A stretch of 63,971 nt of DNA, counting the filler, from Sluysia triapertura (taxonomy: Eukaryota), in the NCBI GenBank assembly GCA_046118255.1. It is 4 parts of 4 records of this genome, joined end to end, with 100 filler letters (N's around TTAATTAATTAA, not from the genome) between each part and the next. Parts side by side here need not be neighbours in the genome. Positions count along the whole stretch, not along the records: positions 12,340 to 40,265 come from JBJNIA010011095.1; 3 more parts are not named here. One strand, given 5' to 3'. Both the position numbers and the translations under genes were made by a program. Shown here piece after piece: positions 1 to 63,971 of the stretch. Positions within the stretch are counted from its first letter, which is position 1, and each line of letters starts with the position of its first letter. Under the pieces are notes generated by a model. That model made no database searches. It had not been told where the DNA came from and saw nothing but the letters and a program-made list of their open reading frames with translations.

Positions 1-70
<70 letters not shown>
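1..70. repeat. (AAT)n microsatellite; similar tracts at ~2865-2927, 8934-8999, 28437-28494, 44213-44265, 44890-44957, 52442-52474, 53127-53196 and 63923-63971
   Basis: Perfect trinucleotide repeats read directly from the sequence. Confidence 0.97.
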
Positions 71-73
<3 letters not shown>

Positions 74-2876
74 TGATTTAGTCAATAAGTTTCTTACGGC
101 CAATTGTAAAAAGAAAAACAATTTTATCCAGAATTATTTGCTCATATTTACGTATTGTCACATTTATTAAACCTTCTTTATTAAGACCATCTATAAATAA
201 CAATAATTTACTTTTGGTTTACCAGAATTCCTAATTGTTTCAGTTATTTTAGAAGACCTATTTAGTTAATGTTATTGTTATCAAAACTCTTATTCTCTTT
301 ATCGTATTAGCGTAGATTATGACACCATCATTCTCTTTCCGATATTAAAATTTTTATTAGTCTCTTCTCACTCATTAATATCTATTTTCATTAATATTCA
401 TTTCTCGAACATAAAACATATAAAAATAGATCAGATCTATCTTCATACAAGCAGTAGTTAATGAATCAAATAATATCTGATAAAAATAGCACTGTTATAT
501 CGATTTTTCAAACATCAGTCTACCTAGTCGATCTTTTTAGTTTTTATATTACGCTATTTGTTTTTGCAATGGTGTTTTACATTTAATTCCTTTAAGTATT
601 AATATTTACTCTACTATTCTCGATAACTATCCTTCGTGGGATTCTCTACGACTAAATTGTTCAAATGTTGTACTAAGTTATTCATTTGTTTCATTAATTT
701 TGATAAAAAATTGACCTTCATTTTCTGTCTCCAAAAATCGTTTCCGTGAACATTCTATCGAGATTTAATCTTCCATAGTTGCCGAAATTCTCAGCGATTT
801 TACTATTTTGATTGTTATACAGAACCTATCATTTGCTTAATTCCGTTTAATGTTTTCTTTTGTCTAATGAAATTGGGACTTTTGACAGATTACCTTAAAT
901 ATTTTATTTCCTCTAGGTACTCGCTTAATGTGAAATGAATAGTCCTACGATTTGGATTCTAATATTAATTTTATCCATTATCTTACATAATGACACTAAA
1001 GGCATGTTGTAGTGAATTCAAGCTAGAAACGCAACCTTCATAAACGAAATTATAAACAAACTCAAGAAAATAAAATACTATAACATATTTAAAACAAACA
1101 AACTTCAATATAACAATAACAAAATCAATAAATAATAAGCAAAAACCAGAAACATTAGTAACACAATACTGAACAAATTCTCACAATAATAATAGTACGT
1201 GTTTAATCACAATCTAAAATTTAATATCGTTATTACAATTGTGAGCATTATTATCATCATATTGTTGCAGTTCTTTTTATCATTCTATTTTTATTACTTT
1301 CACGTAAATTACATTCTAATTATTTGAGTTATACCAATGAAGCAATTGTTCTAAAAATAATCCTTTATTCAGAAAATCAAGTGCTAAAAGAAATGTTATT
1401 ATTTCTAAAATTACAATTATTATATTTAATAAATTATAATTATTAAACATATTAATGAATAATATTTTAAAAGATGTTTATTGAATTCTATATCTTTATT
1501 CTATGAATATAGTTTCATTCGACAATTTTCTTATCTTACAGATATTTTATATCTTTTTCTACATTTACACACACAAAAATCATTTTTGTGCTTTTGGAAT
1601 TTTATTCTCGGGAATATTTGTTAATTTAATACAAAATTCATATCAATTAATATTAAGTATATAATTAATTGTTGTCAAATTTATTGTAATTACTTATGTA
1701 TAAATATAAATATAAATTAAATATAAATAATAAATCAAAATATATAAAATATATATTTTTATTATTAAATTATGATTAGTAAATTTGCATTTGAATGTTA
1801 TTTTAAGAATTTTGCTTCTCTCACCATAGCAAATTAAGATAGTTTTATGAAGGTTAATTAAAACATAATCATTAAAACATCAATGTCATTTTACAAAACA
1901 AATGTCAAATACAAAACAAAACCGGTATTGATTGAAGTTTTGTGCGCATTTTACTTATTAATAAGTTAAGTTGAATAATTTTATCTTAAATTCGCTAAAA
2001 TAAACATTTATATATTTTATTGGATTTGAAAATTAAATTTTAACATCATTGCCAAAATAAACAAATTAATAAAAAAAGTAGTAGTAAATATACTTGGGTT
2101 TAAAAATTTTTTTGTATCTTTAATATTTAAAGTTTAATTTATGTATTTATATCAGCAAATTAATTTTAAGAATTTTTTAATGAAGCTATTGTACTATACC
2201 ATGTATAAAAATACAAAATAAAAGGAAAATTATTTCATACAGTGTTTCTTCCTTTATCTACTTAGACCTTTTATTATTATTGTATTATTTAATTATCGTT
2301 ATCATTATTATTATTATTAATTATTGTTATTATCATTTACAATTATAAGTACATATTAAAAAATTATAAAATAATCTTAATTATAAAATAAAATATTGAT
2401 TTACAATTACACTTACGATTACACCTAAATGCTTTTTAGTTGATGAAAATATACTTATAAAATAATGATTAAAAAAGTAAAATTTATAAGTAAAATTTAA
2501 AAATCAATAAAAAGTTTAATTTTAATAGTACGATAATAGTATCTTCTGCAATGAAACATTTTCTTTTCGTTTTATAATAATTATTTAAAAATACATACTT
2601 AATACATTTTAGTGCATAATTAAAATGTATCTTAAGAAAAGCATCCAGATTTAAGCATGACACCTTACACGCTTTTGCAGAGAAAAGTTTGAGTCCATAT
2701 TTTGTCAACAAACACATTTTTCCATTTTTAATGAGTATTTATCTTATTGTTATTATATTAATACTATTATTATTATTTTCATTATTATTGTTATCAGTAT
2801 TATTCTTATATTATTATCTTTATTATTATTGATATTATTAATATTATTACTAGCTTACAATCGTTTATTATTATTA

Positions 2877-2926
<50 letters not shown>

Positions 2927-4573
2927 GTGATCCAAACTTTTTTAAAATTTCAACAAATATAACACAACAACAAATTCAAACTTTTAAAAAATAAATCACA
3001 ATAATAATAATAATAATTTATTAAATTATTTAAAAACATAAATTAGTGTTTGTAATTTAATTTTGTCTCAGTAAATATTTTTGTAATTCTATATATATAA
3101 AAACTATTTATTTCGTGTTTTTTTGGATTGAATATTTTCATATTGAATTAAATTATTTAATTCCAACGTCTGATTTTAATTTTGTTTAATAATGGCAAAA
3201 TTTGATTAATTGAAATATTTTCAAGAAATTAATTTTGTTAAAATTTAAAATTTTGAAAAAATGATTTCTCATAATAAAAATAATACTAATGATTTCGTCA
3301 AACAGTTTTAAAACAATTTCAAATAATAAGTTTCTTTTTTACTTTCAGAAAATAATTCAACTATTAATTTATTGTTTTTTTTCTTAATTTATAAATTTGT
3401 TAATAGTGAAATTAGCATTAATTTTTAATAATTTTTATTTTATTTTGCATTATACTTAACATTAATTTTTTCGCATATGTTAATATTTTAAAAGTTAAAA
3501 ATTACGGACCAAATTTATTTTTATGAGCATCATTTGTGTAGATAGAGATGAACATTTAAAAATATATTCTTTTAAATAAAAACGACATTTTGTACAGTTT
3601 ATTTGAGAAATAAGAGAATATTACAAAGCAATTTTATATAATATAGAATAAACAAATCAATTTAAACTGTATAACAGATATAAGTAGTAAATTAATATTA
3701 ATAATACTGTATATTTAATCATATTTCTTTTTGGTGGACTACTTAATTTTCGAAAATTATTTATAAAATACATACTAGTTGAAATAGTCAGTAATACAAT
3801 TTAATTTAATTTACCCTAATTAAAAGCTAGACTGATATAAGATTTGAATTTTAAATTTTCTTTTTTTAATTTTTGTCGTTTATTCACAAACGAGTAATAA
3901 ACTACATTTAATATTCCAACAAATGTGATGTCTCATTTAATAATCTACAATTTTATTTCCACAACAACACATAATCACCTGATAACTCAAAATATCTACA
4001 AATTTTTATTCCTAATCAACTTAAATTTTAATCTAATTCATTAAATTCACTTCGTAATTACACGTTTTTAGATTATTGCATATTCTGTTTGACAATATCT
4101 ATTCAACTATTTATTTCTCAGTGTTACTCATTAAAGTATTTTGGTTACAAGTCATTCAATTTTAATGTTTGTAATAAATCATATTAAACTGAAATAAATT
4201 CTTTGGTCTCAAATAAATTTGTCTTAAAGCTGAAATAAACCTTAGCCATTCTTATAAACAATTCAGTGTTATAAATGTTTTAACATAACTTTTCTATATA
4301 ATGACAGATAAAGAACTAAAAATATTACTTAAAATGTGATTTCATAAAATTAATTTTCTACTAATTTTCTACCACTAATATTAGTTTTTATATAGTTTTC
4401 AATTAATTCTTCATCAAAAAACTATCAATTATTATTGTAACTTACACTAAAGACGCGTTGACAAACACAATTTCAAATTTGATAATGTTGACGATCATAT
4501 CATGATTCATAACATTATTATCTTTCTTAATATTTTGTTAAGTTACATAGTAACATCACCTTTAGTATGTTTC

Positions 4574-5395
4574 TGTAGTTTTTCTTAACTTTTAACCCAC
4601 GGCAAAATAAAATTGAGCAGGGTCTGATGTCTTAAAGATGGCGTCTCTGTAACTAACACAAGTTAATTATAATGTCAAAAACTTAATTAAATTAGATGGT
4701 CTATTCAAATACTTATTTATCAATCGATCCAATTAAAATAAGAAATCAAGTAAATATGTACGTATTAATGAATTAACAAAAATTAGCTTATTCCAAACAG
4801 TTATAAAAAGAATACTTTTGATTTTATGATCAAAACCCTGAGAGTCTTTGATCTTTCTAATTTATTTTAAATTTAATTTAAAAAGTTCCCCTCATTAGAT
4901 CGGGGCTGTGAAATTTCCTTAATCTTATTTTTCCTTTATTTTAAGTTTCAATTTTAAAATTAATATAATATAATTAATTAATATAAAAATAATTAATATA
5001 ATTTCCGAGATTTTCCTGTACCAAATCGTAGAGCTGTATCCGCTCTTGATATACCGTGAATAATTTGCTGATTGTGATAATTAATGGTGATAAATTGTTG
5101 TGACAAATTATTATGCTAAAGAATTGATAAATGACTGAGATAACTAATTGTAATAAATAATTGTGTAATTAAATGAACTGATACCAGTTTATATACTAGT
5201 CATCAGCCAATAGAAATCGATGGAATGTTCTATAACATTTTATAAACTTCTATTCTATTTTTAGAAGCTTATTTTCTTTTTTGGACAATAAATGTTTTTT
5301 AGTTGTTTGGAAGCTTTTAAATATTTTTAAAATGGTTTTTAAAAGTTTTAATAATGTTTTAGATAATTTTAAATGGTAGTGATGGCAACCTAATA
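4574..5395 (+). mobile_element. Solo-LTR-like repeat, family A, copy 1
   Basis: Starts TGTAGTTTTTCTTAAC and ends GATGGCAACCTAATA. The same start and end motifs occur at 13816-14694 and 47741-48583 (inverted); partial copies end at 11051 and lie at 12340-12411. Consensus termini are TG...CA and length is ~0.85 kb. No clean target-site duplication (TSD). Confidence 0.65.
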
Positions 5396-5651
5396 ATGTC
5401 ATTCTATGACATTAACCACAATCTTCTTAAAATAACTATTTTACGAGCCTTCTCTGTTCACACATCTTAGACATCTTACATTCTATCACAAACCTATAAC
5501 CAAAAAATTTACTAAAAAATGAAATAAATATTAATTTATTATAATAATTTTTATATATTAGCAAAGTATAAAATCAAGATTACAGTCATAAACAAAAAAA
5601 TTTTATGTTCCTTATGAATTAAATCAAAGAATTTGTAAAAGAACTCATTAA

Positions 5652-7653
5652 TCCTTTCAGGACGCTATTCGTTAACAGACAGGAATTTTTCAGAGATCTT
5701 TATAGCAAATTAAAAATAATGACAAGGGCTTTTATTTGATATCAAAATATGTTGTATTCCTGAAAGGATAAACATTCTTGTGCGAAAGAAAGATAAAAAT
5801 TAGAAAAACAGTTATAATGGCCGTAGAGCGTTCGTTTTAGTAATATGGATTAAATTGTAATGATTTAAAAATTTATTAATACTTAAATTAAAAAGAAAAC
5901 GGGACTTAAGGTCCTGGATTAAATCATTTAAAATAATGATCATTATGGAACTGCAATTTATAGAAATTTTAATAAAAACTTTAAAATAATAACTATAATT
6001 GTAAAAATAAAAGAGAATAATTGAAACGATCATGTATTGAAGCGACAGGATGGATAAAAAGGTTAAAATAACTAAAACCAGTCAACTCAAATCGAGTTTC
6101 GAGCTGACTACTAATAAAAAATTGACTAGCTTGAGATGTATTGCAAGCAATTTGTACCGGGAAATCGCTATTTCCATCCACTTGAAGTAAATCTCCATCA
6201 TAGGTCAGCAAAAATTTGACTAGTAAGGGTTGATTGATCGTAGATGCTGTATGTTATAGCGTAGTCTGTCGAAATGAATAGATGGCAGATAACGACTGGT
6301 TTCGAGAAATTCAGTTCTGATACAGGCATGTAACTGTTCATCAAGAATTTAAACAGATACACTTCGCAGTTTTCTAAAATAAGGATTTACTAAATTTTGA
6401 TTGATTATACTTTGAATTTTTACAATTTCTTTCATAATTATCATTTTCTGTATTTAAATAATTTATTATTGTATCAACGCATTCTCTCAAATTATCATTA
6501 CAGCTTAGATACTGTGATCCTTCTACTGCTTTCTTTAAAGACGTGCTTGTGCATACATTAGGACCTTATATTTTTTTATGAAATATATATTGAGTTTTAC
6601 GCCATTTTGATTTAATTAAATATTTAATTCGACTCGTGAGAAGTCCTGATTGATGATGGACACTACTACAATTTCCGCATAACATTAATACAAGTTGAAA
6701 GTGCGACACCTCGCAGCAAAATTTGACAACATCTTGCATAATTCTACAAAAAGGTTGTTTAAAGATATATTACAACATATTGTACAAGTTTTGTATAAGG
6801 AATTCCAGATAAACTTTATCGCTTGATAAAAATTTCTCTATGATTTTGAAATTCGCATACATAAAGTAAATTTTCAAAATTTTCAAATACTCATAAAAAG
6901 TGAGATATTTAAACAAAAAAACTTTAAAATCAAAACTTATTTTTACCAACATAAATCACATAAACTTTTCTGATATACATTATCTTTAAAAACTTTTACA
7001 TTTTCAAAATATAAATATTTACTTAATAATTTAAAATTTCAGACGTGCTGCCAAGGAGGACAAAGAAAGTGATATCAGCATGAAAAAATATAATTAATTT
7101 ATAAATAATAAAACTTTTATGTGTTAATGATTTAATTACGTGAATTTTGTAAGTTGAGTGAGATTTGATGATGTTATAAGATGAATAAAATGCTTATGAA
7201 TGGGTTTGAAGTAAATTGTATTTATACTTATGTCTATGTTTATTAACGGGTGATTTAACAACAAAAATGATGTGTACACGTGTGACACTACAACAGTCAC
7301 GGTATACAAATTTTTTTACATTTTGGATCTTTCTCTCTTCAATGCATACTGCCTTTACAAGATATAAAATTCGGTAATTATTTCACTTATAGACTTCAAG
7401 AAAGAACTAATTACAAAAGTTTGAAACCCCAAAAGAAATACTGAGAGGAAATCATTTTAGGTTGAGTGGGAGGCTTTTTCCTTATCAAAAATTCTCAAAA
7501 AGTCTGTATTATATGTAGTGGAAGTAAAAGAGAAAGAAATTTATACATAAAATTATTGTAATATTGGGTTATGTTTGCCCGACTGTTTCACCATATATCA
7601 TACGAAAAACTTTTAGATTAATAAAAATTGCATTTCTGACCGTTCCGAAATGG
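5652..7653 (+). mobile_element. Decayed piggyBac-like DNA transposon
   Basis: TTAA at 5648-5651 and 7654-7657 flank imperfect TIRs (TCCTTTCAGGACG vs reverse complement CCATTTCGGAACG). Broken transposase C-terminus at ~7300-7616: FYILDLSLFNAYCLYK...LIDFKKELI and a Cys-rich tail CIIC...CNIGLCLPDCFTIYHT. Confidence 0.75.
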
Positions 7654-8933
7654 TTAAAGAAAATAAAATGATTATACGAAGTTATGTAACATAATATATG
7701 TAGAAGAAAATTAACTTTTCGTAAAAAAATTAATTTTTTAGTATTATTATTTTAATATGTAATTTTAATTATGCCAGAACACCGTTTATTATCTTTTGCG
7801 ATACATTAATTAATTTAATAAAACAAAAATGTTTTTAGGGGTTTTGTAAAAGCGAATGAAAGGTTTGTTGGTTTATTCAGTGAATACTGGATTTGAGATT
7901 TAACGAAGATAAGTTGAAAGTTTATTAAAATATTGAATGTATCATTAGTTGTGCATTTAGCAGATGCATTAGATTTTTTTATAATTAATAAATTATTAGT
8001 ATTATTTATTACGTAAACGAGCAGAAACTCGAAAATAATATTAAACAAAACATTTTTGTTACCGGAAGTTTAGGAGGATGAATTTCCATTTTAGAAAAAG
8101 ACAAGTAAAACGAAGTTATTTTATCTACAAAACATGTAAGAAAATAATGTAAAAGAATATAGTAAAGAATTCGTCTTACTTTATATCTACCGATTGTTTC
8201 TGGCTTGATTCTACCTAGTTTGTAGAAATCGTCATTGTCTTCATCGTTATAGACATCATTGAACTTGAGAATGGTCATGAGCATTGCTTGAGTTGTAGAA
8301 ATAGGCATTATTTTTATCCTTACAGACACCGTTAAATTTGGATTTGTCTTGAGTATTACTTGAGTGGTAGGAATCATTATTATTTTAATCTTTATAAGCA
8401 ACGTTGAACTTGTATCTGTCATGAGTACTTTGGTTGAATGAGTGATTTCTGACCCTCATTGCTCAGTTTGTTTGTTCCATTTTGAATTTTTTTAGCTGAT
8501 GTTCCCCATATTATTTTTCTAATTTTTTTAGTTTAGTATATATATATATATTTCAAAACAAATATTTTTAGTTTGGTTTATATTTTTGACCACCATGATT
8601 TTTTGCTCTTTTCATTTTTGTATACTATACATGCACACATACTAATACTTTTCTTGCAACATATACTGTGTGTAGTCTTTCAGTGCCAATTTGGTATGTA
8701 CTACTATCTAGCCAATCTTTTTTCTCTTTTCTAATTTTTTAACTAATACGTAATATGTGCATACTTACTCGCCTTTCTCTCCTCGACATGCACATAATCT
8801 TCACCAATACATAATATGAATTGCCAAAGAAATGTGAAGTGGATTTAAGATAGCCATTTAAAATTTTGTTACTAGATTAGATTAGCCCATAATCTAATAG
8901 TTAGTCATATTGGCTTGATTCATATGAAACAAA

Positions 8934-8999
<66 letters not shown>

Positions 9000-9420
9000 G
9001 AGCTCTCTATAGGTTTAGCATTTTCTATCTTTTCTTCGACTATGACAGTTTGTGCTTTTTCCTTTGTTATTGCCTTATCGTCTTTATAGTTCATAATTTC
9101 ACCAATTTTAATTGTACTCGAAATCTTTTTATTTGATTTTTCATTTAGAGCCAACATCCCTTTTAAATCATAATCTTGTATATTTTCAGAAGACTGTTGA
9201 ACATTTGTTAAATATTTAGGCTTATTTGGAATACTCTTGTCGCAAAAACTTGATAATTTTGTGAAATTTTAATTCTGGAGCTTTCAATTTCATTTCGAAT
9301 ATCTAATGTATTTATAATTTGGAAATTTTTATTAACTTGAGTTTCGTTAGAAAATTCAGATATTAAACATCTGCATTCTGAGTTTTATTTTGTTTTGTTT
9401 AGCCTGTTCAGTTGTAGAAG

Positions 9421-10480
9421 AAAAGGATAAAGTGTAGAAGCAGAGCATGAAAACATCTAGAGCATCCGGGTATCTTATTAAGTATTTATAATCATATTTA
9501 AACCTTTAAACTTAGAATAAAATAAGTTCAAATAAATAAATAAATAATTAATTAATTAATTAATTTAAATCTTAATTTAACTTAAGTAAGAAAAATTACG
9601 TTTGTGTGTGATTAAGTTTTGAATGAGTGTGCTTTAAAGAGATCTTCTGATGAAGATAAGGTTGACTGACTTCATGCCTCCATGTCGAGCAAAGTCGAAT
9701 TTTAATTAATTTTTAATTAAAAAATGCTGAAATTTTCATATTTAGAATGATGAAAAGGTAATGAATCGAATATGAAATGACTGGTATGAAAGAGAAGAAT
9801 CCGAAATTAAGTTTGAAATATTTGTGAAATGGTTTGGGAGTGAGAACCTTAAACATTTTCCATTAGAATTTTTTATGTTTTTTAAATGCTTTTTATGTTT
9901 TACTTGACAGGTCATACCATATAAATGTCAAAGTCGTTTTAGTGAGTTTAATCTTTAAAAGTGGTTTTGATTATTTGTGAGTTTGAGAGTGATTGGACGA
10001 TAGAGAGGTATAAAAGCGAATTGAAAGATAGATCCATGATTATGGTAAATTTTTATTATTATTGTTGAATAATTTGTGGGGGAGAAATTTATTAAGAAAG
10101 CTTTAAATTGATTTTATTTGATTTTTGGGAGACTCCATGCCCAAATTATTTTGAAGAATTTTTAAGTATTTAATTATTATTTTTCAAATTAAGCTAGTGT
10201 TAAACTGATTTTAACTGAATTTTTGGAGATTCCATGACCAAATTATTTTATAGCTTTTTGGTTATTAAGTTAGAATAGTATTATTCGACAAGATATAAAT
10301 ATTATTATTGATTTCAATTTCTTCAAATATTGTTATTTTAATTTTTGTTGTTTGTTGCGTCATCTCTTGTTTTTTTTGTGGTCTTAACATTGTCACAAAT
10401 ATTATTTTTAACTTTGAAATATAGTTATTTTTCATTTAGTTTTCTTGTATTACTTTTCAAGCAGAAACTTATAATAACAA
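9421..10480. repeat. Dispersed repeat family C (probably LTR-element derived); related copy at ~31841-32330 and an inverted portion at ~32580-32820
   Basis: Shared blocks GAAAACATCTAGA, AAACCTTTAAAC, AAGAAAAATTACGTTT, GAGCAAAGTC and TTAGAATGATGAAAA. TTTTTGGGAG...CCAAATTA at ~10122 is the reverse complement of ~32768-32793. Boundaries are approximate. Confidence 0.6.
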
Positions 10481-10599
10481 CTGGTATTTGATTTTGTAAT
10501 TATTATATTATTGACTTATTGTTATTAATTTAATTAATTAAATGAAATGAAATAAATGAGATTTTTAGTTAGATTTTAATATTCCAAAAATAACTTACT

Positions 10600-11051
10600 A
10601 AATAATCAATGGAACAATGTTGGTTGATCCACTAAAATTGATCACAGTTGATAATTTTGTCCCCAAATCGTCAAATATTCTTGTATCGGTAATTTGTACT
10701 TAATTACCAAAGCTTTTCTAATAATTGGTATAAATTGGATGTTGATCTTCTGGAAAATGACAATTGTCAAAAAACAAATTTTCTACTGAAAACTCGTGTT
10801 TCTTAAATCGTGTTAATAAATTGTGAAAAGAAATTAAAGTGAGAATTGATTGAATTTTTTAGAAAACTCTAGAATGTTCTAGAAAGTAGTATTTTCTTTT
10901 TGCGAGAAGTTCCTATTTTCGAAAATAAGTTTTCTTTTTCGAAAAGTAATTTCTTTCTTAGAAAACATTTTTCTTTTAAGGAATTTAATAGTTTTAATAG
11001 CTTTTTTGTATTAATTTATTGATTTTAAAGGGTTGTGATGACAACCTAACA
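10600..11051 (+). mobile_element. Partial family A LTR-like repeat (3' part)
   Basis: Ends AAAGGGTTGTGATGACAACCTAACA like the other family A copies and has the internal TTCTAGAA/TTATTTTCTTTT block. The 5' boundary is approximate. Confidence 0.55.
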
Positions 11052-11833
11052 ATACTATCTTGCAAATTTAAACAAATATACATTTATTACATCTGCAAGA
11101 GGCATTTATTTTATCTTTGTTCAGATTGTAATTAGTAACCTTTGTAATATCATATTTAATTTTATGCATTTTTCACTATCAGATATTTTTAAATTAAATT
11201 TTATTTTATGAATTTGTGTGATAAAGTGAAAGTTTTTGCGGTTTCGAATATTTATTTGTGATAATTTTGGATTACATTAGTAGAGATAGTTGAATTAGAT
11301 ATAGAAATTTAACTAAAGTTTTGTACTTTCGATAGGAAGTAGATCAATGCAGAAATGTTTTGCATAAACATAGCATTTTACTTAGAGTATAAAAATTATA
11401 AATCGAAGTAAACTATCTATAGCAACGAATATATCTATAAGTCATGATGAACTTATTTTTCTGAGCACATATGTTCGTCTAAAGACCAAAATGAGCTTCA
11501 TATTAACTTTATGTCAGTTTAACATTAAATTAAAATTTTCTTTATGTAATATTAATACAATGGAAATTTATATGAAGTTATTGGTGACAGATACTATTTG
11601 GATATTGTAAAATCTCAAAAAGTATAAATATATTCATATAGTGGGCCAACACCACACAGTTCATCAATTGTGCTTACAAAATTTAAATATCCATAAATTC
11701 ATTCAAAACCGTAATTTAGCTGCAATAATTAAAGAACAATCTCCAAATTTCAGTAAAACTTTAGATGTATCTTTATTTCGTGTCAATTTCATGATAATTA
11801 CCATTACCATTTGAAGTTATATAAATATTTCAG

Positions 11834-11987
11834 ATTATTATGGAATGCTTCAATTTTTATCCAAATAACAAATACTATTAAAGATAAAGAAGAACATAAG
11901 AGTTATAACTCATGGTATAAAAATGAACTAAACATCATTGAGGAATCAAAACAAAGTATTATGATGAATTGTGATAACAAAATAAGT
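11834..11987 (+). CDS. Putative exon encoding the N-terminal strands of an Ig-like domain
   Basis: tttcag acceptor and open frame ...NELNIIEESKQSIMMNCDNKIS, then a phase-0 gtataa donor. This would join the phase-0 exon at 13331 (VIW...), but the link crosses an N gap. Confidence 0.35.
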
Positions 11988-12239
11988 GTATAAAATATTT
12001 GAATCAAAATGAAAAAATGAAAGACACAAAGAAATAACTCTTTAGAAGGTTTAAAATATTAAAGTGCATTTGTTAATTAATTTAATTAAAATTTGTTTAA
12101 TTTAATAATTTAGAAAAAAATGTCTGAACATGATAAAATAACATTAGAATTAGTGTGTAATGATGAATTTTATTAGTATTCCTAATTCTTAAATTTTAAT
12201 TAGTTTTTATAATTTAAAACTAAAGTTAAATAGGTTTCT

Positions 12240-12339
12240 NNNNNNNNNNNNNNNNNNNNNNNNNNNNNNNNNNNNNNNNNNNNTTAATTAATTAANNNNN
12301 NNNNNNNNNNNNNNNNNNNNNNNNNNNNNNNNNNNNNNN
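12240..12339. other. Assembly gap with artificial TTAATTAATTAA linker
   Basis: N run, 12-nt six-frame-stop linker, N run; the same construct occurs at 40266-40365 and 53197-53296. Confidence 0.97.
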
Positions 12340-13330
12340 TGTAAGACGCTTACTGTAACCGAACCCTGCTAAAAAATATTTTGCCGTAGGTTAAGTGTTA
12401 GAAAAACCACAGCAATAAATATATAAGCAAAATTGTAGCTTGACAGTCAAGGACCTTAATGTATAACTTTAGTCAAATGAAAATTCAAATATTGAAATAA
12501 TTTTTAACGAAGAATTTATACAAATTAAAATATTAATATTATTAGACCGCAAAAGAAGGATCAATAAGTAAGATTTATGCTATTATTGTGGTTCTATAAT
12601 AATACATTCTTCTTCATATTCGTATTCGAAATTATATTATGTGATATTTATATATTTGTTAAAAATATTTGAATGTGATAAGCACAACTTGTAGTCGCTT
12701 ACATTGCCAATTGGCACGTGTGCAATACTGATACACACAATAATTGATTAATGTTTAATTTTAATCTGGTTAAGAATTTATTTGTAATAACTGTTTTCGT
12801 GAATTACACAATAACTGGTAGGCATTGCTTATAAATTATATTGTGTGTGCCCAATAATGAAAATTGTTTACGTTATATAAGTCTATGTTTTATAATGTTT
12901 TATTATTACATTTATTTATGTATTTTATAGTTCCACGTAATATTTTCTTTGTTAAACTGATATTTTACTGTCACTGTGATTTTATTGTCGCAGCCGCCAT
13001 ATTTCGATTTCTAAGCTTTTTAATTTTGAAAAAAAGAAAGTTTTTGGAAGTAAAGTCTAGACTGCTGTGTATAAAACATTTAATTTCCGATTTTCATTCT
13101 AAATTTAGTTCTGATTTACATTTTTTTTCATTTAATTTTTCAATTAAAAATACTGAAGTAATTTAAGGATATAAAAGTGTCTTTTAATAAATTTAATGAC
13201 TCATGATTTATTTTTGATTTATAAAATTAAAAATATGTACAAACATAGTTACTGCGGCACTGTTTGTTTTTCAAATGAAGATTATTAATTGCTCATTGTT
13301 AATATTAATTGAAATGCACGGTATTTTTAG

Positions 13331-13529
13331 GTAATATGGACGTTTAATAATCAAATTATTAATGTGAACGATAAATTGTCCACATTTGGAAATGTCAACA
13401 GATTTGGACGTCTAGATACTCTTTCGGTAAGTATCTTATTACTTCTTAGTATGGATATTGACAATGAAGGTTCTTACAAATGTTTGAAGGGAAATGAAGT
13501 ACTAGAAGCGAATCTGATAATGGAACAAG
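13331..13529 (+). CDS. Exon encoding the C-terminal half of an immunoglobulin-like domain
   Basis: tttttag acceptor and gttaat donor. Stop-free translation VIWTFNNQII...SVSILLLLSMDIDNEGSYKCLKGNEVLEANLIMEQ contains the C-strand Trp and a (D/N)xGxYxC tyrosine-corner motif. Confidence 0.6.
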
Positions 13530-13815
13530 GTTAATTTAATTTATATTGCTGTTTTAAATAGATTTTTCTATAATTTCAGATTTTATATTGTTAGAAATCA
13601 GAGATTGGAAAACCTCTTAGGAAAGTGGGCTATTTTCATAAGTCTTGATCATGTTTTTTCATACTCTGGTGTTACCTTTAATATTCAAAGTATATAATTT
13701 CCGATATCTATCTTGAACAAATAAATAACTTTTATTAATGTAGTAATAAATTTAGTAAAATATTATATTAATAAAACAATTCAAGTTTAAAGAAAATTTA
13801 TTTTTACAGTTTCGT

Positions 13816-14694
13816 TGTAGTTTCTTAACTCTTAACCTATGGCAAAATAAATTTTAGCTGGATCTTGTTACAGTAAACGACTTGCAACGGAAAGTGGGCG
13901 TTCCTGTAACTAAAAAATAACTATCACTAAAATGCAACCTTCGATTCTTTACTCATTAATGCGCTTTATATGTCTTAACTTATCTCATTTACTTTATTCT
14001 TGATTAATGAAATGATTTTAATTGATTTAATTACTCGTGATTTATTTTTATTAGCAGATTGTCTTAATGTGATATAGTTTTTAATATTTACGTTACACCT
14101 TAGTTACTTTGATAAAATGATTACAAATCCTCCAACTGAGTAGTTACAAGCAACAAAAAACACGAATGTTAATGTGATTTAAATTTTTCTTAAAAATGGT
14201 TAATTAATTTCGAATTATGACTAATAATAAAGCAACAGTTAAATAAAGTAATAAAAATGAAATAATTTAAAATTAAAGCATTGTTTTGGCCTTTAATTTA
14301 TTGTTTTTTTATAATTTTAGAATTAGATTTTGCCCCTTATTAAATCAGGGTTAAAAGCATTTAACAAAAAGATTTTTAGTAAATTTTAAAGTTTTAACAT
14401 ACAAAGTTAAAACTACCTTAATAAAATAACTTACCAAAACATCTAATTCCTGCAAAATTATTTTCCTTGTCTCAATAACTAAATAAACCGTGTCTGATAA
14501 ACGTAGAACGGAATAATTGTATAACTATGATTGCTGTGTTTTTATGATTAACTGTAGCTATATATACCAGCTAGCAACCATTCATAAACAAATGGAATTT
14601 TCTAGAATATTCTTTTTCTCTTTTAGAAAACTTATTTTCTTTTTTCGAAAATTACCTTTTTAAATTTTTTAAAGGGTGTAATGACAACTTAAGA
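13816..14694 (+). mobile_element. Solo-LTR-like repeat, family A, copy 2
   Basis: TGTAGTTTCTTAACTCTTAACCTATGGCAAAATA...AAAGGGTGTAATGACAACTTAAGA; colinear with 4574-5395. Confidence 0.65.
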
Positions 14695-14737
14695 GCTTGA
14701 AAAAATAAAGATAAGTTCAAACTTTTTTAAATAATAC

Positions 14738-15838
14738 TGCTAGTGTTTTTCTTACACTTAAGCAAATTACCTGAAGAGTCGGTTCGCCTAATATATACGT
14801 TTTACACCAAAACTGGAGACGTATTATTAGGATTTACTATTATTTTATGTTAGTGCTTACTTAACACCTTAACTTACAGATACTAAATTAATCTTACAGA
14901 TAGTTAATTAAATTAATTAAGATTTTATGTATATATTACGCAACCCTTTTTATGGTGTTGCTTTTTGTAAAAATAATTAAAATTCCGCAACCCTTGTATG
15001 GTGTTGCTCGAAAATATTTATGATTTTATATTTACGCAACCCTGTTATGGTGTTGCTTATGAAAACTATTCTTTATAAATTTAAAAATTACGCAACCCAG
15101 CTATGGTGTTGCTTTAATAAAGATTTTAGTTTAATAATAAAAAACTTAAAAAACTAAATTATATTATAATACACTTAAAAAACTTAAAAACAATAAAACT
15201 TAAAAATAATTTATAACCAAAAAATTATAATAACAATAAGATTTTATTGAAGTTACTCAATTACAAATTGGTAACTTATGAAGTTTAAGCAAAGATTTCG
15301 CAACCCAGTTATGGTGTTGCATACAAAAATTAAATGAATTTACGTGGATATTATGTTTCCCCTTATGGTGAAACGAAAACTTAAGCAAATAAAAATTACT
15401 TAGGCATGGAAGAAATCATCTTTGCATAAAAGTTGGTCTTCGTTTGAATTGTAAAATCTTCTGAAAAACTAAAATTTTCTCCTTTCTAAAATGTCTTCTT
15501 AAAATTTTCTTTATTACTGAAATTCTATTAAATTAACAAAAAATGTCTACCTTTTTATACTAATTTCTTCAAAATGTCTTCTTATTTAATTTATTTTGAT
15601 TCACTTAAACAATAATTTCTGGATTTTTCTTTTTTAATCATTTATTTTGAAATTTAATTATTTATTTTTAATTTTAACTTAATTTAATTTATTTTAATTT
15701 TTATTTCTAATTCTAAATTTTAATATTTTAATTTTTTAATTTCTTTAAATTTTTTTAATATAATAATAATAATAAAATTAAAGAATGTAATGTTCAATAA
15801 TAAAATCAAGAATAATATACACAATTTACATTCTGACA
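14738..15838. mobile_element. Solo-LTR-like repeat, family B, copy 1, with an internal hairpin array
   Basis: TG...CA termini. Shares CTGAAGAGT.GGT.CGCCTAATATATA and TGGAGACGTATTATTAGGATTT with 46394-47373. Contains GCAACCC-N4-5-ATGGTGTTGC five times plus one variant. Confidence 0.7.
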
Positions 15839-15890
15839 TATCCAAATAGGTTATTATTATTAGAATTACTTCTAGACTCTCCTTAAATTT

Positions 15891-16002
15891 TAAAATAAAA
15901 TTATGTTTAACCGTAAACTAAAGTTCAGTATCAAATTTTAAGTAATTATGTTTAAAATAAAATTATGTTTAACCGTAAACTAAAGTTCAGTATCAAATTT
16001 TA
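15891..16002. repeat. Tandem duplication with a 62-nt period
   Basis: TAAAATAAAATTATGTTTAACCGTAAACTAAAGTTCAGTATCAAATTTTA at 15891 and again at 15953. Confidence 0.9.
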
Positions 16003-16850
16003 TGTTTCTTAATGTAAAGGAAGAATTTAACTTACAGATACTCGAAAATAATATCAAAATGATTGATTTCAAATCGTGTAAATCAGGATATTTTTTCAGC
16101 CGGATCACAAATAATACCAAAATCAAATTATCTTCTTTGTTGGAATATTTCGGAAACAATTAAAAAAACGAAACAAAAGTCATTCTTGAATTCGCAGGAA
16201 CCAAATGATCAAATCGTGTAAGTCAATTTATTTTCTTCACAGGAACAAAATGATTTATCAACAATTCGCTGTCTTTTTGCAATTAATTGAATAGTATATC
16301 AGCTAAAAAAAGTTGTCGAATTAATACTAACTAATATTACTATATGACTATTCTTAAGTCAACATAAGTAATTATCTATTTATTTAGGTAACAAAATATG
16401 GAATTCTCATGGTATTTATTTTAAATTATTTATTTTTTAGATAATAGCATAACAGGATATCTGGTAACTTATTATGTTTAACTGATAATTTTATTTTTTT
16501 AGATTACCAAATGTCAAGCTCTCGGGTTATGTGTTTTATATTTATTTATTATTATAATTTATAATAATAATAATTATTTTTTAGATTCCATATTTTGTGA
16601 TCATCTATATTATGTGATCCTGACAAATAATTAGAAAGATCAGATTCCGTTTTCTACTATTTTATTGTCGAATTATTTTTCAGAGTATTGTTTAGAAATA
16701 ATGTGTTTAAAACTATTTCAATGTCTCTTTATTAAATTATCCATACTAATGTAGTTATATTTTTATTTTAATTCACATTATTTTTAATTTAATATTATTT
16801 TTTTTACTGAAATTGTTTAAATATTATTTAATGATAAAATAAACTGCGAT

Positions 16851-18888
16851 ATGTTAGATATATGTAAATTAACAAAAAATGAAGTTAGTCGTTATGGTCG
16901 TCAAATCATAGTGGGAGATTTTGGTGTTAACAGTAAATGGTTTTATTTCGTTACTAAATATCTCATTTTTTTATTAGCTCAATATAATTTACGAGATGCC
17001 ACTATATTAGTCATTGGTTTTAATGATATTACGAAATGTGCTGTTATTTATTTAGCAGCTGCTGGAATTGGAAAAATTAAATTGTTTTATAATCACGCAG
17101 AAATTTATGAATTGAAGTGCGATATAACAAAATTGAATTCTGCAGTACAAGTTGAATTTATTCAAGAATTGTCTAAAAAGGATAAATTTGATGCTATATT
17201 ATTGAATGAAGACTGTAAAGACATAGCATGTAAAGGTCCTATTTTTCAATCGGAAATAGATGGCTCGGTTTGCCGTTTAAGGTTACTTTTAGAAAGTGAT
17301 AATTTGTCGGATTGTAATGCTAAATATGAGTCTAAATGTGTTGGGTGTTCCGATTTAATGGGTTTGTTTCAAGCTACTGAAGTTATAAAATATATTGGTA
17401 AATTAGGTAAAGTAAAGCAAACATTTACATTTGACATAAATGAACATAAATTTACAAAAAAAATGGATTCTAAAAATCACTTAAAAGAAAAAAAGCTAAA
17501 TTCCGTTTTAATTGTTGGTTGTGGAGGTCTTGGATGTCCAGCCGCACATACAATTGCTAATTCTGGTTGTTTTTCAACAATAGGTTTAGTAGATAATGAT
17601 GTTGTTGAAGAATCTAATTTGCACAGACAAGTTTATCACAACGAAGAACGAATTGGAATGCTAAAAACCGAATCTTTGAAATGGCACATTGGAAAGTAAT
17701 GTATTTAGAATAATTAGTAATTATTTATTTAGAATAAATTCTAATTTAAATGTAGAAACTTTTAATGCTCGATTACGACGTGATAATGCAATAGATATTA
17801 TTAAAAAGTAAGCTTATATTTCTGTCACGATATAAATATTAGGTATGATGTCATATTAGATTGTACTGATAATATTCCCACGAGTTATCTGGTTAGCGAT
17901 TGTTGTGTATTGCTGCAGAAACCTCTTGTTAAGGGAAATGCACTTAAATTAGCTGGTCATTTAGCAGTTTATTGTTACCGAGGTAGTCCTTGTTATCGAT
18001 GTATTATTCCAACACCGCCGGATGTTGTGGGTAATTGTGCTGATAATGGAGTACTTGGATCAGTGCCCGGTGTCATGGGAACTTTGCAGGCAATTGAAGC
18101 TATCAAAATTGTATCCGGTAAAGAATGTATGGCTGGTCAATTCCTTTTATAATGCTTTATCGAGTGATATTCGAGTTTTTAAACTCGGTAATCGGAAATC
18201 CAATTGTTTGGCTTGCGGGAGTAACTTAGATAATCGTATAAATATGAATTTAATGGATTATCGGGAATTTTGTGGCATGCCTGATGATGATAATGCTTGC
18301 AAATCAATTCGATTGTTGGAACCTCATGAACGAATTTCCGTTGAGGTTAGTTGCTTTATTTAATGCTTTATAATTATAATTATTGGTTGAAATGTTTAGA
18401 TAAAAAATTTAAAGTATGTTAAAGAAATGATATTAGGCCGAGTAAAATTTATTGACTTTGAATATTCTCCGTGTGTATCGTTTAAAGCCTTCCTGAAAAG
18501 AATGAATGTTATTGTTATAAACATGTTTGGTGCAGTTTAGAATTACGTTTCTTTGTGTGGTCACATAAAATTTTATTGTTTAACTGTACATGAAAAGGAC
18601 CTTTTCATCGTATCATATTTGATAAGGTGTTATGTGTAGTGTATGTCTCTTCCACATGATGTTTGTCCAAAGTCTCGTTATGGATGACTTGTATCTAAAC
18701 AAGAAATGAGCCTCTTATTGTCATTTTAAATTCTTATTGTTTTCCGATTTTGAAACATTTCACTGATATATTTATTTTATTTTTAATTCAGGAATATCAG
18801 CAAGTAGTCATCAGTGGTCAGATACATGTCTTGTTAGATGTGCGTCCAAAAGAACAGCGCGATATTTGCCGAATTAAAAATTGTTTAG
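16851..18888 (+). CDS. MOCS3: MOCS3/UBA4-like adenylyltransferase-sulfurtransferase with an extra degenerate N-terminal ThiF domain. Exons 16851-16932, 16978-17695, 17733-17807, 17843-18345, 18792-18888; 3' end not found; frameshift at ~18148
   Basis: Motifs [83 protein letters not shown] and rhodanese start [12 protein letters not shown] introns restore the frame at each junction. Confidence 0.9.
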
Positions 18889-21699
18889 GTTATATTTTAT
18901 TCGAATTTGATAATACATTTGATTTTTCCAAAAACTGTTATTCTAAGTCATGTCTTAACTGATGCGATTTTGAAGCTGCAATTTCGATTTAGAAAAAACG
19001 AATGTTTTCACTACATTCCAACAACCTCAATGAGAATTGAACGTTTTTAATAGTTTTGGTTATCCAGCCAAACTGGATAATAAAATTTTATAGAGTGCTT
19101 TAATAATCTAAGAACATGGGCGTGCGCATTACTTTTTATAATCATTAATAAACATGTGGAATCTGTAACTCCTTCGATGAAAATTGGTCACTTAGTATTA
19201 TATAATCGAGAAAACACAGCAATAAGCACAAAGAGATGTGTTATAAAAATAAACTCGATGGTCGAATTAGAGAGTGATGTTTAATAAATGAAACAAAGTA
19301 TTGTATTGCTGGTAATTTAGTGCTGGGTTTTACAACGTTTAGGATAAAATAGAGAATTTGAACTTAGTCTAGAATCTGATTTAGAAACACCCTTAGTATG
19401 AGATTCCTTTACATTTATTGTCATAAGTAAGGTATTCGAAATTTAAAAATAAGTTAAATAATTGAATAAAAATTAATTTAGTTTACTACACAATCAAAAT
19501 AACTTGAATACAAAACTTTTAGTAAAATAGGTTAAGTATAGATCGACATGTTCGAAATGGATCAAATCTAATTGCCATGAAATTCAAATATTTATAAGAA
19601 CGAGTAGAATGTCGATGGTGTGAATTAGAATAACCACCTAGTCTTACCAAATCGTTGAAATTAATATACATCAATCAGGTTTACTAATGGCTAATGAACT
19701 AGTTGTAGTTATATTTTGCTGCATGATTAGTTTTAACCCTAATAATATTGAATTATTAAAACTTGGCTTTGTAAGCCAGGTGTGTTTTAATTATAAGAGA
19801 CCCAACAGAATATCATCCTACTAATATTTATCATTTCTATAATATGTAAAAATAAGAAAGTTCATTTAGCCAGATATCAAGAGAAGCACCACAAATAAGT
19901 ATAAGTATAAATATAAATACAAGATTAAAGCCAGTACATTTTCCGATGTTGAAATTGTATATATTAACATGACTGCGTTAAAAGAAGTACGCGGTTTTAC
20001 AAGTACGTGCTTTGAAAAAAATTGAATTAAATAAATTTAACAATTAATCACTATATATATTCACTCTAAACAATATAAAATAACTTAATTAATTCAACAC
20101 AAAAAATATAAAAATATATAATAGCAATAATTAGTTTAACAGGTACTTAAAAATTTAAGATGATTTTAACCTAGCGTTTTTACGGTCTAGGAAAGTTTAT
20201 AAAGTTTAAGTGTATTTTATTTTCAGCAAGTTGATATCAGAAATTAAACTTATTTCAAATAATTCTTAGTTATAAATTGTCAATATGACTACAAATCCCT
20301 CTTCTATTTATATGGTTTTTTCTGCTACCACATTAACTATTTACAACTGTCTATTAATTACTTCAAATAAACAAAACTTACAATTTTCTTTATCTAATAA
20401 TATAAAACAAATTTATAATTTTCTTTAATTATTTAAAAATTTTAATTAAAAAGTTATAATATATTTTATATATAATAATTTACATTTAAATATTTAATTT
20501 ATACATTTAATATTTTATTTAAAATTTTATTTTAAAAATTTATTAATATTTTATTTAATATAATAACTATAAAGATTTAAAAAAGTAAACAATAAATTAA
20601 GTAATAAAATTAATTACAGAAATATTTTTACAAATAATAAACAAAAAATTATAAGTAATAAATCAACTCAACATGATAAATAAAGTCATATTCATACTTG
20701 CTCAAATCTGAAAACAGGTAGAGTTTGAAGTGTATTTTGTCCCAAAATCAATATTATTATCGTGGAATCTTGTATTATAGTTATTTTAACAGTTGGCTAT
20801 ATTACAAATTTTATTAATCACAAAACAAAGTGTTTGAAACCTAAGCAATTCACGAACAAAAATGTGCAGATCAATAAATGACTTCCAGAATACTAATTTC
20901 AATATTTTTCAATGATAATAAAATGAGGTGACAAATTTTTTACTTGATAAACTCCATAAACGCCACCATTTATAAAATTTCATTTGCACATCTAAATTAA
21001 AGACTGATTTTTATCTATGATAATTCAAATTGTTTTTACAAAGTATCATAGAATTATCATACACTATGGAAATTCAATTTTATTCAGTAAAAAATGAAAA
21101 TTCTGCAAACAGCAGAAAAAAGCTACATTATAAAACAACATCAAACATTGAATCTTAAATTTTGCTATAGACCATTATTCCTAAGAAAAATTAAATTATA
21201 AATAAATTATATAAAACTTAAGTGATTTGAAAAAAATAATGCACTTGATAAAAAATATTGGACCCTCTACGATTAATTATCGTTTATAACAAAAATCATT
21301 ACATGATTTATATTGGTAGTTTTGAGAGTGCTATCAGTTAGTTTTATTGTATTCACTAGTAATAGATAATAAGGAATAACACGTGAGCCTCAAAATATCC
21401 ATTCAGTATATTTTACTTTACCTTGACTGTAGTCTGTAACAATTTTTAATAATAATGTTAACAATTTTAATAATAATAATATTAATCGAATTAATAATAA
21501 TATACCAACCTGGAAGACGATGACGACAATATTAAATTTTCCAAAAAATTCTTTAAAATTATAATTTCCGATAATTAATATTTAATTCAGTATTTTTGAA
21601 ATTCTAAACTTAAATTAAATATTTAAATATTCAAATTATAAATGTCTAAACATTTAAATTTACATTAATATTTAGACTTTAACCACTAATGTTTAATTA

Positions 21700-21759
21700 A
21701 TGATTAAGAATGTTTATTAATTGACTAAGATGATTAAGAATGTTTATTAATTGACTAAG
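21700..21759. repeat. 30-nt tandem duplication
   Basis: ATGATTAAGAATGTTTATTAATTGACTAAG twice. Confidence 0.9.
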
Positions 21760-24049
21760 ACTAATGTTAATGTTTACTTTACAATATTAAACAAAAATAA
21801 AAATGTCATACAATGTATCTAGACCACAATAATAGTTACTTGATTATCGACAACATGACAACTTGGTCACTAATCATAATGACATGATTTTACAAAAGAT
21901 TTTACTTAGAAACCTTTAAAAAATTTAGACAAAAGATTTTAAGTTAAAATTTACATAAAAATGTACAAAAAAATAAACTATCGATTACAAAATAACAAAT
22001 TGATTAGTTTGAGAAAACTGTAACTGAAACTGTTGGAAATTAATCATTTATGAATCATCTATGTTGTGTCATAATGTATATCATATTTATAGTGAATTTG
22101 TTTTGACCTTGATAAATTAAAACAAAGAAAAATTAAATTTACATAATTCAATCAAAATCAAAATAATATAATAATATCCAAATGATTATGTTAAATAATC
22201 CAAATAAAATTGTCCAATTAATAATAATGTTATCAAACAATAAATATTGATTATCATATAATGTGATTAATATTAATTCATCATTAATAATATTGATTAT
22301 TTATTCAAGTATATTAACATAAACGTTATTAGCATGAGTGTGTTGTAACAGTACTTTTGATTTTGATTTGTTGTTATATGGATAGAATAATATTTTTATT
22401 AAATCAGGAAGATTATCGATTTTCGATTTTTAATTGTAAATGTTTTCCAATCGATATCGAATGGCAGTTGGTTTTTTGTTTAATCGATAAGTGATTTAAA
22501 TAATTCTCCAATAATTGTATTAAATCGAAATTGAACTCTTCTAAAAATAATATCAATCAATTTTTCTGAAACTATTTATCTTTAGGTAATATTTCCTTTG
22601 TTTCATTTATAATCAATGAATATAGGAATCAATTTCGTGCTTTCATTCCATAATATGTTTATATTGAATATCTTTTCTCATTAATTTTGCTGTTTCTGTT
22701 GATTGTATAAGGAATTATTGATTTCATTTGTCCTGGATCTAATGATATTAATTGTAAAACCAATTGAAATATATGCATAATACATGAGACAAGAATATAA
22801 CAGCAAAAAACCATAATAACAGCGACGAGATAATAAAAAATAAATATAGAGAGAATAGTTATACAAAAGAAGTACATTCGATAATAATTGCTAAACTATG
22901 ACAGAAATGGTAATAATAAAAATAACGGTCAAGTAACAACCACAAGTGATAAAAAATTGATAACTAAAATAACAATAATAGCGTTTAAGTTTTGTAGATT
23001 TTATACTACTATGAAAGGGTTTGTATGAAGAAGTTTGTTATTGTATGTGTTTATGGTAGAGTAAGAATGTTTCGTTGTGATTAAAGTTGTTGCTGAAATA
23101 TGTTGCGTAGTTGACTATCTTTTAATTGTTGTTGATGAGTTGTTTATATGTTGCAAATTTGTTGTACGAGTTAAAGGTTTGTTTGTTTGTTTGTTTGTTT
23201 GTTTGTTTGTTATATGTAAATTATTAATATTATGTATATTTTGAACGTAAAATGTACACTTTTAGGTCGAATTCATCAAACTTACATAAAAGTGATATAA
23301 TATTTTAAAATTTGTCTTCATAAAAGAGAAAATTTAACAATTCGACTCACATTTAAATTATGTACATTTTATAACTCGAATAATCCTTATAATGATTTTG
23401 AAACTAAAATCTTATGATATGGTATTGTTTTTGTACTTTTTTGCAATATTAAAACTTTTAATTTTGGCTTTTGTTTTTGAAGTAATGTTATCGAAAAATC
23501 AATATTAGATTTGATAATTCAAGTACTGTAAAACTTTTCTACACAATTAATCATTTTTAAAAATACCAGTTCGAAACAATTTCGAAATAAATAAGTTAAT
23601 TTATTCGTGTTTAATTTACTCTGAATACTAATTAATAGCTTTGCAGTTACATTGAATCGTCAGAATATTGCTGGCATAAAAAATAGGTCTCATCGGGTTG
23701 TAACTATGGTAACTGTGATCATTTATCATCTATAATAATGATAATAATAATATTTTTAATGTAAAAAAATTAGGGCGTGACTTCTATTTATAGAAATGAA
23801 GAAACTAATTATTTGATGGTGTAACATCAATCACAAAAGGCGTTGTAAATAAATATAGAAGGAGAAATAATGAATAAAGATTTAATCGCGACGAGTGTAG
23901 ATAATAATCGAAAACGGCTATTACTTCGATAGTCGGATAGATTAATATAATAGTCGATGATTTGGCTACATTTTGATAGTCATTGGTATAATTTCCAGAA
24001 TCACAATTCATTTTCAAGCTGCTCTTTGGATAACGATAGCTCTGCGTGG

Positions 24050-24570
24050 AAAATTGCAAGTGCAACTTAAGTGTAAAATTTCCCTCGATACCTTTGTTGT
24101 GGGTGCCCTTGGTTCCTGGGATCCTAATAATGACCTTCTTCTTAAATCTTTGGGTTTTCGCAAGACAGAAATTAATACTTTAGCTCGTCAGTGTGTTCAG
24201 ATTTCCCTAGAGTCTTTTAATATTTATAAGGGCCACACCCTCCAGTTTCCTGACTAACTAATTTATTTCCTCTTCTATGTTTGAAAGTTTTCTACCGTCT
24301 GTTCATGTTCTAGTTCTCCTTTCACTTTTCATTTTTCAATTCTCTTTCTTCTCCTTCTTCACTAATCATTTCCTCATTTCAAATATTTTTCTCTTCACAA
24401 ACTGGAAGCCGTCACTTCACAATGGTCGAATCCAGAACAATTCAGACTATTCAACCAAATTCCAGTGGCACGAACTTTGAATTTTACAAATCAACATTGT
24501 TTTGACCCCATTTTTTTAATTGTCTTTGATTATTTATACTTTGTACCATGTTTTAAAAATAAAAATTTTC
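24050..24570 (+). mobile_element. 3' end of a 5'-truncated RLE-type non-LTR retrotransposon (NeSL/Utopia/R5-like)
   Basis: SLDTFVVGALGSWDPNNDLLLKSLGF...ISLESFNIYKGH* matches the conserved C-terminus after the restriction-like endonuclease (VGxLGSWDPxN...IYxxH). It is followed by a pyrimidine-rich 3' UTR and AATAAA at 24558. Confidence 0.75.
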
Positions 24571-24574
24571 AATT

Positions 24575-24634
24575 CATCGAACGCAAGAGGTCCTGAGTTC
24601 GATCTCCACTTAGTTCATTTTATGAAGTCTAACA
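24575..24634 (+). pseudogene. Degenerate 3' half of a tRNA-like element (same family as 54352)
   Basis: GAGGTCCTGAGTTCGATC (B-box) followed by CATTTTATGAAGTCTAACA, matching CATTTTACGAAGTCTAACA after the 54352 copy. Confidence 0.65.
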
Positions 24635-25415
24635 TTTTCATACATGATCTCAATAATTTCAATAGTTTTATTTTGAACAGACCTAACACTTTGAATACCA
24701 AATTTAGTATCTTTTTGAACTTATTTCAGAATTGGCAGTGGATATTACATTTAATAGAAATTTAATTATTATTATTTCGTTGCACACAGAATACTTAGTC
24801 AATATTAATGTTTAAATGATATTAACACTGGCGAGATTTTATTGTTTTGTAGAAAATCCCATTGATTTTTAAAAGAAATACAATAATTCAATCAATATTT
24901 ATTCAATATTTATCAATATTCATTTAATAATCCTGTTTAAGACGTCTCAATTGACTTTCGTGTTAACAACACATTATTTCGATATTTGTGATAAAGAAAA
25001 TTCAATTTATTAATGCTTATAATTTTATTGATCCGAATAATTTTAAAAAGTGTAGAAACCTAGTTTAAGAAATCAAAATAAAATAAAATTGTAAACTAAA
25101 AGTTAAACTCGAAATTATAAAATGGAATTTAGTTTATAAATTGAAATTATAATTTTAATTGGCTTTTCATATATTTTCTTGCATTAAAAAAATTTTTGAA
25201 TTATTTTATCTAAAAGCATTTTTAATATTAATAGAATTTTGCACTTTTTCACCAAGAGACTTGATTTAAAATAAATCACTTTCAAGTTTAAAATGTTATA
25301 AAGTTGTCAAATATTATTTCAAGTTAAACAATCATAACTGTTCTTAATTGTTAAAGTTTCAACTTCGAGTCATTTACTAAATATTGTAAAGTAATTATCG
25401 ACTTAAGAAATTTAA

Positions 25416-25636
25416 CCCATTAGCAACCATGGTTGTCAAATGACAACTTTACGGTTTATATTTTTTTTTATTGCATTATATTTTTAATGAAATTTCCTAG
25501 CGAAACAATTGCATTGGTATGTGTTGCGTACACAAATATTTTTATAAGATTTGATTTTGTGTGTAAGTAACATACCAAGATAAGTAAATGCATGTCATGA
25601 TTTTTAAATTTTGAAAAAAATCTGGTCCTTAATGGG
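25416..25636. mobile_element. piggyBac-type MITE (221 bp)
   Basis: TTAA on both sides; TIR CCCATTAGCAACCA vs reverse complement CCCATTAAGGACCA. Confidence 0.75.
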
Positions 25637-26579
25637 TTAAATAAAAATTAACATTAAAGGATTTCATAAATATTTATTAATATTCTCGTAATTTTAAATA
25701 ATAAAGTCACAGTTTTTAATAACAAAATGAATAATTATCGAAATTTTGGCATATCGGAAATTCCTCAAAATCCATGAAGTTGTGAAAGTATGTACTGCTG
25801 AAAATTGGTATCAAAAGTATGGTAGTGGTAGTAACTATTACTATTATTGTTACAATTGTTATTCATTTGTTCATTTCGTGCAAACTTCTATTGTTTGTAT
25901 TTTGTCTCTATTATTAAAGCTTTTATCTCTATTAGATATATTTAGATCTATTATGAACTGGAGAAAAACGATACCAATTAATAAATTTAACAATTAGTAT
26001 ACGAAAAATCAAAACATGAATAGGAAATTTTTTGAATGTGTTTATTTATTGTTCCTCTCATTATGACTACCTGCCAGTTTTCAGTCCTTTCTTAATAATG
26101 ATATTCACATTAATAGAAGCAACTACACTAGTGTGTGTCATAGGACTTATTTATAAAAGTATTCAAAATGAATATATCAAATTAACAAAGAAAACAGTAT
26201 TATCCCAATTTTGATGCAACATATTTGTCTACAACTTCTTTTCATATTATCTTAACTATAGTTATTGCAGATTTGGCTCCTTTATATTTCTTCTTTCTCA
26301 TACATGATGGTGGCTCCTGACTTGAAATCAGTACCAGTGTCAGTTATTATTTTATATCAATAGGTGTTAATTTGTTCGGCAAATTTAATATTTATTTGTC
26401 TGAAGTTTTATTAATAATGCAACATTCAAATAAAATAAACTTATATTCTATTAATGATCAAAAACAATTTTGTAAGATTATATTGAAGCAAAATGAATAA
26501 GCTTTTAAAAACTTATTGTTGCTGTCCTAAAATGAATGATTGTAGTAGTCCTAGTTGGTTCATTCAGTACATCTCAATA

Positions 26580-26832
26580 CTTCTAATGACTAGTGAATGT
26601 TGGCTTTTAATGGATCATCTCAAAGACTTATTAGAATTAATGTTTAATAATAACAAAACTTTGATTACTCTTTAATACCCTTTGATTATATATGTAGACA
26701 ATCATCAGATTATATTGATTAAATTCTGTGTGAAAAGGTCATACATCAGGATTGAATGCACTCATTATTATTAATGATGTTTATAGACGCGACGATATGG
26801 ATTCAACATATTATTCTACATTTGTCAACTGC
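26580..26832 (+). mobile_element. Highly decayed Ty1/Copia RNase H-like remnant
   Basis: Broken frames give LKDLLEL...PLIIYVDNHQII...KRS...H.INDVY...YYST..QL, resembling the Copia PxxIYxDNQxAI...KHI...H..RD...Y..T..QLAD pattern. Confidence 0.35.
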
Positions 26833-28433
26833 ATATAAATTATTTATATAAATAAAAATAACACATGGTTATTAAGTGTATTATCATATGAAGTAGATCT
26901 TTAAATAAGCAAGGAAAACATTTTGAATTATTTTCAAAAAAACATCCTGAAAACGAACAAATTTCTGAAATTAGAGAAATTAATATAATTAATATTAGCA
27001 AAAAAAGTCGATTAATGACATGGTGATAATGGCAATAATTAATTAGAAATCAATGAATGCAAATAAGTTATTTTTATGAAATGAGTAGTCTTCTGTTTTC
27101 TCTGAATGGAAATTCAATTAATTTAGCTATTTATAATGCAGTAAAGTTTTTATTTTTAACAATTAATTTCGTGTTTTGCATTTATTATTTTTTTGGCTAT
27201 CAGGTAAACATCTGGATCATTTAATACATTACAAAAACAATGCTACAAGTCAAAGTAGTTTTCCTAAATCAGATCGTGATGTGTTATTACAAGAATACAT
27301 AGATTCTTGTTTTATTCGATCATCCGTTACGTATGTAGTATTAATAATTTTTTTCTTGAACGTTAGCGAATTTTAAGAATTTGTTTTTATGTATCCTGTG
27401 AAGTTAAACTCGATAAATGCATACATCTGAGAAACGGTTGTACAATGTTTTAATAAAAATATAACTTTGATTATAAAAATGATAAAGTAATAAAGTTTAT
27501 ATAATTGTAATGTAATTAAAATGATGTATAATATTAAGCAGGTTATATGAAGTTGATGGAAGATAAGAATTGTAAGTAATGTGATGTATTTCTTGTGCAA
27601 GCTCCTGTTCTAAAAATATCGGTTTATTAATATTATTATTAGTTTTATTATTTTATTGGTAAATCAATAAGCAAATGCAAATGACGAAGACAGGAATCCA
27701 AAAATATTAAGGATCATATGTAAATTCCAATAAAACACGAAAAAATCCGCTAAAAAGGGATTGTATAAGCTAAACAGATACAAAGACATACTATATAAAT
27801 AAGTACATAATAGGAAAAATAATATATAGCAAAAATATATCACCAAAACGATATTATGTACTGAACTTAACTAATAAATAATACTTCAGGTCAATTACAT
27901 TAGATTATAGAAATAAATCAGTTGGAGAAATGTTGAATAGAACGAAGTTGACTATAGAAAGGATCTAAATATAATGAAAGTTAAATAATTATTGGTTATC
28001 AATTCGGAACTGTATAAAGCGGAATTTCACACAATTAATCATTACAAATTTAAGATTGTAGAGATACAAATTTACTTGGTGGAATTTGATAAATGTAGTA
28101 CTTAAGAATTAAAATAAATGAAAATCACGGATAAAGTAGAATATCATAAATAATAAATAAAATCATAATACCAAATTTTTACTGTTAATTAGAATTTTTG
28201 TTAACCTTTGTTATTTATTGCAACAATATCAAATAAATATTTAGATGTTTTACTTACAGGAAATATTAGATTACTCATCTTGAATTTAGCACTTACATCT
28301 CTGACAAGCTATAGACGAGTCAAAAGTATTCAAGTAACCAATAATCATGGAATAATAGTTATAAATATCATGGCAAATCAATGTCATAAATTAAAATCAA
28401 GAGAATAAAGTTAAACATTAAATTTTTTAAATA

Positions 28434-28495
<62 letters not shown>

Positions 28496-29523
28496 TTTTA
28501 AGTTGATACACATTGTAACCAAGATTTTTTATTCATTTATATTTGTATTATAATCCTAAATTTTTAGTCGTATTTTTTCGTGATTACTTTTAACTCACCT
28601 TTCCTTAGACAAAGATATAAATGCAATTTGTAAATACTTCTTATATTCTACAAAAAGAAAAAATAAACATATTAATAATTAATTTATAGTGTTTTAGGAA
28701 ATTTATGCAAATGATACCAATGCTAGACTTAAAAGGAATTTACTTTTAGGCAGTTTATAATATTTAATTTATTCTACCTCTTTTAAATGCTACACTTAAT
28801 ACGATAATTAATACGATCAGACATGTTCATTCAAAGTTCCACTAAATTGAAAATCAATCTATTAGCTAAACCAAAACGGTAATCGTTTTATTGAGTTTTT
28901 TTTACCGATTTTTAATATTGTGAAATGCCATGCAATTTTTTCTCATTTAAAATTTTATTTTAAAGGTGCTATTTAGAAATATTTTAAGGATCGTTGTTTC
29001 ATCGAAATGTAATTTAAAGATTTGAAAATGAAATAACATTCTCAATAAAATTTAGTCCTTACATCAGCATCATTATCATCATCAAAGATATTTCTACTAA
29101 AAGTAGCCCACTCTGCTAAAATGATTCCCGAAACTTTCTACTAAGTTTTTAGTTTCTCATTTTATTTTGATTAATGATTTTAATTTGAATTCTTACATTT
29201 GATATTGCCATGAGTAACTTTTCTTATTGTTTCTTGACATTTAATAATCTTTAAAATTGTTTTGATTCTCTCTATCTTTCAACGATCAAGAAAACTTCAA
29301 ACTGTCTTGAGCAATATAACCACAAATTTTGTTTTCAATGATTTCCATTCTTATTTTCAAATAAGAAATTCGTTATATATATAAATAATATATGTAAAAT
29401 TTTTATATAATAGTGTTCAAAGAAAAATATAAAAATTAAACATAACTTATAAAAAAACAAATTTGATATTGTAAACCCATACAATTTATTGTAGCGATCA
29501 ATATTATATTTAATATTTTATAA

Positions 29524-30807
29524 TTACATTAGAAATTTACTAACTGGTGTTACCGATCTAGATTCAGAAAAGTCAGTTCCTGACATGTCATTCAAATCAC
29601 ATAATTTGTTAGAAGCATCACTCCCTCTACCTTTGCCAGCATCATCACTATTAATATCGTTATACTTTACATGAACACCCTGTTCGGTAGGAAATAAAAC
29701 CGCAAACTGAGATCGTTCTTTAACAATATATTCTTCATAATTTATTGACGAAGTAACAGAACTTGTTGCACAATTATCGTCCTCTTCGTCTATTTGAGTC
29801 ATAGAATGAGTATCATAAGCATCAAATGACATTCCACCAACTTGAGTTGATTGAGTCTGTTGTTGAGATGTACTAACTGAATTAATACTTTCTGGCCCAT
29901 ATAAAGGTGAATTCATTTCGTCATTCTGTGGTTTACATCGAAAACAATTAATAAAACCTTTTCTAAAAGACTTAAAAAACATTAAAGTTATCAAAAATGG
30001 AATTAATGAAAAATAACAACGCAAAATATAGAAATGAAACTGATATTCTGGCAATAACTTATTAGCATATAATGTAATCAAATATGGTGAAAACGCACCG
30101 ATCCATAAACAATGTAAAATGAAAGAATAAACACCAAGACGAATTTCTTTTTTTAAAAATTTTGGTTTACCTGCTCCAGTTATATTCAATAAATTCCGTT
30201 GTTGCACTATTAATTTGAGCACAGTTACGTAAATAGAAAATGAAATTAAACAAGGTGCCAATAATAACATTATAAATAAACTCAAAGAATACCCAATATA
30301 TTCATTGAAACTAGGAACACAAGTAAAAGTACTATTCAGATACTTTGAAGGAATTTTTAATATTAGTGGTATACAAAAACAAGCTGATATCAACCATATG
30401 ATAACTAATGATAAAATAATAATTTTTGTTTGACTAAATAAACTTCTAGATTTCTTATTAATCACTGCCATGATAGCGGCCAAACGATCAATTGATAATA
30501 ACAACAATGTTACTGATAAACAAATCGTTGTAAAAGTGATCACAAAAGACTGTGAAAGACAAATTGGATCATTTATACTAACATATTCATTCTTTGAAGC
30601 CCATATTAAATTGATTATTTGTACAAAACCAGAATCAATTAAGATCATAAACAAAAAATTAATCAATAACTTAAAATGAGACTGTTTTCTTAATTTAATA
30701 TTGTAAAATAATATTCCTAAATGAATACTGTTTAGTAATAAAGATAAGAAAACATCACAAACAGTTAAACCAATAAATAGATATTCTTGACTTGTTAGAT
30801 TTGTATT
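29524..30807 (-). CDS. Orphan rhodopsin-class (class A) GPCR, main coding exon; upstream start exon not identified
   Basis: Seven hydrophobic segments once the frame is extended to the ttttag acceptor at 30807 (TM1 ...LSLLLNSIHLGILF, then KLRK). Also C3.25, SIDRL (DRY-like), TM4 IWLIS...P, ECL2 Cys, TM5 Pro, TM6 LW...SPY and helix-8 FRKGF. Confidence 0.85.
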   Translation of the reverse strand, partial: NTNLTSQEYLFIGLTVCDVFLSLLLNSIHLGILFYNIKLRKQSHFKLLINFLFMILIDSGFVQIINLIWASKNEYVSINDPICLSQSFVITFTTICLSVTLLLLSIDRLAAIMAVINKKSRSLFSQTKIIILSLVIIWLISACFCIPLILKIPSKYLNSTFTCVPSFNEYIGYSLSLFIMLLLAPCLISFSIYVTVLKLIVQQRNLLNITGAGKPKFLKKEIRLGVYSFILHCLWIGAFSPYLITLYANKLLPEYQFHFYILRCYFSLIPFLITLMFFKSFRKGFINCFRCKPQNDEMNSPLYGPESINSVSTSQQQTQSTQVGGMSFDAYDTHSMTQIDEEDDNCATSSVTSSINYEEYIVKERSQFAVLFPTEQGVHVKYNDINSDDAGKGRGSDASNKLCDLNDMSGTDFSESRSVTPVSKFLM

Positions 30808-31607
30808 CTAAAAGTAAAATATAAATTATGCATTAATAAAATATTTTTAATTATAGTAATAAAAAGATAAAAATTAAATATGTTCGATTTATATCCCATG
30901 TTATCAAAATGAATTCATATATTCAAACAAAGTTACATTTGGATAAATAATATAAATCAAAATTTTGTGCAATCTATTTAAATATGTAAATATTTTTATA
31001 ATTGGCGAGATAGTTTTTTTAATAAACACCACTTTGTAATATGCGATAAAAATGGATTAAGTATGACATGGTTATCTAAATATGAATCTTATAAAATGTA
31101 TCTAAATTTGAAATATATCAAAAGAAATTAATGGTTATTTTTTGACGACAATGAGATATTATTGTAAGCAGGAATTGCCTAAAAATATGTCCTAAAATAA
31201 GCAGGCAAAGTATTTATTTTAATTAAGGTCTAAATCTGCATATCATATGGAAAATGTTAGCGAGAAAATTTGAATAAAAGATAATTACAGAATTGTGTTG
31301 AGAAATATTTACTAAAGTTATAAGGTACATTTGTTTGTGTTATTGCTACTTATGAATTAATTACTTATATATGGCTAAATATCTAGGTTTTTTATCAGAT
31401 AATTCTTATTTCTTAGTGGGGTGCGTACGTCATTCTCAAAATTCGGATATAATTTAATATGTTTAAATTGGTTAGATAAAAACATGATAATTAAAATCGA
31501 TTTATACATTAAAAGGGTAACTGGTGTAAAAATAAGCACTTTATCAAATAACAGTTTAAAAATCGATAAGGTTTGTTAAATAAATGGCGGTAATTTACAA
31601 ACTTGAG

Positions 31608-31639
<32 letters not shown>

Positions 31640-33526
31640 AAACGATTAATATATAATCGATATTCGCAATTTAATGAAAAGTTACGAAGAACATATTAAA
31701 ATATCTTTCAAAAATTTTACGTATATTTTACGACAATTGAAATCGCTTAATTAAAATTAACTAACGATTATTTAAAGATTTTGAATAAATTCTCGGCAAC
31801 AATAGAACACGAATATAAACGATTAGTAATTATGAATTAGAAACGGAAAAAGGAAACAGAGCATTGAATGTGAAAACATCTAGAACCTAATAAACTGCTA
31901 AATAAACTGCTAACTTTAGAATCTTAGTAAAACCTTTAAACATAAAATAAGATTAAGTCTAAAAAATAAGAAAAATTACGTTTTTGTGAATAACGTTTGA
32001 ATGAGGAAGGCTATGTAGAATTCGAAACTGTATATGGATTTGTTTTAAAAAGACCTTTTGATGACCGATTCTTGCAAGGAAAGCCTTAATATTGAGCAAA
32101 GTCAAATTTTTATTAATTTTTAATTATGCAATGTTGAATTTTTTATACTTAGAATGATGAAAACATAATGAATTAAATATGATATGATGTTTTTAGAGTG
32201 GCTTGTTTGAGAATATGAAATTTAAATATTTTTAATTAGAAAATTGGGTGTGAAAAATCTAAAATCAATTAAATTCTTAAAAGTGAAATTAAATTCATTA
32301 TTTTTATGTATGTTAACAATATTGTGGTTGTTATTTTAATGTGAAAAGTGATTTAAATAAAAACAGATTAAGTATAATACGTTTTGTAATTAATAATAAT
32401 AGCAAATTAATATCGCTTAATCTATTTAACTAAACCTCAATAATTAATGACTAAATTCAATCTAAAATTACCACAATTTTCTTTATTTCGATGATGTTAT
32501 TTGCTCAACAGAAAGATTAAAATTAAATAAAAAACAACAATTCAATAATTTAATGATTACAAAAAAATCAATTACTGTTATAAGTATTTACTAAACAACA
32601 ATAAAATCACTAAAACTACAGGATTAACAATAACCTTTATAATAGTATCAATGACATGACAGTCTGAATGAAGAAACCAGGAGTGATGCAACAAATACTA
32701 AAAATATCGATATCGAGAAAGTGTAAAATAGTAATATTGCTTAAATATTTTCAGATCATCTTAACCTAATTTGGCAGGGATCCTCCCAAAAATCAAATTT
32801 ATCAATTTCTTATAAAAAGATGAAAATAACAACAATATTATTAAAATATTTCAAAGTAACTTTATTTTATTATATTATTGAATTATTGTTATTAATTTAA
32901 ATTGGGTTGAATAAACACCATTGCTAAAATAACAAAATTTGTGATAATGTATGCTTGATCTAGTGAGTATTGAAATTATTGAAATTCTATTTAAGTAAAT
33001 TGAACTTATATTGATTTACTGTTAATAATAAAATCAAAGACGCAACAATTACATAGATAAAAAAGAAGTTAAATTTGGAACAATAAATCCAGAAAAGATT
33101 CAACAATCACAACAACGCTTGTACACAATAAAATTATAATACAGGATTGAAATAAAAGGATTCTCGACCTTGTTAACTCAGTAGTTCTAATACACTTTGG
33201 AAAATAATTATTTCCATAATTTTCGGCATAAATCTATAGAGAAAACACTAATCTCCTATATATACTAACACAGACATTAGGTTAATGTTTTATAAGTTTA
33301 CATCGTTTTAAATAGGCTTAAAATACTGCTGTATTTTGTATATAATTGATCAGCAGTATTTTAAATAGCTGGATAAAATCTGCATCAAATAAGCCTCAAT
33401 ATTAATAATAATTATTAGGAATAAACCTTTTAAATTCTAAAACCAAACAAATTGGTTTCTTGGTTTGTGCTATAATCCTTTTATAATTATGATTGAAATA
33501 TTTATTAATTTGTTGATTAATTTGAG

Positions 33527-34085
33527 TTGACATTACATTTATTTAAAACGCCATCAATGAAAAGAGCAGATGGTGTAGGAAATAAAACCAGCTTGGGATC
33601 TATTGAACAAGTTTTACATGATGAGATCATACATCTCGGAATACGAAAGATGAAAATTACTCGAGGATTTATTCATGACAAGATAATTGCCTTAGGAAAA
33701 GAATTAAATATTGAGCTAAAGGCTACTGGAAACTGGGAAACCAGATTCATGAAAAGAAACGGTCTCAGTCTTAGATGTACCAGCAATTTGGCCACTTTAA
33801 CAGACACTGTGATTTGTTTGTACGTGATGTGTGATGTAGGTTTCATAAAAGATTTGAATTAGCGCATTGTGCAATTAAATATTTAAAAAACTTTGATGAT
33901 GGACGAAGGAGCAGTTATGTGGGATTCTATAACAAATACTGTAGACTCAATTAGCGAACATCACGTCATTATGAAATCAACTGGATTTAGTTCAATTCGA
34001 GTTACAGCAATAATTTCTGTTTGGGCAGATGGTAAAAAGGCAATTCAATTGGTAATACATAAAGGCAAGCATGAAGGCATCACTT
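33527..34085 (+). mobile_element. pogo-family transposase fragment (CENP-B-type HTH plus start of DDE), truncated
   Basis: EQVLHDEI...ITRGFI...KATGNWETRFMKRNGLSLR, then MDEGAVMWD...VIMKSTG...RVTAIISVWADGKK...VIHKGK. Confidence 0.85.
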
Positions 34086-34157
34086 CTGAACAAAATGAGA
34101 CGAAGATCCAAACTTTACTAAACTTATATCATATTGATTTGATTCAAACTACGAAGA

Positions 34158-36235
34158 TTGAAAGGGAAAAAGAATCAAAAAACGGAAGATCCAACAAATA
34201 TAATGACACAATTATTCGGCAATAACGGTATCATATTAAATAATGCAATACCAAGGATAGGCAATTCGACAAATAATATGCTGTTTATCATAATACTATT
34301 AGCAATGTTCGGCATAAATAGAACTAATGCAATAAAGGCATTTGACTGTAGCCAGTAACAAATAGGCAGAAAAATTTCATTAATGGACACAGAAGATTGT
34401 CTTGAATAAAGGCCAAATAAAATACAGGTAAAAGATACTAAAATAATGAATGTTTACCAAGAAGGTAATCTAATAACGACTATAATAAAGGAGTGTTAAC
34501 GATCAGTTGCAATCTGGTATTGCGGTCACCGTAGCTATTCATCAATAATAGAATTATCTAATGTACTTAAACCATTTAAGATACTACCTAAACAATGCAG
34601 AAATGCGTTTGAGACCGGCTGTATAAGTCTAACAAAGGGAGAAAAATTGAAAATATGAAATAATGAAAAGATAATTTATAGTATAAGAACCGCCGGAAAT
34701 GTACTAAGAGATGGGGCATGTGAACAAGGAACGATAGAATATGAAGGATAAATCTATCACAATGTTGTCGTACAGGAGACATACGTAGTTAGTTTGAAAT
34801 CATTTAACAAGAGTTTTGATATAGAAAAAAGTACGATGATGTCGCGATCATATTGCAGAAGTGATGAAACCAATTGCGACACTGGAGAATCAATACTAAT
34901 TTTCGAATTTCAATGTCCACTAATATTTCTTAAACAAATAAAATTTAATGTAATATCAGGATTTTTGTATCAAGATAAAGACGAATACCCATTAGAAGAA
35001 ATAAATAAAAATTCTGACCATATACAAAGAAAAAGATTAGATGAAGTCGAAACATCGGCAATACCAATGGCCAGTAGGGAAGAAGATGGTTTAATTTTTA
35101 TTTCAAAGGAACAATAATCCGCTGTGGAAAAGAAATAACAACCAAGGAATTTATCTCTCAGAGAAAATAATTCAAAAAGCTAAGAAAGGCGTTGATACTA
35201 AAAATATAAAATTAAATGCCTATTTTAACAACAAAATCGATTTCTATTACCATTTAGGTTTGATTTCGCTAGAAAAAATTTATCAAATTATGGTTATTCG
35301 GGATTGTCAATTAAACAAAGAAATTTTACGCACAAAATTGGCAATAGCTACTAAAAATCCAGACTTAGTCGCACCATTAGAAGAAGGAGTTTTCGGTCGA
35401 CTAGTGGGAGAAGTATTATACACGTACAGATGTAAAAAGATGGAAGTACAGTTAAAGTCAACTACCGAATGCATAAATGAATTACCTATATAATACGGTG
35501 AAACAGAAACACACCTCGAACCAGTAACCAGAGTAATCTTTCAAAATAATAAAGTCAAACCAAAATTAATGCACTCCTCTAATGTCATGGCAGCGGAATA
35601 TAGAATCGATGATAATTTATGGATATCCTTGCCTCACAGAAGCCAGGTAAAACTCTAGAAATAATAGGATTAACTGAATTAAAGGGAAAACTAAAATTTT
35701 TAGCTACAAAAAACATACCAAATTCTGGAATTTATACGAATGACGATATGCAAGCAGCCTGGCGGAAGGTACTATTCCCAATAAAAAGGTTAAAAATATA
35801 ACTGAAATTGTAGATAAAGCAACGATTTACTATTGGGACCCGATCATTTTAAAAGAGCTGCACAAGATACACTAAAACAGATATGGGGAAAAATTTTAAT
35901 ATTAGGACAAGCATTTTCTGGATTAATAGGAATATATAATAATTAAGGTAATAGCATTGATAATTTCTCAAGCTTTTTCAGTAGTCGGAATTTATAAAAT
36001 CTCAGAATTTACGTGGAAATTAATAATTGGACGTTTTCCATTCCTTGCAGAATACCTCTTGCACCACCATGAAAATGCTCAAATAAATGTATTAAGAAAA
36101 GAAAGACAATATACAGAAGAAGGACAACAATTACAAACATTGCAAAACAGTGATAATGAGGAAATAGTAGAAAATCAAAAATGCATTGAAATTCAGGAAA
36201 ACATAGAAACAACTAAAGAGAATAAGAAAAGATGA
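34158..36235 (+). pseudogene. Decayed envelope glycoprotein, class III fusion type (chuvirus G / herpes gB-like), part of the Ty3/Gypsy element
   Basis: Read through stops: signal peptide MLFIIILLAMFGINRTNA, AFDC, ISLMDTEDC, WYCGHRSYSS, QCRNAFETG, GACEQG, NVVVQ, YFNNKIDFYY, RDCQLNKEIL, GEVLYTYRC..MEV...ECINELPI, LEPVTRVI, GIYTNDD and C-terminal hydrophobic segments. Family assigned by motif recognition, not a database search. Confidence 0.85.
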
Positions 36236-39200
36236 CTATATCCTATTACTCCAACATCATCACCCAATGTAATCTATATGATATGCTCTAATAACAATTA
36301 TAATGGATCAAAGAGACCAAGAATAAATGCTAGAAAAAGGGTAGAATAAACAGCACTAAGTGATACAGGAACAGTAGCCTCCTTAATCAACGAAAACGTC
36401 TTAAATAAAGATGAATTAAAAAATTTAACTAATCATACCTCTCGTCTTTCAGGAGTTACAGGCGATGCAATTAATATAACTGGGGTAATGCGAATTAGGA
36501 CAAAATAGATTAGAAATTAAATTAAGAGTTATGAAAAATGTCCAGAAGAAATGATAGTGAGAATAGACATTTTGTCTCAGTTAAAAAGAGTAACATTAGA
36601 TTTCGACCAAGTAAAATTAATGGATAGTGGATCAAAAAGAATTATTGATGATGATGACGTATACGTAGATGAACCAATCTGGTTAGTAAAAAGAAGTGAA
36701 TATATTGCAGGTCAAGACAAACAGTCTATTAACCGGAAATATCATGTTTATTACATCAGAGATTAATCAAGAGAAGTTAGATATAGGAATAGCTAGTGCA
36801 GTGTAAAATAATTGCGAAGAGAAAATACCCGTTAGGATTATAAACTACACAAATGACAATAAATGGCTTTATATAGGGACAAAATTAGGAAAAATAGTTA
36901 AATATACAATACCAGCACATATTAACTTAATTTCGGAAAATAAAAGTAAAAAACGATAAAAAGTAACATAAAATTACAACATGAGATACAAGACGAAGAC
37001 TATGGCGAAATATAAATTATTAATAAGAATTTAACTAGGAATCAGACAGATCAGTTATATAGTATCAAGAGAAATAGCGAGAAATAAGTGCGACATTGGA
37101 GATTCTGTAATAATAAAACACTAGATAGCGCTAATAATAGATAAAGTAATCCGAAAAAGCCATACAGAGTACCGATATGTAATCAAAAGGAGATGCAAGA
37201 ACAAATAGATACTATGAAAAAATCCGGAGTGATAAGACCAAGCATCTCACCTTTCTCATCTCCAGTTTTATTAGTTAAGAAAAAAGATAGTACAATGAGA
37301 TTTTGTATAGATTTTAGAGAATTAAACAAGGTACCAAGAAAAGACATATTTTCTTTACCAAGAATAGATGAAATGTTGGACGAATTAGGAAACTCCACAA
37401 ACTTTACAACTGTTGATCTACAAAGCGGTTATTGGCAAATCGAAATCGCTGAAAAAGATAAACATAAAACCGCACCTGCAACTTTCCAAAGGTGCATGAA
37501 TTTCGTACTATCAGGATGTAAAATGTTATGGTATACAAAGATTTCGAACCACTTATAAAAGATATTGACAATATTCTAAATAGACTGGAAATAGCTAAGT
37601 TGAAAATTAAACCAACAAAATGCGTTTGGGCTGAGAAAAAAGTCGAGTTTTTAGGACACATAATGTCAAAAGATGGAATAAAGCCCAATTCGAGAAACAT
37701 AGAAAAATTAGTAAAATTTCCACAACCCGATAATGTAAAAAAGATTCAATGTTTTTTAGGATTAGCTAATTACTAGAGAAGATTTGTTAAAAATTTTGCT
37801 AAGATAGCACAACCACTCAGGAAGTTAACACGAAAAAATGTCGAATTTAAGTGGACTAATGAACAAACTAAAGCGTTTAAGGAATTGAAAGAACGACTAA
37901 CTACGGCACCAATACTAATTTTTCCAGATATTAATAAACCATTTATATTGACTACTGGTGTTATTGATGTAATCTTAGGACAGAAAGACAAAAACAATTT
38001 AGAAGCAATAATTGCGTACGCTAGTCGACGACTAAATAAGGCCGAGATGAATTATTCGACCACTAAAAGAGAATGTTTGGCTATTGTACACGCATACAAA
38101 TTATTTAGGCATTATTTATTAGGACAGATAGTTTATTTATATACTGATATCAAGCGGCTGACCTATTTGTATAATCACAAGGAGGAGATCAGCAGATTAA
38201 ACAGATGGTTTAATAAATTAGCAGAGTATAATAATGGTGCAGATTGTATGTCACGCTTAACTAATGTAGATGATAAAGGAAATATTAATTATATACAAAT
38301 AATGTCAATATCAGAGAAGATAAAGATACCGCTTATATTATAGATTCATTAGCGAAGGAAACCTTAATTGAAAGTCAAGCAATCACTGATGGAATGCTTA
38401 GATTTAGAAATTCAAAAGATGAATGGAAAACAGTTGTCCCTAAATCATTAGTAACACAAATATTAATACAATTTCATGATGGACATCTGTCTAAGAGAAA
38501 AACACTATCCAGAATAAAAGACAAGTATTATTGGGAAGATATGGAAGATGATATTACAAATTGTTGTAAAAATTGTTCAATATACTACAGGAGAAAAAAT
38601 ACGGGAACAGGGTCAAATGTACCATTAAAACCTATGCCTGTACCAATGCCACCAATGGAATTCACATAAATGGACATAATGGGACCACTATCGGAAACCA
38701 TTAATGGAAATAAATATATTATTGTGTTTGCTGATTATCTAACAAAGGCAGAAACTGTAGCACAAATACTTGTGAAGAAAATAATTTATAGATATGGTAC
38801 ACCAAGGAAATTATTGACGGATCAAGGTAAAAATTTTACAAGCGATATAATTAAATCAGTAGCAAAAATATTTAACATTCTTAGAATCTAAATATTACCT
38901 TATCATCCACATACAGATTGATTAGTTGAACAATTCAATCGGACACGAATAAATATGTTACAATCATATATTAATGATAGACAATCCTACTGGCACTTAT
39001 ATTGCACCATGTTTATTCTCTTATAGAAGTTTGGTACATCCAGCTACGAATTTCACACCATTTTATTTGATGTATGGACGACATTCTAATATGCCTGTAG
39101 ACTTAGAATGGATACCACCAATGACATAATACGTGGAAACACCAGAGTACGTGACAGTAATGCATGGAAGCGTGCTGGCTTACAAATAAAGTTTTCACAA

Positions 39201-39430
39201 GAAACATATAAAGATACATATGATAAAAAAGCTAAAGAGCACAATTTTCAAATCGGTAACAAAGTACTTATTGAATATCATTTAGCTAAACCTGGACAAT
39301 CACCAAAATTACATAAGCCATTTAAGGGACCATATAAAGTGATAAAAATTACTGATACTAATTTATTTGTTGAAAATGGATTCAAAAACATTCATAATAC
39401 ATGCAAAAGTATAAATTGCACCAAATAATG
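36236..39430 (+). mobile_element. Decayed Ty3/Gypsy pol: protease, dUTPase-like spacer, RT, RNase H, integrase
   Basis: Protease ALSDTG (36362). RT IRPSISPFSSPVLLVKKKD..MRFCIDFRELN, DLQSGYWQI, PATFQR, FLGH, FLGLANY. RNase H AYASRRLNKAEMNYSTTKRECLAIV. Integrase HD-GH...C, MDIMGPL, LTDQGKNF, GPY. RT-RH-IN order is the Gypsy order. Many stops, frameshifts and deletions. Confidence 0.95.
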
Positions 39431-39543
39431 AATATAAGTTAAAAAATAGGACATTTACCAAATCACTATTAAAAGCTAAACCGAAAATTAAAGATCGTGA
39501 TAAACCACCATCAATACAATCATTAATTGATAAACAAGTAATA

Positions 39544-39870
39544 TTGATGTTTAATGTATCAACTGGAATACGAACGCATATTTTTCAAAATGTGTATTTT
39601 AATGGTAGATGGATCCGAGCTGTTATAGATACCAGGGCTACCACGTCTGTAATACATTATAATTTTTTAACTACATGGGAACTTGTATTTATAGATCCAC
39701 CACAAACAATAATGTTCATCGAGCACCAATAAATATGAATGGAATAATACATGCACATTTAGATATATTAGACAAACGAGTAGATGAGTATATTTAGGTT
39801 TGAGAAGAATTTCCTTTCGATTTAATAATTGGTTTAGATATACTTGACAAATTAGATGACATAGTTATAC
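39544..39870 (+). pseudogene. Second retropepsin-like aspartic protease downstream of integrase
   Basis: VYFNGRWIRAVIDTRATTSVI (DTG to DTR by one base, 39628-39636); after a frameshift, FPFDLIIGLDIL at 39819. Confidence 0.75.
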
Positions 39871-40025
39871 ATAGTAAATACGGTCTTATGAATTTTCACA
39901 TGGTGCACAATTACTAATTCCACATGTTGTTGTTCCATTTCTTCATAATGACATCACTCTGATATATCCAAACACCTGATCTTGAATCTAATAATCCAGC
40001 ATCGCCACCTGGCCGATTATCTGAT

Positions 40026-40265
40026 TTGTTATGGGGAAAGCCATTCATTGACTCATCAGTGTCATCAGTAACAAGTGAATTTTCAGAGTCATCATCGGGA
40101 ATTGGTTCTGTTAACACAGTAATGTTCACTTTTTCTAGTAAAAATAATTATAAGGCTAAGAAATCATTCTGGACATCATTATTAATATTAATGATTGTAT
40201 TTTTAACTTTGATAGGTACAGTTAAGTCAATAGATATTGAGGAAGAATATAGAAAGTTATATTCA
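40026..40265 (+). CDS. Ser-rich linker then signal-peptide-like segment, truncated by the assembly gap
   Basis: KAKKSFWTSLLILMIVFLTLIGTVKS-IDIEEEY has a basic n-region, hydrophobic h-region and small-residue cleavage site. It is in the same frame as the C-terminal half of the second protease. Confidence 0.5.
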
Positions 40266-40365
40266 NNNNNNNNNNNNNNNNNNNNNNNNNNNNNNNNNNN
40301 NNNNNNNNNTTAATTAATTAANNNNNNNNNNNNNNNNNNNNNNNNNNNNNNNNNNNNNNNNNNNN

Positions 40366-40440
40366 TTGTTTCTTTGTTAGGTCGCCAGAAATATTCGAGT
40401 CACAAATTGGGTCGCGAATAAAAATTAGTGGGAATCCCTG
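40366..40440. mobile_element. hAT (Charlie-like) element terminus
   Basis: GGTCGC repeats followed by AAAAATTAGTGGGAATCCCTG, resembling the reverse complement of a CAGGGxTTCCCAAACT-type TIR. Confidence 0.5.
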
Positions 40441-41190
40441 AACTATAGTATAGTAAAATTGGAATAACTATTTGAATATTCCATTGTGTGCAGCACCTTG
40501 TTTTATGGTTTTTGGTTTACTTTAATTTAATTCTATGTCATACAATATCAAAATACTAATAACGTTTTTATTAACCTCAAAACTCTTTATTTTTGTGACT
40601 TGTCATAAATCCTGGCTAAAAAAGTGATCATTTTTTACGGTCTCTTCGAAAATAATTGTTTTAAAAGTATTATTATTACCATTATTATGATTATGATTAA
40701 GATTATTATGAATATTATTATTATCATAGCACATTTTATTATTTTTCTCCTTTTATCCAAATTTGCTACTGTTCATAAAATTACATTGTAAGAATATTAC
40801 TAAATAAATTATATTATTTTATACAATTATAAATTAGATAATTTATAAAAAAATACCATTTGTAAATATTATTTAAACAATTATTTAATAATTTAAACAT
40901 TAATATAAATGCATAGATAAACATGTTAATGAAAGTAATTCTGTACTTATTTTGCGCCATTTCAATTGGAAGACTCGACAACTTCAGTCGAATTTATTAA
41001 GGAAGTGACTATTTTGATTATCTATTAAATTACAAATTGTAAAGTTTACTTTAATTAATTAATTTTTATAATCTTTATTAAATATTAAGTGCATAATGTT
41101 CATTAAGTGAAGTGTGTCTGCGAGTAATAATGTTTAATATTTTCTGTACTACTTAGTCTTAAATTCTCAAATAGATCAATTAAATTTCAG

Positions 41191-41572
41191 TATTAGAAGC
41201 CGTAACTGTGGCTGCCGATCATTTGGTGAACAAAACTCGTGGTCGTCGAAGTATCGGTCGTAAAAGGATCATAATAATGTCATATCTGGATGGCGAAATT
41301 GATTGGTCTAATTTGGATGATATCACAGCTGCACTGAAGGCTGAAGAATTTGAAGTAGATGTCATTAGTCGTCGTGAATTACCAGAAGATGACGACGTTA
41401 ATGAGAAGCAGGACCCCAAATCGTGTGATGCGGGAGCTGGGGACGAAGGCGGCACCAACAAAAACCACAGAAACATATTTGATGGGTATAAACTGTCGCC
41501 GGTTGTATTGTTAAATGAAACAATGCTTCAAAGGTTGATTACAGATACTGATGGAGCTTCGTATTCATTCAC
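41191..41572 (+). CDS. XRCC5: Single exon of Ku80 (vWA domain)
   Basis: tttcag acceptor and gttagt donor. LEAVTVAADHLVNKTRGRRSIGRKRIIIMSYLDGE...LDDITAALKAE...DGASYSF aligns by eye with Ku80 [33 protein letters not shown]...LDIIIHSLKK...IYSF. Confidence 0.75.
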
Positions 41573-41587
41573 GTTAGTTTAATAATG

Positions 41588-43626
41588 CACCAACACCTCA
41601 CTTTGCGTTGGGGTTACGTTCCAGAAAAATACGACGCAAAGTGAATTAAGATTTTCTATAGCAAACCATGTAAAGATCGAAGATAGGTTCCAGGTTTACG
41701 AAAATACTACTTTTAAAAAAAGAAAACTGAACAAAGTGAACACTTAAAAAACAAAAATAATATAAAATTTTATTACATACATACAAAAAAAAACAAAAAA
41801 ACGTATTCAATTAAAACAAAATAAACTATTCAATTAATTATGAAAAACAAACTTACAATTAATAACTGTCTGATGAGTCCATAGTGGCTGTTGTCGTAAG
41901 TCGGCTTTCTTTCACAAAAAATTGATCCAATGTTTGCTGAACAGCTTTTTTTTCAACGTAAAATAAATTTCCTCGTAGTAATTGATATTCACAGCTACCT
42001 CCTGCACACTTTAAAACTCCTTCCACTGTCAGGATCGTTTTTTAAAAATCTCCATAGCTTCGTCAATCAAACACATCGCTTTGGAAATTTGTTTGGAGGT
42101 TAAATTTTGTTCTTCCGATATTTCTATTAGCAATATCATCTTCATTAGCAAACCGCAATTCCATGGTATGCTTATCTTGTCCATCAGTCTCACTTAAAAG
42201 AAGTTTAAATGTCCGTCGAAGGTAATAACTTTTAAAAGTCGATATTACTTCCTGATCCATCGGCTGAATAACTGGTATCGTATTAGGCGGCAAAAATACA
42301 AATTTCACGTTTTCTGGCAACTCATCAACATAAACTGGTGGCCAGGAACATTGTCTACTAGGACCAATGCCTTGAAGTTTAAGTTTCCCTTGTTGCAATA
42401 AGTTTTAATTTCTGGAATAGCACAAGTTGAAACCCAGTTTTGAAATAATGATGTTGTCATCCATGCTTTTTTGTTTGCTCGCCAGTTGACAGATTCTTTG
42501 AACCTTTCATAGCTCTTGGATTTTCTGATTGATAAATGAGAAATAGTTTATATTTGAAATCACCATTTACATTACCACCAAGAAGAAGAGTCAGTCTATC
42601 CTTGCTAGCTTTAAATCCTGGCGCAGATTTTTCTGTTTTAGATATGAAAGTTCTGTTAGGTAGACGTTTCCAAAATAACCCAGTCTCGTCAACACTAAAG
42701 ACGATTCGGATCATAGCCACCTTCATGAATTAATGCTTTTAACTCTGTCGGGTAGCGTTCTGCAGCAGTTATATTAGCGCTAGCTGCTTCGCCTTTAAGA
42801 GCAATGGTGTGCAGATTTGCTCAAACCTTGAATCTCTCAAACCAGCCCTGACTAGCTTCAAATGTTTCATTATTGTCTGCATTACTGCCACTAGCATTAT
42901 CGTTGGATGCTCCTTACTTTTTATGTCATCAAATAAGCTTTTTTCTTTCGTCTGAATTACCATTTTTCTTAATGGTATTCTCTGCGCAACTTGATTTTCA
43001 ATCCAAATAGAAAGCAAGGACTCCATTTTCATCACCAAAGAACTCCTTGTACGGATCATCGTTTTAGCATCTATTGATGTTGCAGATTTTGCAGCCTCTC
43101 TTATTTTATCCCCATCTCGATCTCTAATAGTTCTCACAGTTGTTGCAGCCAGACCAACAACCTTTGCTATCTCCGCAGCCTTTTCTCCCTTATCAAATCG
43201 TCGCAGAATATCTAATTTATCTAATTTCCACTCATTTGGCTAAAAAAATTACAAATGTATGTATGCCAATAAATAAATTGGAAAAATATTTACCTCTTCT
43301 GTAACCAGAAACAACCCGTAAACATTTATAAAAAGTTATTATTCTCTTTTAAAAAAAACACAACACACTACATAATTGAAACTGAAAACAACTGAAACAA
43401 AGTGAAAATAAAATTGCGTTGATTTTCAGTTAGAAATGGAATCCCCGAGTTCTGATGGCATGGCACAATTAGAAACAAAAGTAGTGCCATCTTTTAGAAA
43501 AAAGAAAATTTCAAAAATAATTAAAACAATGCATCCTCGAAAATCTAACAACGTACAGCAAAAATTAGTATTAATTAAGCAGCGACGCAACTTCGAAAAA
43601 ATGCAAAACGAAACGAGGTATTGGTG
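41588..43626 (-). mobile_element. Tigger-like (pogo family) DNA transposon, near full length, decayed
   Basis: TIRs CACCAACACCTC and reverse complement CACCAATACCTC, with TA on the right. HTH (KLDILRRFDKGEK, MESLLSIWIE), DETGLFWKRLPNRTFISK...PGFKASKDRLTLLLGGN, and VFLPPNT..IQPMDQEVISTFKSYYLRRTF. Confidence 0.92.
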
Positions 43627-44212
43627 TATAACTAATATTTTATATAGGTTATATATAAAACACAAGTTAATATAAGTAAAGTTTCACATCTTACAACTCT
43701 GTGTTTACAATTGTGTTTAACACCTTCCCAACAACCACCACATCCTGCAATAAGTATTATATAATCACTACACAAAAAGAATTAACTTCCATGATGTATA
43801 TCGACCAATAATAAAGTGATTTAATTGTTGGAATTTATAAGAAATAAAAATTAAATAAATTTTACGATAAAATATTATATTTGTTGTGCAAATAATTGTA
43901 GTATTTTTAATATAAATTGTAGTAAATAAGTAAATATTCTAAACATAAAATAGACTCCCTTTGTCCCGAAATATGGTATACATTTGAAAAGCAGTCGTAC
44001 ATTGTCGTGAATATCAAAAATCTGGACAATGTTCATTATATTAGTATTGTATATAGATTGAATGTCACTAACATAATTGACAGGTGCTGCGTTCGTGTAA
44101 AGTTAGAACTTGACAATCATAGATATCTTATAGAGTTGATTTATTTATTTAATAAAAATTTTATAAATAAAATAGATCCTTTGATCAAAAATATCGAGAT
44201 TTATTAACAAAT

Positions 44213-44265
<53 letters not shown>

Positions 44266-44385
44266 TCATTAAAATAATTGTTCAATATGAAAAACATTAT
44301 CTTCTTAAATATTTTACAATCTTCCAGTGATTTGACATTCCGCGGTAACTAATTATATATGATTTTGAAACGTAAACAATTTATA

Positions 44386-44604
44386 CAGTGGATCCCCATA
44401 TAACGCGATGATAAAATTTCGACAAACCTCGCGTTAATTTTATTATTATCCACGATGAGTTCGACATCTATGAGTTGATAATTAAACTATTGTTATTGGT
44501 CCATGTTTGTTTATGTTCGCTTTGTTGTATTCAGTTACAACTCTCATAACACAATAGTTAAGTTCCACGTTATACGAGAGTCCCCATATAAACGAATTCC
44601 ACTG
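44386..44604. mobile_element. Tc1/mariner-pogo type MITE
   Basis: TA|CAGTGGA...TCCACTG termini, with internal ATAACGCG/CGCGTTA and CCCCATATAA repeats. Confidence 0.6.
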
Positions 44605-44885
44605 CAATTTATCACTATCTACTCTACCTAATTTTACATTGATACAGCAGCAATTTTTTTGTTACACTGTCTGCTGAGATATGAATCAATTATTCGCTGT
44701 CTGATGTCGTTTGTTAAAATGATTTTAAATATTATAAATTTTAACGAAAACCCTATATTATTGTTCATTCCGTATAAATTGTTATATCTTAAAGACATAT
44801 TTATATTGGTTTCTGAAATTTTTAATCACGACTTCTCAATGGATGCATTTTTATTGATTTTGAATTTAGTCGTCTTTTATTGTAA

Positions 44886-44957
<72 letters not shown>

Positions 44958-45040
44958 AACTATTATTATCAATTTGTTTTTACTAAATTTTGTAAGCAAA
45001 TATATTCCTAATAAAATAAATTAATTTCTTAAAACTAAAA

Positions 45041-45279
45041 TTAACCGTGATTTTTGCCTGTTATCGGCAAACGTCGATTTTGCGCCCATGCTGTATTCTC
45101 GGAATACTTCAGTTTTGGTCTGACTGCTTCTACTGGTAAAACTCGTCGTCGTTGTTTTGGCAGTTTACTGCGTGCTTGTGTATGAGAGTAGAACATAGAA
45201 AAATTGGAAACAATAACAGGAACTGGAAGAGAAATTGTAAGTACACCTGTTACAGCACATAAGGCTCCAACTAACATAC
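45041..45279 (-). CDS. Shaw: Shaw/Kv3 potassium channel, S6 and C-terminal exon
   Basis: ttcag acceptor, phase 1, matches the upstream exon. [51 protein letters not shown]. It may end at the stop at 45041 or splice at gttaat. Confidence 0.93.
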
Positions 45280-45854
45280 CTGAATATTTGATTATTTCAT
45301 TAAAAAACCACGTCAGATTTAATCTAATAATAATAATAAGAAATAATATTATTATAATTAGAAGCTTTATCTGTAAATTATTTTATATTCTAAATGTGAC
45401 TCTATTAATTATTTCTGGAGTCAAATGCTCAAATACAAAAAGCGTTCTGACAGACCTTATATTATGCAGATTTTAAAAAATTTTAAAAAACAATTCGTTT
45501 TAATAAATGGTTTTAAAACTTGAATTAGACATATTTCACTTGTTTAGAAATTCAACACGATCATAATACTATTCGCTTCCATTATTATTGATCATTGATT
45601 TCGAAGCTTGTACATGGTTTAAAGAAATCCACGATTTACCACAGTATATGTTTATTAACAATGATAAATTCTGTAATTATTGTTATTTTTATTGATTGAT
45701 TCTAATTTTTTATAATATCAGACTTTTAAATTTGGACAGTGAATAATACAGTTACTAGCTTGACTCACTTAAATTTAGAATGAATAATATTTTTAAAAAA
45801 TGATGAGTAATAATTATTAGATAAGTAATAATTATTACGATCATTTGATATTAA

Positions 45855-45926
45855 CACATTATGAGCGGGTATCCTTAAGTGACAGTCCATAAAACGGGTA
45901 CTAATACCCGCCCCGCTCATAATGTG
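45855..45926. mobile_element. 72-bp piggyBac-type mini element
   Basis: TTAA|CACATTATGAGCGGG...CCCGCTCATAATGTG|TTAA: perfect 15-bp TIRs. Confidence 0.8.
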
Positions 45927-46393
45927 TTAAAATTGAATTAGTTATTTCATTTTGTAATGATAACTTATGCAAGCACTGAGAAATCACAATGATCAAATAT
46001 ATTACCAAGGTAAGCTATAGAAATATCATTTCATGCGTAAAATAAAATCTTTATCATTATTGGTTTAATATTTTTCACATGTTAGACATAAAAATACCAT
46101 CATTCAGTTCCATTTTTAATGTTTTTGATAGAAAAGGACTTAAACTTAGAAACGAAAACTTATCAAATTTTAATCTTTTATTAATCTGTATTGAATATCC
46201 ATAAATTACGACAAATTGCATTAAGTGACATTCTCATTACGATCATCTTGTCGTATGAAATTTATCCGTTTATCATTTTTATTACAATTATCATTATTTC
46301 CGTTATTATTAGAAATATTATCAATAATTATGCCATTGTTATTAATTTTGTAATTTATTTCTAAAATTATTTTTCTTTTACAATTATTAATTT

Positions 46394-47373
46394 TGTGAGG
46401 GTTTTTTCTTAACCTACTTGCAAAATATCTGAAGAGTTGGTCCGCCTAATATATAGGATTTATGCCACTATTGGAGACGTATTATTAGGATTTTTATAAT
46501 TTATACTTAAGAAAACTTTTGCTTATGTCTTACTCTAACAATTAATTATTGCGTTATAATTATAGATTTTATATTTACACAACTCTCTTTAAGGTGTTAC
46601 TTTAAAAACAAATTTGATTTAAATTTATAAATTACACAACCCTTTTGGTAAGGTATTGTTTGAAAACAATGATTTATTTTACGTAAAATAAAATAATAAT
46701 CCTACAAAAATCTGTTAAAAAATCGTACACAGAAATTTAATATTATAATAATGATATACAATTTAATAATTCAACCTTAGTTGATTACATATAAGTTTAA
46801 TTTAAAGATTACCCAATCCTCTTTAAGGTGTTTGTACGAAAATATTAAAATAATTTAAGTAGATTTTAGTTTTCTTGTATACAGTGAATACGAAAAACTT
46901 ATAAAGAAAAAATTACTTAGGATGCATGGATCTTCTAAAAATTTGATGGTACCTTCGTCGAGTTCCTAAATTTTATTTTTATTCTAATCCTTCTAATTAT
47001 ATTATATTGTTGTTCTGATTCCTACAAAATTTTAAAGAATTTATATAGTAATTTACTTTACGCCATTTTAATTTAAATTTTTCTTAAATAAATATAAAAA
47101 TTATCAAAAATAATTACCTAAATTAGTTATTTAAACAAAATATTTTCTTTCTAATAAATTAAACAAAAGGTTTTTTGGTATTTAATTAATTTTATTTTTA
47201 ATTTAAATTTTAAAGTAATAATTTCTTTAATTTTAATATTTGTTTTTTAAAATTATTAATTTCTTTTTAATTTTCTTATTTTTACTAATTTATTTAATAA
47301 TATTTGTATAATAATAATAATATTTACAAGATAAATTTTACAGTAGATAAAATGTAAAATTTACAATCCAACA
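46394..47373. mobile_element. Solo-LTR-like repeat, family B, copy 2
   Basis: TGT...ACA termini with ATTT on both sides (possible 4-bp TSD). Colinear with 14738-15838. Degenerate hairpins at ~46579, ~46636 and ~46811. Confidence 0.7.
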
Positions 47374-47740
47374 ATTTTATTAGTAATTTTTTATTATTAC
47401 TTTTATAAGTTCCATAAATTTTATTCTTTTGATTATTAACTTAATTTCTATATTACTTTTTTAATTTTTATTACTAATTAATTTTTATATTCAATTAAAT
47501 TTATTTTTAATTTAATTTTTATTATTTATTAATATTCGATTCAGACATATGATTCAACAATATGACCGAATAGGTTTTAACCAAATATTTTGTATATAAC
47601 CTAACTAGTAAATAGTTAAATGTTCGATTCATCAATAGAAAAATTTCTAATTTGATAGTATTATTTGACAAAATAGAAGATAAATGAAATATTAACAAAA
47701 TATTATCATAACTCTATTATTGTTAAAATAGTTTTACATC

Positions 47741-48583
47741 CGATAGATTGTCATCACGACCCTTTAAATGCTTTAAAATTATTTATAATTGTCTAAAAAC
47801 ACTTAATAAGTGTTCATTTTCCAAAAAAGAAAATACAATTTATAAAAAAGAAAATTCGCTTTTATAAATAAAATAAAAGTTTCCAGAATGTTCTAGAACA
47901 TTCCATCGATTTTCATTGGCTGATCACTAGTATGTAAATCAGCATCATTTTAATGAAAATGGCCATTTTATAATTAGTTTAACAAAATTCAGCGCAATTT
48001 GTAATTTTAACCAATTAATACACAAATTTTCTTTATAACCGACGCTATTTTGAAACAATATATTTTAACTCATGGACAGATCGGACTGGACTTCGAACAA
48101 ATTTATTATACGAGGATTTTCATATTCCATGAAAGGGTAACTTACTTTATTTTCAAGGCGATTTTGATTTTTTATAAGTCAAGATCTGAAAATACAGGAA
48201 ATTTAATTCTTAGATTTAATATTGTAAGAACCCCAACAAATTGAGGGGAAATTTTCTACTTAAAATTTGAAAGCAATTACATCGAATATCCCAAGATGAT
48301 TTAGATCATAAAATAATATTTACGTCTTATTTTGTTGTTTTCTATTCTGTATCATAATCTATTATAAACGTATATTTAGTTTAATATATAATTTAAAAAT
48401 AAAAATAATTGAGTCTTTTATATTTAAAATTAAGATCCTCGTAACAAATTCGCTAGAAACGGTTAAACGTATTTTTAAGTGAATATAGTTAACTTATCAA
48501 GTTGCAGAAACGCCAACGTTTACTGTAACCGGACCCTGCTCAAATTTTTATTTTGCCGTAGGTTTAGCTTTAAGAAAACCACA
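47741..48583 (-). mobile_element. Solo-LTR-like repeat, family A, inverted copy
   Basis: GATTGTCATCACGACCCTTT...GACCCTGCTCAAATTTTTATTTTGCCGTAGGTT...AAGAAAACCACA is the reverse complement of the family A termini. Confidence 0.68.
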
Positions 48584-48894
48584 GTGCATCGGTCAAAGTG
48601 TCCTTGAAAAAGACAAATACCTTTACAAAATGTATTTCAACAATTGAAACGAAAATATTTTCCTTTTTTGCTATTAAAAAAGGTAGTTTAAATTTATGTA
48701 AATTTAATAATTTAATATAAGAATGTTACATGCTTGTTTACTTAGGGAAGCTTTTGTTGATTTTTCCGCTAATTTTCAAGGCATTTTAATTTGAAATAAA
48801 AGCATAGATTAATGATTTACAAAAATGAAAAAAGTAATTATTTCATAATTTAACTAAATTTTAATACTACATTTAAATAATTTTGAAAACTTAC

Positions 48895-49759
48895 CGGGAT
48901 AAGTCTTAGGCACCATATCACCATATCCGACCGTTGTCATGGTACAAATAGCCCACCATAAACCATTTGGTATTGATGTGAAATGATTAGAATCATTCTT
49001 TGTAAATCTTTCTGCATAATAAATCAATGCTGCAAATACAGCAATGAAAACAATTAGAAAGAACACCAATAAAGAAAGTTCTTTGGCACTGGCTTTAAAA
49101 GTTAAAATTAGAATTTTTAAACCGGAAATGTGTCTCGTTAATTTAAACAAACGCATTATGCGCAAAATGGATAAAAATTCAATGAAATTTGATTTGTCTA
49201 TTTTTAAATACATCAGCGATACATCAATGTAAAACGATATTAACGCTAAAAAATCGATAATATTTAATGAATTAATAAAAAATCTCATTCGTGAATAAGC
49301 AACCAATAAACGTAGAAATAGTTCAATTGAAAACCATATATTACATAAACATTCCGTATAAAAGAAAATTATGTGTGGAAGAGGATACGAGCTTGCTTCT
49401 AGTGACCAAGAAGAATTATCTGAACCGACAGAAATATTGTATAATAATGGTATTGTGTAACTAGGATATGTTTTTAGACAAAATGAAAATATCGATAATA
49501 AAATAATAAAAATGCTTATTCCAGATACAACTTTGGCAAAATTTGATGAATAAGGTTCTTCCATTATTGACCAAAGCTTTGGTTTCCAGGACTGCCACCA
49601 CGTCAATTCGTTCATTTCGTATTCGTCTTCTAAATCGAATTTTTTGTACAATTCAACTTCATTTGTTCTTTCAGATTCAATATCCATTTTTTCTAGAATT
49701 TGTAGTGTATCTTGAGTGCTTCTGTGTGCAGTGTATGTCATCCAGCAACACGGTTCTAC
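48895..49759 (-). CDS. Shaw: Shaw/Kv3 potassium channel, exon from the end of T1 through S1-S5 and the pore
   Basis: tttcag acceptor then VEPCCWMTYTAHR, EEPYSS, S4 ILRIMRLFKLTRH, GLWWAICTMTTVGYGDMVPKTY; gtaag donor. Confidence 0.96.
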
Positions 49760-52442
49760 CTGAAATTATAAAGTAAAAAAGGACCTCCTAATATATCAAT
49801 GGAAAGGTAAATTTATTATCCTTTTTTACACTTTTATAGTTGGAACTCTTGCTTCGTAGGTTCTATCATGAATCTACAAAGATGATATATCTTACAAGCA
49901 ACAAATAAATGGAACCTTTTCTCGTATATTCATTTCTTCTCTTTTTACATATATCACTCCACCTTGTTCATTATCTACCTATTCTTAACTTTAATAATAC
50001 AATATTTCTACTTAAAAGATTAGAATGAAAGTCTTGTCCGATAGAAAATAATATTTATTTAACTAATAAAGACAACATGTAAATTGAAAATAAAAACAAA
50101 ACATCAATCGTCTGTAAATAACTAAAATATTTCAATGTTTTATGAAGAAATGTTTAGTTTAAATGCATTATTAAATCCTTTTTTAAATGTTTAATTTCTA
50201 TCTTATACTTAAATAATTGTTTCAGATAGATATATCATTTAAAAAATATTTTGTGGTATATGATGGAGTTTAAGTGAAGCAACTTGAAGAAGCTGGAATG
50301 AATGCGTCAGCAATTGAGAAGAAGGTATTGTGAGAATTGCAAAACGAAGAGAAAAGTGAGCGATCATTGGTTAAAGATGATGTTTTGTTTATGTCTCAAT
50401 TTAAAGGTTTTCTTTATTGATTAAATAAATATTATTTTCTATCGGACACGACTTTCGTTCCAATCCTATGTTTAACATTTGCTTTTTGAACAAGAGAAGA
50501 AATGCATTGTTTGTATTGTTTGTCATACATATAAGAATGACGACGACTGAAGGTAAAAGTTATCCGTCATACATGTATGAATGTGTAAAGAAATTTTGTG
50601 CAAAAATAATTGGAAAATTTAAGTGAACCAATCACAAACAAATAAACTAAATAATTGAACATTTGTATTTAAATATAATTTATTAAGACATCAAAAACAT
50701 AATTTCTGATTATTTAAATTTCGAATTATTACAGCGTTTTTATAAGTTGAAATAACAATTTTTCTAAGTATTATTATTATTATTTTAAGTGCTTGGATAT
50801 CTAATGGAAAAGAAATTTTCCAAGTCATTTCATTATTATACGTTAAATGTAAATTAAATTAAATCAAGTAGTTTTATTGTTTTTATTTTTTATATTAATC
50901 TTTTTTCGTTATAAAGTGATGCAAGTACATAAATTAATTTTTGAATTTTTTATTTTTTTTGTTAATAATTTTGTTTGCAAGCTTTAAGATTTGGTCAAAG
51001 TATACTTTTTGTAAAGTGTAGTCAAATGAAGTAACGTCTTGATGACAGCAATCTTATTGCTGATTTTCTGATGGAATTTCGCAAAATAAGACTTTGATAC
51101 TTTTCAAATAGCGCATTGCAGATTCGGGGTCACATTGATCGAATTTAAAGTTGGCATTTATTTCATAACAATTCGGTATAAGTTCAAATGCAAGACCCTA
51201 TCGAAGTTTCACAAACGAAAATCATGACCATCTTTCTCTATACATTCACCTTCAACGTCACAAAATGCTTTTTCATCCAGATTATTTGTCCAATCACGAT
51301 GCAGTAATATGCAAAGCCTAAAGTTCATGATTTTGTAATCAGACATCAAAAAATAGAAAAAATAAATTACCTTTCATAATAGTTACATTGTTATGAAACA
51401 TAACACACTGTGAGTCACCAGTGAACATGATATGATCATAATGAACACACACATGCCACAAAAATATACAAAAAAGCATCGTTTGTAATGGTGAATATGT
51501 ATAGAATTATTTGTTACGTAAAAATGCGGTTCTAAGTGTGTATGTGTTAGTGTGTAAGTATTTCCATCAAATTAACATATAGAAATAGTGTAAAATAATA
51601 TAAAATACACATACATTTCTTAAATTTTATCGTCAAAATCTGATAAACTAAAAAAATAGCTTTTTTCATTGTTTATGTATGCATTTATGATGATTATGTT
51701 TTGAGTTTGAATTCAGTATATAGCATATTCTTCATTTCGATATCATCAAAATCATTGTCATAAATGTTTTTAATAAAATAGTGTTTGTAGACGGCATTTT
51801 GGTTCTTGACTGACCAGTATCTGTTGCCACTTATATTTGAAAGAACATTGTGGTCCACTTCACAATGTACAAATTTATTATTAATAGGCTCAAATAGATA
51901 ATGTTACAATTTCTTTATTAATATTATTTTTACTATACTTTAAGCACAATTATCGTACATTACACAATCATAAATTATACAATCAAATCTCCAATCTTTG
52001 TCATTTAAAATTACAATTTTGGAATGCACACCTTTTCTAGATCAAATAATGCTTGTTACACTCATTTTGCTAATCAGTTCGTAACAAATCATATTAATAC
52101 AAGGATCATTTCTTATTGCAAACGTTACTATCTTTATCGTAGAAATAATTCGTAGTTTGTGTATTCCCTTTACGATCTTCAGTAAATGAAATTTTCATGA
52201 ATATAATGATGCTCTATCAGTTGTTCTATTTGCATATATATACATATATATACAAAAATACTATTATCCAAATTACTAATACCAGATACAAATTAATGCT
52301 CACTCTACTCTATAAAACAAATTCAATATTAACCAATCAGAACTATCTATACTAATTCAAATTAAGTCGCGCCAGTAAACATGGTAACTCCACACTCTCC
52401 CGTGAGAAATGGAACTGGTTTAGCACGAATATGTCTATCCAC

Positions 52443-52477
<35 letters not shown>

Positions 52478-53124
52478 TTCCAAATTCATCATATAAATAA
52501 ATATAATGAATGTCAATAAAACATGCGTAATATAATATTCATTTATTTTAACGAGATCCTAAAATTTCATTTAATAAAATTATTTTAAAATAAAATCAAA
52601 CATTCTTTTCATTTAAATTTATTATTTTAATAAAATTAAAAGCATTATCATCAAGATTATAAAGCTTAATATCAATTTAAAATGAGATTTAATAGAGTTA
52701 ATATAAATTCAAAATTTAATAACAAATAGTAACTAGTTTTTAAATTGAAATTAAACAAATTGTCATTTTAAAATGAGATTCTATAAAAACAATGTAATAT
52801 TGAATTTTAAAAACATAAATATCATTGTAATATAAGAGTTGAATTTTATTAAATTGAGATTGAATAAAATTTGTAAGTAATCAATGGTTAATAGCATTAC
52901 TCTCGATCAGAATTAAATTAAATTAAAGATTGGGCTGAATAGACAGAATATTAAAATTCAAAAGCATTATAATCGAGAAAAATCATATAAAATTATGAAT
53001 AAATACAAATTGTATACAACTAAAATTTAATAAAAAGTATAGTTAAACAATTCAGACCAGAAACAATAATAATAATTATTATTTATTATCAGTAATTGAA
53101 TTTATTATTATTATCATGCTTAAT

Positions 53125-53196
<72 letters not shown>

Positions 53197-54351
53197 NNNN
53201 NNNNNNNNNNNNNNNNNNNNNNNNNNNNNNNNNNNNNNNNTTAATTAATTAANNNNNNNNNNNNNNNNNNNNNNNNNNNNNNNNNNNNNNNNNNNNCATT
53301 TATATATTATTAATTCAAACTAATTGAAAATAAAATTTTACAAAACCTTTGGAAAAGGCGAATTAATTGTATCTTTTTCAACTTGGCAATAAGACACAAA
53401 AAGAATATGGAAAAATTAATAAAATTAAAGAAATAATAAAAACGGAATTTTGTTCTTTATTTCAAGACAAAGTTTAATTATTTAATATATCTAGAAAGTG
53501 CGATAACAAAATGGTGATTCCGATAAAAGACGGATCGATAGGATTTCTGCTAGAAAAGGTAAGTTACGCGTAGAGGAGCCTTAAATTTTAATATGGAACT
53601 AATCAATTAATGCTTATTAATAAAATAGGAAAACTAAAATGATTATACAATGTTTAATAATAAAATAATAGCTAAGAATAAAATAATATTCTTAATAACA
53701 AAATATCATTTTAATGAGATTTTAAGACCACCATTACAATATTCGTATAAATAATAAGATTTTGGGTCAGATTTTATCCCATCTTAAAAAATGGTTTAAA
53801 AAACTTATCAAAAGTAAGCTTCAGTATGCATAGAAAACATTATACTCATTATATTTTATATTTTATATAGATATCAAATGTAATGATTATTCTGATTTAT
53901 CATCAACTGACAACTATGACGAATAATATGAAAAATTCATTCCAGAACACTTTCACTATTGGACTTATTGTAATTCATTCACTCAGAAATTGTTTCCATT
54001 TGAGATAAATAAACAAGTTGATATATTTTGAGTACTGTTTCGATCAGAAATTGATGGAAATTATTACCAAACAAACAAATATTTATCACGAACTAAATAA
54101 ATCAAAAAGGCAGGACAGAAGTTCGTGGAAGTGTTTTACTTGGTGAAATGTATACGTTTTTGCAACATTTACTTTTCATGAAAAATGCGATAAATGTATT
54201 TATTGGTCAAGAGATCCATTTCAGTCAAAACCATACAATGGAAAAGACAAACCACACGCTCAGGAAGATAAAAGATGATATTGTTGGGGTAAAAAGGCCT
54301 AAAAGTGCCATTTGGTAAAATTGTATATATTAAAAATGAAATTGTTAGAAG

Positions 54352-54423
54352 GGGCTGATAGCTCAGTGGTAGAGCATTCGAACTGCGCTGCGATGGTCCC
54401 GGGTTCGATCCCCGGTCAGTCCA
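54352..54423 (+). tRNA. tRNA-like element (Ala/Cys-like pseudo-tRNA or SINE head); nominal anticodon TGC
   Basis: Acceptor stem GGGCTGA/TCAGTCC, D arm GCTC-AGTGGTA-GAGC, T arm CCGGG-TTCGATC-CCCGG, then TTTT. The anticodon stem TTCGA/TGCGA has two mismatches. Confidence 0.7.
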
Positions 54424-57400
54424 TTTTACGAAGTCTAACATACGTAATACTTGTGTCACAAGTATAGATGTTTTATTAAAGGTGAAACTATACACCAAAC
54501 GTGCTAAAATCCACGCCGGATCACTTCGTGGCAACCTTCAACGAATATTCACAGAGTAGTCAATTTGAACACTGCCAGAACAACACAATATTTACGTGTG
54601 ACATGGATGATCATGCCACTTTAATACTAATATCAAGATTTATTTTATCTGTAACTATCGTCAATCTTTAACATTTCAAACCATCATATATAAAAAGATT
54701 AAGTAAACAAAATTTCGTGATACATCGATCTAAATTAATTATAAATTTTGCAGTAGCGGTAACGTAGTAAATAATCTGAGCTTTGAACATTATATCTAGA
54801 TCCAACTCGGTAGGCGATGCCAGTTTAATGATTACTAAGAACTTTATATCATCCTTGGCTGTTATGCACCTACTGCATTTCACATTGTCGTGTACTAACG
54901 TGAATTTCTCTCTCTCCTTGATTCTTAGCGTGTTGTATTTTAATCGTCTTGCACATGATTCGTCATGCCAACAATTTAAAGTACACGTGGAAGGCGGTCC
55001 CGTCACTAAATGATGATAGTGCTACTTGTATCGAGTCCATCATGGCCAACTTGAGCTTCATTTTGAAATACTGTCTCTGCATCATTTTAAAATTCTTTAT
55101 CGATAACATTTAGTACAAAATACAAACATCAGTACTAATATCAATGACCATTCAAACATCAATGACATTGATTAATATAATTTATTGTGCTCAATTTAAT
55201 TGTGTATATAATTAATTGTATTATTTATTATATTATTATATTATTTATTGATTGATTTTGTAATTTATAATTTGTTGATTTGCTTATTATATTATTTATG
55301 AACATTTATAAATTGTAATTTATTGACTTTATTTGCAAAATAATTTTGATTATAATTAATTCGGATTTTTAATTATTTGGATTTTTAATTAATACTAACG
55401 TAAGTAGTTTCTTTATATTATCAAACATATTTATTTTTATTTTAATTATTAAAAAATAAATATTTTTTGTTTTAACCTGGCCAAGGTCAGTTAAATTAAG
55501 TATATAAACATCATAAAAATGCATAAAACTCACAATTTTTTACACAACTTTTATAGTTTAAGAACAGATTACTAGTTATTATAAATATTTCATTTGAAAA
55601 ATTGGACATCGAGACATAATTGTTTTCCAGAAAGAACCTGCAAGATTTTCTTTTACACAAAATTATTTAACTTAGTTTATTATATTAAGTTTGGATACAG
55701 TAAGTATCCACGTAAAATCAACGAAAAATAAAATTTTGTAATCAATTTCAAAACTTCTAATAGTTTCACGCAAAATCCACTTCTAAATTATTATTTAAAG
55801 AATTAACTAAGATTAATTCTTCGCAACATATCAATTTTTATATCTCCCTTGTATTCTATTGAGTGTATAATATAAATTACTTGAGATTTCCTTAACTTCT
55901 ATAGCTTTAAATATAAAATCACTACTGTAGCAAATTTTTTTATCAGAATTTAATTCTGATATCGCAAAATCATTCATTAAAAAATTCTTTTCATTTTATT
56001 ACTAATAAAATTATATTTAAAATACCTCCATAATTCAATTAAATTTGACTAATCAGCATTTAAGTATTTAAATTTTGAATTGTTATTTGTCAGACAGCAA
56101 AATATTTGGATAGTCTAAGTAAGTTAAGAGTATCTTGATATTAAATTCACAGACACTTTAGACAGAACCTTAGGAAGTTATTCCCATTTTCAATTAAAAA
56201 ACCTTTTTCCTATATAAATCCAATGGCTAGCCCTAATCGGTAAGCCTAGTACGTTGGTGAACTCAGGTAAAAATTTTATTTTATTCTATAAGTCTCTTAT
56301 TTATAATCCCACAATTTTAAAGTTTCGATAAATTTTATTTCTGGCATCAAGATCGAATTTTTGACCAGTTTTGTTTATTTTTCTTTTCGTTTCTTCTTCT
56401 TTTTGTTTCTTTTACTTTAATTCATTAATAAAACATAAATACAATATGCTATTAGACATAATATAATAAATCATAGAAAACATAATAAAATATGAGAAAA
56501 GGTGTGGAGCTATAACAATAATAGCATGCCAATGGAGATTATCCCGTGTCTACGATTAGAGGGATACAATTTTCCATTCTCAATCAATCAATTTATTTAA
56601 ATGAAATGACAATCTGAGAATGCGAGTATTCATTAATTAATTCGTAAGTTTGTTTTACATAATTTGCAAACTCACATTGAGTTAAAATCTACACGCAAAA
56701 TACTAAATTTACGGTTGGTCCTTAAAGCCAATCACAAAATCAATTTAAAATATAAATTCATTACTCTTTAGTTGGCTCTTAAGGTCAGTTAAAGATCATT
56801 ATTACAAGGTAGAGTCTAACGGCTAGATCTTTATTATAAATCAACTTTTATCATTATTATAATTTTATTATTTATAAATTTCGGTATTATTAATAATTGC
56901 TGTTTTTTAATTTTTTAAATTTATAGTATTTTTATTTTAATTTTATTTGTTGTTAAATAAAAATTAAAAAACTTTTGAGTTCTGTTTTTATTATAATTGT
57001 TCTAACATTAACTGTGATTGCAATATAATCTCATTAAATTCTAATAAGAATCAAACAATCTAACGATCATTATATTAAGATTTAATTAAGAGTTGAAGAT
57101 CTTAAAAAACGACACGTCTCTATACAAATATTATTAACTTGATTTTTACATTAACTCAAATATTACATAAGTCAGCGTTGGTCTTAATTATTTTTAAGCT
57201 ATTTAGTATCAGTTGACATAAACGACGATTTTGCCCACTATTGTTAAGTAAGGCAAAGAGTATTTTTATACATTTAATCTTAATAATTGTTTACACGTAA
57301 TTTTACAGATACATCATTAGTAAGTCATATACTGTAAACGAACTCTGGATAATAATAGTAAATTATTTTGCCAAGTTAGGTTATTTTATTAAGAAAACTC

Positions 57401-57619
57401 CCAGCAATGATTAAGACTTTATTGCCTATGATCTTGTAACCATAGTTGAAAGTAATGGTGAAAGTATGGGATTTGATTTAATGTTATGGGATGATGTAAG
57501 TGAAACATATTGTAATGTATTATTATTTTTTGTGGTACAGTTTTCGTGTCTATGATTGTCGTTATTGATGTTATGTGATCGCAGTAATCGGCTGAACCAC
57601 TACATAAACCCTTGAGTTT

Positions 57620-58545
57620 TACGTGAATCATGGGCAGAATTCGAAAAGGTTTATAATAAGTATGCTAAATGTGACATATTTAACTGTTACGAAACAGGGT
57701 TGTTCTTTAAGTGTCCTTCCAAAAATACACTTATTTGAGCAAAGAAGAAAAGGCTAGTGGAAAATTCTCTAAAGAAAGAGTAAAACAGGTGAAAAGGAGG
57801 ACCCACTATTACTATGGAAGTATAAATCTCCCAGAGGATTTAAAAGCCTCGATTCTTCTAAGATACGAGAATAACAAAAATTTTGGATGACCTGTGAAAT
57901 TTTTGGCCGGTGGTTATATAATCTTAATGAGAAAATGAAAAAGATAAATCGTACAATCTTATTATTACTAGACAATACTCCAGTACACAATACTGGTGAG
58001 GAGTTCAGTAATATCAAGCTTTACTATTTTCCCACAAACTGTACTTCCAAAATCCAGCCCCTAGGTCTAGGAATTATCATAACATTCGAAGCTCAATTAA
58101 AAGAACTCGCTTAGTTGATGTCCTTCCGCTCGTAATAAATGCTTGGGACTCAATTAGCAAAGAGACTACAGCCAACTGTTTTAGACATGGATTTGATAAT
58201 TGGAGAGGATATAATGCAGATACAATTCCAGTAAATGAAGTTAATAATACAGTTACCGGATACCAACATGGATATTTCTGAAATATTTGAATGCAATGAC
58301 TTCCAAATATGTGCAGAGTTCAATATTGATGATACGGTTTTCTTCTAACAGGCTAAACCCTTAAATAAATCTGTTGAACATGAGGAAACATTAGAACAAG
58401 ATGAACCAGAGATAGGGAATGTAGATGCTGTACATTATTTAAAACAGTTTGAAAGATACTTTCTAGTGCATAATAACTTGGCACTCGAAAGTTTGGATGA
58501 TTTCAGAAATCAATTGCCAGATTTAAAAAAAATGATTAAATATTG
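57620..58545 (+). mobile_element. Tigger/TIGD4-6-like transposase remnant
   Basis: DIFNCYETGLFFKC.., SKERV, MTCEIFGRWL..LNEKM...RTILLLLDN..VH...NIKLYYFPTNCTSKIQPL.LGII..F. Confidence 0.85.
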
Positions 58546-60407
58546 ATATCTTCATTATCTATTTATAAGCAACCGGTTTTTGGGTTACCCTGCCGCTTAT
58601 TATCTCAAAAAGTTACGTCACATTTTTATATAAATTCCAAGTAGCTTTAAAAATCTAAAACCATTATACGAGTGTTTTCAAGTATCGCAGTTATTTCTCC
58701 GTATGAAAAACTTTACTTTATAATAAAAATTTGGCGCATTTTATTATTTTAATATCTGCGTATAATGTGGCGATCACGTGAACCTATGTTTCTTTATATC
58801 AGACCAAGTGAAAAATAAAATATACCGATGATATTGAGAATTTCGTATTGAGATAGAGCAAGTTTCATAAAGTTATGGCTGTTACAGATGAGATTAAAGA
58901 AACATAAGTAGTGGATTTTATAGAAGATATAAAAAAACATTCAAATCAGAAAATATTTAAAAGAAGACAAATTAAGGAAGTTTTTCAAAAAGTAAATTTA
59001 GCTACAGATTTAGAAGCAGTTTATAATTGTGGGGGCCAACTTTTACAACCATTAAAATTTTATTAAAATCTAATATTTTTTTTACACTCTAACATTCATA
59101 CATTTATCTCTTACCTACAAAACAGTTTACCTACTAAAATCAATTCATACCCACAATTCCACAATATACAAATCACAATTACACCCAACATTACCAATTT
59201 ACACCAACTACTCCACCAAAAACATGTTACTCGACATTCATAATGATCAAACAACAAACATATTCGAGATAATCCACTCAATACTTTCGAATCCTTCATT
59301 TTACTTAACCACTAGCAACACTTTAATATTTACAAACTTACAAAATAGTTCATTCACAAGCTCATAATATACAAACCACAGTTACATCTAATATCATCAA
59401 CTTTTACCAGCAAACCTATCTAAAACATGTAACTCAACACCATTAACAACCAAATAATATCCACATTTAAAACTATTTACTTTACACCTTCGAATCAATT
59501 ACAACATCTTAAATTCACCATTTGCCTTTGCATAATCACCAGCAACTCAATACAATACCTTTTAAAAACAACAAATAAACAAATCACATAAAACACTGCA
59601 CAATAATATTTTAAATATACGAAGAATGTATTGTAGTTGCCTTTTTACGTTTACCAAATTACAATCTTCTCAATGGGTCGTTTATCCACGATATTCCAAT
59701 ACTTAAATGTCGTTTTCAAATATGAACTTTCATAACCATCTAAGAACTCATTCTAACATTCTCTATTTCAGCTTAAATCAGCTATCATATCTTGAAACGC
59801 TAACTACACTTACCAATTCATTCAAAGCAATTCTACTCAGAAACTTTAGTTCTAAACACATTTTAAATTTATTACAATATGTCAAGAAATTTCGAAGAAT
59901 CAAAAGAAGATCGTGTACAATTTTAAAGAATTCAAGTTTATGCAATGCAGTAACAACAATAACTTGAACATAGTGCATCTTGTTATCGTTGTTATTGCAT
60001 ATTTATTTTATTTTATTTTATTTTAGTTGTAATGAATATTTATTTCAATTAATTTCGTAATACAGGTTTTAATTCCCTTATAATACTGAACAATTTTGCC
60101 TTTGATCACAACTCTCTGAATTCCAAAGTTTCTACGGAGTTTTCATTTAAGTGATTTTCATTATTTTAAGTCATTCTCATGGATATAGTACACAAAGGAG
60201 AAATACTTTGATAATTGCTAACAAAATCTGAAAGTGAATCACAATCAGAATCTTGTAGTCAGTCACAGCCAGAAAATTATCCAGAATGCTTTAGCAATGA
60301 AAGTATCTCAGAATGTATTGTAATTTAAAGCTAATTGTGCTTTAAGTCCAGCAGTATATACTAAAGAATGCAATGACTTTTATTAGGTATCCTAATCGGC
60401 TATCAAC

Positions 60408-60487
60408 CAGGGCTTAATTTAGAGGTAGGCCTTAAATTAAAATGATCCTGAAAGATCACACTAGGTCTTATTTTTGGGAAAACACTG
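60408..60487. mobile_element. pogo/Tc2-like element right terminus
   Basis: AGGGCTTA...TAGGCCTTA...TAGGTCTTATTTTTGGGAAAACACTG|TA, a subterminal repeat plus TIR pattern. Left end not found. Confidence 0.45.
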
Positions 60488-61541
60488 TATGTGGCCACAA
60501 TTGATTCATTGATAATGATAAATCGTTTACTTATTTATGAATATCAGCTATTTGCATACCCTTCACATTTGATTCTGTGTAAATATATGAACTAGTATAA
60601 TTTATTGTACTTTAATAATCGAAATTAGTATCTAAAGAAATTTACTGTTACAAATGCCATATAAATATTTGTGTAAATAATGAAAATAAATGAAAAGACA
60701 GTAATAATCTTAATCCACTTTCTAATATTTAACATTGTACAGTTAAATGAAAGAAAGTGTATTATTGATGTTTTATAAAATATCGTTTTTATTAATTACT
60801 TTATCGGTTTTATGCAGTATTTATTAATATCAATAATGGTAATTTCATAATGCCGTACCACTTAACTCAAATTAATTTAATTTTTAAACTTTTAAATCAA
60901 TTTGATATAAAATTAAGATCTACTAGAAGATTTTATTTTATTTTTTTTAGAATAATATTTATTTTAGATGCTAATTTTTAAACATATGATTAAATATTAC
61001 CGCAATTTCTAGAAGTAACTATTTTACCAGGAAAAGAAACAGCACAAGGAAATCATAATTAAAGTTTCAAAAGTACACAGACATTACTTTGTTGTAGCTA
61101 AAATATTTCCGAACAAAACTGTATTTCTGTAAATATAAATTACTTTATGCTTACAAAATAATAAAAAGTTACTAAAACCATTAATTATCATTTGAATTTT
61201 TTTATAAATAAAAGTTTCATATCTACTTAAAACTGTAAGTAAATATTTACGAATAAATAAAATAATTAATAATTGTCCATATCATTATTCTCTATCTAAA
61301 AATGAAGTTCTATCAACTTGAAAATGAGGCCAATGACTATTTCAGTACAAATATTGTCGAACTATGTATCGTTAGTAGTATCATTGACTGTCAACAGAGT
61401 TTCAAGGCTGTAAATGAACCGTACTAACTTTTTTGATAACAAAAGTGAGTTCGAATTCACGAACCTTTTTGAAATGGCATATCAGAAGCGGAATTTCGTT
61501 ATTATTTTTTACACATTTTTGTATTGATGATATATCTGCAA

Positions 61542-62650
61542 TGTCGGGCATATTTCCGTTTGCAAAGGTTCTGTTTTAAAAGAAACCTATTCGGTAAAAT
61601 TGTCAACGTCTAGAGGAGAGTACGGCTAATTAGAGATTATTTATGTCACTAGCTGACGACGGTCTAATTAGACTTATGAGTAACGTAAAGAAATTAACTG
61701 TTAAAAATAGTCACAATTATAGCGAAATTAACTGGTAGCAATGAAAAAATGATGTGTATTATGAATGTAGAATAGTTAAAGTTAATGATAGAAAAGCGAA
61801 ATAATTGAAGTTAATAACCTTATTTATACGTTGAGACAGCCTTTTTACGGTCTGTCTAATGTTCAAATAATTTAAATGTTAAAACCGCCTTTTTAAGGTC
61901 TTATTAAATTATCGTGGATTTTAAATAAAACAACTAAGTTGACAACAGAATAATTTTATTCAAAAAATTAGATCTATACAACTGTAATAGACTTTACAAA
62001 AATAATTTTACTCAAAAAGTTGTAATAGACTTTAGAAGACAAAAAATATAATAATGATAATATTTTAAATCTTAAGATAGTTATCTTAGATTATAAAATC
62101 AAATTTTAGTTAAAGTTTAAGCCAGCCTTTTTACGGTCTGACAAGAAGTTGAAGATTTTAATTCGGATTCTAGTCCTATTCAAATTACAATTAGGGCGTG
62201 CAAAAAACCTATATAAAATTAAATTACTTTTTCATGGACACTTGATTAGATTATAATATAGCAGGATAGAATATAAAACCAAATTCAACTCCACAACTGA
62301 ACACTTTATCTTACACATACATAACAATAATCCAAAATTATCAAGGATACCTATAACGCAAGCTGCTGTTGAGTCACAATTACAATTAATCAACACAAGT
62401 AGGTAACGCAAATTTTTGAGTTTATATATTGAGTTTAATATATCAGACAAAAATTAAACAATAATTGGAGACAGACGGTATTCAAAAATATTGGAAATTT
62501 TGTAAGTTTAATTTTTATTAAAGTGGTTTTATTCCTAAGAATAAAATCTTAAAATATTACTTAAATTCCTTTTTAAATATATTTTAAACTCCCATGTAAT
62601 GAGAGACCAAATCGATTTTTAAAATCAATAATTTGTTAAAAACATTAAAG
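61542..62650. repeat. LTR-like repeat, family D, with bulged-hairpin repeats; boundaries approximate
   Basis: CAGCCTTTTTACGGTCTG at 61837 and 62123, a variant at ~61885, TGTAATAGACTTTA twice, and a related segment near 20170. Confidence 0.4.
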
Positions 62651-63920
62651 GCCCAAAAAGACTTTAATTTTAAAATATAATTCGTCATTTTATATCTTTA
62701 ACTGCTAATTATGAATATGTTAGATTTATGAAAAATTCAAACTGTTTAATCTTAATATTCAATATTCAATATGTTTAATAATAATTTACAAAAACTTCAA
62801 ATGACTCTGGATACTTTTATACGTCAATAAATTAATATACTTGTGATAAATTAGACAATTAGACTTCCAATACAAATTCTGTAACGTTACTATTCCTCAA
62901 TAATACTTTAAATATCTTCACTTATATAAATTAGTCAGCAACAACCTAAAATCTTTATCGTTTTACTATTCTATTAATATTCCTTTATTCTATCTAGAAG
63001 TGTCAGTTCGGATACTCATTCCGATGGTCTGGAATGGAAACGCAAAAATATGTTTTAAGTTTATTTTAAAATGAAGTTCAATTTACTTTAACTTTAGTAG
63101 CGACTGTTATTCTTTGATTGTGCTCTTCTGTTTACTTTTTTCTTTATGGAACTACTCTCAAAACACAAAAAATTCAAATACGAAAATTTATTAATTAAAT
63201 ACTTTATACAAAAAACAGTAGCACTAATAAAACAATAACAATAATGAATATAAATAAATATTGAAAAGTATGTTTATAGCTTTAAATATTATAATTTTAA
63301 ACTGGAATTACAATAAGTATCACTTACTTAACCGACAATAATTACAATTAATTTTTATTTGTCTTTTCGTTTGTAAAATGTTAATATTAATTCTGGATAA
63401 TGTTCTTTGATCTCCTTCCAATTTTGCGATGCCAAAAATAATTTCTAAATGTTGTCTTCTTTAAAATATTCAAATATATTTTCTAATAATCGATCGTCGG
63501 TTTCACCGTGTGTCGTGCCGTTATTCGTTTAACCTGTGTATCCCGTGTATCGTTTGCTCAACCAGTGACCAGTGTATTGTTCGCTTAGCCAGTGTGTGTT
63601 TAAAATATTTGCACGCGCTATTTATACGCGTTTTATTATGGTTTTGAATTATTTCATTTTCTTGTATAGTAATTCCATCCAATATCATAGTGATTTAATT
63701 TGTTAATATATAATAATTATGACGAGTGATAATTATTTAATTCCAGTTAATGTAATTTTAGTACATAATAATTATAGTAATAATGGTACAATAATGATGA
63801 TGAATAATTTAATTTCATCAATCGTAACAATAATGAATCAATAATTATAGTAATAATGGTACAATAAACAATTATTTCATAATGAATCATCAAAAATTCA
63901 TTTTATAGTTTTGTTATAAG

Positions 63921-63971
<51 letters not shown>

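Follow-up and report, generated by a model that had tools for sequence, protein, structure and literature searches.

Structural conservation of an array of bulged hairpins in a non-coding interspersed repeat of Sluysia triapertura: a possible multivalent protein-binding signal

Solo LTRs of Gypsy and BEL elements, as is generally known, are like the repeat that we describe here from the genome of Sluysia triapertura in their length of 0.7-0.9 kb, in starting with TG, and in possessing a TATA- or AATAAA-like word and upstream repeats, but the present repeat lacks a paired copy, and no CA end with duplication, primer site or purine tract was established for it. The Helentrons of the HINE and DINE-1 type are, like this repeat, gene-free and high-copy, with a 5' arm and its inverted repeat, a variable number of internal repeats and no evident target duplication; they differ in having a terminal 3' subterminal repeat and a palindrome, both missing here, and the accessible parts of the respective papers describe no covarying bulged hairpins (PMC4067079, PMC7492417, PMC11417382). 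The Penelope-like pseudo-LTRs and animal retrozymes, as characterized in the available portions of the sources (PMC11167929, PMC8557442, 10.64898/2026.07.22.740005), differ in that no hammerhead, tandem units, reverse transcriptase or GIY-YIG nuclease adjoin the copies examined here. The bacterial REP/BIME and IS200/IS605 end hairpins are likewise short, imperfect and arranged in arrays, with the bulge or unpaired T and the loop being read by a protein, although REPs have a GTAG foot and form inverted pairs, whereas the units described below are co-oriented, with TT-N-N before the stem (PMC8266576, accessible part). The array is apparently undescribed: in a search mainly of openly accessible papers, we found no literature match for internal covarying bulged hairpins in an animal repeat, and an unclassified entry in a repeat database or in a published consensus library is conceivable.

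The window (the whole stretch of DNA that was analysed, 63,971 nucleotides with filler, GC content 17-33%) consists of four pieces separated by three spacers (44 N, TTAATTAATTAA, 44 N) at 12240-12339, 40266-40365 and 53197-53296, and distances across the spacers are unreliable. It encompasses a MOCS3-like ThiF gene, whose introns are short, and genes for a Shaw potassium channel and a rhodopsin-type receptor, along with pogo/Tigger remnants and a broken Gypsy element. The channel is at most 57-58% identical to any animal protein among the matches listed, so that the host is an invertebrate with no near relative among them. The MOCS3-like gene (16821-17699, plus strand) contains an additional, divergent ThiF-like region ahead of the ThiF domain that Pfam recognises (match only at residues 227-289), which suggests a tandem arrangement. 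The Gypsy-type element (34300-39900, plus strand) is represented by pieces of the reverse transcriptase, RNase H and integrase with many stops and frameshifts, and upstream of its pol there is an envelope-like piece of a Monjiviricetes (chuvirus-like) fusion glycoprotein (35095-35490, E 5e-18). At 24050-24260 (plus strand), a frame reading ...VVGALGSWDPNND..., the overlapping ORF pieces of which have no Pfam match, resembles the endonuclease end at the C terminus of R2/NeSL-type non-LTR elements. A tRNA-like sequence at 54352-54423 (Rfam, 50 bits), with a partial second copy at 24589-24635 that runs past the tRNA end, is likely a tRNA-derived SINE, and a short element with piggyBac-like ends, detected by eye, lies between TTAA-CCCATTA and TAATGGG-TTAA at 25416-25638.

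Within this window, we observed four copies (c1 to c4) of a non-coding interspersed repeat of approximately 0.7-0.9 kb that together carry 14 bulged hairpin units, eight of these outside c1. The copies and their parts are as follows (X1 is a public sequencing run):

14738-15610, plus strand: copy c1 of the non-coding interspersed repeat; by contig depth, its 5' end lies within 14734-14738 and its 3' end at or beyond about 15610
14738-14764, plus strand: head hairpin 1 of c1, predicted to fold with a 2-nt bulge on the 3' side and a T-rich loop; same shape with another sequence in c2 and c3
14787-14831, plus strand: head hairpin 2 of c1, with a long stem, an internal loop and a small apical hairpin; two-sided changes in c3; deepest part when X1 was mapped to 14500-15700
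14940-14961, plus strand: bulged hairpin unit 1, stem GCAAC/GTTGC; summed depth about 2.9e5 in X1
14987-15007, plus strand: bulged hairpin unit 2, stem GCAAC/GTTGC; in X1, no stem substitution at 1%, loop and flanks variable
15036-15056, plus strand: bulged hairpin unit 3, stem GCAAC/GTTGC
15092-15112, plus strand: bulged hairpin unit 4, stem GCAAC/GTTGC; loop variants at 15099 and 15101
15300-15320, plus strand: bulged hairpin unit 5, stem GCAAC/GTTGC; positional counterpart of 46813, 62121 and 20170
15355-15374, plus strand: bulged hairpin unit 6; its stem, GTTTC/GAAAC, differs from that of units 1-5 and pairs fully
15377-15409, plus strand: tail motif of c1, with AATAAA at 15388, ending in CATGG; includes a 12-bp direct copy of the 3' arm of head hairpin 1
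20130-20290, plus strand: recognisable part of copy c4, with one unit (20170-20191) and a tail-like stretch
46394-46930, plus strand: copy c2, with a head, four decayed units (46579, 46636, 46813, 46869) and a tail
61561-62240, plus strand: copy c3, a diverged subfamily, with a head, units at 61835, 61883 and 62121, and a tail

The units share one plan, namely, a 5-bp stem enclosing CC, a loop of 5-7 nt that ends in TA followed by T, C or A, then GG and a bulged T before the stem closes; across all 14 units, the loop length is 5-9 nt. A sequence-only reading of this DNA had identified the six units of c1, and all six are present at the positions it gave, with Watson-Crick pairing at 42 of 42 pairs; the period of 47-56 nt that it assigned to the first four units (actual spacings 47, 49 and 56) and the change on both sides of the stem of unit 6 with pairing retained are equally accurate. 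Tandem Repeats Finder reports a 56-nt period, at 75-77%, over 14979-15143. The strict form of the motif occurs seven times on the plus strand of the window and never on the minus strand, whereas 60 block-wise dinucleotide shuffles, scanned on both strands, averaged 0.1 occurrences and never exceeded 1; the seventh match, at 61835, has an unrelated stem (GACAG/CTGTC). A relaxed motif scan yielded counts at chance level (24 and 14 vs 6-23), and the exact-pattern scans gave 0 and 0 matches in viral contigs and, again, 0 and 0 in metagenome contigs. The degenerate units previously indicated in c2 were recovered at 46579 and 46636, whereas the third starts at 46813 rather than 46811 and a fourth, at 46869, comes in addition. 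Also absent from the earlier account were the units at 61835, 61883, 62121 and 20170, which have other stems: 62121 is GCCAG/CTGAC, with one mismatch; 61883 is decayed; and 20170-20191 is CCTAG/CTAGG, with CC altered at one base. The description of the spacers as non-repeating holds for the distal 19 nt upstream of the six units of c1, which are no more alike than shuffles (864/2000), but not for the 6 nt adjacent to the stem, which are conserved (1/2000 shuffles for the full 25 nt).

Invariant or nearly so across the 14 units are the TT four bases 5' of the stem, the CC/GG pairs, the TA at the 3' end of the loop and the bulged T, and there are four unrelated stem sequences, each fully pairing. 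Counted directly by coordinates, 84 of the 98 pairs are Watson-Crick, 3 are G.U, 4 are A.C and 7 are other; in the alignment, which understates unit 6 of c1 because this unit is misaligned there, 88.5% of the 96 cells are paired, as against 68.2 +/- 3.0 in shuffles. Two-sided changes occur at six of the seven pair positions, the covariation score was reached by none of 500 shuffles, and pairing drops to 29-45% when the structure is slid along the alignment, but, given that the units were in part picked by the motif and are related by descent, the shuffle test is overstated, and these figures are not probabilities; the independent stem replacements number about four. Over the window, a model of the units recovers only its 14 training units, the next match having an E value of 0.81. 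What is conserved is thus the structure rather than the sequence of the stem, as had been surmised, and this is borne out by the two-sided changes across the copies. This makes a fixed-sequence DNA palindrome improbable, and the array is most naturally read as a multivalent signal that acts as a single strand.

The head of c1, of about 95 nt, consists of hairpin 1, a purine-rich linker and hairpin 2. The c2 head is 81% alike to it over 102 nt, and the c3 head retains the fold, with two-sided changes in 6 of 28 pairs (three sequences); a pseudoknot between the U-rich loop of the head and a downstream purine run may form. Copies c1, c2 and c3 each begin with TG (14738, 46394 and 61561), the boundary being known to a few bases, and c2 is intronic to the Shaw channel gene, which runs on the minus strand (exons 45041-45382 and 48854-49765). 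Stretches of 160 nt surrounding the last units of c1-c4 were compared in all six pairings, each of which beats 599-600 of 600 outside windows; because these surroundings align, 15300, 46813, 62121 and 20170 mark units that correspond in position but differ in their stems. In the tail, AATAAA in c1 and TATAAA in c2 and c3 precede CATGG by about 20-25 nt, although family-wide support for the tail motif in leave-one-out searches is weak (E 0.22, 1.3 and 7.9, with two misses). The direct copy of the head arm in c1 (14756-14767 = 15379-15390) has a score that was matched by 3 of 300 shuffled queries; a tail copy of the 3' arm of hairpin 1 is found in c3 as well (10/300 shuffles) but not in c2 or in two related heads.

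A second repeat family in the window has a similar two-hairpin head (4558-4669 and 13800-13924 on the plus strand; 12340-12427, 48487-48599 and 57308-57405 on the minus strand), and three of its copies carry a CCCC/GGGG-type hairpin further on. That these five heads belong to the same superfamily as the c copies is suggestive only: a profile based on four of the five did not pick up the c heads, and the c-head model hit three of them at E 0.91, 3.6 and 4.2, among 29 chance-level matches. Directly upstream of c1, there is also an abundant short repeat (14540-14690, X1 depth 3.5e4) that recurs at 5188-5392, 10840-11050 and 47744-47938; the first and the last of these recurrences are 74% alike, in opposite orientation.

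Run X1, which contains 62% of the sampled words and may be the source of the window itself, supplied 2,415 contig records that mapped to 14500-15700. At the 5' end of c1, the depth rises from 52 (14664-14704) to 2.1e5 (14746-14786), and a locus-specific contig ends at 14763; on the 3' side, it declines over 15566-15688, first from 2979 to 541 and then to 41, and the common sequence runs to about 15610-15650, with low complexity masking the end beyond. The summed depth is 2.4e5 in the head and reaches the value listed above in unit 1, compared with 15-17 on two locus-specific contigs; it does not equal copy number, being inflated by overlapping short contigs. Taken with the presence of four copies in 64 kb, this depth makes thousands of copies a fair estimate, and the family is likely high-copy. 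Over 14928-15068, X1 contains nine substitutions at a frequency of at least 1%, none of which falls in the stems of units 1-3, whereas position 14996 in the loop of unit 2 and its flank (15008-15010) vary at a high share, up to 98% of the depth, and loop length varies as well; contig mapping favours conserved words, so this constancy of the stems is supportive only. Joints in X1 skip 49-329 nt between units, showing that the unit number differs among copies. Runs X2-X6 contain the same variants at 0.05-0.15% of the X1 depth, which is likely carry-over, and were not counted as other hosts. None of these six runs is an RNA run, which speaks neither for nor against expression.

We propose, with confidence that is about evenly balanced, that the hairpins constitute a multivalent protein-binding signal in the plus-strand RNA of a gene-free, retro-type mobile repeat. 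Under this scenario, the array would load several molecules of a putative retroelement partner protein onto the RNA, and recognition by this partner (Gag, ORF1 or reverse transcriptase) would involve the loop end, the closing pairs and the bulge, the stem being a scaffold only. Only copies that keep the head and the array would be captured and recopied, which would explain why these are fixed while the spacers drift and the unit number varies; on the simplest view, copying depends on the head and the hairpins since both stay fixed as the spacers drift. The repeat itself could be a solo LTR, a Penelope-type pseudo-LTR or a SINE-like passenger. Binding at the conserved features, the RNA state and the partner are all putative.

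In favour of this proposal, we count the two-sided stem changes, the stem constancy and the variable unit number in X1, the plus-strand preference of the head, the greater firmness of the units as RNA, the TG starts and the AATAAA/TATAAA-like words. Against it, we count the lack of a coding partner near the copies, the lack of strand bias in the hairpins and of G.U pairs in the intact stems, the equal raw energies and the better folding of hairpin 1 of c1 on the minus strand, as well as our failure to establish a target-site duplication, a primer-binding site, a purine tract, a poly(A) tail or a hammerhead. Among eight heads, hairpin 1 prefers the sense strand in six when folded as RNA and in four, with one tie, when folded as DNA, the hairpin of c1 itself being an exception. 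The consensus of three heads forms 28 pairs on the plus strand (-8.3 kcal/mol) and 10 on the minus strand (-4.5), and the z-score for folding of the whole copy is -9.7 vs -3.1 (20 shuffles each), although the raw energies on the two strands are equal (-134.7 and -134.8). Intact units have computed energies of about -3 to -5.5 kcal/mol when treated as DNA and of about -5.6 to -9 when treated as RNA, which mildly favours RNA. The absence of G.U from intact stems is not what one usually sees in RNA and speaks mildly for DNA or for a strict binder. The hairpins alone are strand-neutral (3 G.U vs 4 A.C). The original suggestion of a multivalent protein-binding RNA or ssDNA signal gains from the conserved structure, but the hairpins do not decide between its two versions.

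The operator of phage MS2 has a 4-nt loop and a bulged A on the 5' side. The resemblance of the minus strand to MS2/PP7 operators that had been pointed out is real as far as it goes, in that the 5-bp stem, the single bulged A, the 2 bp, the loop and the free stem sequence are all there; however, the loop in our units is 5-9 nt, the head folds better on the plus strand, to which indirect evidence points and where the bulge is a 3'-side U, and the likeness is geometric only.

With regard to the class of the element, the earlier label of an LTR-like family agrees with the TG start but not with paired LTRs: c1 and c2, with heads 81% alike, are not a pair and lie in different scaffold pieces, with the spacer at 40266-40365 between them. 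Neither a head nor a unit was found in the available flank of the Gypsy remnant (34.3-39.9 kb). Scans for CA followed by a target duplication gave 3-of-4 matches at 2 of 13 CA sites for c1, one exact and one near match of 11 for c2, and one near match of 88 for c3, all in AT-rich words, and are at chance level. In c1, c2 and c3, TGG follows the tail CA, as in a primer-binding site, but the sequence beyond differs and is AT-rich. No polypurine tract adjoining the copies was seen by eye, and no poly(A) tail was established for them; the short (TAA)n at 15756-15775 could not be linked to a duplication. An Rfam search, a check recommended at the outset, found no family, hammerhead included, at the copies at E up to 1, and its matches in the window, a tRNA-like sequence and a potassium-channel editing signal, are both away from them. 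The CTGAAGA word of c1 and c2 was rejected as a hammerhead, having no GAAA core after the stem and being lost in c3 by eye, and inspection against the consensus shapes of the hammerhead, HDV-like, twister, pistol and ENE RNAs gave no fit. Naiads also lack a hammerhead, so that its absence is compatible with some Penelope-like elements. Neither a reverse transcriptase nor a GIY-YIG frame was detected beside any copy, 96 short ORFs and 21 stop-read frames having given no such Pfam match, and the one reverse transcriptase match in the window belongs to the Gypsy remnant. A SINE derived from tRNA, 5S or 7SL RNA was likewise rejected: none of the copies matches tRNA, 5S or SRP RNA in Rfam, and the T-runs in the head and loops would stop Pol III.

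The main rival, which we consider rather unlikely, is a non-autonomous rolling-circle element (Helentron/HINE, HLE2) whose hairpins are read as ssDNA by an HUH transposase. As in HINE/HLE2, head hairpin 1 has a 5' subterminal arm with an inverted repeat 1-22 nt away, and such a terminal hairpin, together with the 3' copy of the arm in c1 and c3, the variable number of central repeats and the lack of a clear duplication, recalls HINE/DINE-1 as presented in the accessible parts of the papers (PMC4067079, PMC7492417). Moreover, the intact stems are purely Watson-Crick, and the HUH transposases of IS608 and ISDra2 bind hairpins via an unpaired T and a loop T, according to the available portion of the source (PMC8266576). 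By contrast, the arm copy is missing from c2 and the two related heads, the 5' flank of c1 is not T-rich, no RepHel fragment was found among the scanned ORFs, and the hairpins are marginal as DNA. Furthermore, the 3' subterminal repeat of HINE/HLE2 is located 38-60 nt from the end and is followed by a palindrome (PMC4067079, accessible part), whereas at least 220 nt separate the best partner in c1 (15377-15390) from the end of the common sequence, with no conserved palindrome after it.

Quite improbable, in our view, is a family of host non-coding RNAs or an exapted regulatory module in which the hairpins bind a host RNA-binding protein and dispersal is secondary. The complex, conserved head, the two-sided changes between diverged copies and the likeness of the invariant loop end and bulge to a protein site would all suit such an RNA, but the four copies in 64 kb, the decay of c2, its intronic antisense position and the very high depth are typical of a transposon, and no Rfam family was matched at E up to 1. 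We assign a similarly low probability to a neutral origin, whereby inverted repeats arising from template switching were duplicated by slippage and amplified with the element, the fold being unselected. Template switching is able to change both arms at once, and the units within one copy have a common, apparently concerted stem; it would also tend to remove the bulge, however, and CC/GG, the bulged T, the TA at the loop end and the TT four bases before the stem are fixed across four stems. An array of double-stranded DNA binding sites (an enhancer or insulator, as in LTRs or leader repeats) is very improbable because, for all the spacing of about 50 nt, the AT-rich spacers, the downstream TATA-like word in c2 and c3 and an invariant core that could be a factor site, the 5-bp arms are wholly different between copies and yet complementary, which a factor that reads the duplex does not need.

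Conceivably, although we think it unlikely, the array reflects a new kind of animal mobile element, namely, a gene-free RNA (or ssDNA) that consists of a structured head and a phage-operator-like array loading many partner proteins, with a stem specific to each subfamily and one common loop-and-bulge code. How non-autonomous elements choose their partner machinery is understood for few families, and thousands of natural hairpin copies that are free to vary in the stem but held to one loop and bulge would amount to a ready-made mutational scan of the signal. They would also be a natural counterpart to the engineered MS2/PP7 arrays, and, if the binder were found, the hairpin-protein pair could serve as a new RNA-tagging module. 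Should the signal turn out to be ssDNA, it would represent internal hairpin arrays in an animal rolling-circle element.

What the first reader, a model, noticed from the sequence alone, without database searches (positions are those of the whole stretch)
16851..18345. MOCS3/Uba4 rebuilt as a single-chain pseudo-dimer (inactive plus active adenylation domains)
Seen: two ThiF/MoeB repeats in one frame. Repeat 1 keeps the N-terminal RYGRQ helix, [10 protein letters not shown] and the terminal [13 protein letters not shown] helix, but has lost GxGxxG (VIGFNDI), SNLxRQ and DxxDN. Repeat 2 has GCGGLG, SNLHRQ, DCTDN, both CxxC motifs and the crossover Cys, but starts at LNSVLIVG with no RYxRQ helix. 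Known: MoeB/ThiF/Uba4 are homodimers in which the Arg of the N-terminal helix completes the partner's ATP site, and canonical E1s (UBA1, APPBP1-UBA3, SAE1-SAE2) use an inactive domain to supply it. Inference: complementary degeneration after internal duplication has convergently produced the canonical E1 layout in the Urm1/MOCS2A-activating enzyme.
Basis: partly seen in the sequence, partly recalled or inferred. Interest (0 to 1): 0.82.

Follow-up and report, generated by a model that had tools for sequence, protein, structure and literature searches.

The report
Tandem dead-plus-live MOCS3 adenylation domains
A MOCS3/Uba4-type gene of an AT-rich animal has a shrunken, catalytically dead copy of its adenylation domain in front of the live one, which is the layout of ubiquitin E1 enzymes; but this copy of the gene is damaged and lacks its sulfur-transfer end, so whether it works that way is open.

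Summary
ORF 16851-17695 encodes a degenerate ThiF/MoeB domain (aa 1-199), in frame with the start of a catalytically complete MOCS3 adenylation domain. That second domain continues over two micro-introns to about 18216. Repeat 1 keeps the RYGRQ helix, [10 protein letters not shown] and QATEVIKYI, and has lost GxGxxG, SNLxRQ and DxxDN. Repeat 2 shows the reverse pattern.

Repeat 1 is a real coding sequence: P(open by chance) is about 4e-9 and it has codon-position GC periodicity. It models as a ThiF fold.

The E1-like reading is plausible but unproven. The window has a frameshift (4 T at 18145-18148; the only public run mostly has 6 T, which restores the frame). That run's main contig carries a 36-nt GT..AG insert with an in-frame stop exactly at the repeat 1/repeat 2 border. 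No rhodanese active-site exon exists in 12340-40265. No eukaryotic relative with repeat 1 was found.

I also found an unannotated clostridial family, linked to NifU, with the same dead-plus-live tandem. It has the same pattern of retained residues, and its predicted fold matches UBA1 best.

Verdict: a real, unusual architecture, in a gene copy of doubtful integrity.

The parts
16851..17447 (+). Repeat 1: degenerate, catalytically dead ThiF/MoeB domain (aa 1-199) carrying the start codon
   Evidence: hhalign vs MOCS3 profile E 7e-12. Three collinear HMM blocks. AF2 pLDDT 78.9, pTM 0.79. Foldseek top hits are ThiF, MoeB and Uba4. GC1/2/3 are 0.39/0.29/0.18, and P(open by chance) is 4e-9.
16890..16904 (+). 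RYGRQ, the Arg-finger helix of repeat 1 (Arg17 corresponds to CtUba4 Arg18)
   Evidence: PMC7527816.
16933..16977 (+). In-frame 45-nt GT..AG candidate intron. Removing it gives the canonical 10-residue spacing between GV and ILVIG. It is not skipped in the run's main contig.
   Evidence: Sequence. Two relatives, P0011 and P0268, read through an intron at the same position. Contig record 2 is continuous over 16836-17456.
17010..17030 (+). VIGFNDI, the degenerate remnant of the GxGxxG nucleotide loop of repeat 1
17049..17078 (+). [10 protein letters not shown] helix, kept in repeat 1 and lost in repeat 2 ([10 protein letters not shown])
17358..17396 (+). [13 protein letters not shown], the last helix of repeat 1
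17456..17457 (+). Border of repeat 1 and repeat 2 (..KFT|KKMDSK..). The public run's main contig has 36 extra bases here (GTAAGT..TTGTAG, with the in-frame stop GTA AGT TAA) that are absent from the window.
   Evidence: tables 5 and 5c; the 36-mer is not elsewhere in the window.
17463..17465 (+). Internal ATG, 6 nt after the border. It is a possible start of a separate repeat-2 protein if the 36-nt insert is retained or used as a trans-splice acceptor.
   Evidence: Sequence; inference.
17490..17695 (+). Repeat 2, first exon part: beta1, GCGGLG, SNLHRQ, LKTES (the live adenylation domain)
   Evidence: Pfam ThiF E 1.3e-21; 99.5 bits vs the MOCS3 HMM; 67-69% identity to mite and flatworm MOCS3.
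17696..17732 (+). 37-nt intron (GT..AG)
   Evidence: Skipped in the run's contig.
17733..17807 (+). Repeat 2, second exon ([25 protein letters not shown])
17808..17842 (+). 35-nt intron (GT..AG)
   Evidence: Skipped in the run's contig.
17843..18345 (+). Repeat 2, third exon: DCTDN, CYRC, crossover-loop Cys, LQAIEAIKI, then (after the frameshift) CLAC and the MOCS3 linker [15 protein letters not shown]
   Evidence: Pfam ThiF E 5e-25; 139 and 41 bits vs the MOCS3 HMM.
18145..18148 (+). T-run with the frameshift. The window has 4 T. The run's contig has 6 T (depth 65.9 of 100.5), which restores ..GQFLFYNALS..
   Evidence: table 4.
18346..18791 (+). 446-nt intron
   Evidence: Joint 18343>18790 in the run.
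18792..18962 (+). Start of the rhodanese domain ([19 protein letters not shown]..). The frame then runs into a stop at 18960-18962. No active-site exon (CRRGNxSQ) or GGxxAW follows anywhere in the piece.

Best explanation
This is a MOCS3/Uba4-derived gene of an AT-rich animal with 35-37-nt micro-introns. The N-terminus is most like flatworm MOCS3; the taxon is my inference. The adenylation domain occurs twice in tandem.

Copy 1 carries the gene's original start, the Arg-finger helix RYGRQ, an old intron position, and a shrunken ThiF fold without nucleotide-binding or catalytic residues. Copy 2 is a catalytically complete MOCS3 adenylation domain. It has lost its own Arg-finger helix and the otherwise invariant Tyr-Leu of YLAAAG.

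The most likely working model is an asymmetric, E1-like pair: the dead domain packs where the second subunit of a Uba4 homodimer would sit and gives Arg17 to the single live ATP site. This would be one chain if the 36-nt GT..AG insert seen in reads is spliced out; the window's sequence equals that spliced product. It would be two chains if the insert is kept.

Shown: the two domains, their complementary losses, the coding constraint on copy 1, and a read-derived contig joining both. Inferred: the packing, the Arg donation, and any activity.

The copy in the window is not an intact Uba4. It has a frameshift and no rhodanese active site. At best the locus encodes a MoeB-like adenylating enzyme that needs sulfur from elsewhere.
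For: - Domain identity of copy 1.
- Complementary residues, set against the CtUba4 site Gly45/Arg77/Lys90/Asp134 plus Arg18 of the partner subunit. Copy 2 has the G, R, K and D; copy 1 has only the Arg-finger helix.
- Coding constraint on copy 1: 199 stop-free codons at 9.2% stop probability per codon (P 4e-9). GC1>GC2>GC3 as in the true exons, but flat in the flanks. All gaps between the collinear similarity blocks keep the frame.
- Non-uniform retention: of 72 columns at least 85% conserved in MOCS3, copy 1 keeps 24. Fourteen of these are among the 17 kept by the dead N-domain of an unrelated bacterial tandem family (Fisher P 2.6e-6).
- That bacterial family shows the layout is viable. ORF1 aligns collinearly to it across both domains (hhalign E 9e-31). 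Its AF2 model has pTM 0.88. Its best structural matches are UBA1, UBA6 and UBA7 over both domains (TM 0.60-0.65, against 0.44-0.45 for single ThiF chains).
- The run's contig record 2 is continuous from 16836 through repeat 1 into spliced repeat-2 exons, with 0 mismatches.
Against: - The run's main contig has a 36-nt insert with an in-frame stop between the copies. The insert-free junction has only about 3.5 extra depth in its bin.
- Contigs are not single molecules and give one depth per contig, so repeat 1 could be upstream pre-mRNA.
- The window has a frameshift at 18145-18148, and part of the run's depth (34.6 of 100.5) also lacks the extra TT.
- There is no rhodanese active-site exon in 21 kb downstream. 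Depth continues past 18897, as for a 3' UTR.
- Copy 2 has also lost the invariant R133 (TRYL>TSYL), S149 and Q158.
- No eukaryotic protein with copy 1 was found among 1.84 billion representatives or in two word searches.
- The linker from FD to VLIVG is about 23 residues, against about 42 in the bacterial family.
- The pseudo-dimer of this protein itself was not modelled.
Confidence: 0.4

Rival explanations
1. Decaying paralogue or pseudogene. The locus is a partial, rearranged copy of MOCS3 (a duplicated adenylation segment with a truncated rhodanese domain). It is transcribed but no longer makes a working enzyme, and the organism's real Uba4 lies elsewhere.
For: The window has a frameshift. 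The run's main form has an in-frame stop in the 36-nt insert. The rhodanese domain ends after about 35-55 residues with no active-site Cys. Copy 2 has lost five otherwise invariant residues. At least two versions of the locus exist, differing in intron content.
Against: Copy 2 keeps every catalytic and Zn-binding residue and scores about 300 bits against the MOCS3 HMM. Copy 1 stayed open and in frame through many indels, with codon periodicity. The 6-T form restores the frame. Retention in copy 1 is strongly non-uniform and matches a functional dead domain elsewhere.
Confidence: 0.3
2. Passenger extension. Only copy 2 matters. Copy 1 is a dead remnant kept open only because it holds the start codon upstream of copy 2. 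It has no partner role.
For: Selection for translation of copy 2 alone would explain the open frame and the in-frame deletions. The middle of copy 1 is barely recognisable (hhalign E 0.0011 for aa 80-199 alone).
Against: [15 protein letters not shown] and QATEVIKYI are near-perfectly kept beside stretches of about 15% identity, and the kept set overlaps that of the bacterial dead domain. Copy 2 lacks its own Arg finger, which Uba4 needs from a partner. The internal ATG at 17463 would let the extension be dropped.
Confidence: 0.15
3. Two products from one locus. The 36-nt insert is not removed. Copy 1 (about 204 aa, ending ..KFTVS*) and copy 2 (from ATG 17463, perhaps after trans-splicing at ..TTGTAG) are made separately. 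They may act as a heterodimer of the SAE1-SAE2 or NAE1-UBA3 kind, or copy 2 may act alone.
For: The insert-bearing path is the one kept in the run's contig, while the two neighbouring micro-introns are spliced. An ATG follows the insert by 6 nt. A short spliced leader would be clipped in contig assembly, so it could not be seen here (my knowledge of assemblers; inference).
Against: The insert has exact GT..AG ends and the modal micro-intron length. The window lacks it precisely and then reads in frame, as after splicing. Reinitiation after a 204-codon ORF is inefficient. No spliced-leader loose end was listed at 17457, although only 6 of 29 loose ends were shown.
Confidence: 0.15
4. Copy 1, or the whole tandem, was acquired from the bacterial tandem-ThiF family rather than by internal duplication.
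For: ORF1 aligns end to end with that family (E 9e-31). The core of copy 1 scores slightly better on its N-domain HMM (36.5 bits) than on the MOCS3 adenylation-domain HMM (26.7 bits).
Against: The N-terminus of copy 1 is MOCS3-like (17.0 vs 9.4 bits), resembles that of Schistosoma MOCS3, and keeps a eukaryotic intron position. Copy 2 is eukaryotic MOCS3: SNLHRQ, 67-69% identity to animal MOCS3, plus the MOCS3 linker and rhodanese start. The better score is explained by shared gaps. Composition and introns are those of the host.
Confidence: 0.03

Closest known systems
MOCS3 / Uba4 (e.g. Chaetomium thermophilum Uba4, PDB 6YUB/6YUC; PMC7527816)
   Same: Copy 2 has the full adenylation-domain signature, the crossover-loop Cys, both CxxC pairs, the MOCS3 linker and the start of the rhodanese domain. 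The best sequence hits are animal MOCS3.
   Different: Uba4 is a symmetric homodimer with two ATP sites, each completed by the partner's Arg18. Here a second, dead domain precedes the live one in the same ORF. The live one has no Arg-finger helix, and the rhodanese active site is missing from the window.
Canonical E1 enzymes (UBA1/UBA6/UBA7 as a single chain; NAE1-UBA3 and SAE1-SAE2 as two chains)
   Same: An inactive adenylation domain lies N-terminal to, or is partnered with, an active one, giving one ATP site per pseudo-dimer.
   Different: There is no Cys domain inserted in the crossover loop, no FCCH and no ubiquitin-fold domain. It is of independent and much more recent origin from within MOCS3. 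Packing was not tested for this protein.
Bacterial E1 BilD of Bil antiviral systems (PMC10557695)
   Same: [quoted passage not shown]
   Different: BilD has a helical CYS domain and works with an E2. That paper states that ThiF, MoeB and Cap2 are homodimers. The protein here is MOCS3-derived and eukaryotic.
Clostridial tandem ThiF family found here (P0152, P0154, P0157, P0160 and others, 447-495 aa; NifU-fused P0259 = MBG0763632.1, 'ThiF family adenylyltransferase')
   Same: Collinear dead-plus-live layout. The same residues are kept in the dead domain (RYxR, GQ, Y..A.G.G, E..K). The same Tyr of YLAAAG and the Gln of EGQ are lost in the live domain. There is no rhodanese active site.
   Different: It is bacterial, with a MoeB-type live domain (SNLNRQ), a longer inter-domain linker, and a NifU/IscU gene next to it or fused to it. 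The relation to the window's gene is most likely convergence.
E. coli MoeB / ThiF (PDB 1JW9, 1ZUD)
   Same: An adenylation domain without a rhodanese domain. They are the best fold matches of copy 1.
   Different: They are homodimers of identical active domains.

Membership tests
ThiF/MoeB/E1 adenylation domain (Pfam PF00899) | Score above the Pfam gathering cut-off (28.1 bits) | tested here: met
   Copy 2 scores 77.3 bits (17448-17696) and 88.5 bits (17844-18149). Copy 1 alone scores 22.4 bits, below the cut-off. It is recognised only by profile-profile comparison (E 7e-12) and by fold.
ThiF/MoeB/E1 adenylation domain (Pfam PF00899) | GxGxxG nucleotide loop, Arg of SNLxRQ, Lys, and Asp of DxxDN | tested here: met
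   Met in copy 2 (GCGGLG, SNLHRQ, LKTES, DCTDN). Not met in copy 1 (VIGFNDI; the other three are deleted).
MOCS3/Uba4 | C-terminal rhodanese domain with the active-site Cys (CRRGNxSQ) and GGxxAW | tested here: not met
   Only the first ~35 residues of the domain are found (18792-18896), followed by a stop at 18960. There is no hit by HMM, tblastn or motif scan in 12340-40265 on either strand. An exon beyond the piece cannot be excluded.
MOCS3/Uba4 | Arg-finger helix (RYxRQ) directly preceding the active domain | tested here: not met
   Copy 2 is preceded by ..[26 protein letters not shown] sits on copy 1.
MOCS3/Uba4 | Crossover-loop Cys and two CxxC pairs | tested here: met
   NCAD 18033-18044, CYRC 17991-18002 and CLAC 18205-18216. 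CLAC is in frame only in the 6-T form.
MOCS3/Uba4 | Uninterrupted reading frame | tested here: not met
   The window has a frameshift in the T-run 18145-18148. The run's main contig has a stop in the 36-nt insert at 17456/17457.
MOCS3/Uba4 | Symmetric homodimer | not testable with these tools
   This needs the protein itself or a multimer model.
Canonical E1 layout (inactive + active adenylation domain pseudo-dimer) | A dead domain N-terminal to a live domain in one reading frame | tested here: met
   The 282-codon ORF 16851-17696 spans all of copy 1 and the start of copy 2.
Canonical E1 layout (inactive + active adenylation domain pseudo-dimer) | The two domains pack as the ThiF dimer, with the dead domain's Arg in the live ATP site | not tested
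   Only copy 1 was folded. The bacterial analogue folds that way.
Canonical E1 layout (inactive + active adenylation domain pseudo-dimer) | Cys domain in the crossover loop, and a ubiquitin-fold domain | tested here: not met
   The crossover region of copy 2 has MOCS3 length. No further domains were found.
Clostridial tandem ThiF family (alignment A3) | Collinear match over both domains | tested here: met
   hhalign prob 99.9%, E 8.8e-31, 258 columns.
Clostridial tandem ThiF family (alignment A3) | Common descent: the live domain is of the same MoeB type and there is no rhodanese linker | tested here: not met
   Copy 2 is animal MOCS3 (67-69% identity, [14 protein letters not shown] linker, rhodanese start). 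The N-helix of copy 1 fits MOCS3 better.

The most novel reading that the evidence does not exclude
The animal's Urm1/MOCS2A activator really works as an asymmetric enzyme with a dead and a live adenylation domain (one chain, or two chains from one locus). That would be an independent and evolutionarily young origin of the E1 layout from a homodimeric Uba4, paralleled by the NifU-linked clostridial family found here.
Probability: 0.3. Interest if true: 0.75.

Novelty: new variant of a known kind. Interest (0 to 1): 0.5.

Why it matters
Textbook accounts derive canonical E1 enzymes from a MoeB/ThiF-like homodimer by duplication and complementary loss, but intermediates are lacking. Uba4/MOCS3 is cited precisely as the eukaryotic enzyme that stayed a symmetric homodimer (PMC7527816).

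A MOCS3 whose dead copy keeps the Arg finger, while the live copy has lost it, would be a young natural replay of that step. It could be tested with simple mutants. The clostridial family suggests the same solution arose in sulfur-carrier activation in bacteria.

The value is limited by the state of this gene copy: it has a frameshift, a stop-bearing insert in reads, and no rhodanese active site. It is also limited by the lack of relatives.

Tried and rejected
- BLASTP of repeat 1 against the start of repeat 2 found nothing (E 0.63). There is also no DNA-level repeat between them. If this was a duplication, it is old.
- A word search with repeat 1 alone found only bacterial MoeB-like proteins at 22-28% identity, none significant.
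- phmmer of repeat 1 against PDB sequences gave nothing significant. ThiF and archaeal PCNA both came at E about 0.03; I take the PCNA hits as noise, since Pfam shows none.
- I considered splicing from the donor at 16933 to an acceptor at 17487/17488. It would give an in-frame, near-canonical single-domain MOCS3 ([14 protein letters not shown], 3 residues short). The run's main contig does not show it, but a minor isoform cannot be excluded.
- The search for the rest of the rhodanese domain by HMM, tblastn and motifs was negative.
- Taxon: the GPCR-like ORF 29524-30666(-) has no homologue. There are no Rfam or tRNA hits.
- Bacterial origin of repeat 1 was considered and judged unlikely.
- The read data cannot be taken as clearly RNA. 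The run's kind is not on record. I read it as RNA because exon depth (~102) far exceeds the depth of the micro-introns (0-3) and of the upstream flank (3), and because GT..AG skips are present. DNA holding processed copies is not excluded.
Full report
**Gene model**

The piece is AT-rich (GC 0.19-0.33). It holds a plus-strand gene whose first ORF runs from ATG 16851 to 17695, 282 codons.
- Downstream exons are 17733-17807 and 17843-18345, after introns of 37 and 35 nt.
- A further exon starts at 18792, after a 446-nt intron.
- All three introns are skipped in contigs of the only public run that holds this stretch.
- I translated and searched every exon by reference.

**Is repeat 1 a ThiF domain?**

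- Pfam sees only aa 17-78 of repeat 1 (22.4 bits, below the 28.1 cut-off). It scores the two large pieces of repeat 2 at E 1e-21 and 5e-25.
- An HMM built from 79 full-length MOCS3 hits finds three collinear blocks in repeat 1: profile 28-87 at 35 bits, then the LNSAVQVE block and the QATEVIKYI block, both weak.
- hhalign of the core without the N-helix against 30 MOCS3 sequences aligns 139 columns over profile 31-225 (prob 97.5%, E 7e-12).
- Residues 80-199 alone give only E 0.0011.
- NCBIfam MoeB gives E 1.5e-9.
- With an alignment of MoeB and MOCS3 sequences, AlphaFold gives pLDDT 78.9 and pTM 0.79. Foldseek then ranks ThiF, MoeB, MccB and Uba4 first (E about 1e-10, TM 0.64-0.71). This is partly circular, because the alignment is made of ThiF proteins.

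So repeat 1 is a shortened adenylation domain of about 185 residues instead of about 235. It has deletions where SNLxRQ, the Lys loop, DxxDN-TRYL and the crossover/Zn region lie.

**Complementary losses**

- Repeat 2 has the first four: GCGGLG, SNLHRQ, LKTES and DCTDN. It also has the crossover Cys and both CxxC pairs.
- Repeat 2 is preceded by ..[21 protein letters not shown], not by RYxRQ. KFTKK may be a vestige, four residues out of register; that is my reading and has low weight.
- Repeat 1 has RYGRQ and none of the four.
- The Tyr-Leu of YLAAAG is invariant in 30 of 30 MOCS3 sequences. It is kept in repeat 1 and lost in repeat 2 (HTIANSG).
- Repeat 2 has also lost R133, S149 and Q158.

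**Constraint on repeat 1**

- With its own base composition a codon is a stop with probability 0.092, so 199 open codons have P 4e-9.
- The mean stop-free stretch in the piece is 11 codons.
- GC at codon positions 1/2/3 is 0.39/0.29/0.18. The exons of repeat 2 show the same pattern (0.45/0.34/0.17), while the flanks are flat at about 0.22.
- Similarity blocks across the whole of repeat 1 stay in one frame despite at least five gaps.
- This shows selection for an open frame. By itself that could merely protect translation of repeat 2.
- Retention, however, is very uneven. [10 protein letters not shown] matches the canonical motif almost perfectly, next to stretches of about 15% identity.

**Read evidence (one run, Logan contigs, kind not on record)**

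Record 2 is 1192 nt with 0 mismatches. It covers 16836-17456, then 36 bases absent from the window (GTAAGTTAATTGTTTTTTCTTAAGTGTACTTTGTAG), then 17457-17695, 17733-17807 and 17843-18063.
- Repeat 1 is therefore not spliced out in the main path, and the 45-nt candidate intron 16933-16977 is not removed.
- The insert sits exactly at the border ..KFT|KK.. and opens with GTA AGT TAA, an in-frame stop.
- It has GT..AG ends and the length of the neighbouring micro-introns. The window equals its precise removal and then reads in frame. This suggests that it is an intron and that the window's version has lost it.
- The insert-free junction adds only about 3.5 to the depth of its bin, against 102 for the contig.
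- A second contig has TT added after 18144 (depth 65.9 of 100.5). That turns the window's GQFLL* into GQFLFYNALS.. and restores the frame.
- Another contig leaves the window after 18123 with GTATGT.., again intron-like.
- Contigs with many differences lie in the flanks.

So at least two versions of this locus exist, and the window's version is the one with the frameshift.

I read the run as RNA. Exon depth is about 102, against 0-3 for the micro-introns and 3 upstream, and GT..AG skips are present. Three cautions apply:
- Contigs are not molecules.
- Each contig has a single depth figure.
- A short spliced leader would be clipped in assembly.

The run therefore neither proves a fused mRNA nor excludes separate messages.

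**Integrity**

Only about 35 residues of the rhodanese domain are recognisable (18792-18896). The frame then ends at 18960. Neither the MOCS3 HMM, nor tblastn with 79 rhodanese tails, nor motif scans find CRRGNxSQ or GGxxAW anywhere in 12340-40265. Depth continues past 18897, as in a 3' UTR. The window therefore does not encode a complete Uba4.

**Relatives**

- The word search with ORF1 finds animal MOCS3 (oribatid mites, flatworms) at 67-69% identity, on repeat 2 only.
- Repeat 1 alone finds nothing significant.
- The full HMMER search of 1.84 billion representatives finds no eukaryotic protein that covers repeat 1.
- That search does bring up a set of 447-495-residue proteins whose active ThiF domain starts near residue 240.

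These proteins are bacterial, from Clostridia and Tissierellales genomes assembled from metagenomes. One subgroup is fused to NifU and another lies next to a NifU_N gene. They are named only 'ThiF family adenylyltransferase'.
- Their N-domain keeps RYxR(H/Q), GQ, Y..A.G.G and E..K, and has lost GxGxxG, SNLxRQ and DxxDN.
- Their live domain has Ala in place of the YLAAAG Tyr and Leu in place of the EGQ Gln. These are the same two positions lost in the window's repeat 2.
- ORF1 aligns collinearly with this family over 258 columns (E 9e-31).
- Of 72 strongly conserved MOCS3 columns, repeat 1 keeps 24 and the bacterial N-domain keeps 17. Fourteen are shared (Fisher P 2.6e-6). The alignment is anchored on the retained residues, which inflates this figure somewhat.
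- AlphaFold folds P0157 with pTM 0.88. Its best PDB matches are UBA1, UBA6 and UBA7 over both domains (TM 0.60-0.65). Single ThiF chains cover half of it (TM 0.44-0.45).

The layout is thus viable and has arisen independently. A paper on BilD states that ThiF, MoeB and Cap2 are homodimers. I found no description of this family, and no solved structure of it.

**Origin**

- The N-terminus of repeat 1 fits MOCS3 better than the bacterial family (17.0 vs 9.4 bits).
- It resembles the Schistosoma MOCS3 N-terminus.
- Its 45-nt candidate intron lies where two other eukaryotic MOCS3 predictions read through an intron.
- Repeat 2 is plainly animal MOCS3.

An old tandem duplication inside MOCS3, or a fusion of two tandem copies, is therefore the simplest origin. 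Transfer from bacteria is unlikely. Repeat 1 has no introns at the positions of repeat 2's micro-introns. The 37-nt intron is largely a 24-nt tandem copy of the exon start that follows it, which hints at recent intron gain in repeat 2.

**Verdict**

The architecture is real, unusual for MOCS3/Uba4, and consistent in detail with an E1-like asymmetric pair.

Whether a single chain is made, and whether the locus is functional at all, remains open. I put the functional asymmetric-pair reading at about 0.4, a decaying paralogue at about 0.3, and the other rivals lower.

Left out: any search or fold of the joined, spliced and frame-corrected protein. That would have been the direct test of intramolecular packing.

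Noticed in passing
P0152, P0154, P0155, P0157, P0159, P0160, P0162, P0178, P0218, P0259 (alignment A3); L001:6001-7389: A bacterial (Clostridia/Tissierellales) family of 447-495-residue proteins with a dead N-terminal and a live C-terminal ThiF/MoeB domain and no rhodanese domain. The AF2 model has pTM 0.88, and its best fold matches are UBA1, UBA6 and UBA7 over both domains. It appears to be an undescribed single-chain 'mini-E1' of the sulfur-carrier type.
   Followed up: partly
L001:5601-5966 and P0259 residues 1-125: The bacterial tandem ThiF gene lies directly after a NifU_N (IscU-like) gene, near a PALP enzyme and an Rrf2 regulator. In one subgroup NifU is fused to its N-terminus. This points to a role in sulfur or Fe-S trafficking.
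   Followed up: partly
window 17456/17457, 18123/18124 and 18144: The public run holds a version of the locus with a 36-nt GT..AG insert, a second intron-like continuation after 18123, and 6 T instead of 4 T. So the versions of this locus differ in which introns they carry, or there are two paralogous copies.
   Followed up: partly
window 17699-17746: The 37-nt intron 17696-17732 consists largely of a 24-nt tandem copy (83% identical) of its own acceptor plus the start of the next exon. This is the pattern expected if the intron arose by tandem duplication. In AT-rich sequence it could be chance.
   Followed up: no
window 18821, 18841 and 18916-18967: The spliced contig of the run differs from the window at 18821 (synonymous) and 18841 (Val to Ala in the conserved DVR motif). 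A second contig differs at 7 positions plus a 1-nt deletion in 18916-18967, which suggests that this stretch is not under coding constraint.
   Followed up: no
window 29524-30666 (-): A 380-codon ORF with a weak rhodopsin-type 7TM match (Pfam E 7e-10) has no homologue at E<=0.001 in the word search of 5.8 billion proteins. It may be an orphan GPCR.
   Followed up: partly
window 37193-38669 (+): Fragments of a Ty3/gypsy-type retroelement (RVT_1, RT_RNaseH, Integrase_H2C2), broken into several ORFs.
   Followed up: no

Follow-up and report, generated by a model that had tools for sequence, protein, structure and literature searches.

Planarian Burro/GYPSM1 elements encode one polyprotein in which an envelope (env) lies in frame between gag and pol, and this env is homologous to mononegavirus fusion glycoproteins (Arkhipova & Yushenova 2019, PMC6431247). 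Burro proper (GYPSM1, Burro1-4) has internal regions of up to 25 kb and an ORF of about 5,000 aa with MATH, BIR, Smc, BCL2 and ankyrin domains, and its protease-RT spacer was called dUTPase-like (PMC6431247). Burro transcripts are detectable in planarians, where RNAi works (PMC8532177). Ty3/gypsy elements with the order GAG-ENV-POL and an HSV/gB-type env were described from Nematoda, Bryozoa and Platyhelminthes (Chary & Hayashi 2026, PMC13524379). They are treated there as three ORFs in an unusual order, and the words 'polyprotein', 'fused' and 'fibronectin' do not occur in the main text. The entry mechanism of these gB-carrying elements was called unknown, because herpes gB needs the partner glycoproteins gD, gH and gL (PMC13524379).

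The locus described here lies in the window, the whole stretch of 63,971 nucleotides that was analysed. It is most probably (probability about 0.88) what remains, after 5' truncation and inactivation, of one of many copies of a Ty3/gypsy LTR retrotransposon of the planarian env-first kind, related to Burro/GYPSM1 and the Schmidtea C1a errantivirus group. In its intact relatives a single ORF encodes gag, a class III fusogen, protease(s), RT, RNase H and integrase, and the product probably threads through the ER membrane and is processed by signal peptidase and the element's own protease. The host of the element is likely a flatworm. An initial annotation of this DNA had proposed an enveloped Gypsy lineage; such elements are already described in PMC6431247 and PMC13524379; the gag-env-pol architecture is in print and the copy is a rediscovery of it. 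A correct rediscovery in a dead copy carries little weight alone.

Burro and the window share the in-frame env between gag and protease (the gag side being seen in relatives) and the protease-RT spacer. Some of the additional Burro domains are also found in the relatives of the window element, namely ankyrin in P0114 (E 5.5e-6), a weak Bcl-2 match in P0004 (E 0.00096) and a weak ubiquitin-like match in L001 (E 0.018); the structure atlas gave no usable match for the possible Bcl-2 region, residues 1-100 of P0004. Unlike Burro, the window copy lacks everything 5' of env, and its env-protease-RT span, with one protease and a short linker, is more compact than the Burro ORFs of 4,873-5,140 aa.

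Smed_errantivirus_1-6 (Platyhelminthes C1a) have a Ty3/gypsy pol, a gB-type env upstream of it and multiple copies (1-215), as in the window (PMC13524379). Compared by eye, the env motifs of domains I-II in all six C1a rows match the window, with VYQE, EC, CG, C..AF.T, G.C..G and C.TG.S shared (PMC13524379), whereas the nematode rows of the eLife supplement and the bryozoan rows seen lack these motifs. Nematode non-canonical ERVs (Sacco et al. 2022, as cited in PMC13524379) resemble the window in the flipped order of env and pol. Mosquito BEL/Pao elements with a chuvirus glycoprotein (Dezordi et al.) have the same glycoprotein class, PF24664, but the pol modules of the window (RT_RNaseH, Integrase_H2C2 and GPY) are of gypsy type and its env lies 5' of pol. 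With no Pao-type Pfam family matching the window pol pieces at E values up to 0.1 either, the element does not fit BEL/Pao. The view that gB/chuvirus-like env is mainly a BEL/Pao trait was not borne out, as PMC13524379 reports it in Ty3/gypsy elements of the three phyla named above.

Domain content and decay of the window copy

Pfam matches and motif positions in the window directly gave the order class III env, anchor, linker, protease, RT, RNase H and integrase (Table 1). Downstream of env, RVT_1, RT_RNaseH, RT_RNaseH_2, Integrase_H2C2 and rve were matched in that order, and protease-RT-RNase H-integrase, with the H2C2 and GPY/F modules present, is the arrangement of a Ty3/gypsy (Metaviridae) pol.

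Table 1. Positions in the window of the features of the env-first element
Feature	Positions	Strand	Evidence
Pre-env linker remnant (5' end of what is left)	34140..34277	+	Same frame as env start; P0004 aligns from 34176
Env internal signal-peptide-like segment (predicted)	34278..34337	+	MLFIII stretch at 34278; position as in relatives
Ectodomain of a class III (gB/chuvirus-type) fusion glycoprotein, disrupted by stops and frameshifts	34338..35883	+	PF24664; relatives' alignment; relative's fold
Env membrane-proximal helix and transmembrane anchor	35884..36070	+	WGKIL 35884; hydrophobic peak 35936-35992; frameshift near 35935 (tblastn frame change 35933-35937)
Cytoplasmic tail/linker, in frame with anchor and protease	36071..36346	+	One stop at 36233; aligns in a single frame, collinearly, to P0006 residues 945-1217
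Aspartyl protease 1	36347..36604	+	DTG 36362; stops 36347, 36506, 36518; profile of relatives' proteases
Protease-RT spacer	36720..37150	+	tblastn 23-28% to P0006, P0108, P0236; homologous to relatives' spacer
Reverse transcriptase, inactive in window copy	37154..37850	+	RVT_1 E 1.4e-08 and 0.0027; DLQSG 37415
Connection and RNase H	37852..38229	+	PF17919 E 8.5e-29, PF17917 E 2.5e-27
Integrase (H2C2, core, GPY module), interrupted by stops and frameshifts	38436..39428	+	PF17921 E 3e-16, rve E 1.1e-4; HDGH 38475, GPYK 39327
Second aspartyl protease, split over two frames, catalytic motif altered	39586..39869	+	Relatives' protease profile iE 1.6e-7 and 2.5e-6; PF13975 E 0.011-0.027
Second signal-peptide-like segment and first residues of predicted second membrane protein	40158..40265	+	Hydrophobic peak 40164-40238; rest lost in N gap 40266-40365

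The decayed env was found where the initial annotation had placed it. PF24664 (Monjiviricetes_fusion) matched 34203-35165 (E 7.8e-23) and 35095-35655 (E 3.3e-24), and the motifs AFDC, YCGH, GEVLY and CINELP were located at 34338, 34518, 35407 and 35470. Env does not keep to a single frame, which changes at least four times from 35114 to 35937. Its identity to intact relatives was 31-48% (tblastn), and P0006, P0007, P0114 and P0236 have the signal-like segment at the same place with respect to their A[YF]DC start. The fold was modelled for P0004, the top relative, which is 33% identical to the window env. P0004 and P0117 come from contigs of equal length (20,084) and may belong to one element. 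The model (pLDDT 82.8) directly gave the fold class of this relative's env, matching the chuvirus glycoprotein Tacheng tick virus 4 G (E 5.3e-45) and HSV-1 gB (E 5.8e-14), at TM-scores of only 0.3-0.6. By the profile on the window and the predicted fold of P0004, the window env is a class III viral fusion protein, as had been proposed. A HMMER search with the N-terminal half of env yielded 110 proteins; a word-index search with the same half among longer proteins gave 0 of 1349 candidates, and the env alignments held no stretch conserved enough for a locus scan.

Protease 1 had no Pfam match and was recognised by a profile built from 29 protease domains of relatives (iE 7.2e-13). In alignment to P0006 the RT shows a 20-codon deletion near 37470, and the YxDD motif is lost at a frameshift at 37510-37522. 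The copy is dead, with frameshifts and stops, the RT active-site motif deleted and gag and LTRs absent. No LTR pair was found in the window, and no gag or CCHC match anywhere in it; paired LTRs, PBS and gag do not appear in the window, where the copy has lost its 5' end and is interrupted by a gap on the 3' side. Since the RT motif is lost and gag is absent, the window copy cannot be infectious. Nothing points to a parasite or to spread between parasite and host, both of which had been envisaged along with spread between cells.

The element is multi-copy, as 25,766 contigs of run X1 aligned at 80% or more. These contigs are short, and the data compared did not include an intact copy from the window's own genome. 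Summed X1 depth was 44,000-198,000 over 34208-40003, except in the linker bin, and 16.5 at 33104-33379; it climbed from about 250 to more than 100,000 across 33932-34483, the 5' edge of the element. The upstream region 33554-34120 resembles a pogo-type transposase by motifs, but Pfam, PDB and pairwise tests of this region were all without match. Bacterial promoter and tRNA scans of the window added nothing.

Env-protease junction and single-ORF relatives

The second half of the env anchor, the tail and the protease occupy one frame (35930-36763). Its 278 codons include 4 stops, of which 2 lie ahead of DTG, compared to 38 and 30 stops in the other two frames. LYP was found at 36236 and SDTG at 36359, in agreement with the earlier description of a tail that continues in frame through isolated stops into LYP...SDTG. 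The distance from anchor to protease is 159 codons, near the 131-225 found in 9 of the 10 intact relatives with an anchor pattern (391 in the tenth; the pattern was sought in 12 relatives and had no match in 2). This spacing leaves no room for gag, an LTR or another insert, and the absence of gag and LTR noted previously was thus confirmed.

The one-ORF layout was observed directly in relatives. Among the 20 top env relatives, env was followed by RT in one protein in 5 and by protease in 4, and 11 had env only; none carried env after integrase, which upholds the env-first order against a position 3' of integrase. The window domains are collinear with residues 375-2167 of P0006 and 126-2335 of P0007, both single-ORF proteins (tblastn). 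Additional env-first relatives are P0114 (4844 aa) and the locus L001, in which a 3703-codon ORF encodes a gag with two zinc knuckles, env, two proteases, RT, RNase H and integrase; no LTR pair was found within the L001 contig. Scanning of metagenome contigs with P0007 gave 5 loci, L001 being the sole full relative and L002-L005 integrase-only at 22-27%. Genome contigs scanned with P0006 and viral contigs scanned with P0236 and P0002 gave no locus. The proposed (gag)-env-pol order in one polyprotein thus held for the intact single-ORF relatives and, from env to protease, for the frame of the window; the gag side is absent from the window. The nematode ERVs of Sacco and colleagues reportedly have a continuous gag-env-pro-pol ORF.

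In RT-RNase H trees the window fell inside the clade of env-first proteins (SH 0.969 with 71 sequences, ultrafast bootstrap 96 with 41 sequences). The trees held database sequences without named Ty3/gypsy, Burro or Schmidtea references, so the family placement rests on the by-eye motifs and the shared architecture. 

The junction could also have arisen as a local chimera, the env of an upstream gag-pol-env element having been joined to another pol by deletion or nesting. The copy is heavily decayed and 5'-truncated, summed depth is down to 15,825 at 36140-36415 (the linker bin), and no bridge from anchor to protease was seen among the 8 X1 pieces listed. Even so, depth in the linker bin exceeds that of the neighbouring low-depth bin (16.5) roughly 1000-fold, only 2 stops separate anchor and DTG, and the closest relatives of env and of RT fall in the same clade. 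With the same order and similar spacing in intact relatives, and the window placed among them in the tree, the junction is not unique to this locus. A chimera is therefore largely refuted and was considered very improbable.

Post-integrase segment and a putative second membrane protein

The initial annotation ended the element at 39430. It runs on to the N gap at 40266 or beyond, and a second protease and a second signal-like segment had been missed. The second protease lies about 100 codons from GPY in the window and 92 residues from it in P0007; the signal-like segment follows GPY by about 277 codons, compared to 257 residues in P0007. No match to an Fn3 profile was found beyond the gap (40266-40365). 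Both features might instead belong to an adjacent or nested other element, with the window element ending at 39428. A stop and a frame change lie between integrase and second protease, the ectodomain that would prove homology falls in the gap, depth goes down to 9,753 in the last bin (40004-40260), and P0006, P0117, P0118 and L001 have no protease after integrase. Against this, P0007 and P0114 carry protease(s) and then a signal peptide after integrase in one ORF, P0007 at nearly equal distances; a diverged X1 copy (59 differences in 428 bases) bridges 39285-39705, and depth stays at 44,000-81,000 across 39176-40003. A separate 3' element was thus considered improbable, and the segment was assigned to the env-first element.

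In 6 of the 9 env-first relatives whose integrase end is visible, the ORF runs past integrase into a signal peptide, an Fn3-like motif and a membrane anchor; the same extension was found in none of 35 other pol proteins. P0117, the one relative folded, has a signal peptide, an Fn3 fold and a transmembrane anchor in the pol ORF, and its predicted fold is that of tandem fibronectin-III domains; the window shows the signal-like segment alone before the gap. A search with the post-integrase region of P0117 among shorter proteins gave 0 of 2154. The text of PMC6431247, as distinct from its Fig. 2A, mentions no extra proteases, post-integrase membrane protein or fibronectin domain ('fibronectin' and 'Fn3' have 0 occurrences). 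No second membrane protein of env-first gypsy elements was found in the paper texts searched.

Hydropathy suggests how the polyprotein of an intact element could be arranged. Synthesis would begin in the cytosol with gag. The signal sequence within the polyprotein would then direct env into the ER lumen, where signal peptidase would free the env N-terminus, and a single strong anchor would stop transfer and leave protease-RT-RNase H-integrase on the cytosolic side, attached to the env tail. Beyond integrase, with a further protease between in some members, a second signal sequence would start a second type I membrane protein, predicted in the folded relative to consist of two fibronectin-III-like domains. 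With one ORF, the second protein would be made in the same amount as gag, env and pol, pol would be kept at the budding membrane until released by the protease, and enveloped particles could pass from the soma to stem or germ cells.

For the fusogen, the predicted second membrane protein is a candidate partner in cell attachment. It might equally well, or nearly so, be a host-modulating accessory such as a decoy receptor or superinfection block, similar to the passengers that Burro carries (Bcl-2, BIR, ankyrin and ubiquitin-like), and its ectodomain may not be Fn3 in the whole family. The ectodomains are very divergent (E above 0.01 in most pairs), and P0119 and P0039 have hydrophobic segments after integrase without the Fn3-like motif. 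Burro bears many host-like passengers (PMC6431247), and Fn3 domains commonly belong to receptors and adhesion proteins, as in the matches found. An accessory role is however less easily reconciled with the ORF shared with env and gag, which likely means shared timing, amount and membrane, or with conservation in at least four branches of the env-first clade and absence from all of the 35 other pol proteins. In most env-first relatives the Fn3-like protein would be translated together with the fusogen, and the other gypsy pol proteins examined lack it. It is a concrete candidate for a partner of gB at entry, and one that can be studied in planarians, in which Burro is de-repressed upon piwi knock-down.

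A more speculative and rather unlikely extension is that of retroviruses with two glycoproteins. The polyprotein would give a gB-type fusogen before pol and, after integrase, an Fn3 membrane protein as receptor-binding partner, the counterpart of herpesvirus gD/gH-gL; it would cross the ER membrane four times, flavivirus-like, and the extra aspartyl proteases might act as internal scissors. Multiple protease domains in one retroelement polyprotein were not found in the literature searched; among the relatives, the number of aspartyl proteases reaches seven in P0114.

Anatomy and copy number of the window element

The initial annotation described a Ty3/gypsy element with env ahead of protease, RT, RNase H and integrase. 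This anatomy was right, and the motifs were recovered at the same positions when the three forward frames of 33400-40260 were read. Pfam scans of single-frame read-throughs, with stops written as X, gave two fusion glycoprotein matches (see table), followed downstream by RVT_1, RT_RNaseH_2, RT_RNaseH, Integrase_H2C2 and rve in that order. The second half of the env transmembrane anchor, the tail and the protease share one frame of 278 codons with four stops, two of them ahead of the catalytic DTG motif; the other two frames contain 38 and 30 stops over the same stretch. The window copy is dead. Its env is disrupted by at least four frame changes, and the RT lacks 20 codons and, at a frameshift, the YxDD motif. 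Searches of the window for gag, zinc knuckles and an LTR pair were negative.

Features of the window, with the evidence for each
Feature	Position	Strand	Evidence or remark
Monjiviricetes_fusion (PF24664), first match	34203-35165	+	E 7.8e-23, profile 3-207
PF24664, second match	35095-35655	+	E 3.3e-24, profile 296-445
Second protease domain, after integrase	39586-39869	+	relatives' protease profile, iE 1.6e-7 and 2.5e-6
Signal-like hydrophobic stretch	40164-40238	+	downstream of second protease, then N gap
Decayed frame immediately 5' of env	33554-34120	+	summed depth 210-253
Pogo/Tigger-type transposase remnant	42063-43239	-	CENP-B_N, HTH_Tnp_Tc5 (weak), DDE_1 (E 1.8e-10)
Rhodopsin-family GPCR frame, 427 codons, uninterrupted	29524-30807	-	7tm_1, E 6.4e-9
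Host gene pieces, ThiF-family (E1-like) domains	16821-18152	+	
Host gene piece, voltage-gated ion-channel exon	48854-49765	-	
Gaps of the same form	12240-12339, 40266-40365, 53197-53296		two N runs flanking a 12-base all-frame stop linker
Very high-depth repeat	32000-32551		depth 325,000-647,000; diverged copies at 9676-9780, 21578-21680
Short hairpin-like repeat clusters (families D11, D13)	14925-15342, 46566-46621, 61820-62161		possibly ends of non-autonomous DNA transposons
tRNA-like sequence without proper anticodon	54352-54423	+	

Contig depth was taken from one run, possibly the source sample itself and hence not independent, of which 25,766 contigs aligned on 32000-40260 at 80% or above, mostly less than 95% alike. 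Summed depth, which is not equal to copy number, was 44,000-198,000 across 34208-40003 except in the linker bin (15,825), 9,753 in the last bin before the gap and, upstream of the element, 210-253 at 33380-33931 and 16.5 at 33104-33379. By this measure env, pol and the sequence after integrase belong to a single multi-copy block starting near 34150-34200, and the frame directly upstream of env to a separate lower-copy repeat in the expected place of gag. By its motifs that frame resembles a pogo/Tigger transposase; it had no match in Pfam, PDB or pairwise tests. The very high-depth repeat lacks a counterpart on the downstream side of the element and is thus at most a candidate for its LTR. Among the contig pieces listed, one spans 36277-36700 and one joins the integrase end to the second protease (39285-39705, 59 differences); none of eight bridges anchor and protease.

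Env class and inheritance of the env-pol junction

The proposed class III (gB/chuvirus-like) env was borne out by a model of P0004, the top env relative (33% identical to the window env), rather than of the window's own env. In a Foldseek comparison of this model (64-row alignment, pLDDT 82.8), chuvirus-like glycoproteins headed the viral models (E 5.3e-45), and the top solved structure was herpesvirus gB (E 5.8e-14, TM about 0.33). Env is, as predicted through this relative, a class III fusion glycoprotein.

A HMMER search of 1.84 billion representatives gave 110 matches at E up to 0.001, and 20 env relatives, picked from the best and longest, were scanned with Pfam. Env is followed by RT within one protein in five (P0006, P0007, P0022, P0039, P0108), by protease in four, and stands alone in eleven; none of the 20 has env 3' of integrase. 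Residues 375-2167 of P0006 and 126-2335 of P0007 align collinearly with the window. Anchor-to-DTG spacing is 159 codons in the window, 131-225 in nine of the ten relatives with an anchor match and 391 in the tenth (two of the 12 checked have no such match). In midpoint-rooted RT-RNase H trees, built without named reference elements, the window falls into a single clade with its best RT-RNase H matches and the env-first proteins, at SH 0.969 in FastTree (71 sequences; core set and every second other match) and ultrafast bootstrap 96 in IQ-TREE (41 sequences; every fourth). Env and pol are thus concluded to travel together, the junction being inherited. With the same order and similar spacing in relatives, the junction is real architecture, as had been proposed.

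The order is correct but not new. GAG-ENV-POL gB-type elements are known from Nematoda, Bryozoa and Platyhelminthes (PMC13524379), and the claim of an undescribed lineage is not supported; the window element is a new, inactive example of an already described kind. By eye, the six Schmidtea env rows of that paper share the window env motifs, whereas the nematode and bryozoan rows examined there are without them. This makes it likely that the host is a flatworm, probably a planarian. BURRO1 is expressed upon piwi knock-down (PMC8532177).

The deposited record of P0006 assigns it, as a hypothetical protein, to a Flavobacteriaceae metagenome bin; it is almost certainly animal retroelement DNA inside that bin. 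P0114 (4844 aa) comprises env, seven protease stretches, ankyrin, C2H2 fingers, RT, RNase H and integrase; an additional hydrophobic segment (2088-2115) falls between env and RT. In L001, a metagenome-contig locus, one ORF of 3703 codons encodes two CCHC knuckles, env, two proteases, RT, RNase H and integrase. This polyprotein is followed by two separate accessory ORFs at 11375-13473 (+), of which one weakly matches RNase_T (DEDD exonuclease; E 0.0011). This recalls rotifer LTR elements, which carry a DEDDy exonuclease and small transmembrane ORFs as separate ORF3s (PMC5408684).

A predicted second membrane protein after integrase

The second protease and the signal-like stretch after integrase were overlooked in the initial annotation. 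The GPY/F module at the integrase end is visible in nine of 12 clade proteins. Six of these (P0006, P0007, P0114, P0236, P0117, P0118) have a post-integrase CxxLxxxxxY motif between two hydrophobic segments, although they are not independent (P0117 and P0118 are 44% identical, P0007 and P0114 are sisters) and amount to about four branches. P0119 and P0039 have hydrophobic segments without the motif, and P0115 ends after integrase. Sixty other pol proteins were examined, and none of the 35 with a visible GPY/F end has a post-integrase hydrophobic segment. Counted from GPY, protease and signal lie at +92 and +257 residues in P0007 and at about +100 and +277 codons in the window.

The P0117 ectodomain, folded together with P0118 (pLDDT 70), was modelled as two beta sandwiches, and all Foldseek matches listed were Fn3-containing proteins (best E 1.8e-6). 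Against tandem Fn3, VIA-align scored Z 9.1 (171 residues, rmsd 9.7); single Fn3 domains reached Z 8.5-8.8 at rmsd 2-3, and other Ig-like folds scored nearly as high. In Atlas it matched fn3 clusters (0.91; 167 shared features), which Atlas itself grades as suggestive. The L001 ectodomain is homologous to that of P0117 (E 1e-11), and the P0006, P0007 and P0114 ectodomains resemble it only weakly (E 0.01-0.05 at best). A post-integrase membrane protein, with an Fn3-like fold in the relative modelled, and repeated proteases are shown in relatives and half-visible in the window, which runs up to the signal-like stretch before the gap. The residual novelty lies in this protein and the repeated proteases; neither was found in the texts searched, and figures, Repbase notes, Sacco 2022 and Grohme 2018 may already mention them.

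The relatives' hydropathy pattern is signal-anchor-(pol)-signal-anchor. By general membrane-protein biology, gag would be in the cytosol, env would be lumenal once signal peptidase has cut, pol would stay cytosolic, held on the env tail until protease frees it, and the predicted second membrane protein would be lumenal. The single-ORF layout would supply all parts in equimolar amounts at one membrane, for putative budding of enveloped particles. A gB-type fusogen before pol might then be paired, in one polyprotein, with the Fn3 protein as candidate receptor-binding partner, a reading to which we give about one chance in four.

P0118 carries a further small signal-ectodomain-anchor module at residues 45-240, just ahead of protease, which weakly resembles its own post-integrase ectodomain (E 0.003-0.004).

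Follow-up and report, generated by a model that had tools for sequence, protein, structure and literature searches.

A retropepsin-type domain after integrase in a repeated gypsy-like element with a gB-type env before pol, from Sluysia triapertura

Elements with env before pol and the Sluysia locus

Placement of env before pol is already known in LTR elements (PMC13524379, PMC6431247). GAG-ENV-POL elements with a gB-type env have been reported from nematodes, bryozoans and flatworms; in the available part of that paper, pol carries one protease, the main text uses the word 'protease' once, the chromodomain is the only domain named after integrase, and alternative ORF arrangements fell outside the search (PMC13524379). 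Burro, the giant gypsy elements of planarians, carry env in frame upstream of the protease, and the excerpts of that source also describe LTR elements as capturing ORFs downstream of pol (PMC6431247). In bdelloid rotifers, the accessible sections list env, a GDSL esterase, a DEDDy exonuclease and small transmembrane (TM) proteins as ORF3 cargo and describe ORF3s as highly varied and, typically, as spliced units of their own (PMC5408684). A standard pol with one protease is also what the accessible text of a fourth paper presents (PMC12440569).

Here we describe an element in a 63,971-nt stretch of S. triapertura DNA (assembly GCA_046118255.1; hereafter the window). As far as the published descriptions were available, it shares with the GAG-ENV-POL errantiviruses a Ty3/gypsy pol, a gB-type env before protease, reverse transcriptase, RNase H and integrase (PR-RT-RH-IN), and many copies, and it differs from them in having a second retropepsin-type domain (PR2) and a second signal-like stretch (signal 2) after integrase, and in the absence of gag from the window copy. 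GAG-ENV-POL errantiviruses with an HSV/gB-type env have reportedly also been described by Sacco et al. 2022. The published elements are set apart here by their partly available text description, and some may carry PR2 unremarked (PMC13524379). Burro resembles the window element in its env before PR, its thousands of copies and its many-domain polyprotein, but its env is described as a relative of gypsy Env and of mononegavirus fusion proteins, its cargo is of the apoptosis/ubiquitin type, and the excerpts covered mention no second protease (PMC6431247). The bdelloid ORF3 elements share extra coding cargo past integrase, including transmembrane proteins, whereas the sections covered mention no retropepsin cargo and describe no env before pol (PMC5408684). 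Titles and abstracts of open-licence PMC and bioRxiv articles yielded no second or post-integrase protease in an LTR element, and the integrase-PR2-signal tail is a layout variant that we did not find in the sources searched.

Read on the + strand with an X set at each stop, the element has the order env (gB type), PR1, RT, RH and IN, followed by PR2 (Table 1), and stops and frame changes interrupt all of its genes in the window copy. Pfam, a protease profile and hydropathy support the order env-PR-RT-RH-IN-PR-X that an earlier, sequence-only reading had proposed, X being the downstream protein. The fusogen match falls into two pieces (34275-34877, E 4.3e-25; 35179-35640, E 5.1e-26), and Pfam, hydropathy and tblastn place env immediately 5' of pol. 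PR1 scored 29.1 bits on the protease profile (best shuffle, 11.5) and had no match in Pfam. In tblastn, the RT/RH region matched a long polyprotein, P0005, at 43-49%. Integrase gave Integrase_H2C2 (E 1e-15), rve (E 6e-4) and a weak MLVIN_C match. The pol order, the H2C2 finger, the rve core and the GPY motif agree with the criteria for Ty3/gypsy (Metaviridae) elements. All RT/RH relatives (18/18) were gypsy-type pol proteins. In a tree built without a named panel, the window row fell in no starred group. By these sequence features, the element behaves as a gypsy element with a gB-type env before pol. A weak match to residues 440-582 of P0005 (E 6e-4) lies between PR1 and RT (36735-37205); by position and look, it may be a decayed dUTPase-like domain.

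Repeat depth starts only near 34150, so the window copy is without its 5' part. Pfam found no gag in + frames from 33001, and we saw no LTR pair or target-site duplication in the window, where the 5' end is missing and the 3' end falls in the gap. The remnant adjoining the 5' end had no Pfam match and from its motifs is presumably pogo/Tigger-like. The spacer starting at 40266 interrupts the element, and the sequences on its two sides are not necessarily close in the genome. A six-frame Pfam search of 40366-43502 found no retroelement domains beyond the spacer, and we rejected the idea that the element resumes there; the 3' side holds only Tigger/pogo-type DDE remnants. A decayed Tigger/pogo-type DNA transposon occupies 42063-43239 on the minus strand (CENP-B_N, DDE_1). 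The animal DNA of the window is AT-rich (GC mostly 16-37%) and includes genes of the host that encode a ThiF-family enzyme, an ion channel and a rhodopsin-type receptor. The ThiF-family gene (16821-18363), which we take to be MOCS3/Uba4-like, apparently has two tandem ThiF-like N-terminal parts, and Pfam matched the second only. Repeats of ~56 nt form small families with a common core and are partly clustered (14925-15342, 46566-46621 and 61820-62161).

Table 1. Features of the element and its borders in the window.
Feature	Position	Strand	Evidence
pogo/Tigger-like (presumed) DNA transposon remnant adjoining the element 5' end	33521..34100	+	ORFs; low depth, near-identical contigs
Signal-peptide-like stretch 1, env start	34272..34330	+	hydropathy scan
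env ectodomain, gB-like class III fusogen (PF24664), with stops and frame breaks	34275..35640	+	Pfam
env transmembrane anchor	35933..36000	+	hydropathy scan
PR1, canonical position, D-T-G at 36362, stops inside	36338..36622	+	protease profile
Reverse transcriptase and RNase H, broken	36992..38259	+	Pfam RVT_1, RT_RNaseH, RT_RNaseH_2; tblastn
Integrase: H2C2 zinc finger, core, GPY motif at 39327, broken	38331..39413	+	Pfam, tblastn
Basic IN-PR2 linker, in frame with PR2 N-half	39415..39591	+	stop-free frame 39415-39729; diverged contig spans it
PR2, retropepsin-type domain, degenerate catalytic motif	39592..39857	+	protease profile, Pfam sub-threshold
Ser/Pro-rich linker	39963..40140	+	15 Ser and 5 Pro in 60 residues
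Signal-peptide-like/signal-anchor stretch 2	40152..40229	+	basic n-region, core 40167-40223, small residues 40221, 40227; judged by hand
X, downstream protein, first 12 residues, acidic start, ends at gap	40230..40265	+	reading frame
Artificial 100-nt spacer, 44 N, 12-nt filler, 44 N	40266..40365		identical spacers at 12240-12339 and 53197-53296

Identity of the domain after integrase

The sequence-only reading had pointed to a second retropepsin past the GPY motif, carrying both protease motifs, and both are present: the Asp of AVIDTRA lies at 39628 and DLIIGLDIL at 39819-39845. PR2 starts ~265 nt past the GPY motif, leaving too little room for an LTR and gag. Its two motifs do not share a frame: a frame break falls at ~39700-39720, and near 39795-39803 there are two stops. 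In Pfam, the N-terminal half matched gag-asp_proteas under the cut-off (E=0.012-0.024) and the C-terminal half was unmatched. Because this match was sub-threshold, we built our own profile of 111 positions from 14 protease domains found in 13 of 18 long retrotransposon polyproteins. With X at the breaks, PR2 scored 23.8 bits over positions 5-90 of the 111, a score reached by 0 of 2000 shuffles (a score was reported for 1721; best, 7.1), and this comparison with retropepsins, which had been suggested as a check, thus came out in favor of the assignment. Both halves fit the profile in register. A six-frame scan of the whole window returned three domains only, namely PR1 and the N- and C-terminal halves of PR2, the latter two colinear. 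PR2 scored 24.8 bits on a profile rebuilt without P0005 and 26.1 bits on one rebuilt without another polyprotein, P0020. A chance motif was rejected on the profile score relative to shuffles and on the whole-window scan.

Retropepsins carry a C-terminal motif of the form hydrophobic-hydrophobic-Gly-x-Asp, which is intact in PR2 (IIGLD, 39825-39839). In place of the catalytic Asp-Thr/Ser-Gly, the window copy reads D-T-R-A. By sequence, PR2 is a retropepsin-derived domain that would be dead in this copy. A dUTPase, known as the 'pseudoprotease' of retroviruses, was also considered and rejected, as none of three queries (P0001, P0002 and P0004) had a dUTPase family among its matches up to E 10.

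PR2 was said to be clearly different from the first protease, and this holds: the two gave no BLASTP alignment and are 22-25% identical (25% over 80 columns). A tandem DNA-level duplication of PR1 was rejected for want of a self-match. In the protease tree, 1 of 16 inner branches was starred, and PR2 may stem from either duplication or capture. PR1 was the row nearest to PR2, in one weak, unsupported group (67/83), with a branch length of 2.86 for PR2 versus 1.41 for PR1. Relatives of PR2 or X numbered 0 of 489 and 0 of 145 candidates in weak searches, 0 among 1.84 billion representatives and 0 of 157 metagenome stretches, and there was no match to a PDB sequence.

The tail, its genomic copies and related polyproteins

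In the window copy, integrase closes with two stops in a frame that differs from that of the PR2 N-terminal half, and the integrase tail is visibly scrambled where the frame shifts before PR2. Two further stops (39915 and 39960) interrupt the stretch from PR2 to signal 2, where hidden frame breaks are possible. The Ser/Pro linker and signal-like stretch that had been described before the gap are both present, but the single frame claimed for them from PR2 onwards crosses these stops. A stop-free frame of 101 codons (39963-40265) holds the linker, a basic patch, the hydrophobic core and the 12 residues of X. Two stop-free frames of at least 100 codons within 39430-40265 occurred in 0 of 2000 dinucleotide shuffles, and one such frame in 35. 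The core (40167-40223) reached a best 15-residue hydropathy of 2.92, equalled in 2 of 502 shuffled frames. Only three stop-free stretches exceeded a hydropathy of 2.0 in the three + frames of 34000-40265, namely the env anchor and signals 1 and 2. In signal 2, the hydrophobic stretch is preceded by basic and followed by acidic residues, a pattern that is also compatible with an uncleaved anchor. A second secreted or membrane cassette, as had been proposed, is plausible from this charge and hydropathy and from the post-integrase cassette of P0005 described below; no sequence feature marks it as a second env. The processing protease that had been proposed to go with such a cassette is tentative, given the single protease of P0005 and the degenerate catalytic motif of PR2 in the window copy.

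To assess repetition in the genome, we mapped contigs of one public run (X1) at 80% likeness. In total 12,703 contigs mapped (516 at ≥99%, 1,723 at 95-99%, 4,911 at 90-95% and 5,553 under 90%), 10,464 of them below 95% likeness. Summed depth, which is no copy number, was 1.1e4-1.9e5 in all 24 bins of 34220-40075, with 4.9e4 at the integrase-PR2 junction, 7.5e4 in PR2 and 3.3e4 in the PR2 tail; it was 68-405 in four flank bins and 4.0e3 in the last bin, which is partly N. Among the 40 of 1,924 rows listed, contigs with another letter numbered 50 at 39544, 37 at 39783 and 22 at 40041, and the PR2-region counts were inside the range for env, RT and IN. One contig (record 8; 428 nt, 59 other letters, 23 gaps) covers 39285-39705, from the GPY motif through the PR2 active-site region. 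As a clearly different copy spanning the junction, it indicates that the junction is common to at least one diverged copy, which is what the sequence-only reading had expected of a genuine arrangement. That reading had also allowed for a nested, unrelated element with its own RT, and no RT lies between PR2 and the gap.

Among 8 of 13,036 pieces listed, one bridges the integrase-PR2 junction, and two contigs (39793-39972 and 39897-39964) join the end of PR2 to the linker. Contigs listed at 39372-39417 number 2-9, and an equal sag occurs within pol at 37042-37065. Contigs are short, and none singly links env to X. Flank contigs differ from the window by 0-1 positions. The window may therefore derive from this very run, which then vouches for other genome copies and not for an independent assembly. 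On this sequence evidence, PR2 appears to belong to the family unit and to be no quirk of the window copy, while the linker and signal 2 may be confined to a subfamily, given the few junction contigs and the depth of the last bin.

An RT-RH search of long polyproteins gave 18 matches among 503 candidates, and the RT/RH alignment query gave 3 viral loci. A protease after integrase was found in 0 of the 18 long relatives and 0 of the 3 viral loci, and PF24664 was listed in none of the 18. No relative was confirmed when env, RH, P0005 and integrase served as queries against contigs of viral or metagenome origin. P0005, the best RT/RH match (49%), resembles the window element in that a signal, ectodomain and TM segment precede PR and a second such cassette follows integrase, all in one ORF. 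It differs in having a single protease, and its cassettes are FN3-like (a weak lead), mutually related and not of the gB type. Its ectodomains are 27% identical over 74 residues (E 2.5e-5), and the likeness of the second to FN3 membrane proteins is no more than a lead. The P0005 ORF contains no gag.

P0020 and two cluster mates (P0023 and P0024) are unbroken PR-RT-RH-insert-PR-IN polyproteins, and like the window element they hold two retropepsin domains in a single gypsy polyprotein. In contrast to the window element, their second protease lies between the insert and integrase with its motifs intact, and they are without env or TM segments. The insert and second protease span residues about 865-1184, and the insert appears OTU-like. 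In another relative, P0011, residues 1620-2250 comprise a signal, ectodomain and TM segment in frame after integrase (a pol-env type fusion) with no Pfam env label. Double membrane tethering and protease doubling thus each exist intact elsewhere, and by sequence the window element combines both.

Interpretation and significance of the arrangement

We favor, at a probability of roughly 0.55, the reading that the copy in the window is old and truncated at its 5' end, and that it belongs to a highly repeated Ty3/gypsy family in which a gB-type env precedes pol and whose unit includes the post-integrase PR2 and the start of a membrane-targeted X. Unbroken copies would then read through in one frame, with PR2 active on a target of its own and X a membrane-targeted product. 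If the three hydrophobic stretches belong to one chain, env would be lumenal, PR1-RT-RH-IN-PR2 cytosolic and X lumenal. Signal 1 would place env in the ER lumen. The chain would be brought back by the env anchor, so that PR1-RT-RH-IN-PR2 lies in the cytosol, and signal 2 would direct X into the lumen, leaving pol tethered to the membrane at both ends and in need of being cut free on both sides. PR1 would release the enzymes on the N-terminal side, and a PR2 homodimer would cut integrase from its C-terminal extension. Since retropepsins are active in dimeric form, the partner of PR2 would be another PR2 or, less likely, PR1. P0005 copes with two membrane cassettes on one protease, and by this analogy PR2 may open a gene of its own, or may be dead or redundant. 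A fuller version is more tentative: an enveloped gypsy lineage with a doubly tethered polyprotein, a gB-type fusogen, a rear surface protein, and two active, divergent retropepsins that share processing or heterodimerize. The same joint and equally tentative reading would make the rear protein receptor-binding or immune-modulating.

It is rather improbable that PR2 is instead fixed but without catalytic activity, a passenger or scaffold that arose by an old duplication or capture, spread with a master copy and takes no part in processing. The degenerate catalytic motif, the long PR2 branch and the single protease of P0005 would suit such a domain. Both halves nevertheless keep the profile register, and PR2, in contrast to the variable linkers, is covered as deeply as the enzymes. 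Decay affects the entire copy to the same degree, which makes one changed residue hardly informative.

A similarly small chance attaches to a separate downstream gene, with its own start or splicing, in which PR2, linker and signal encode either a protease anchored in the membrane or an accessory protein led by the protease, comparable to ORF3 cargo in other LTR elements. The two stops closing integrase and the different frame of PR2 would fit such a gene, as would the compatibility of signal 2 with an uncleaved anchor and, in the sections covered, the separate splicing and variety of bdelloid ORF3s (PMC5408684). However, the frame change sits in the scrambled integrase tail, and a post-integrase signal is in frame with pol in both P0005 and P0011.

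We consider it unlikely that everything from PR2 onwards was acquired from another retroelement, such as the PR-env part of a gag-PR-env-pol type, that recombined ancestrally to give a chimeric subfamily. The identity of only 22-25% between PR1 and PR2, the sag in depth at the junction and past 40000, and the downstream ORF capture described in the excerpts on Burro (PMC6431247) all agree with it; yet a diverged copy has the junction too, PR2 is as deeply covered as the core, an equal sag in depth occurs inside pol, and LTR, gag and RT are absent around PR2. As an origin story, such recombination is compatible with the family-unit reading. Least credible is that PR1 and PR2 form the lobes of an intramolecular heterodimer, a pepsin-like tethered protease able to process at low concentration, since ~1,100 residues of RT-RH-IN separate them and their tree group is unsupported, even though retropepsins work as dimers, two copies per chain occur here and in P0020, and PR1 is the nearest row to PR2 in their one weak group.

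The implications are limited by the dead state of the window copy and by the loss of X in the gap. The standard for LTR retroelements and retroviruses is one protease before RT; if the family-unit reading is true, this family extends that layout with a post-integrase protease and two membrane-targeted proteins, and bears on how invertebrate retroelements gained and processed their envelope proteins. Herpesvirus gB-like fusogens depend on partner glycoproteins, and X is a candidate partner for the gB-like env. Natural polyproteins with two proteases would offer a system for the origin of single-chain aspartic proteases from homodimeric ones. Should the doubly tethered reading hold, protease doubling and double membrane cassettes, taken together with P0005 and P0020, would be recurring and unnoticed modules of LTR retroelements.
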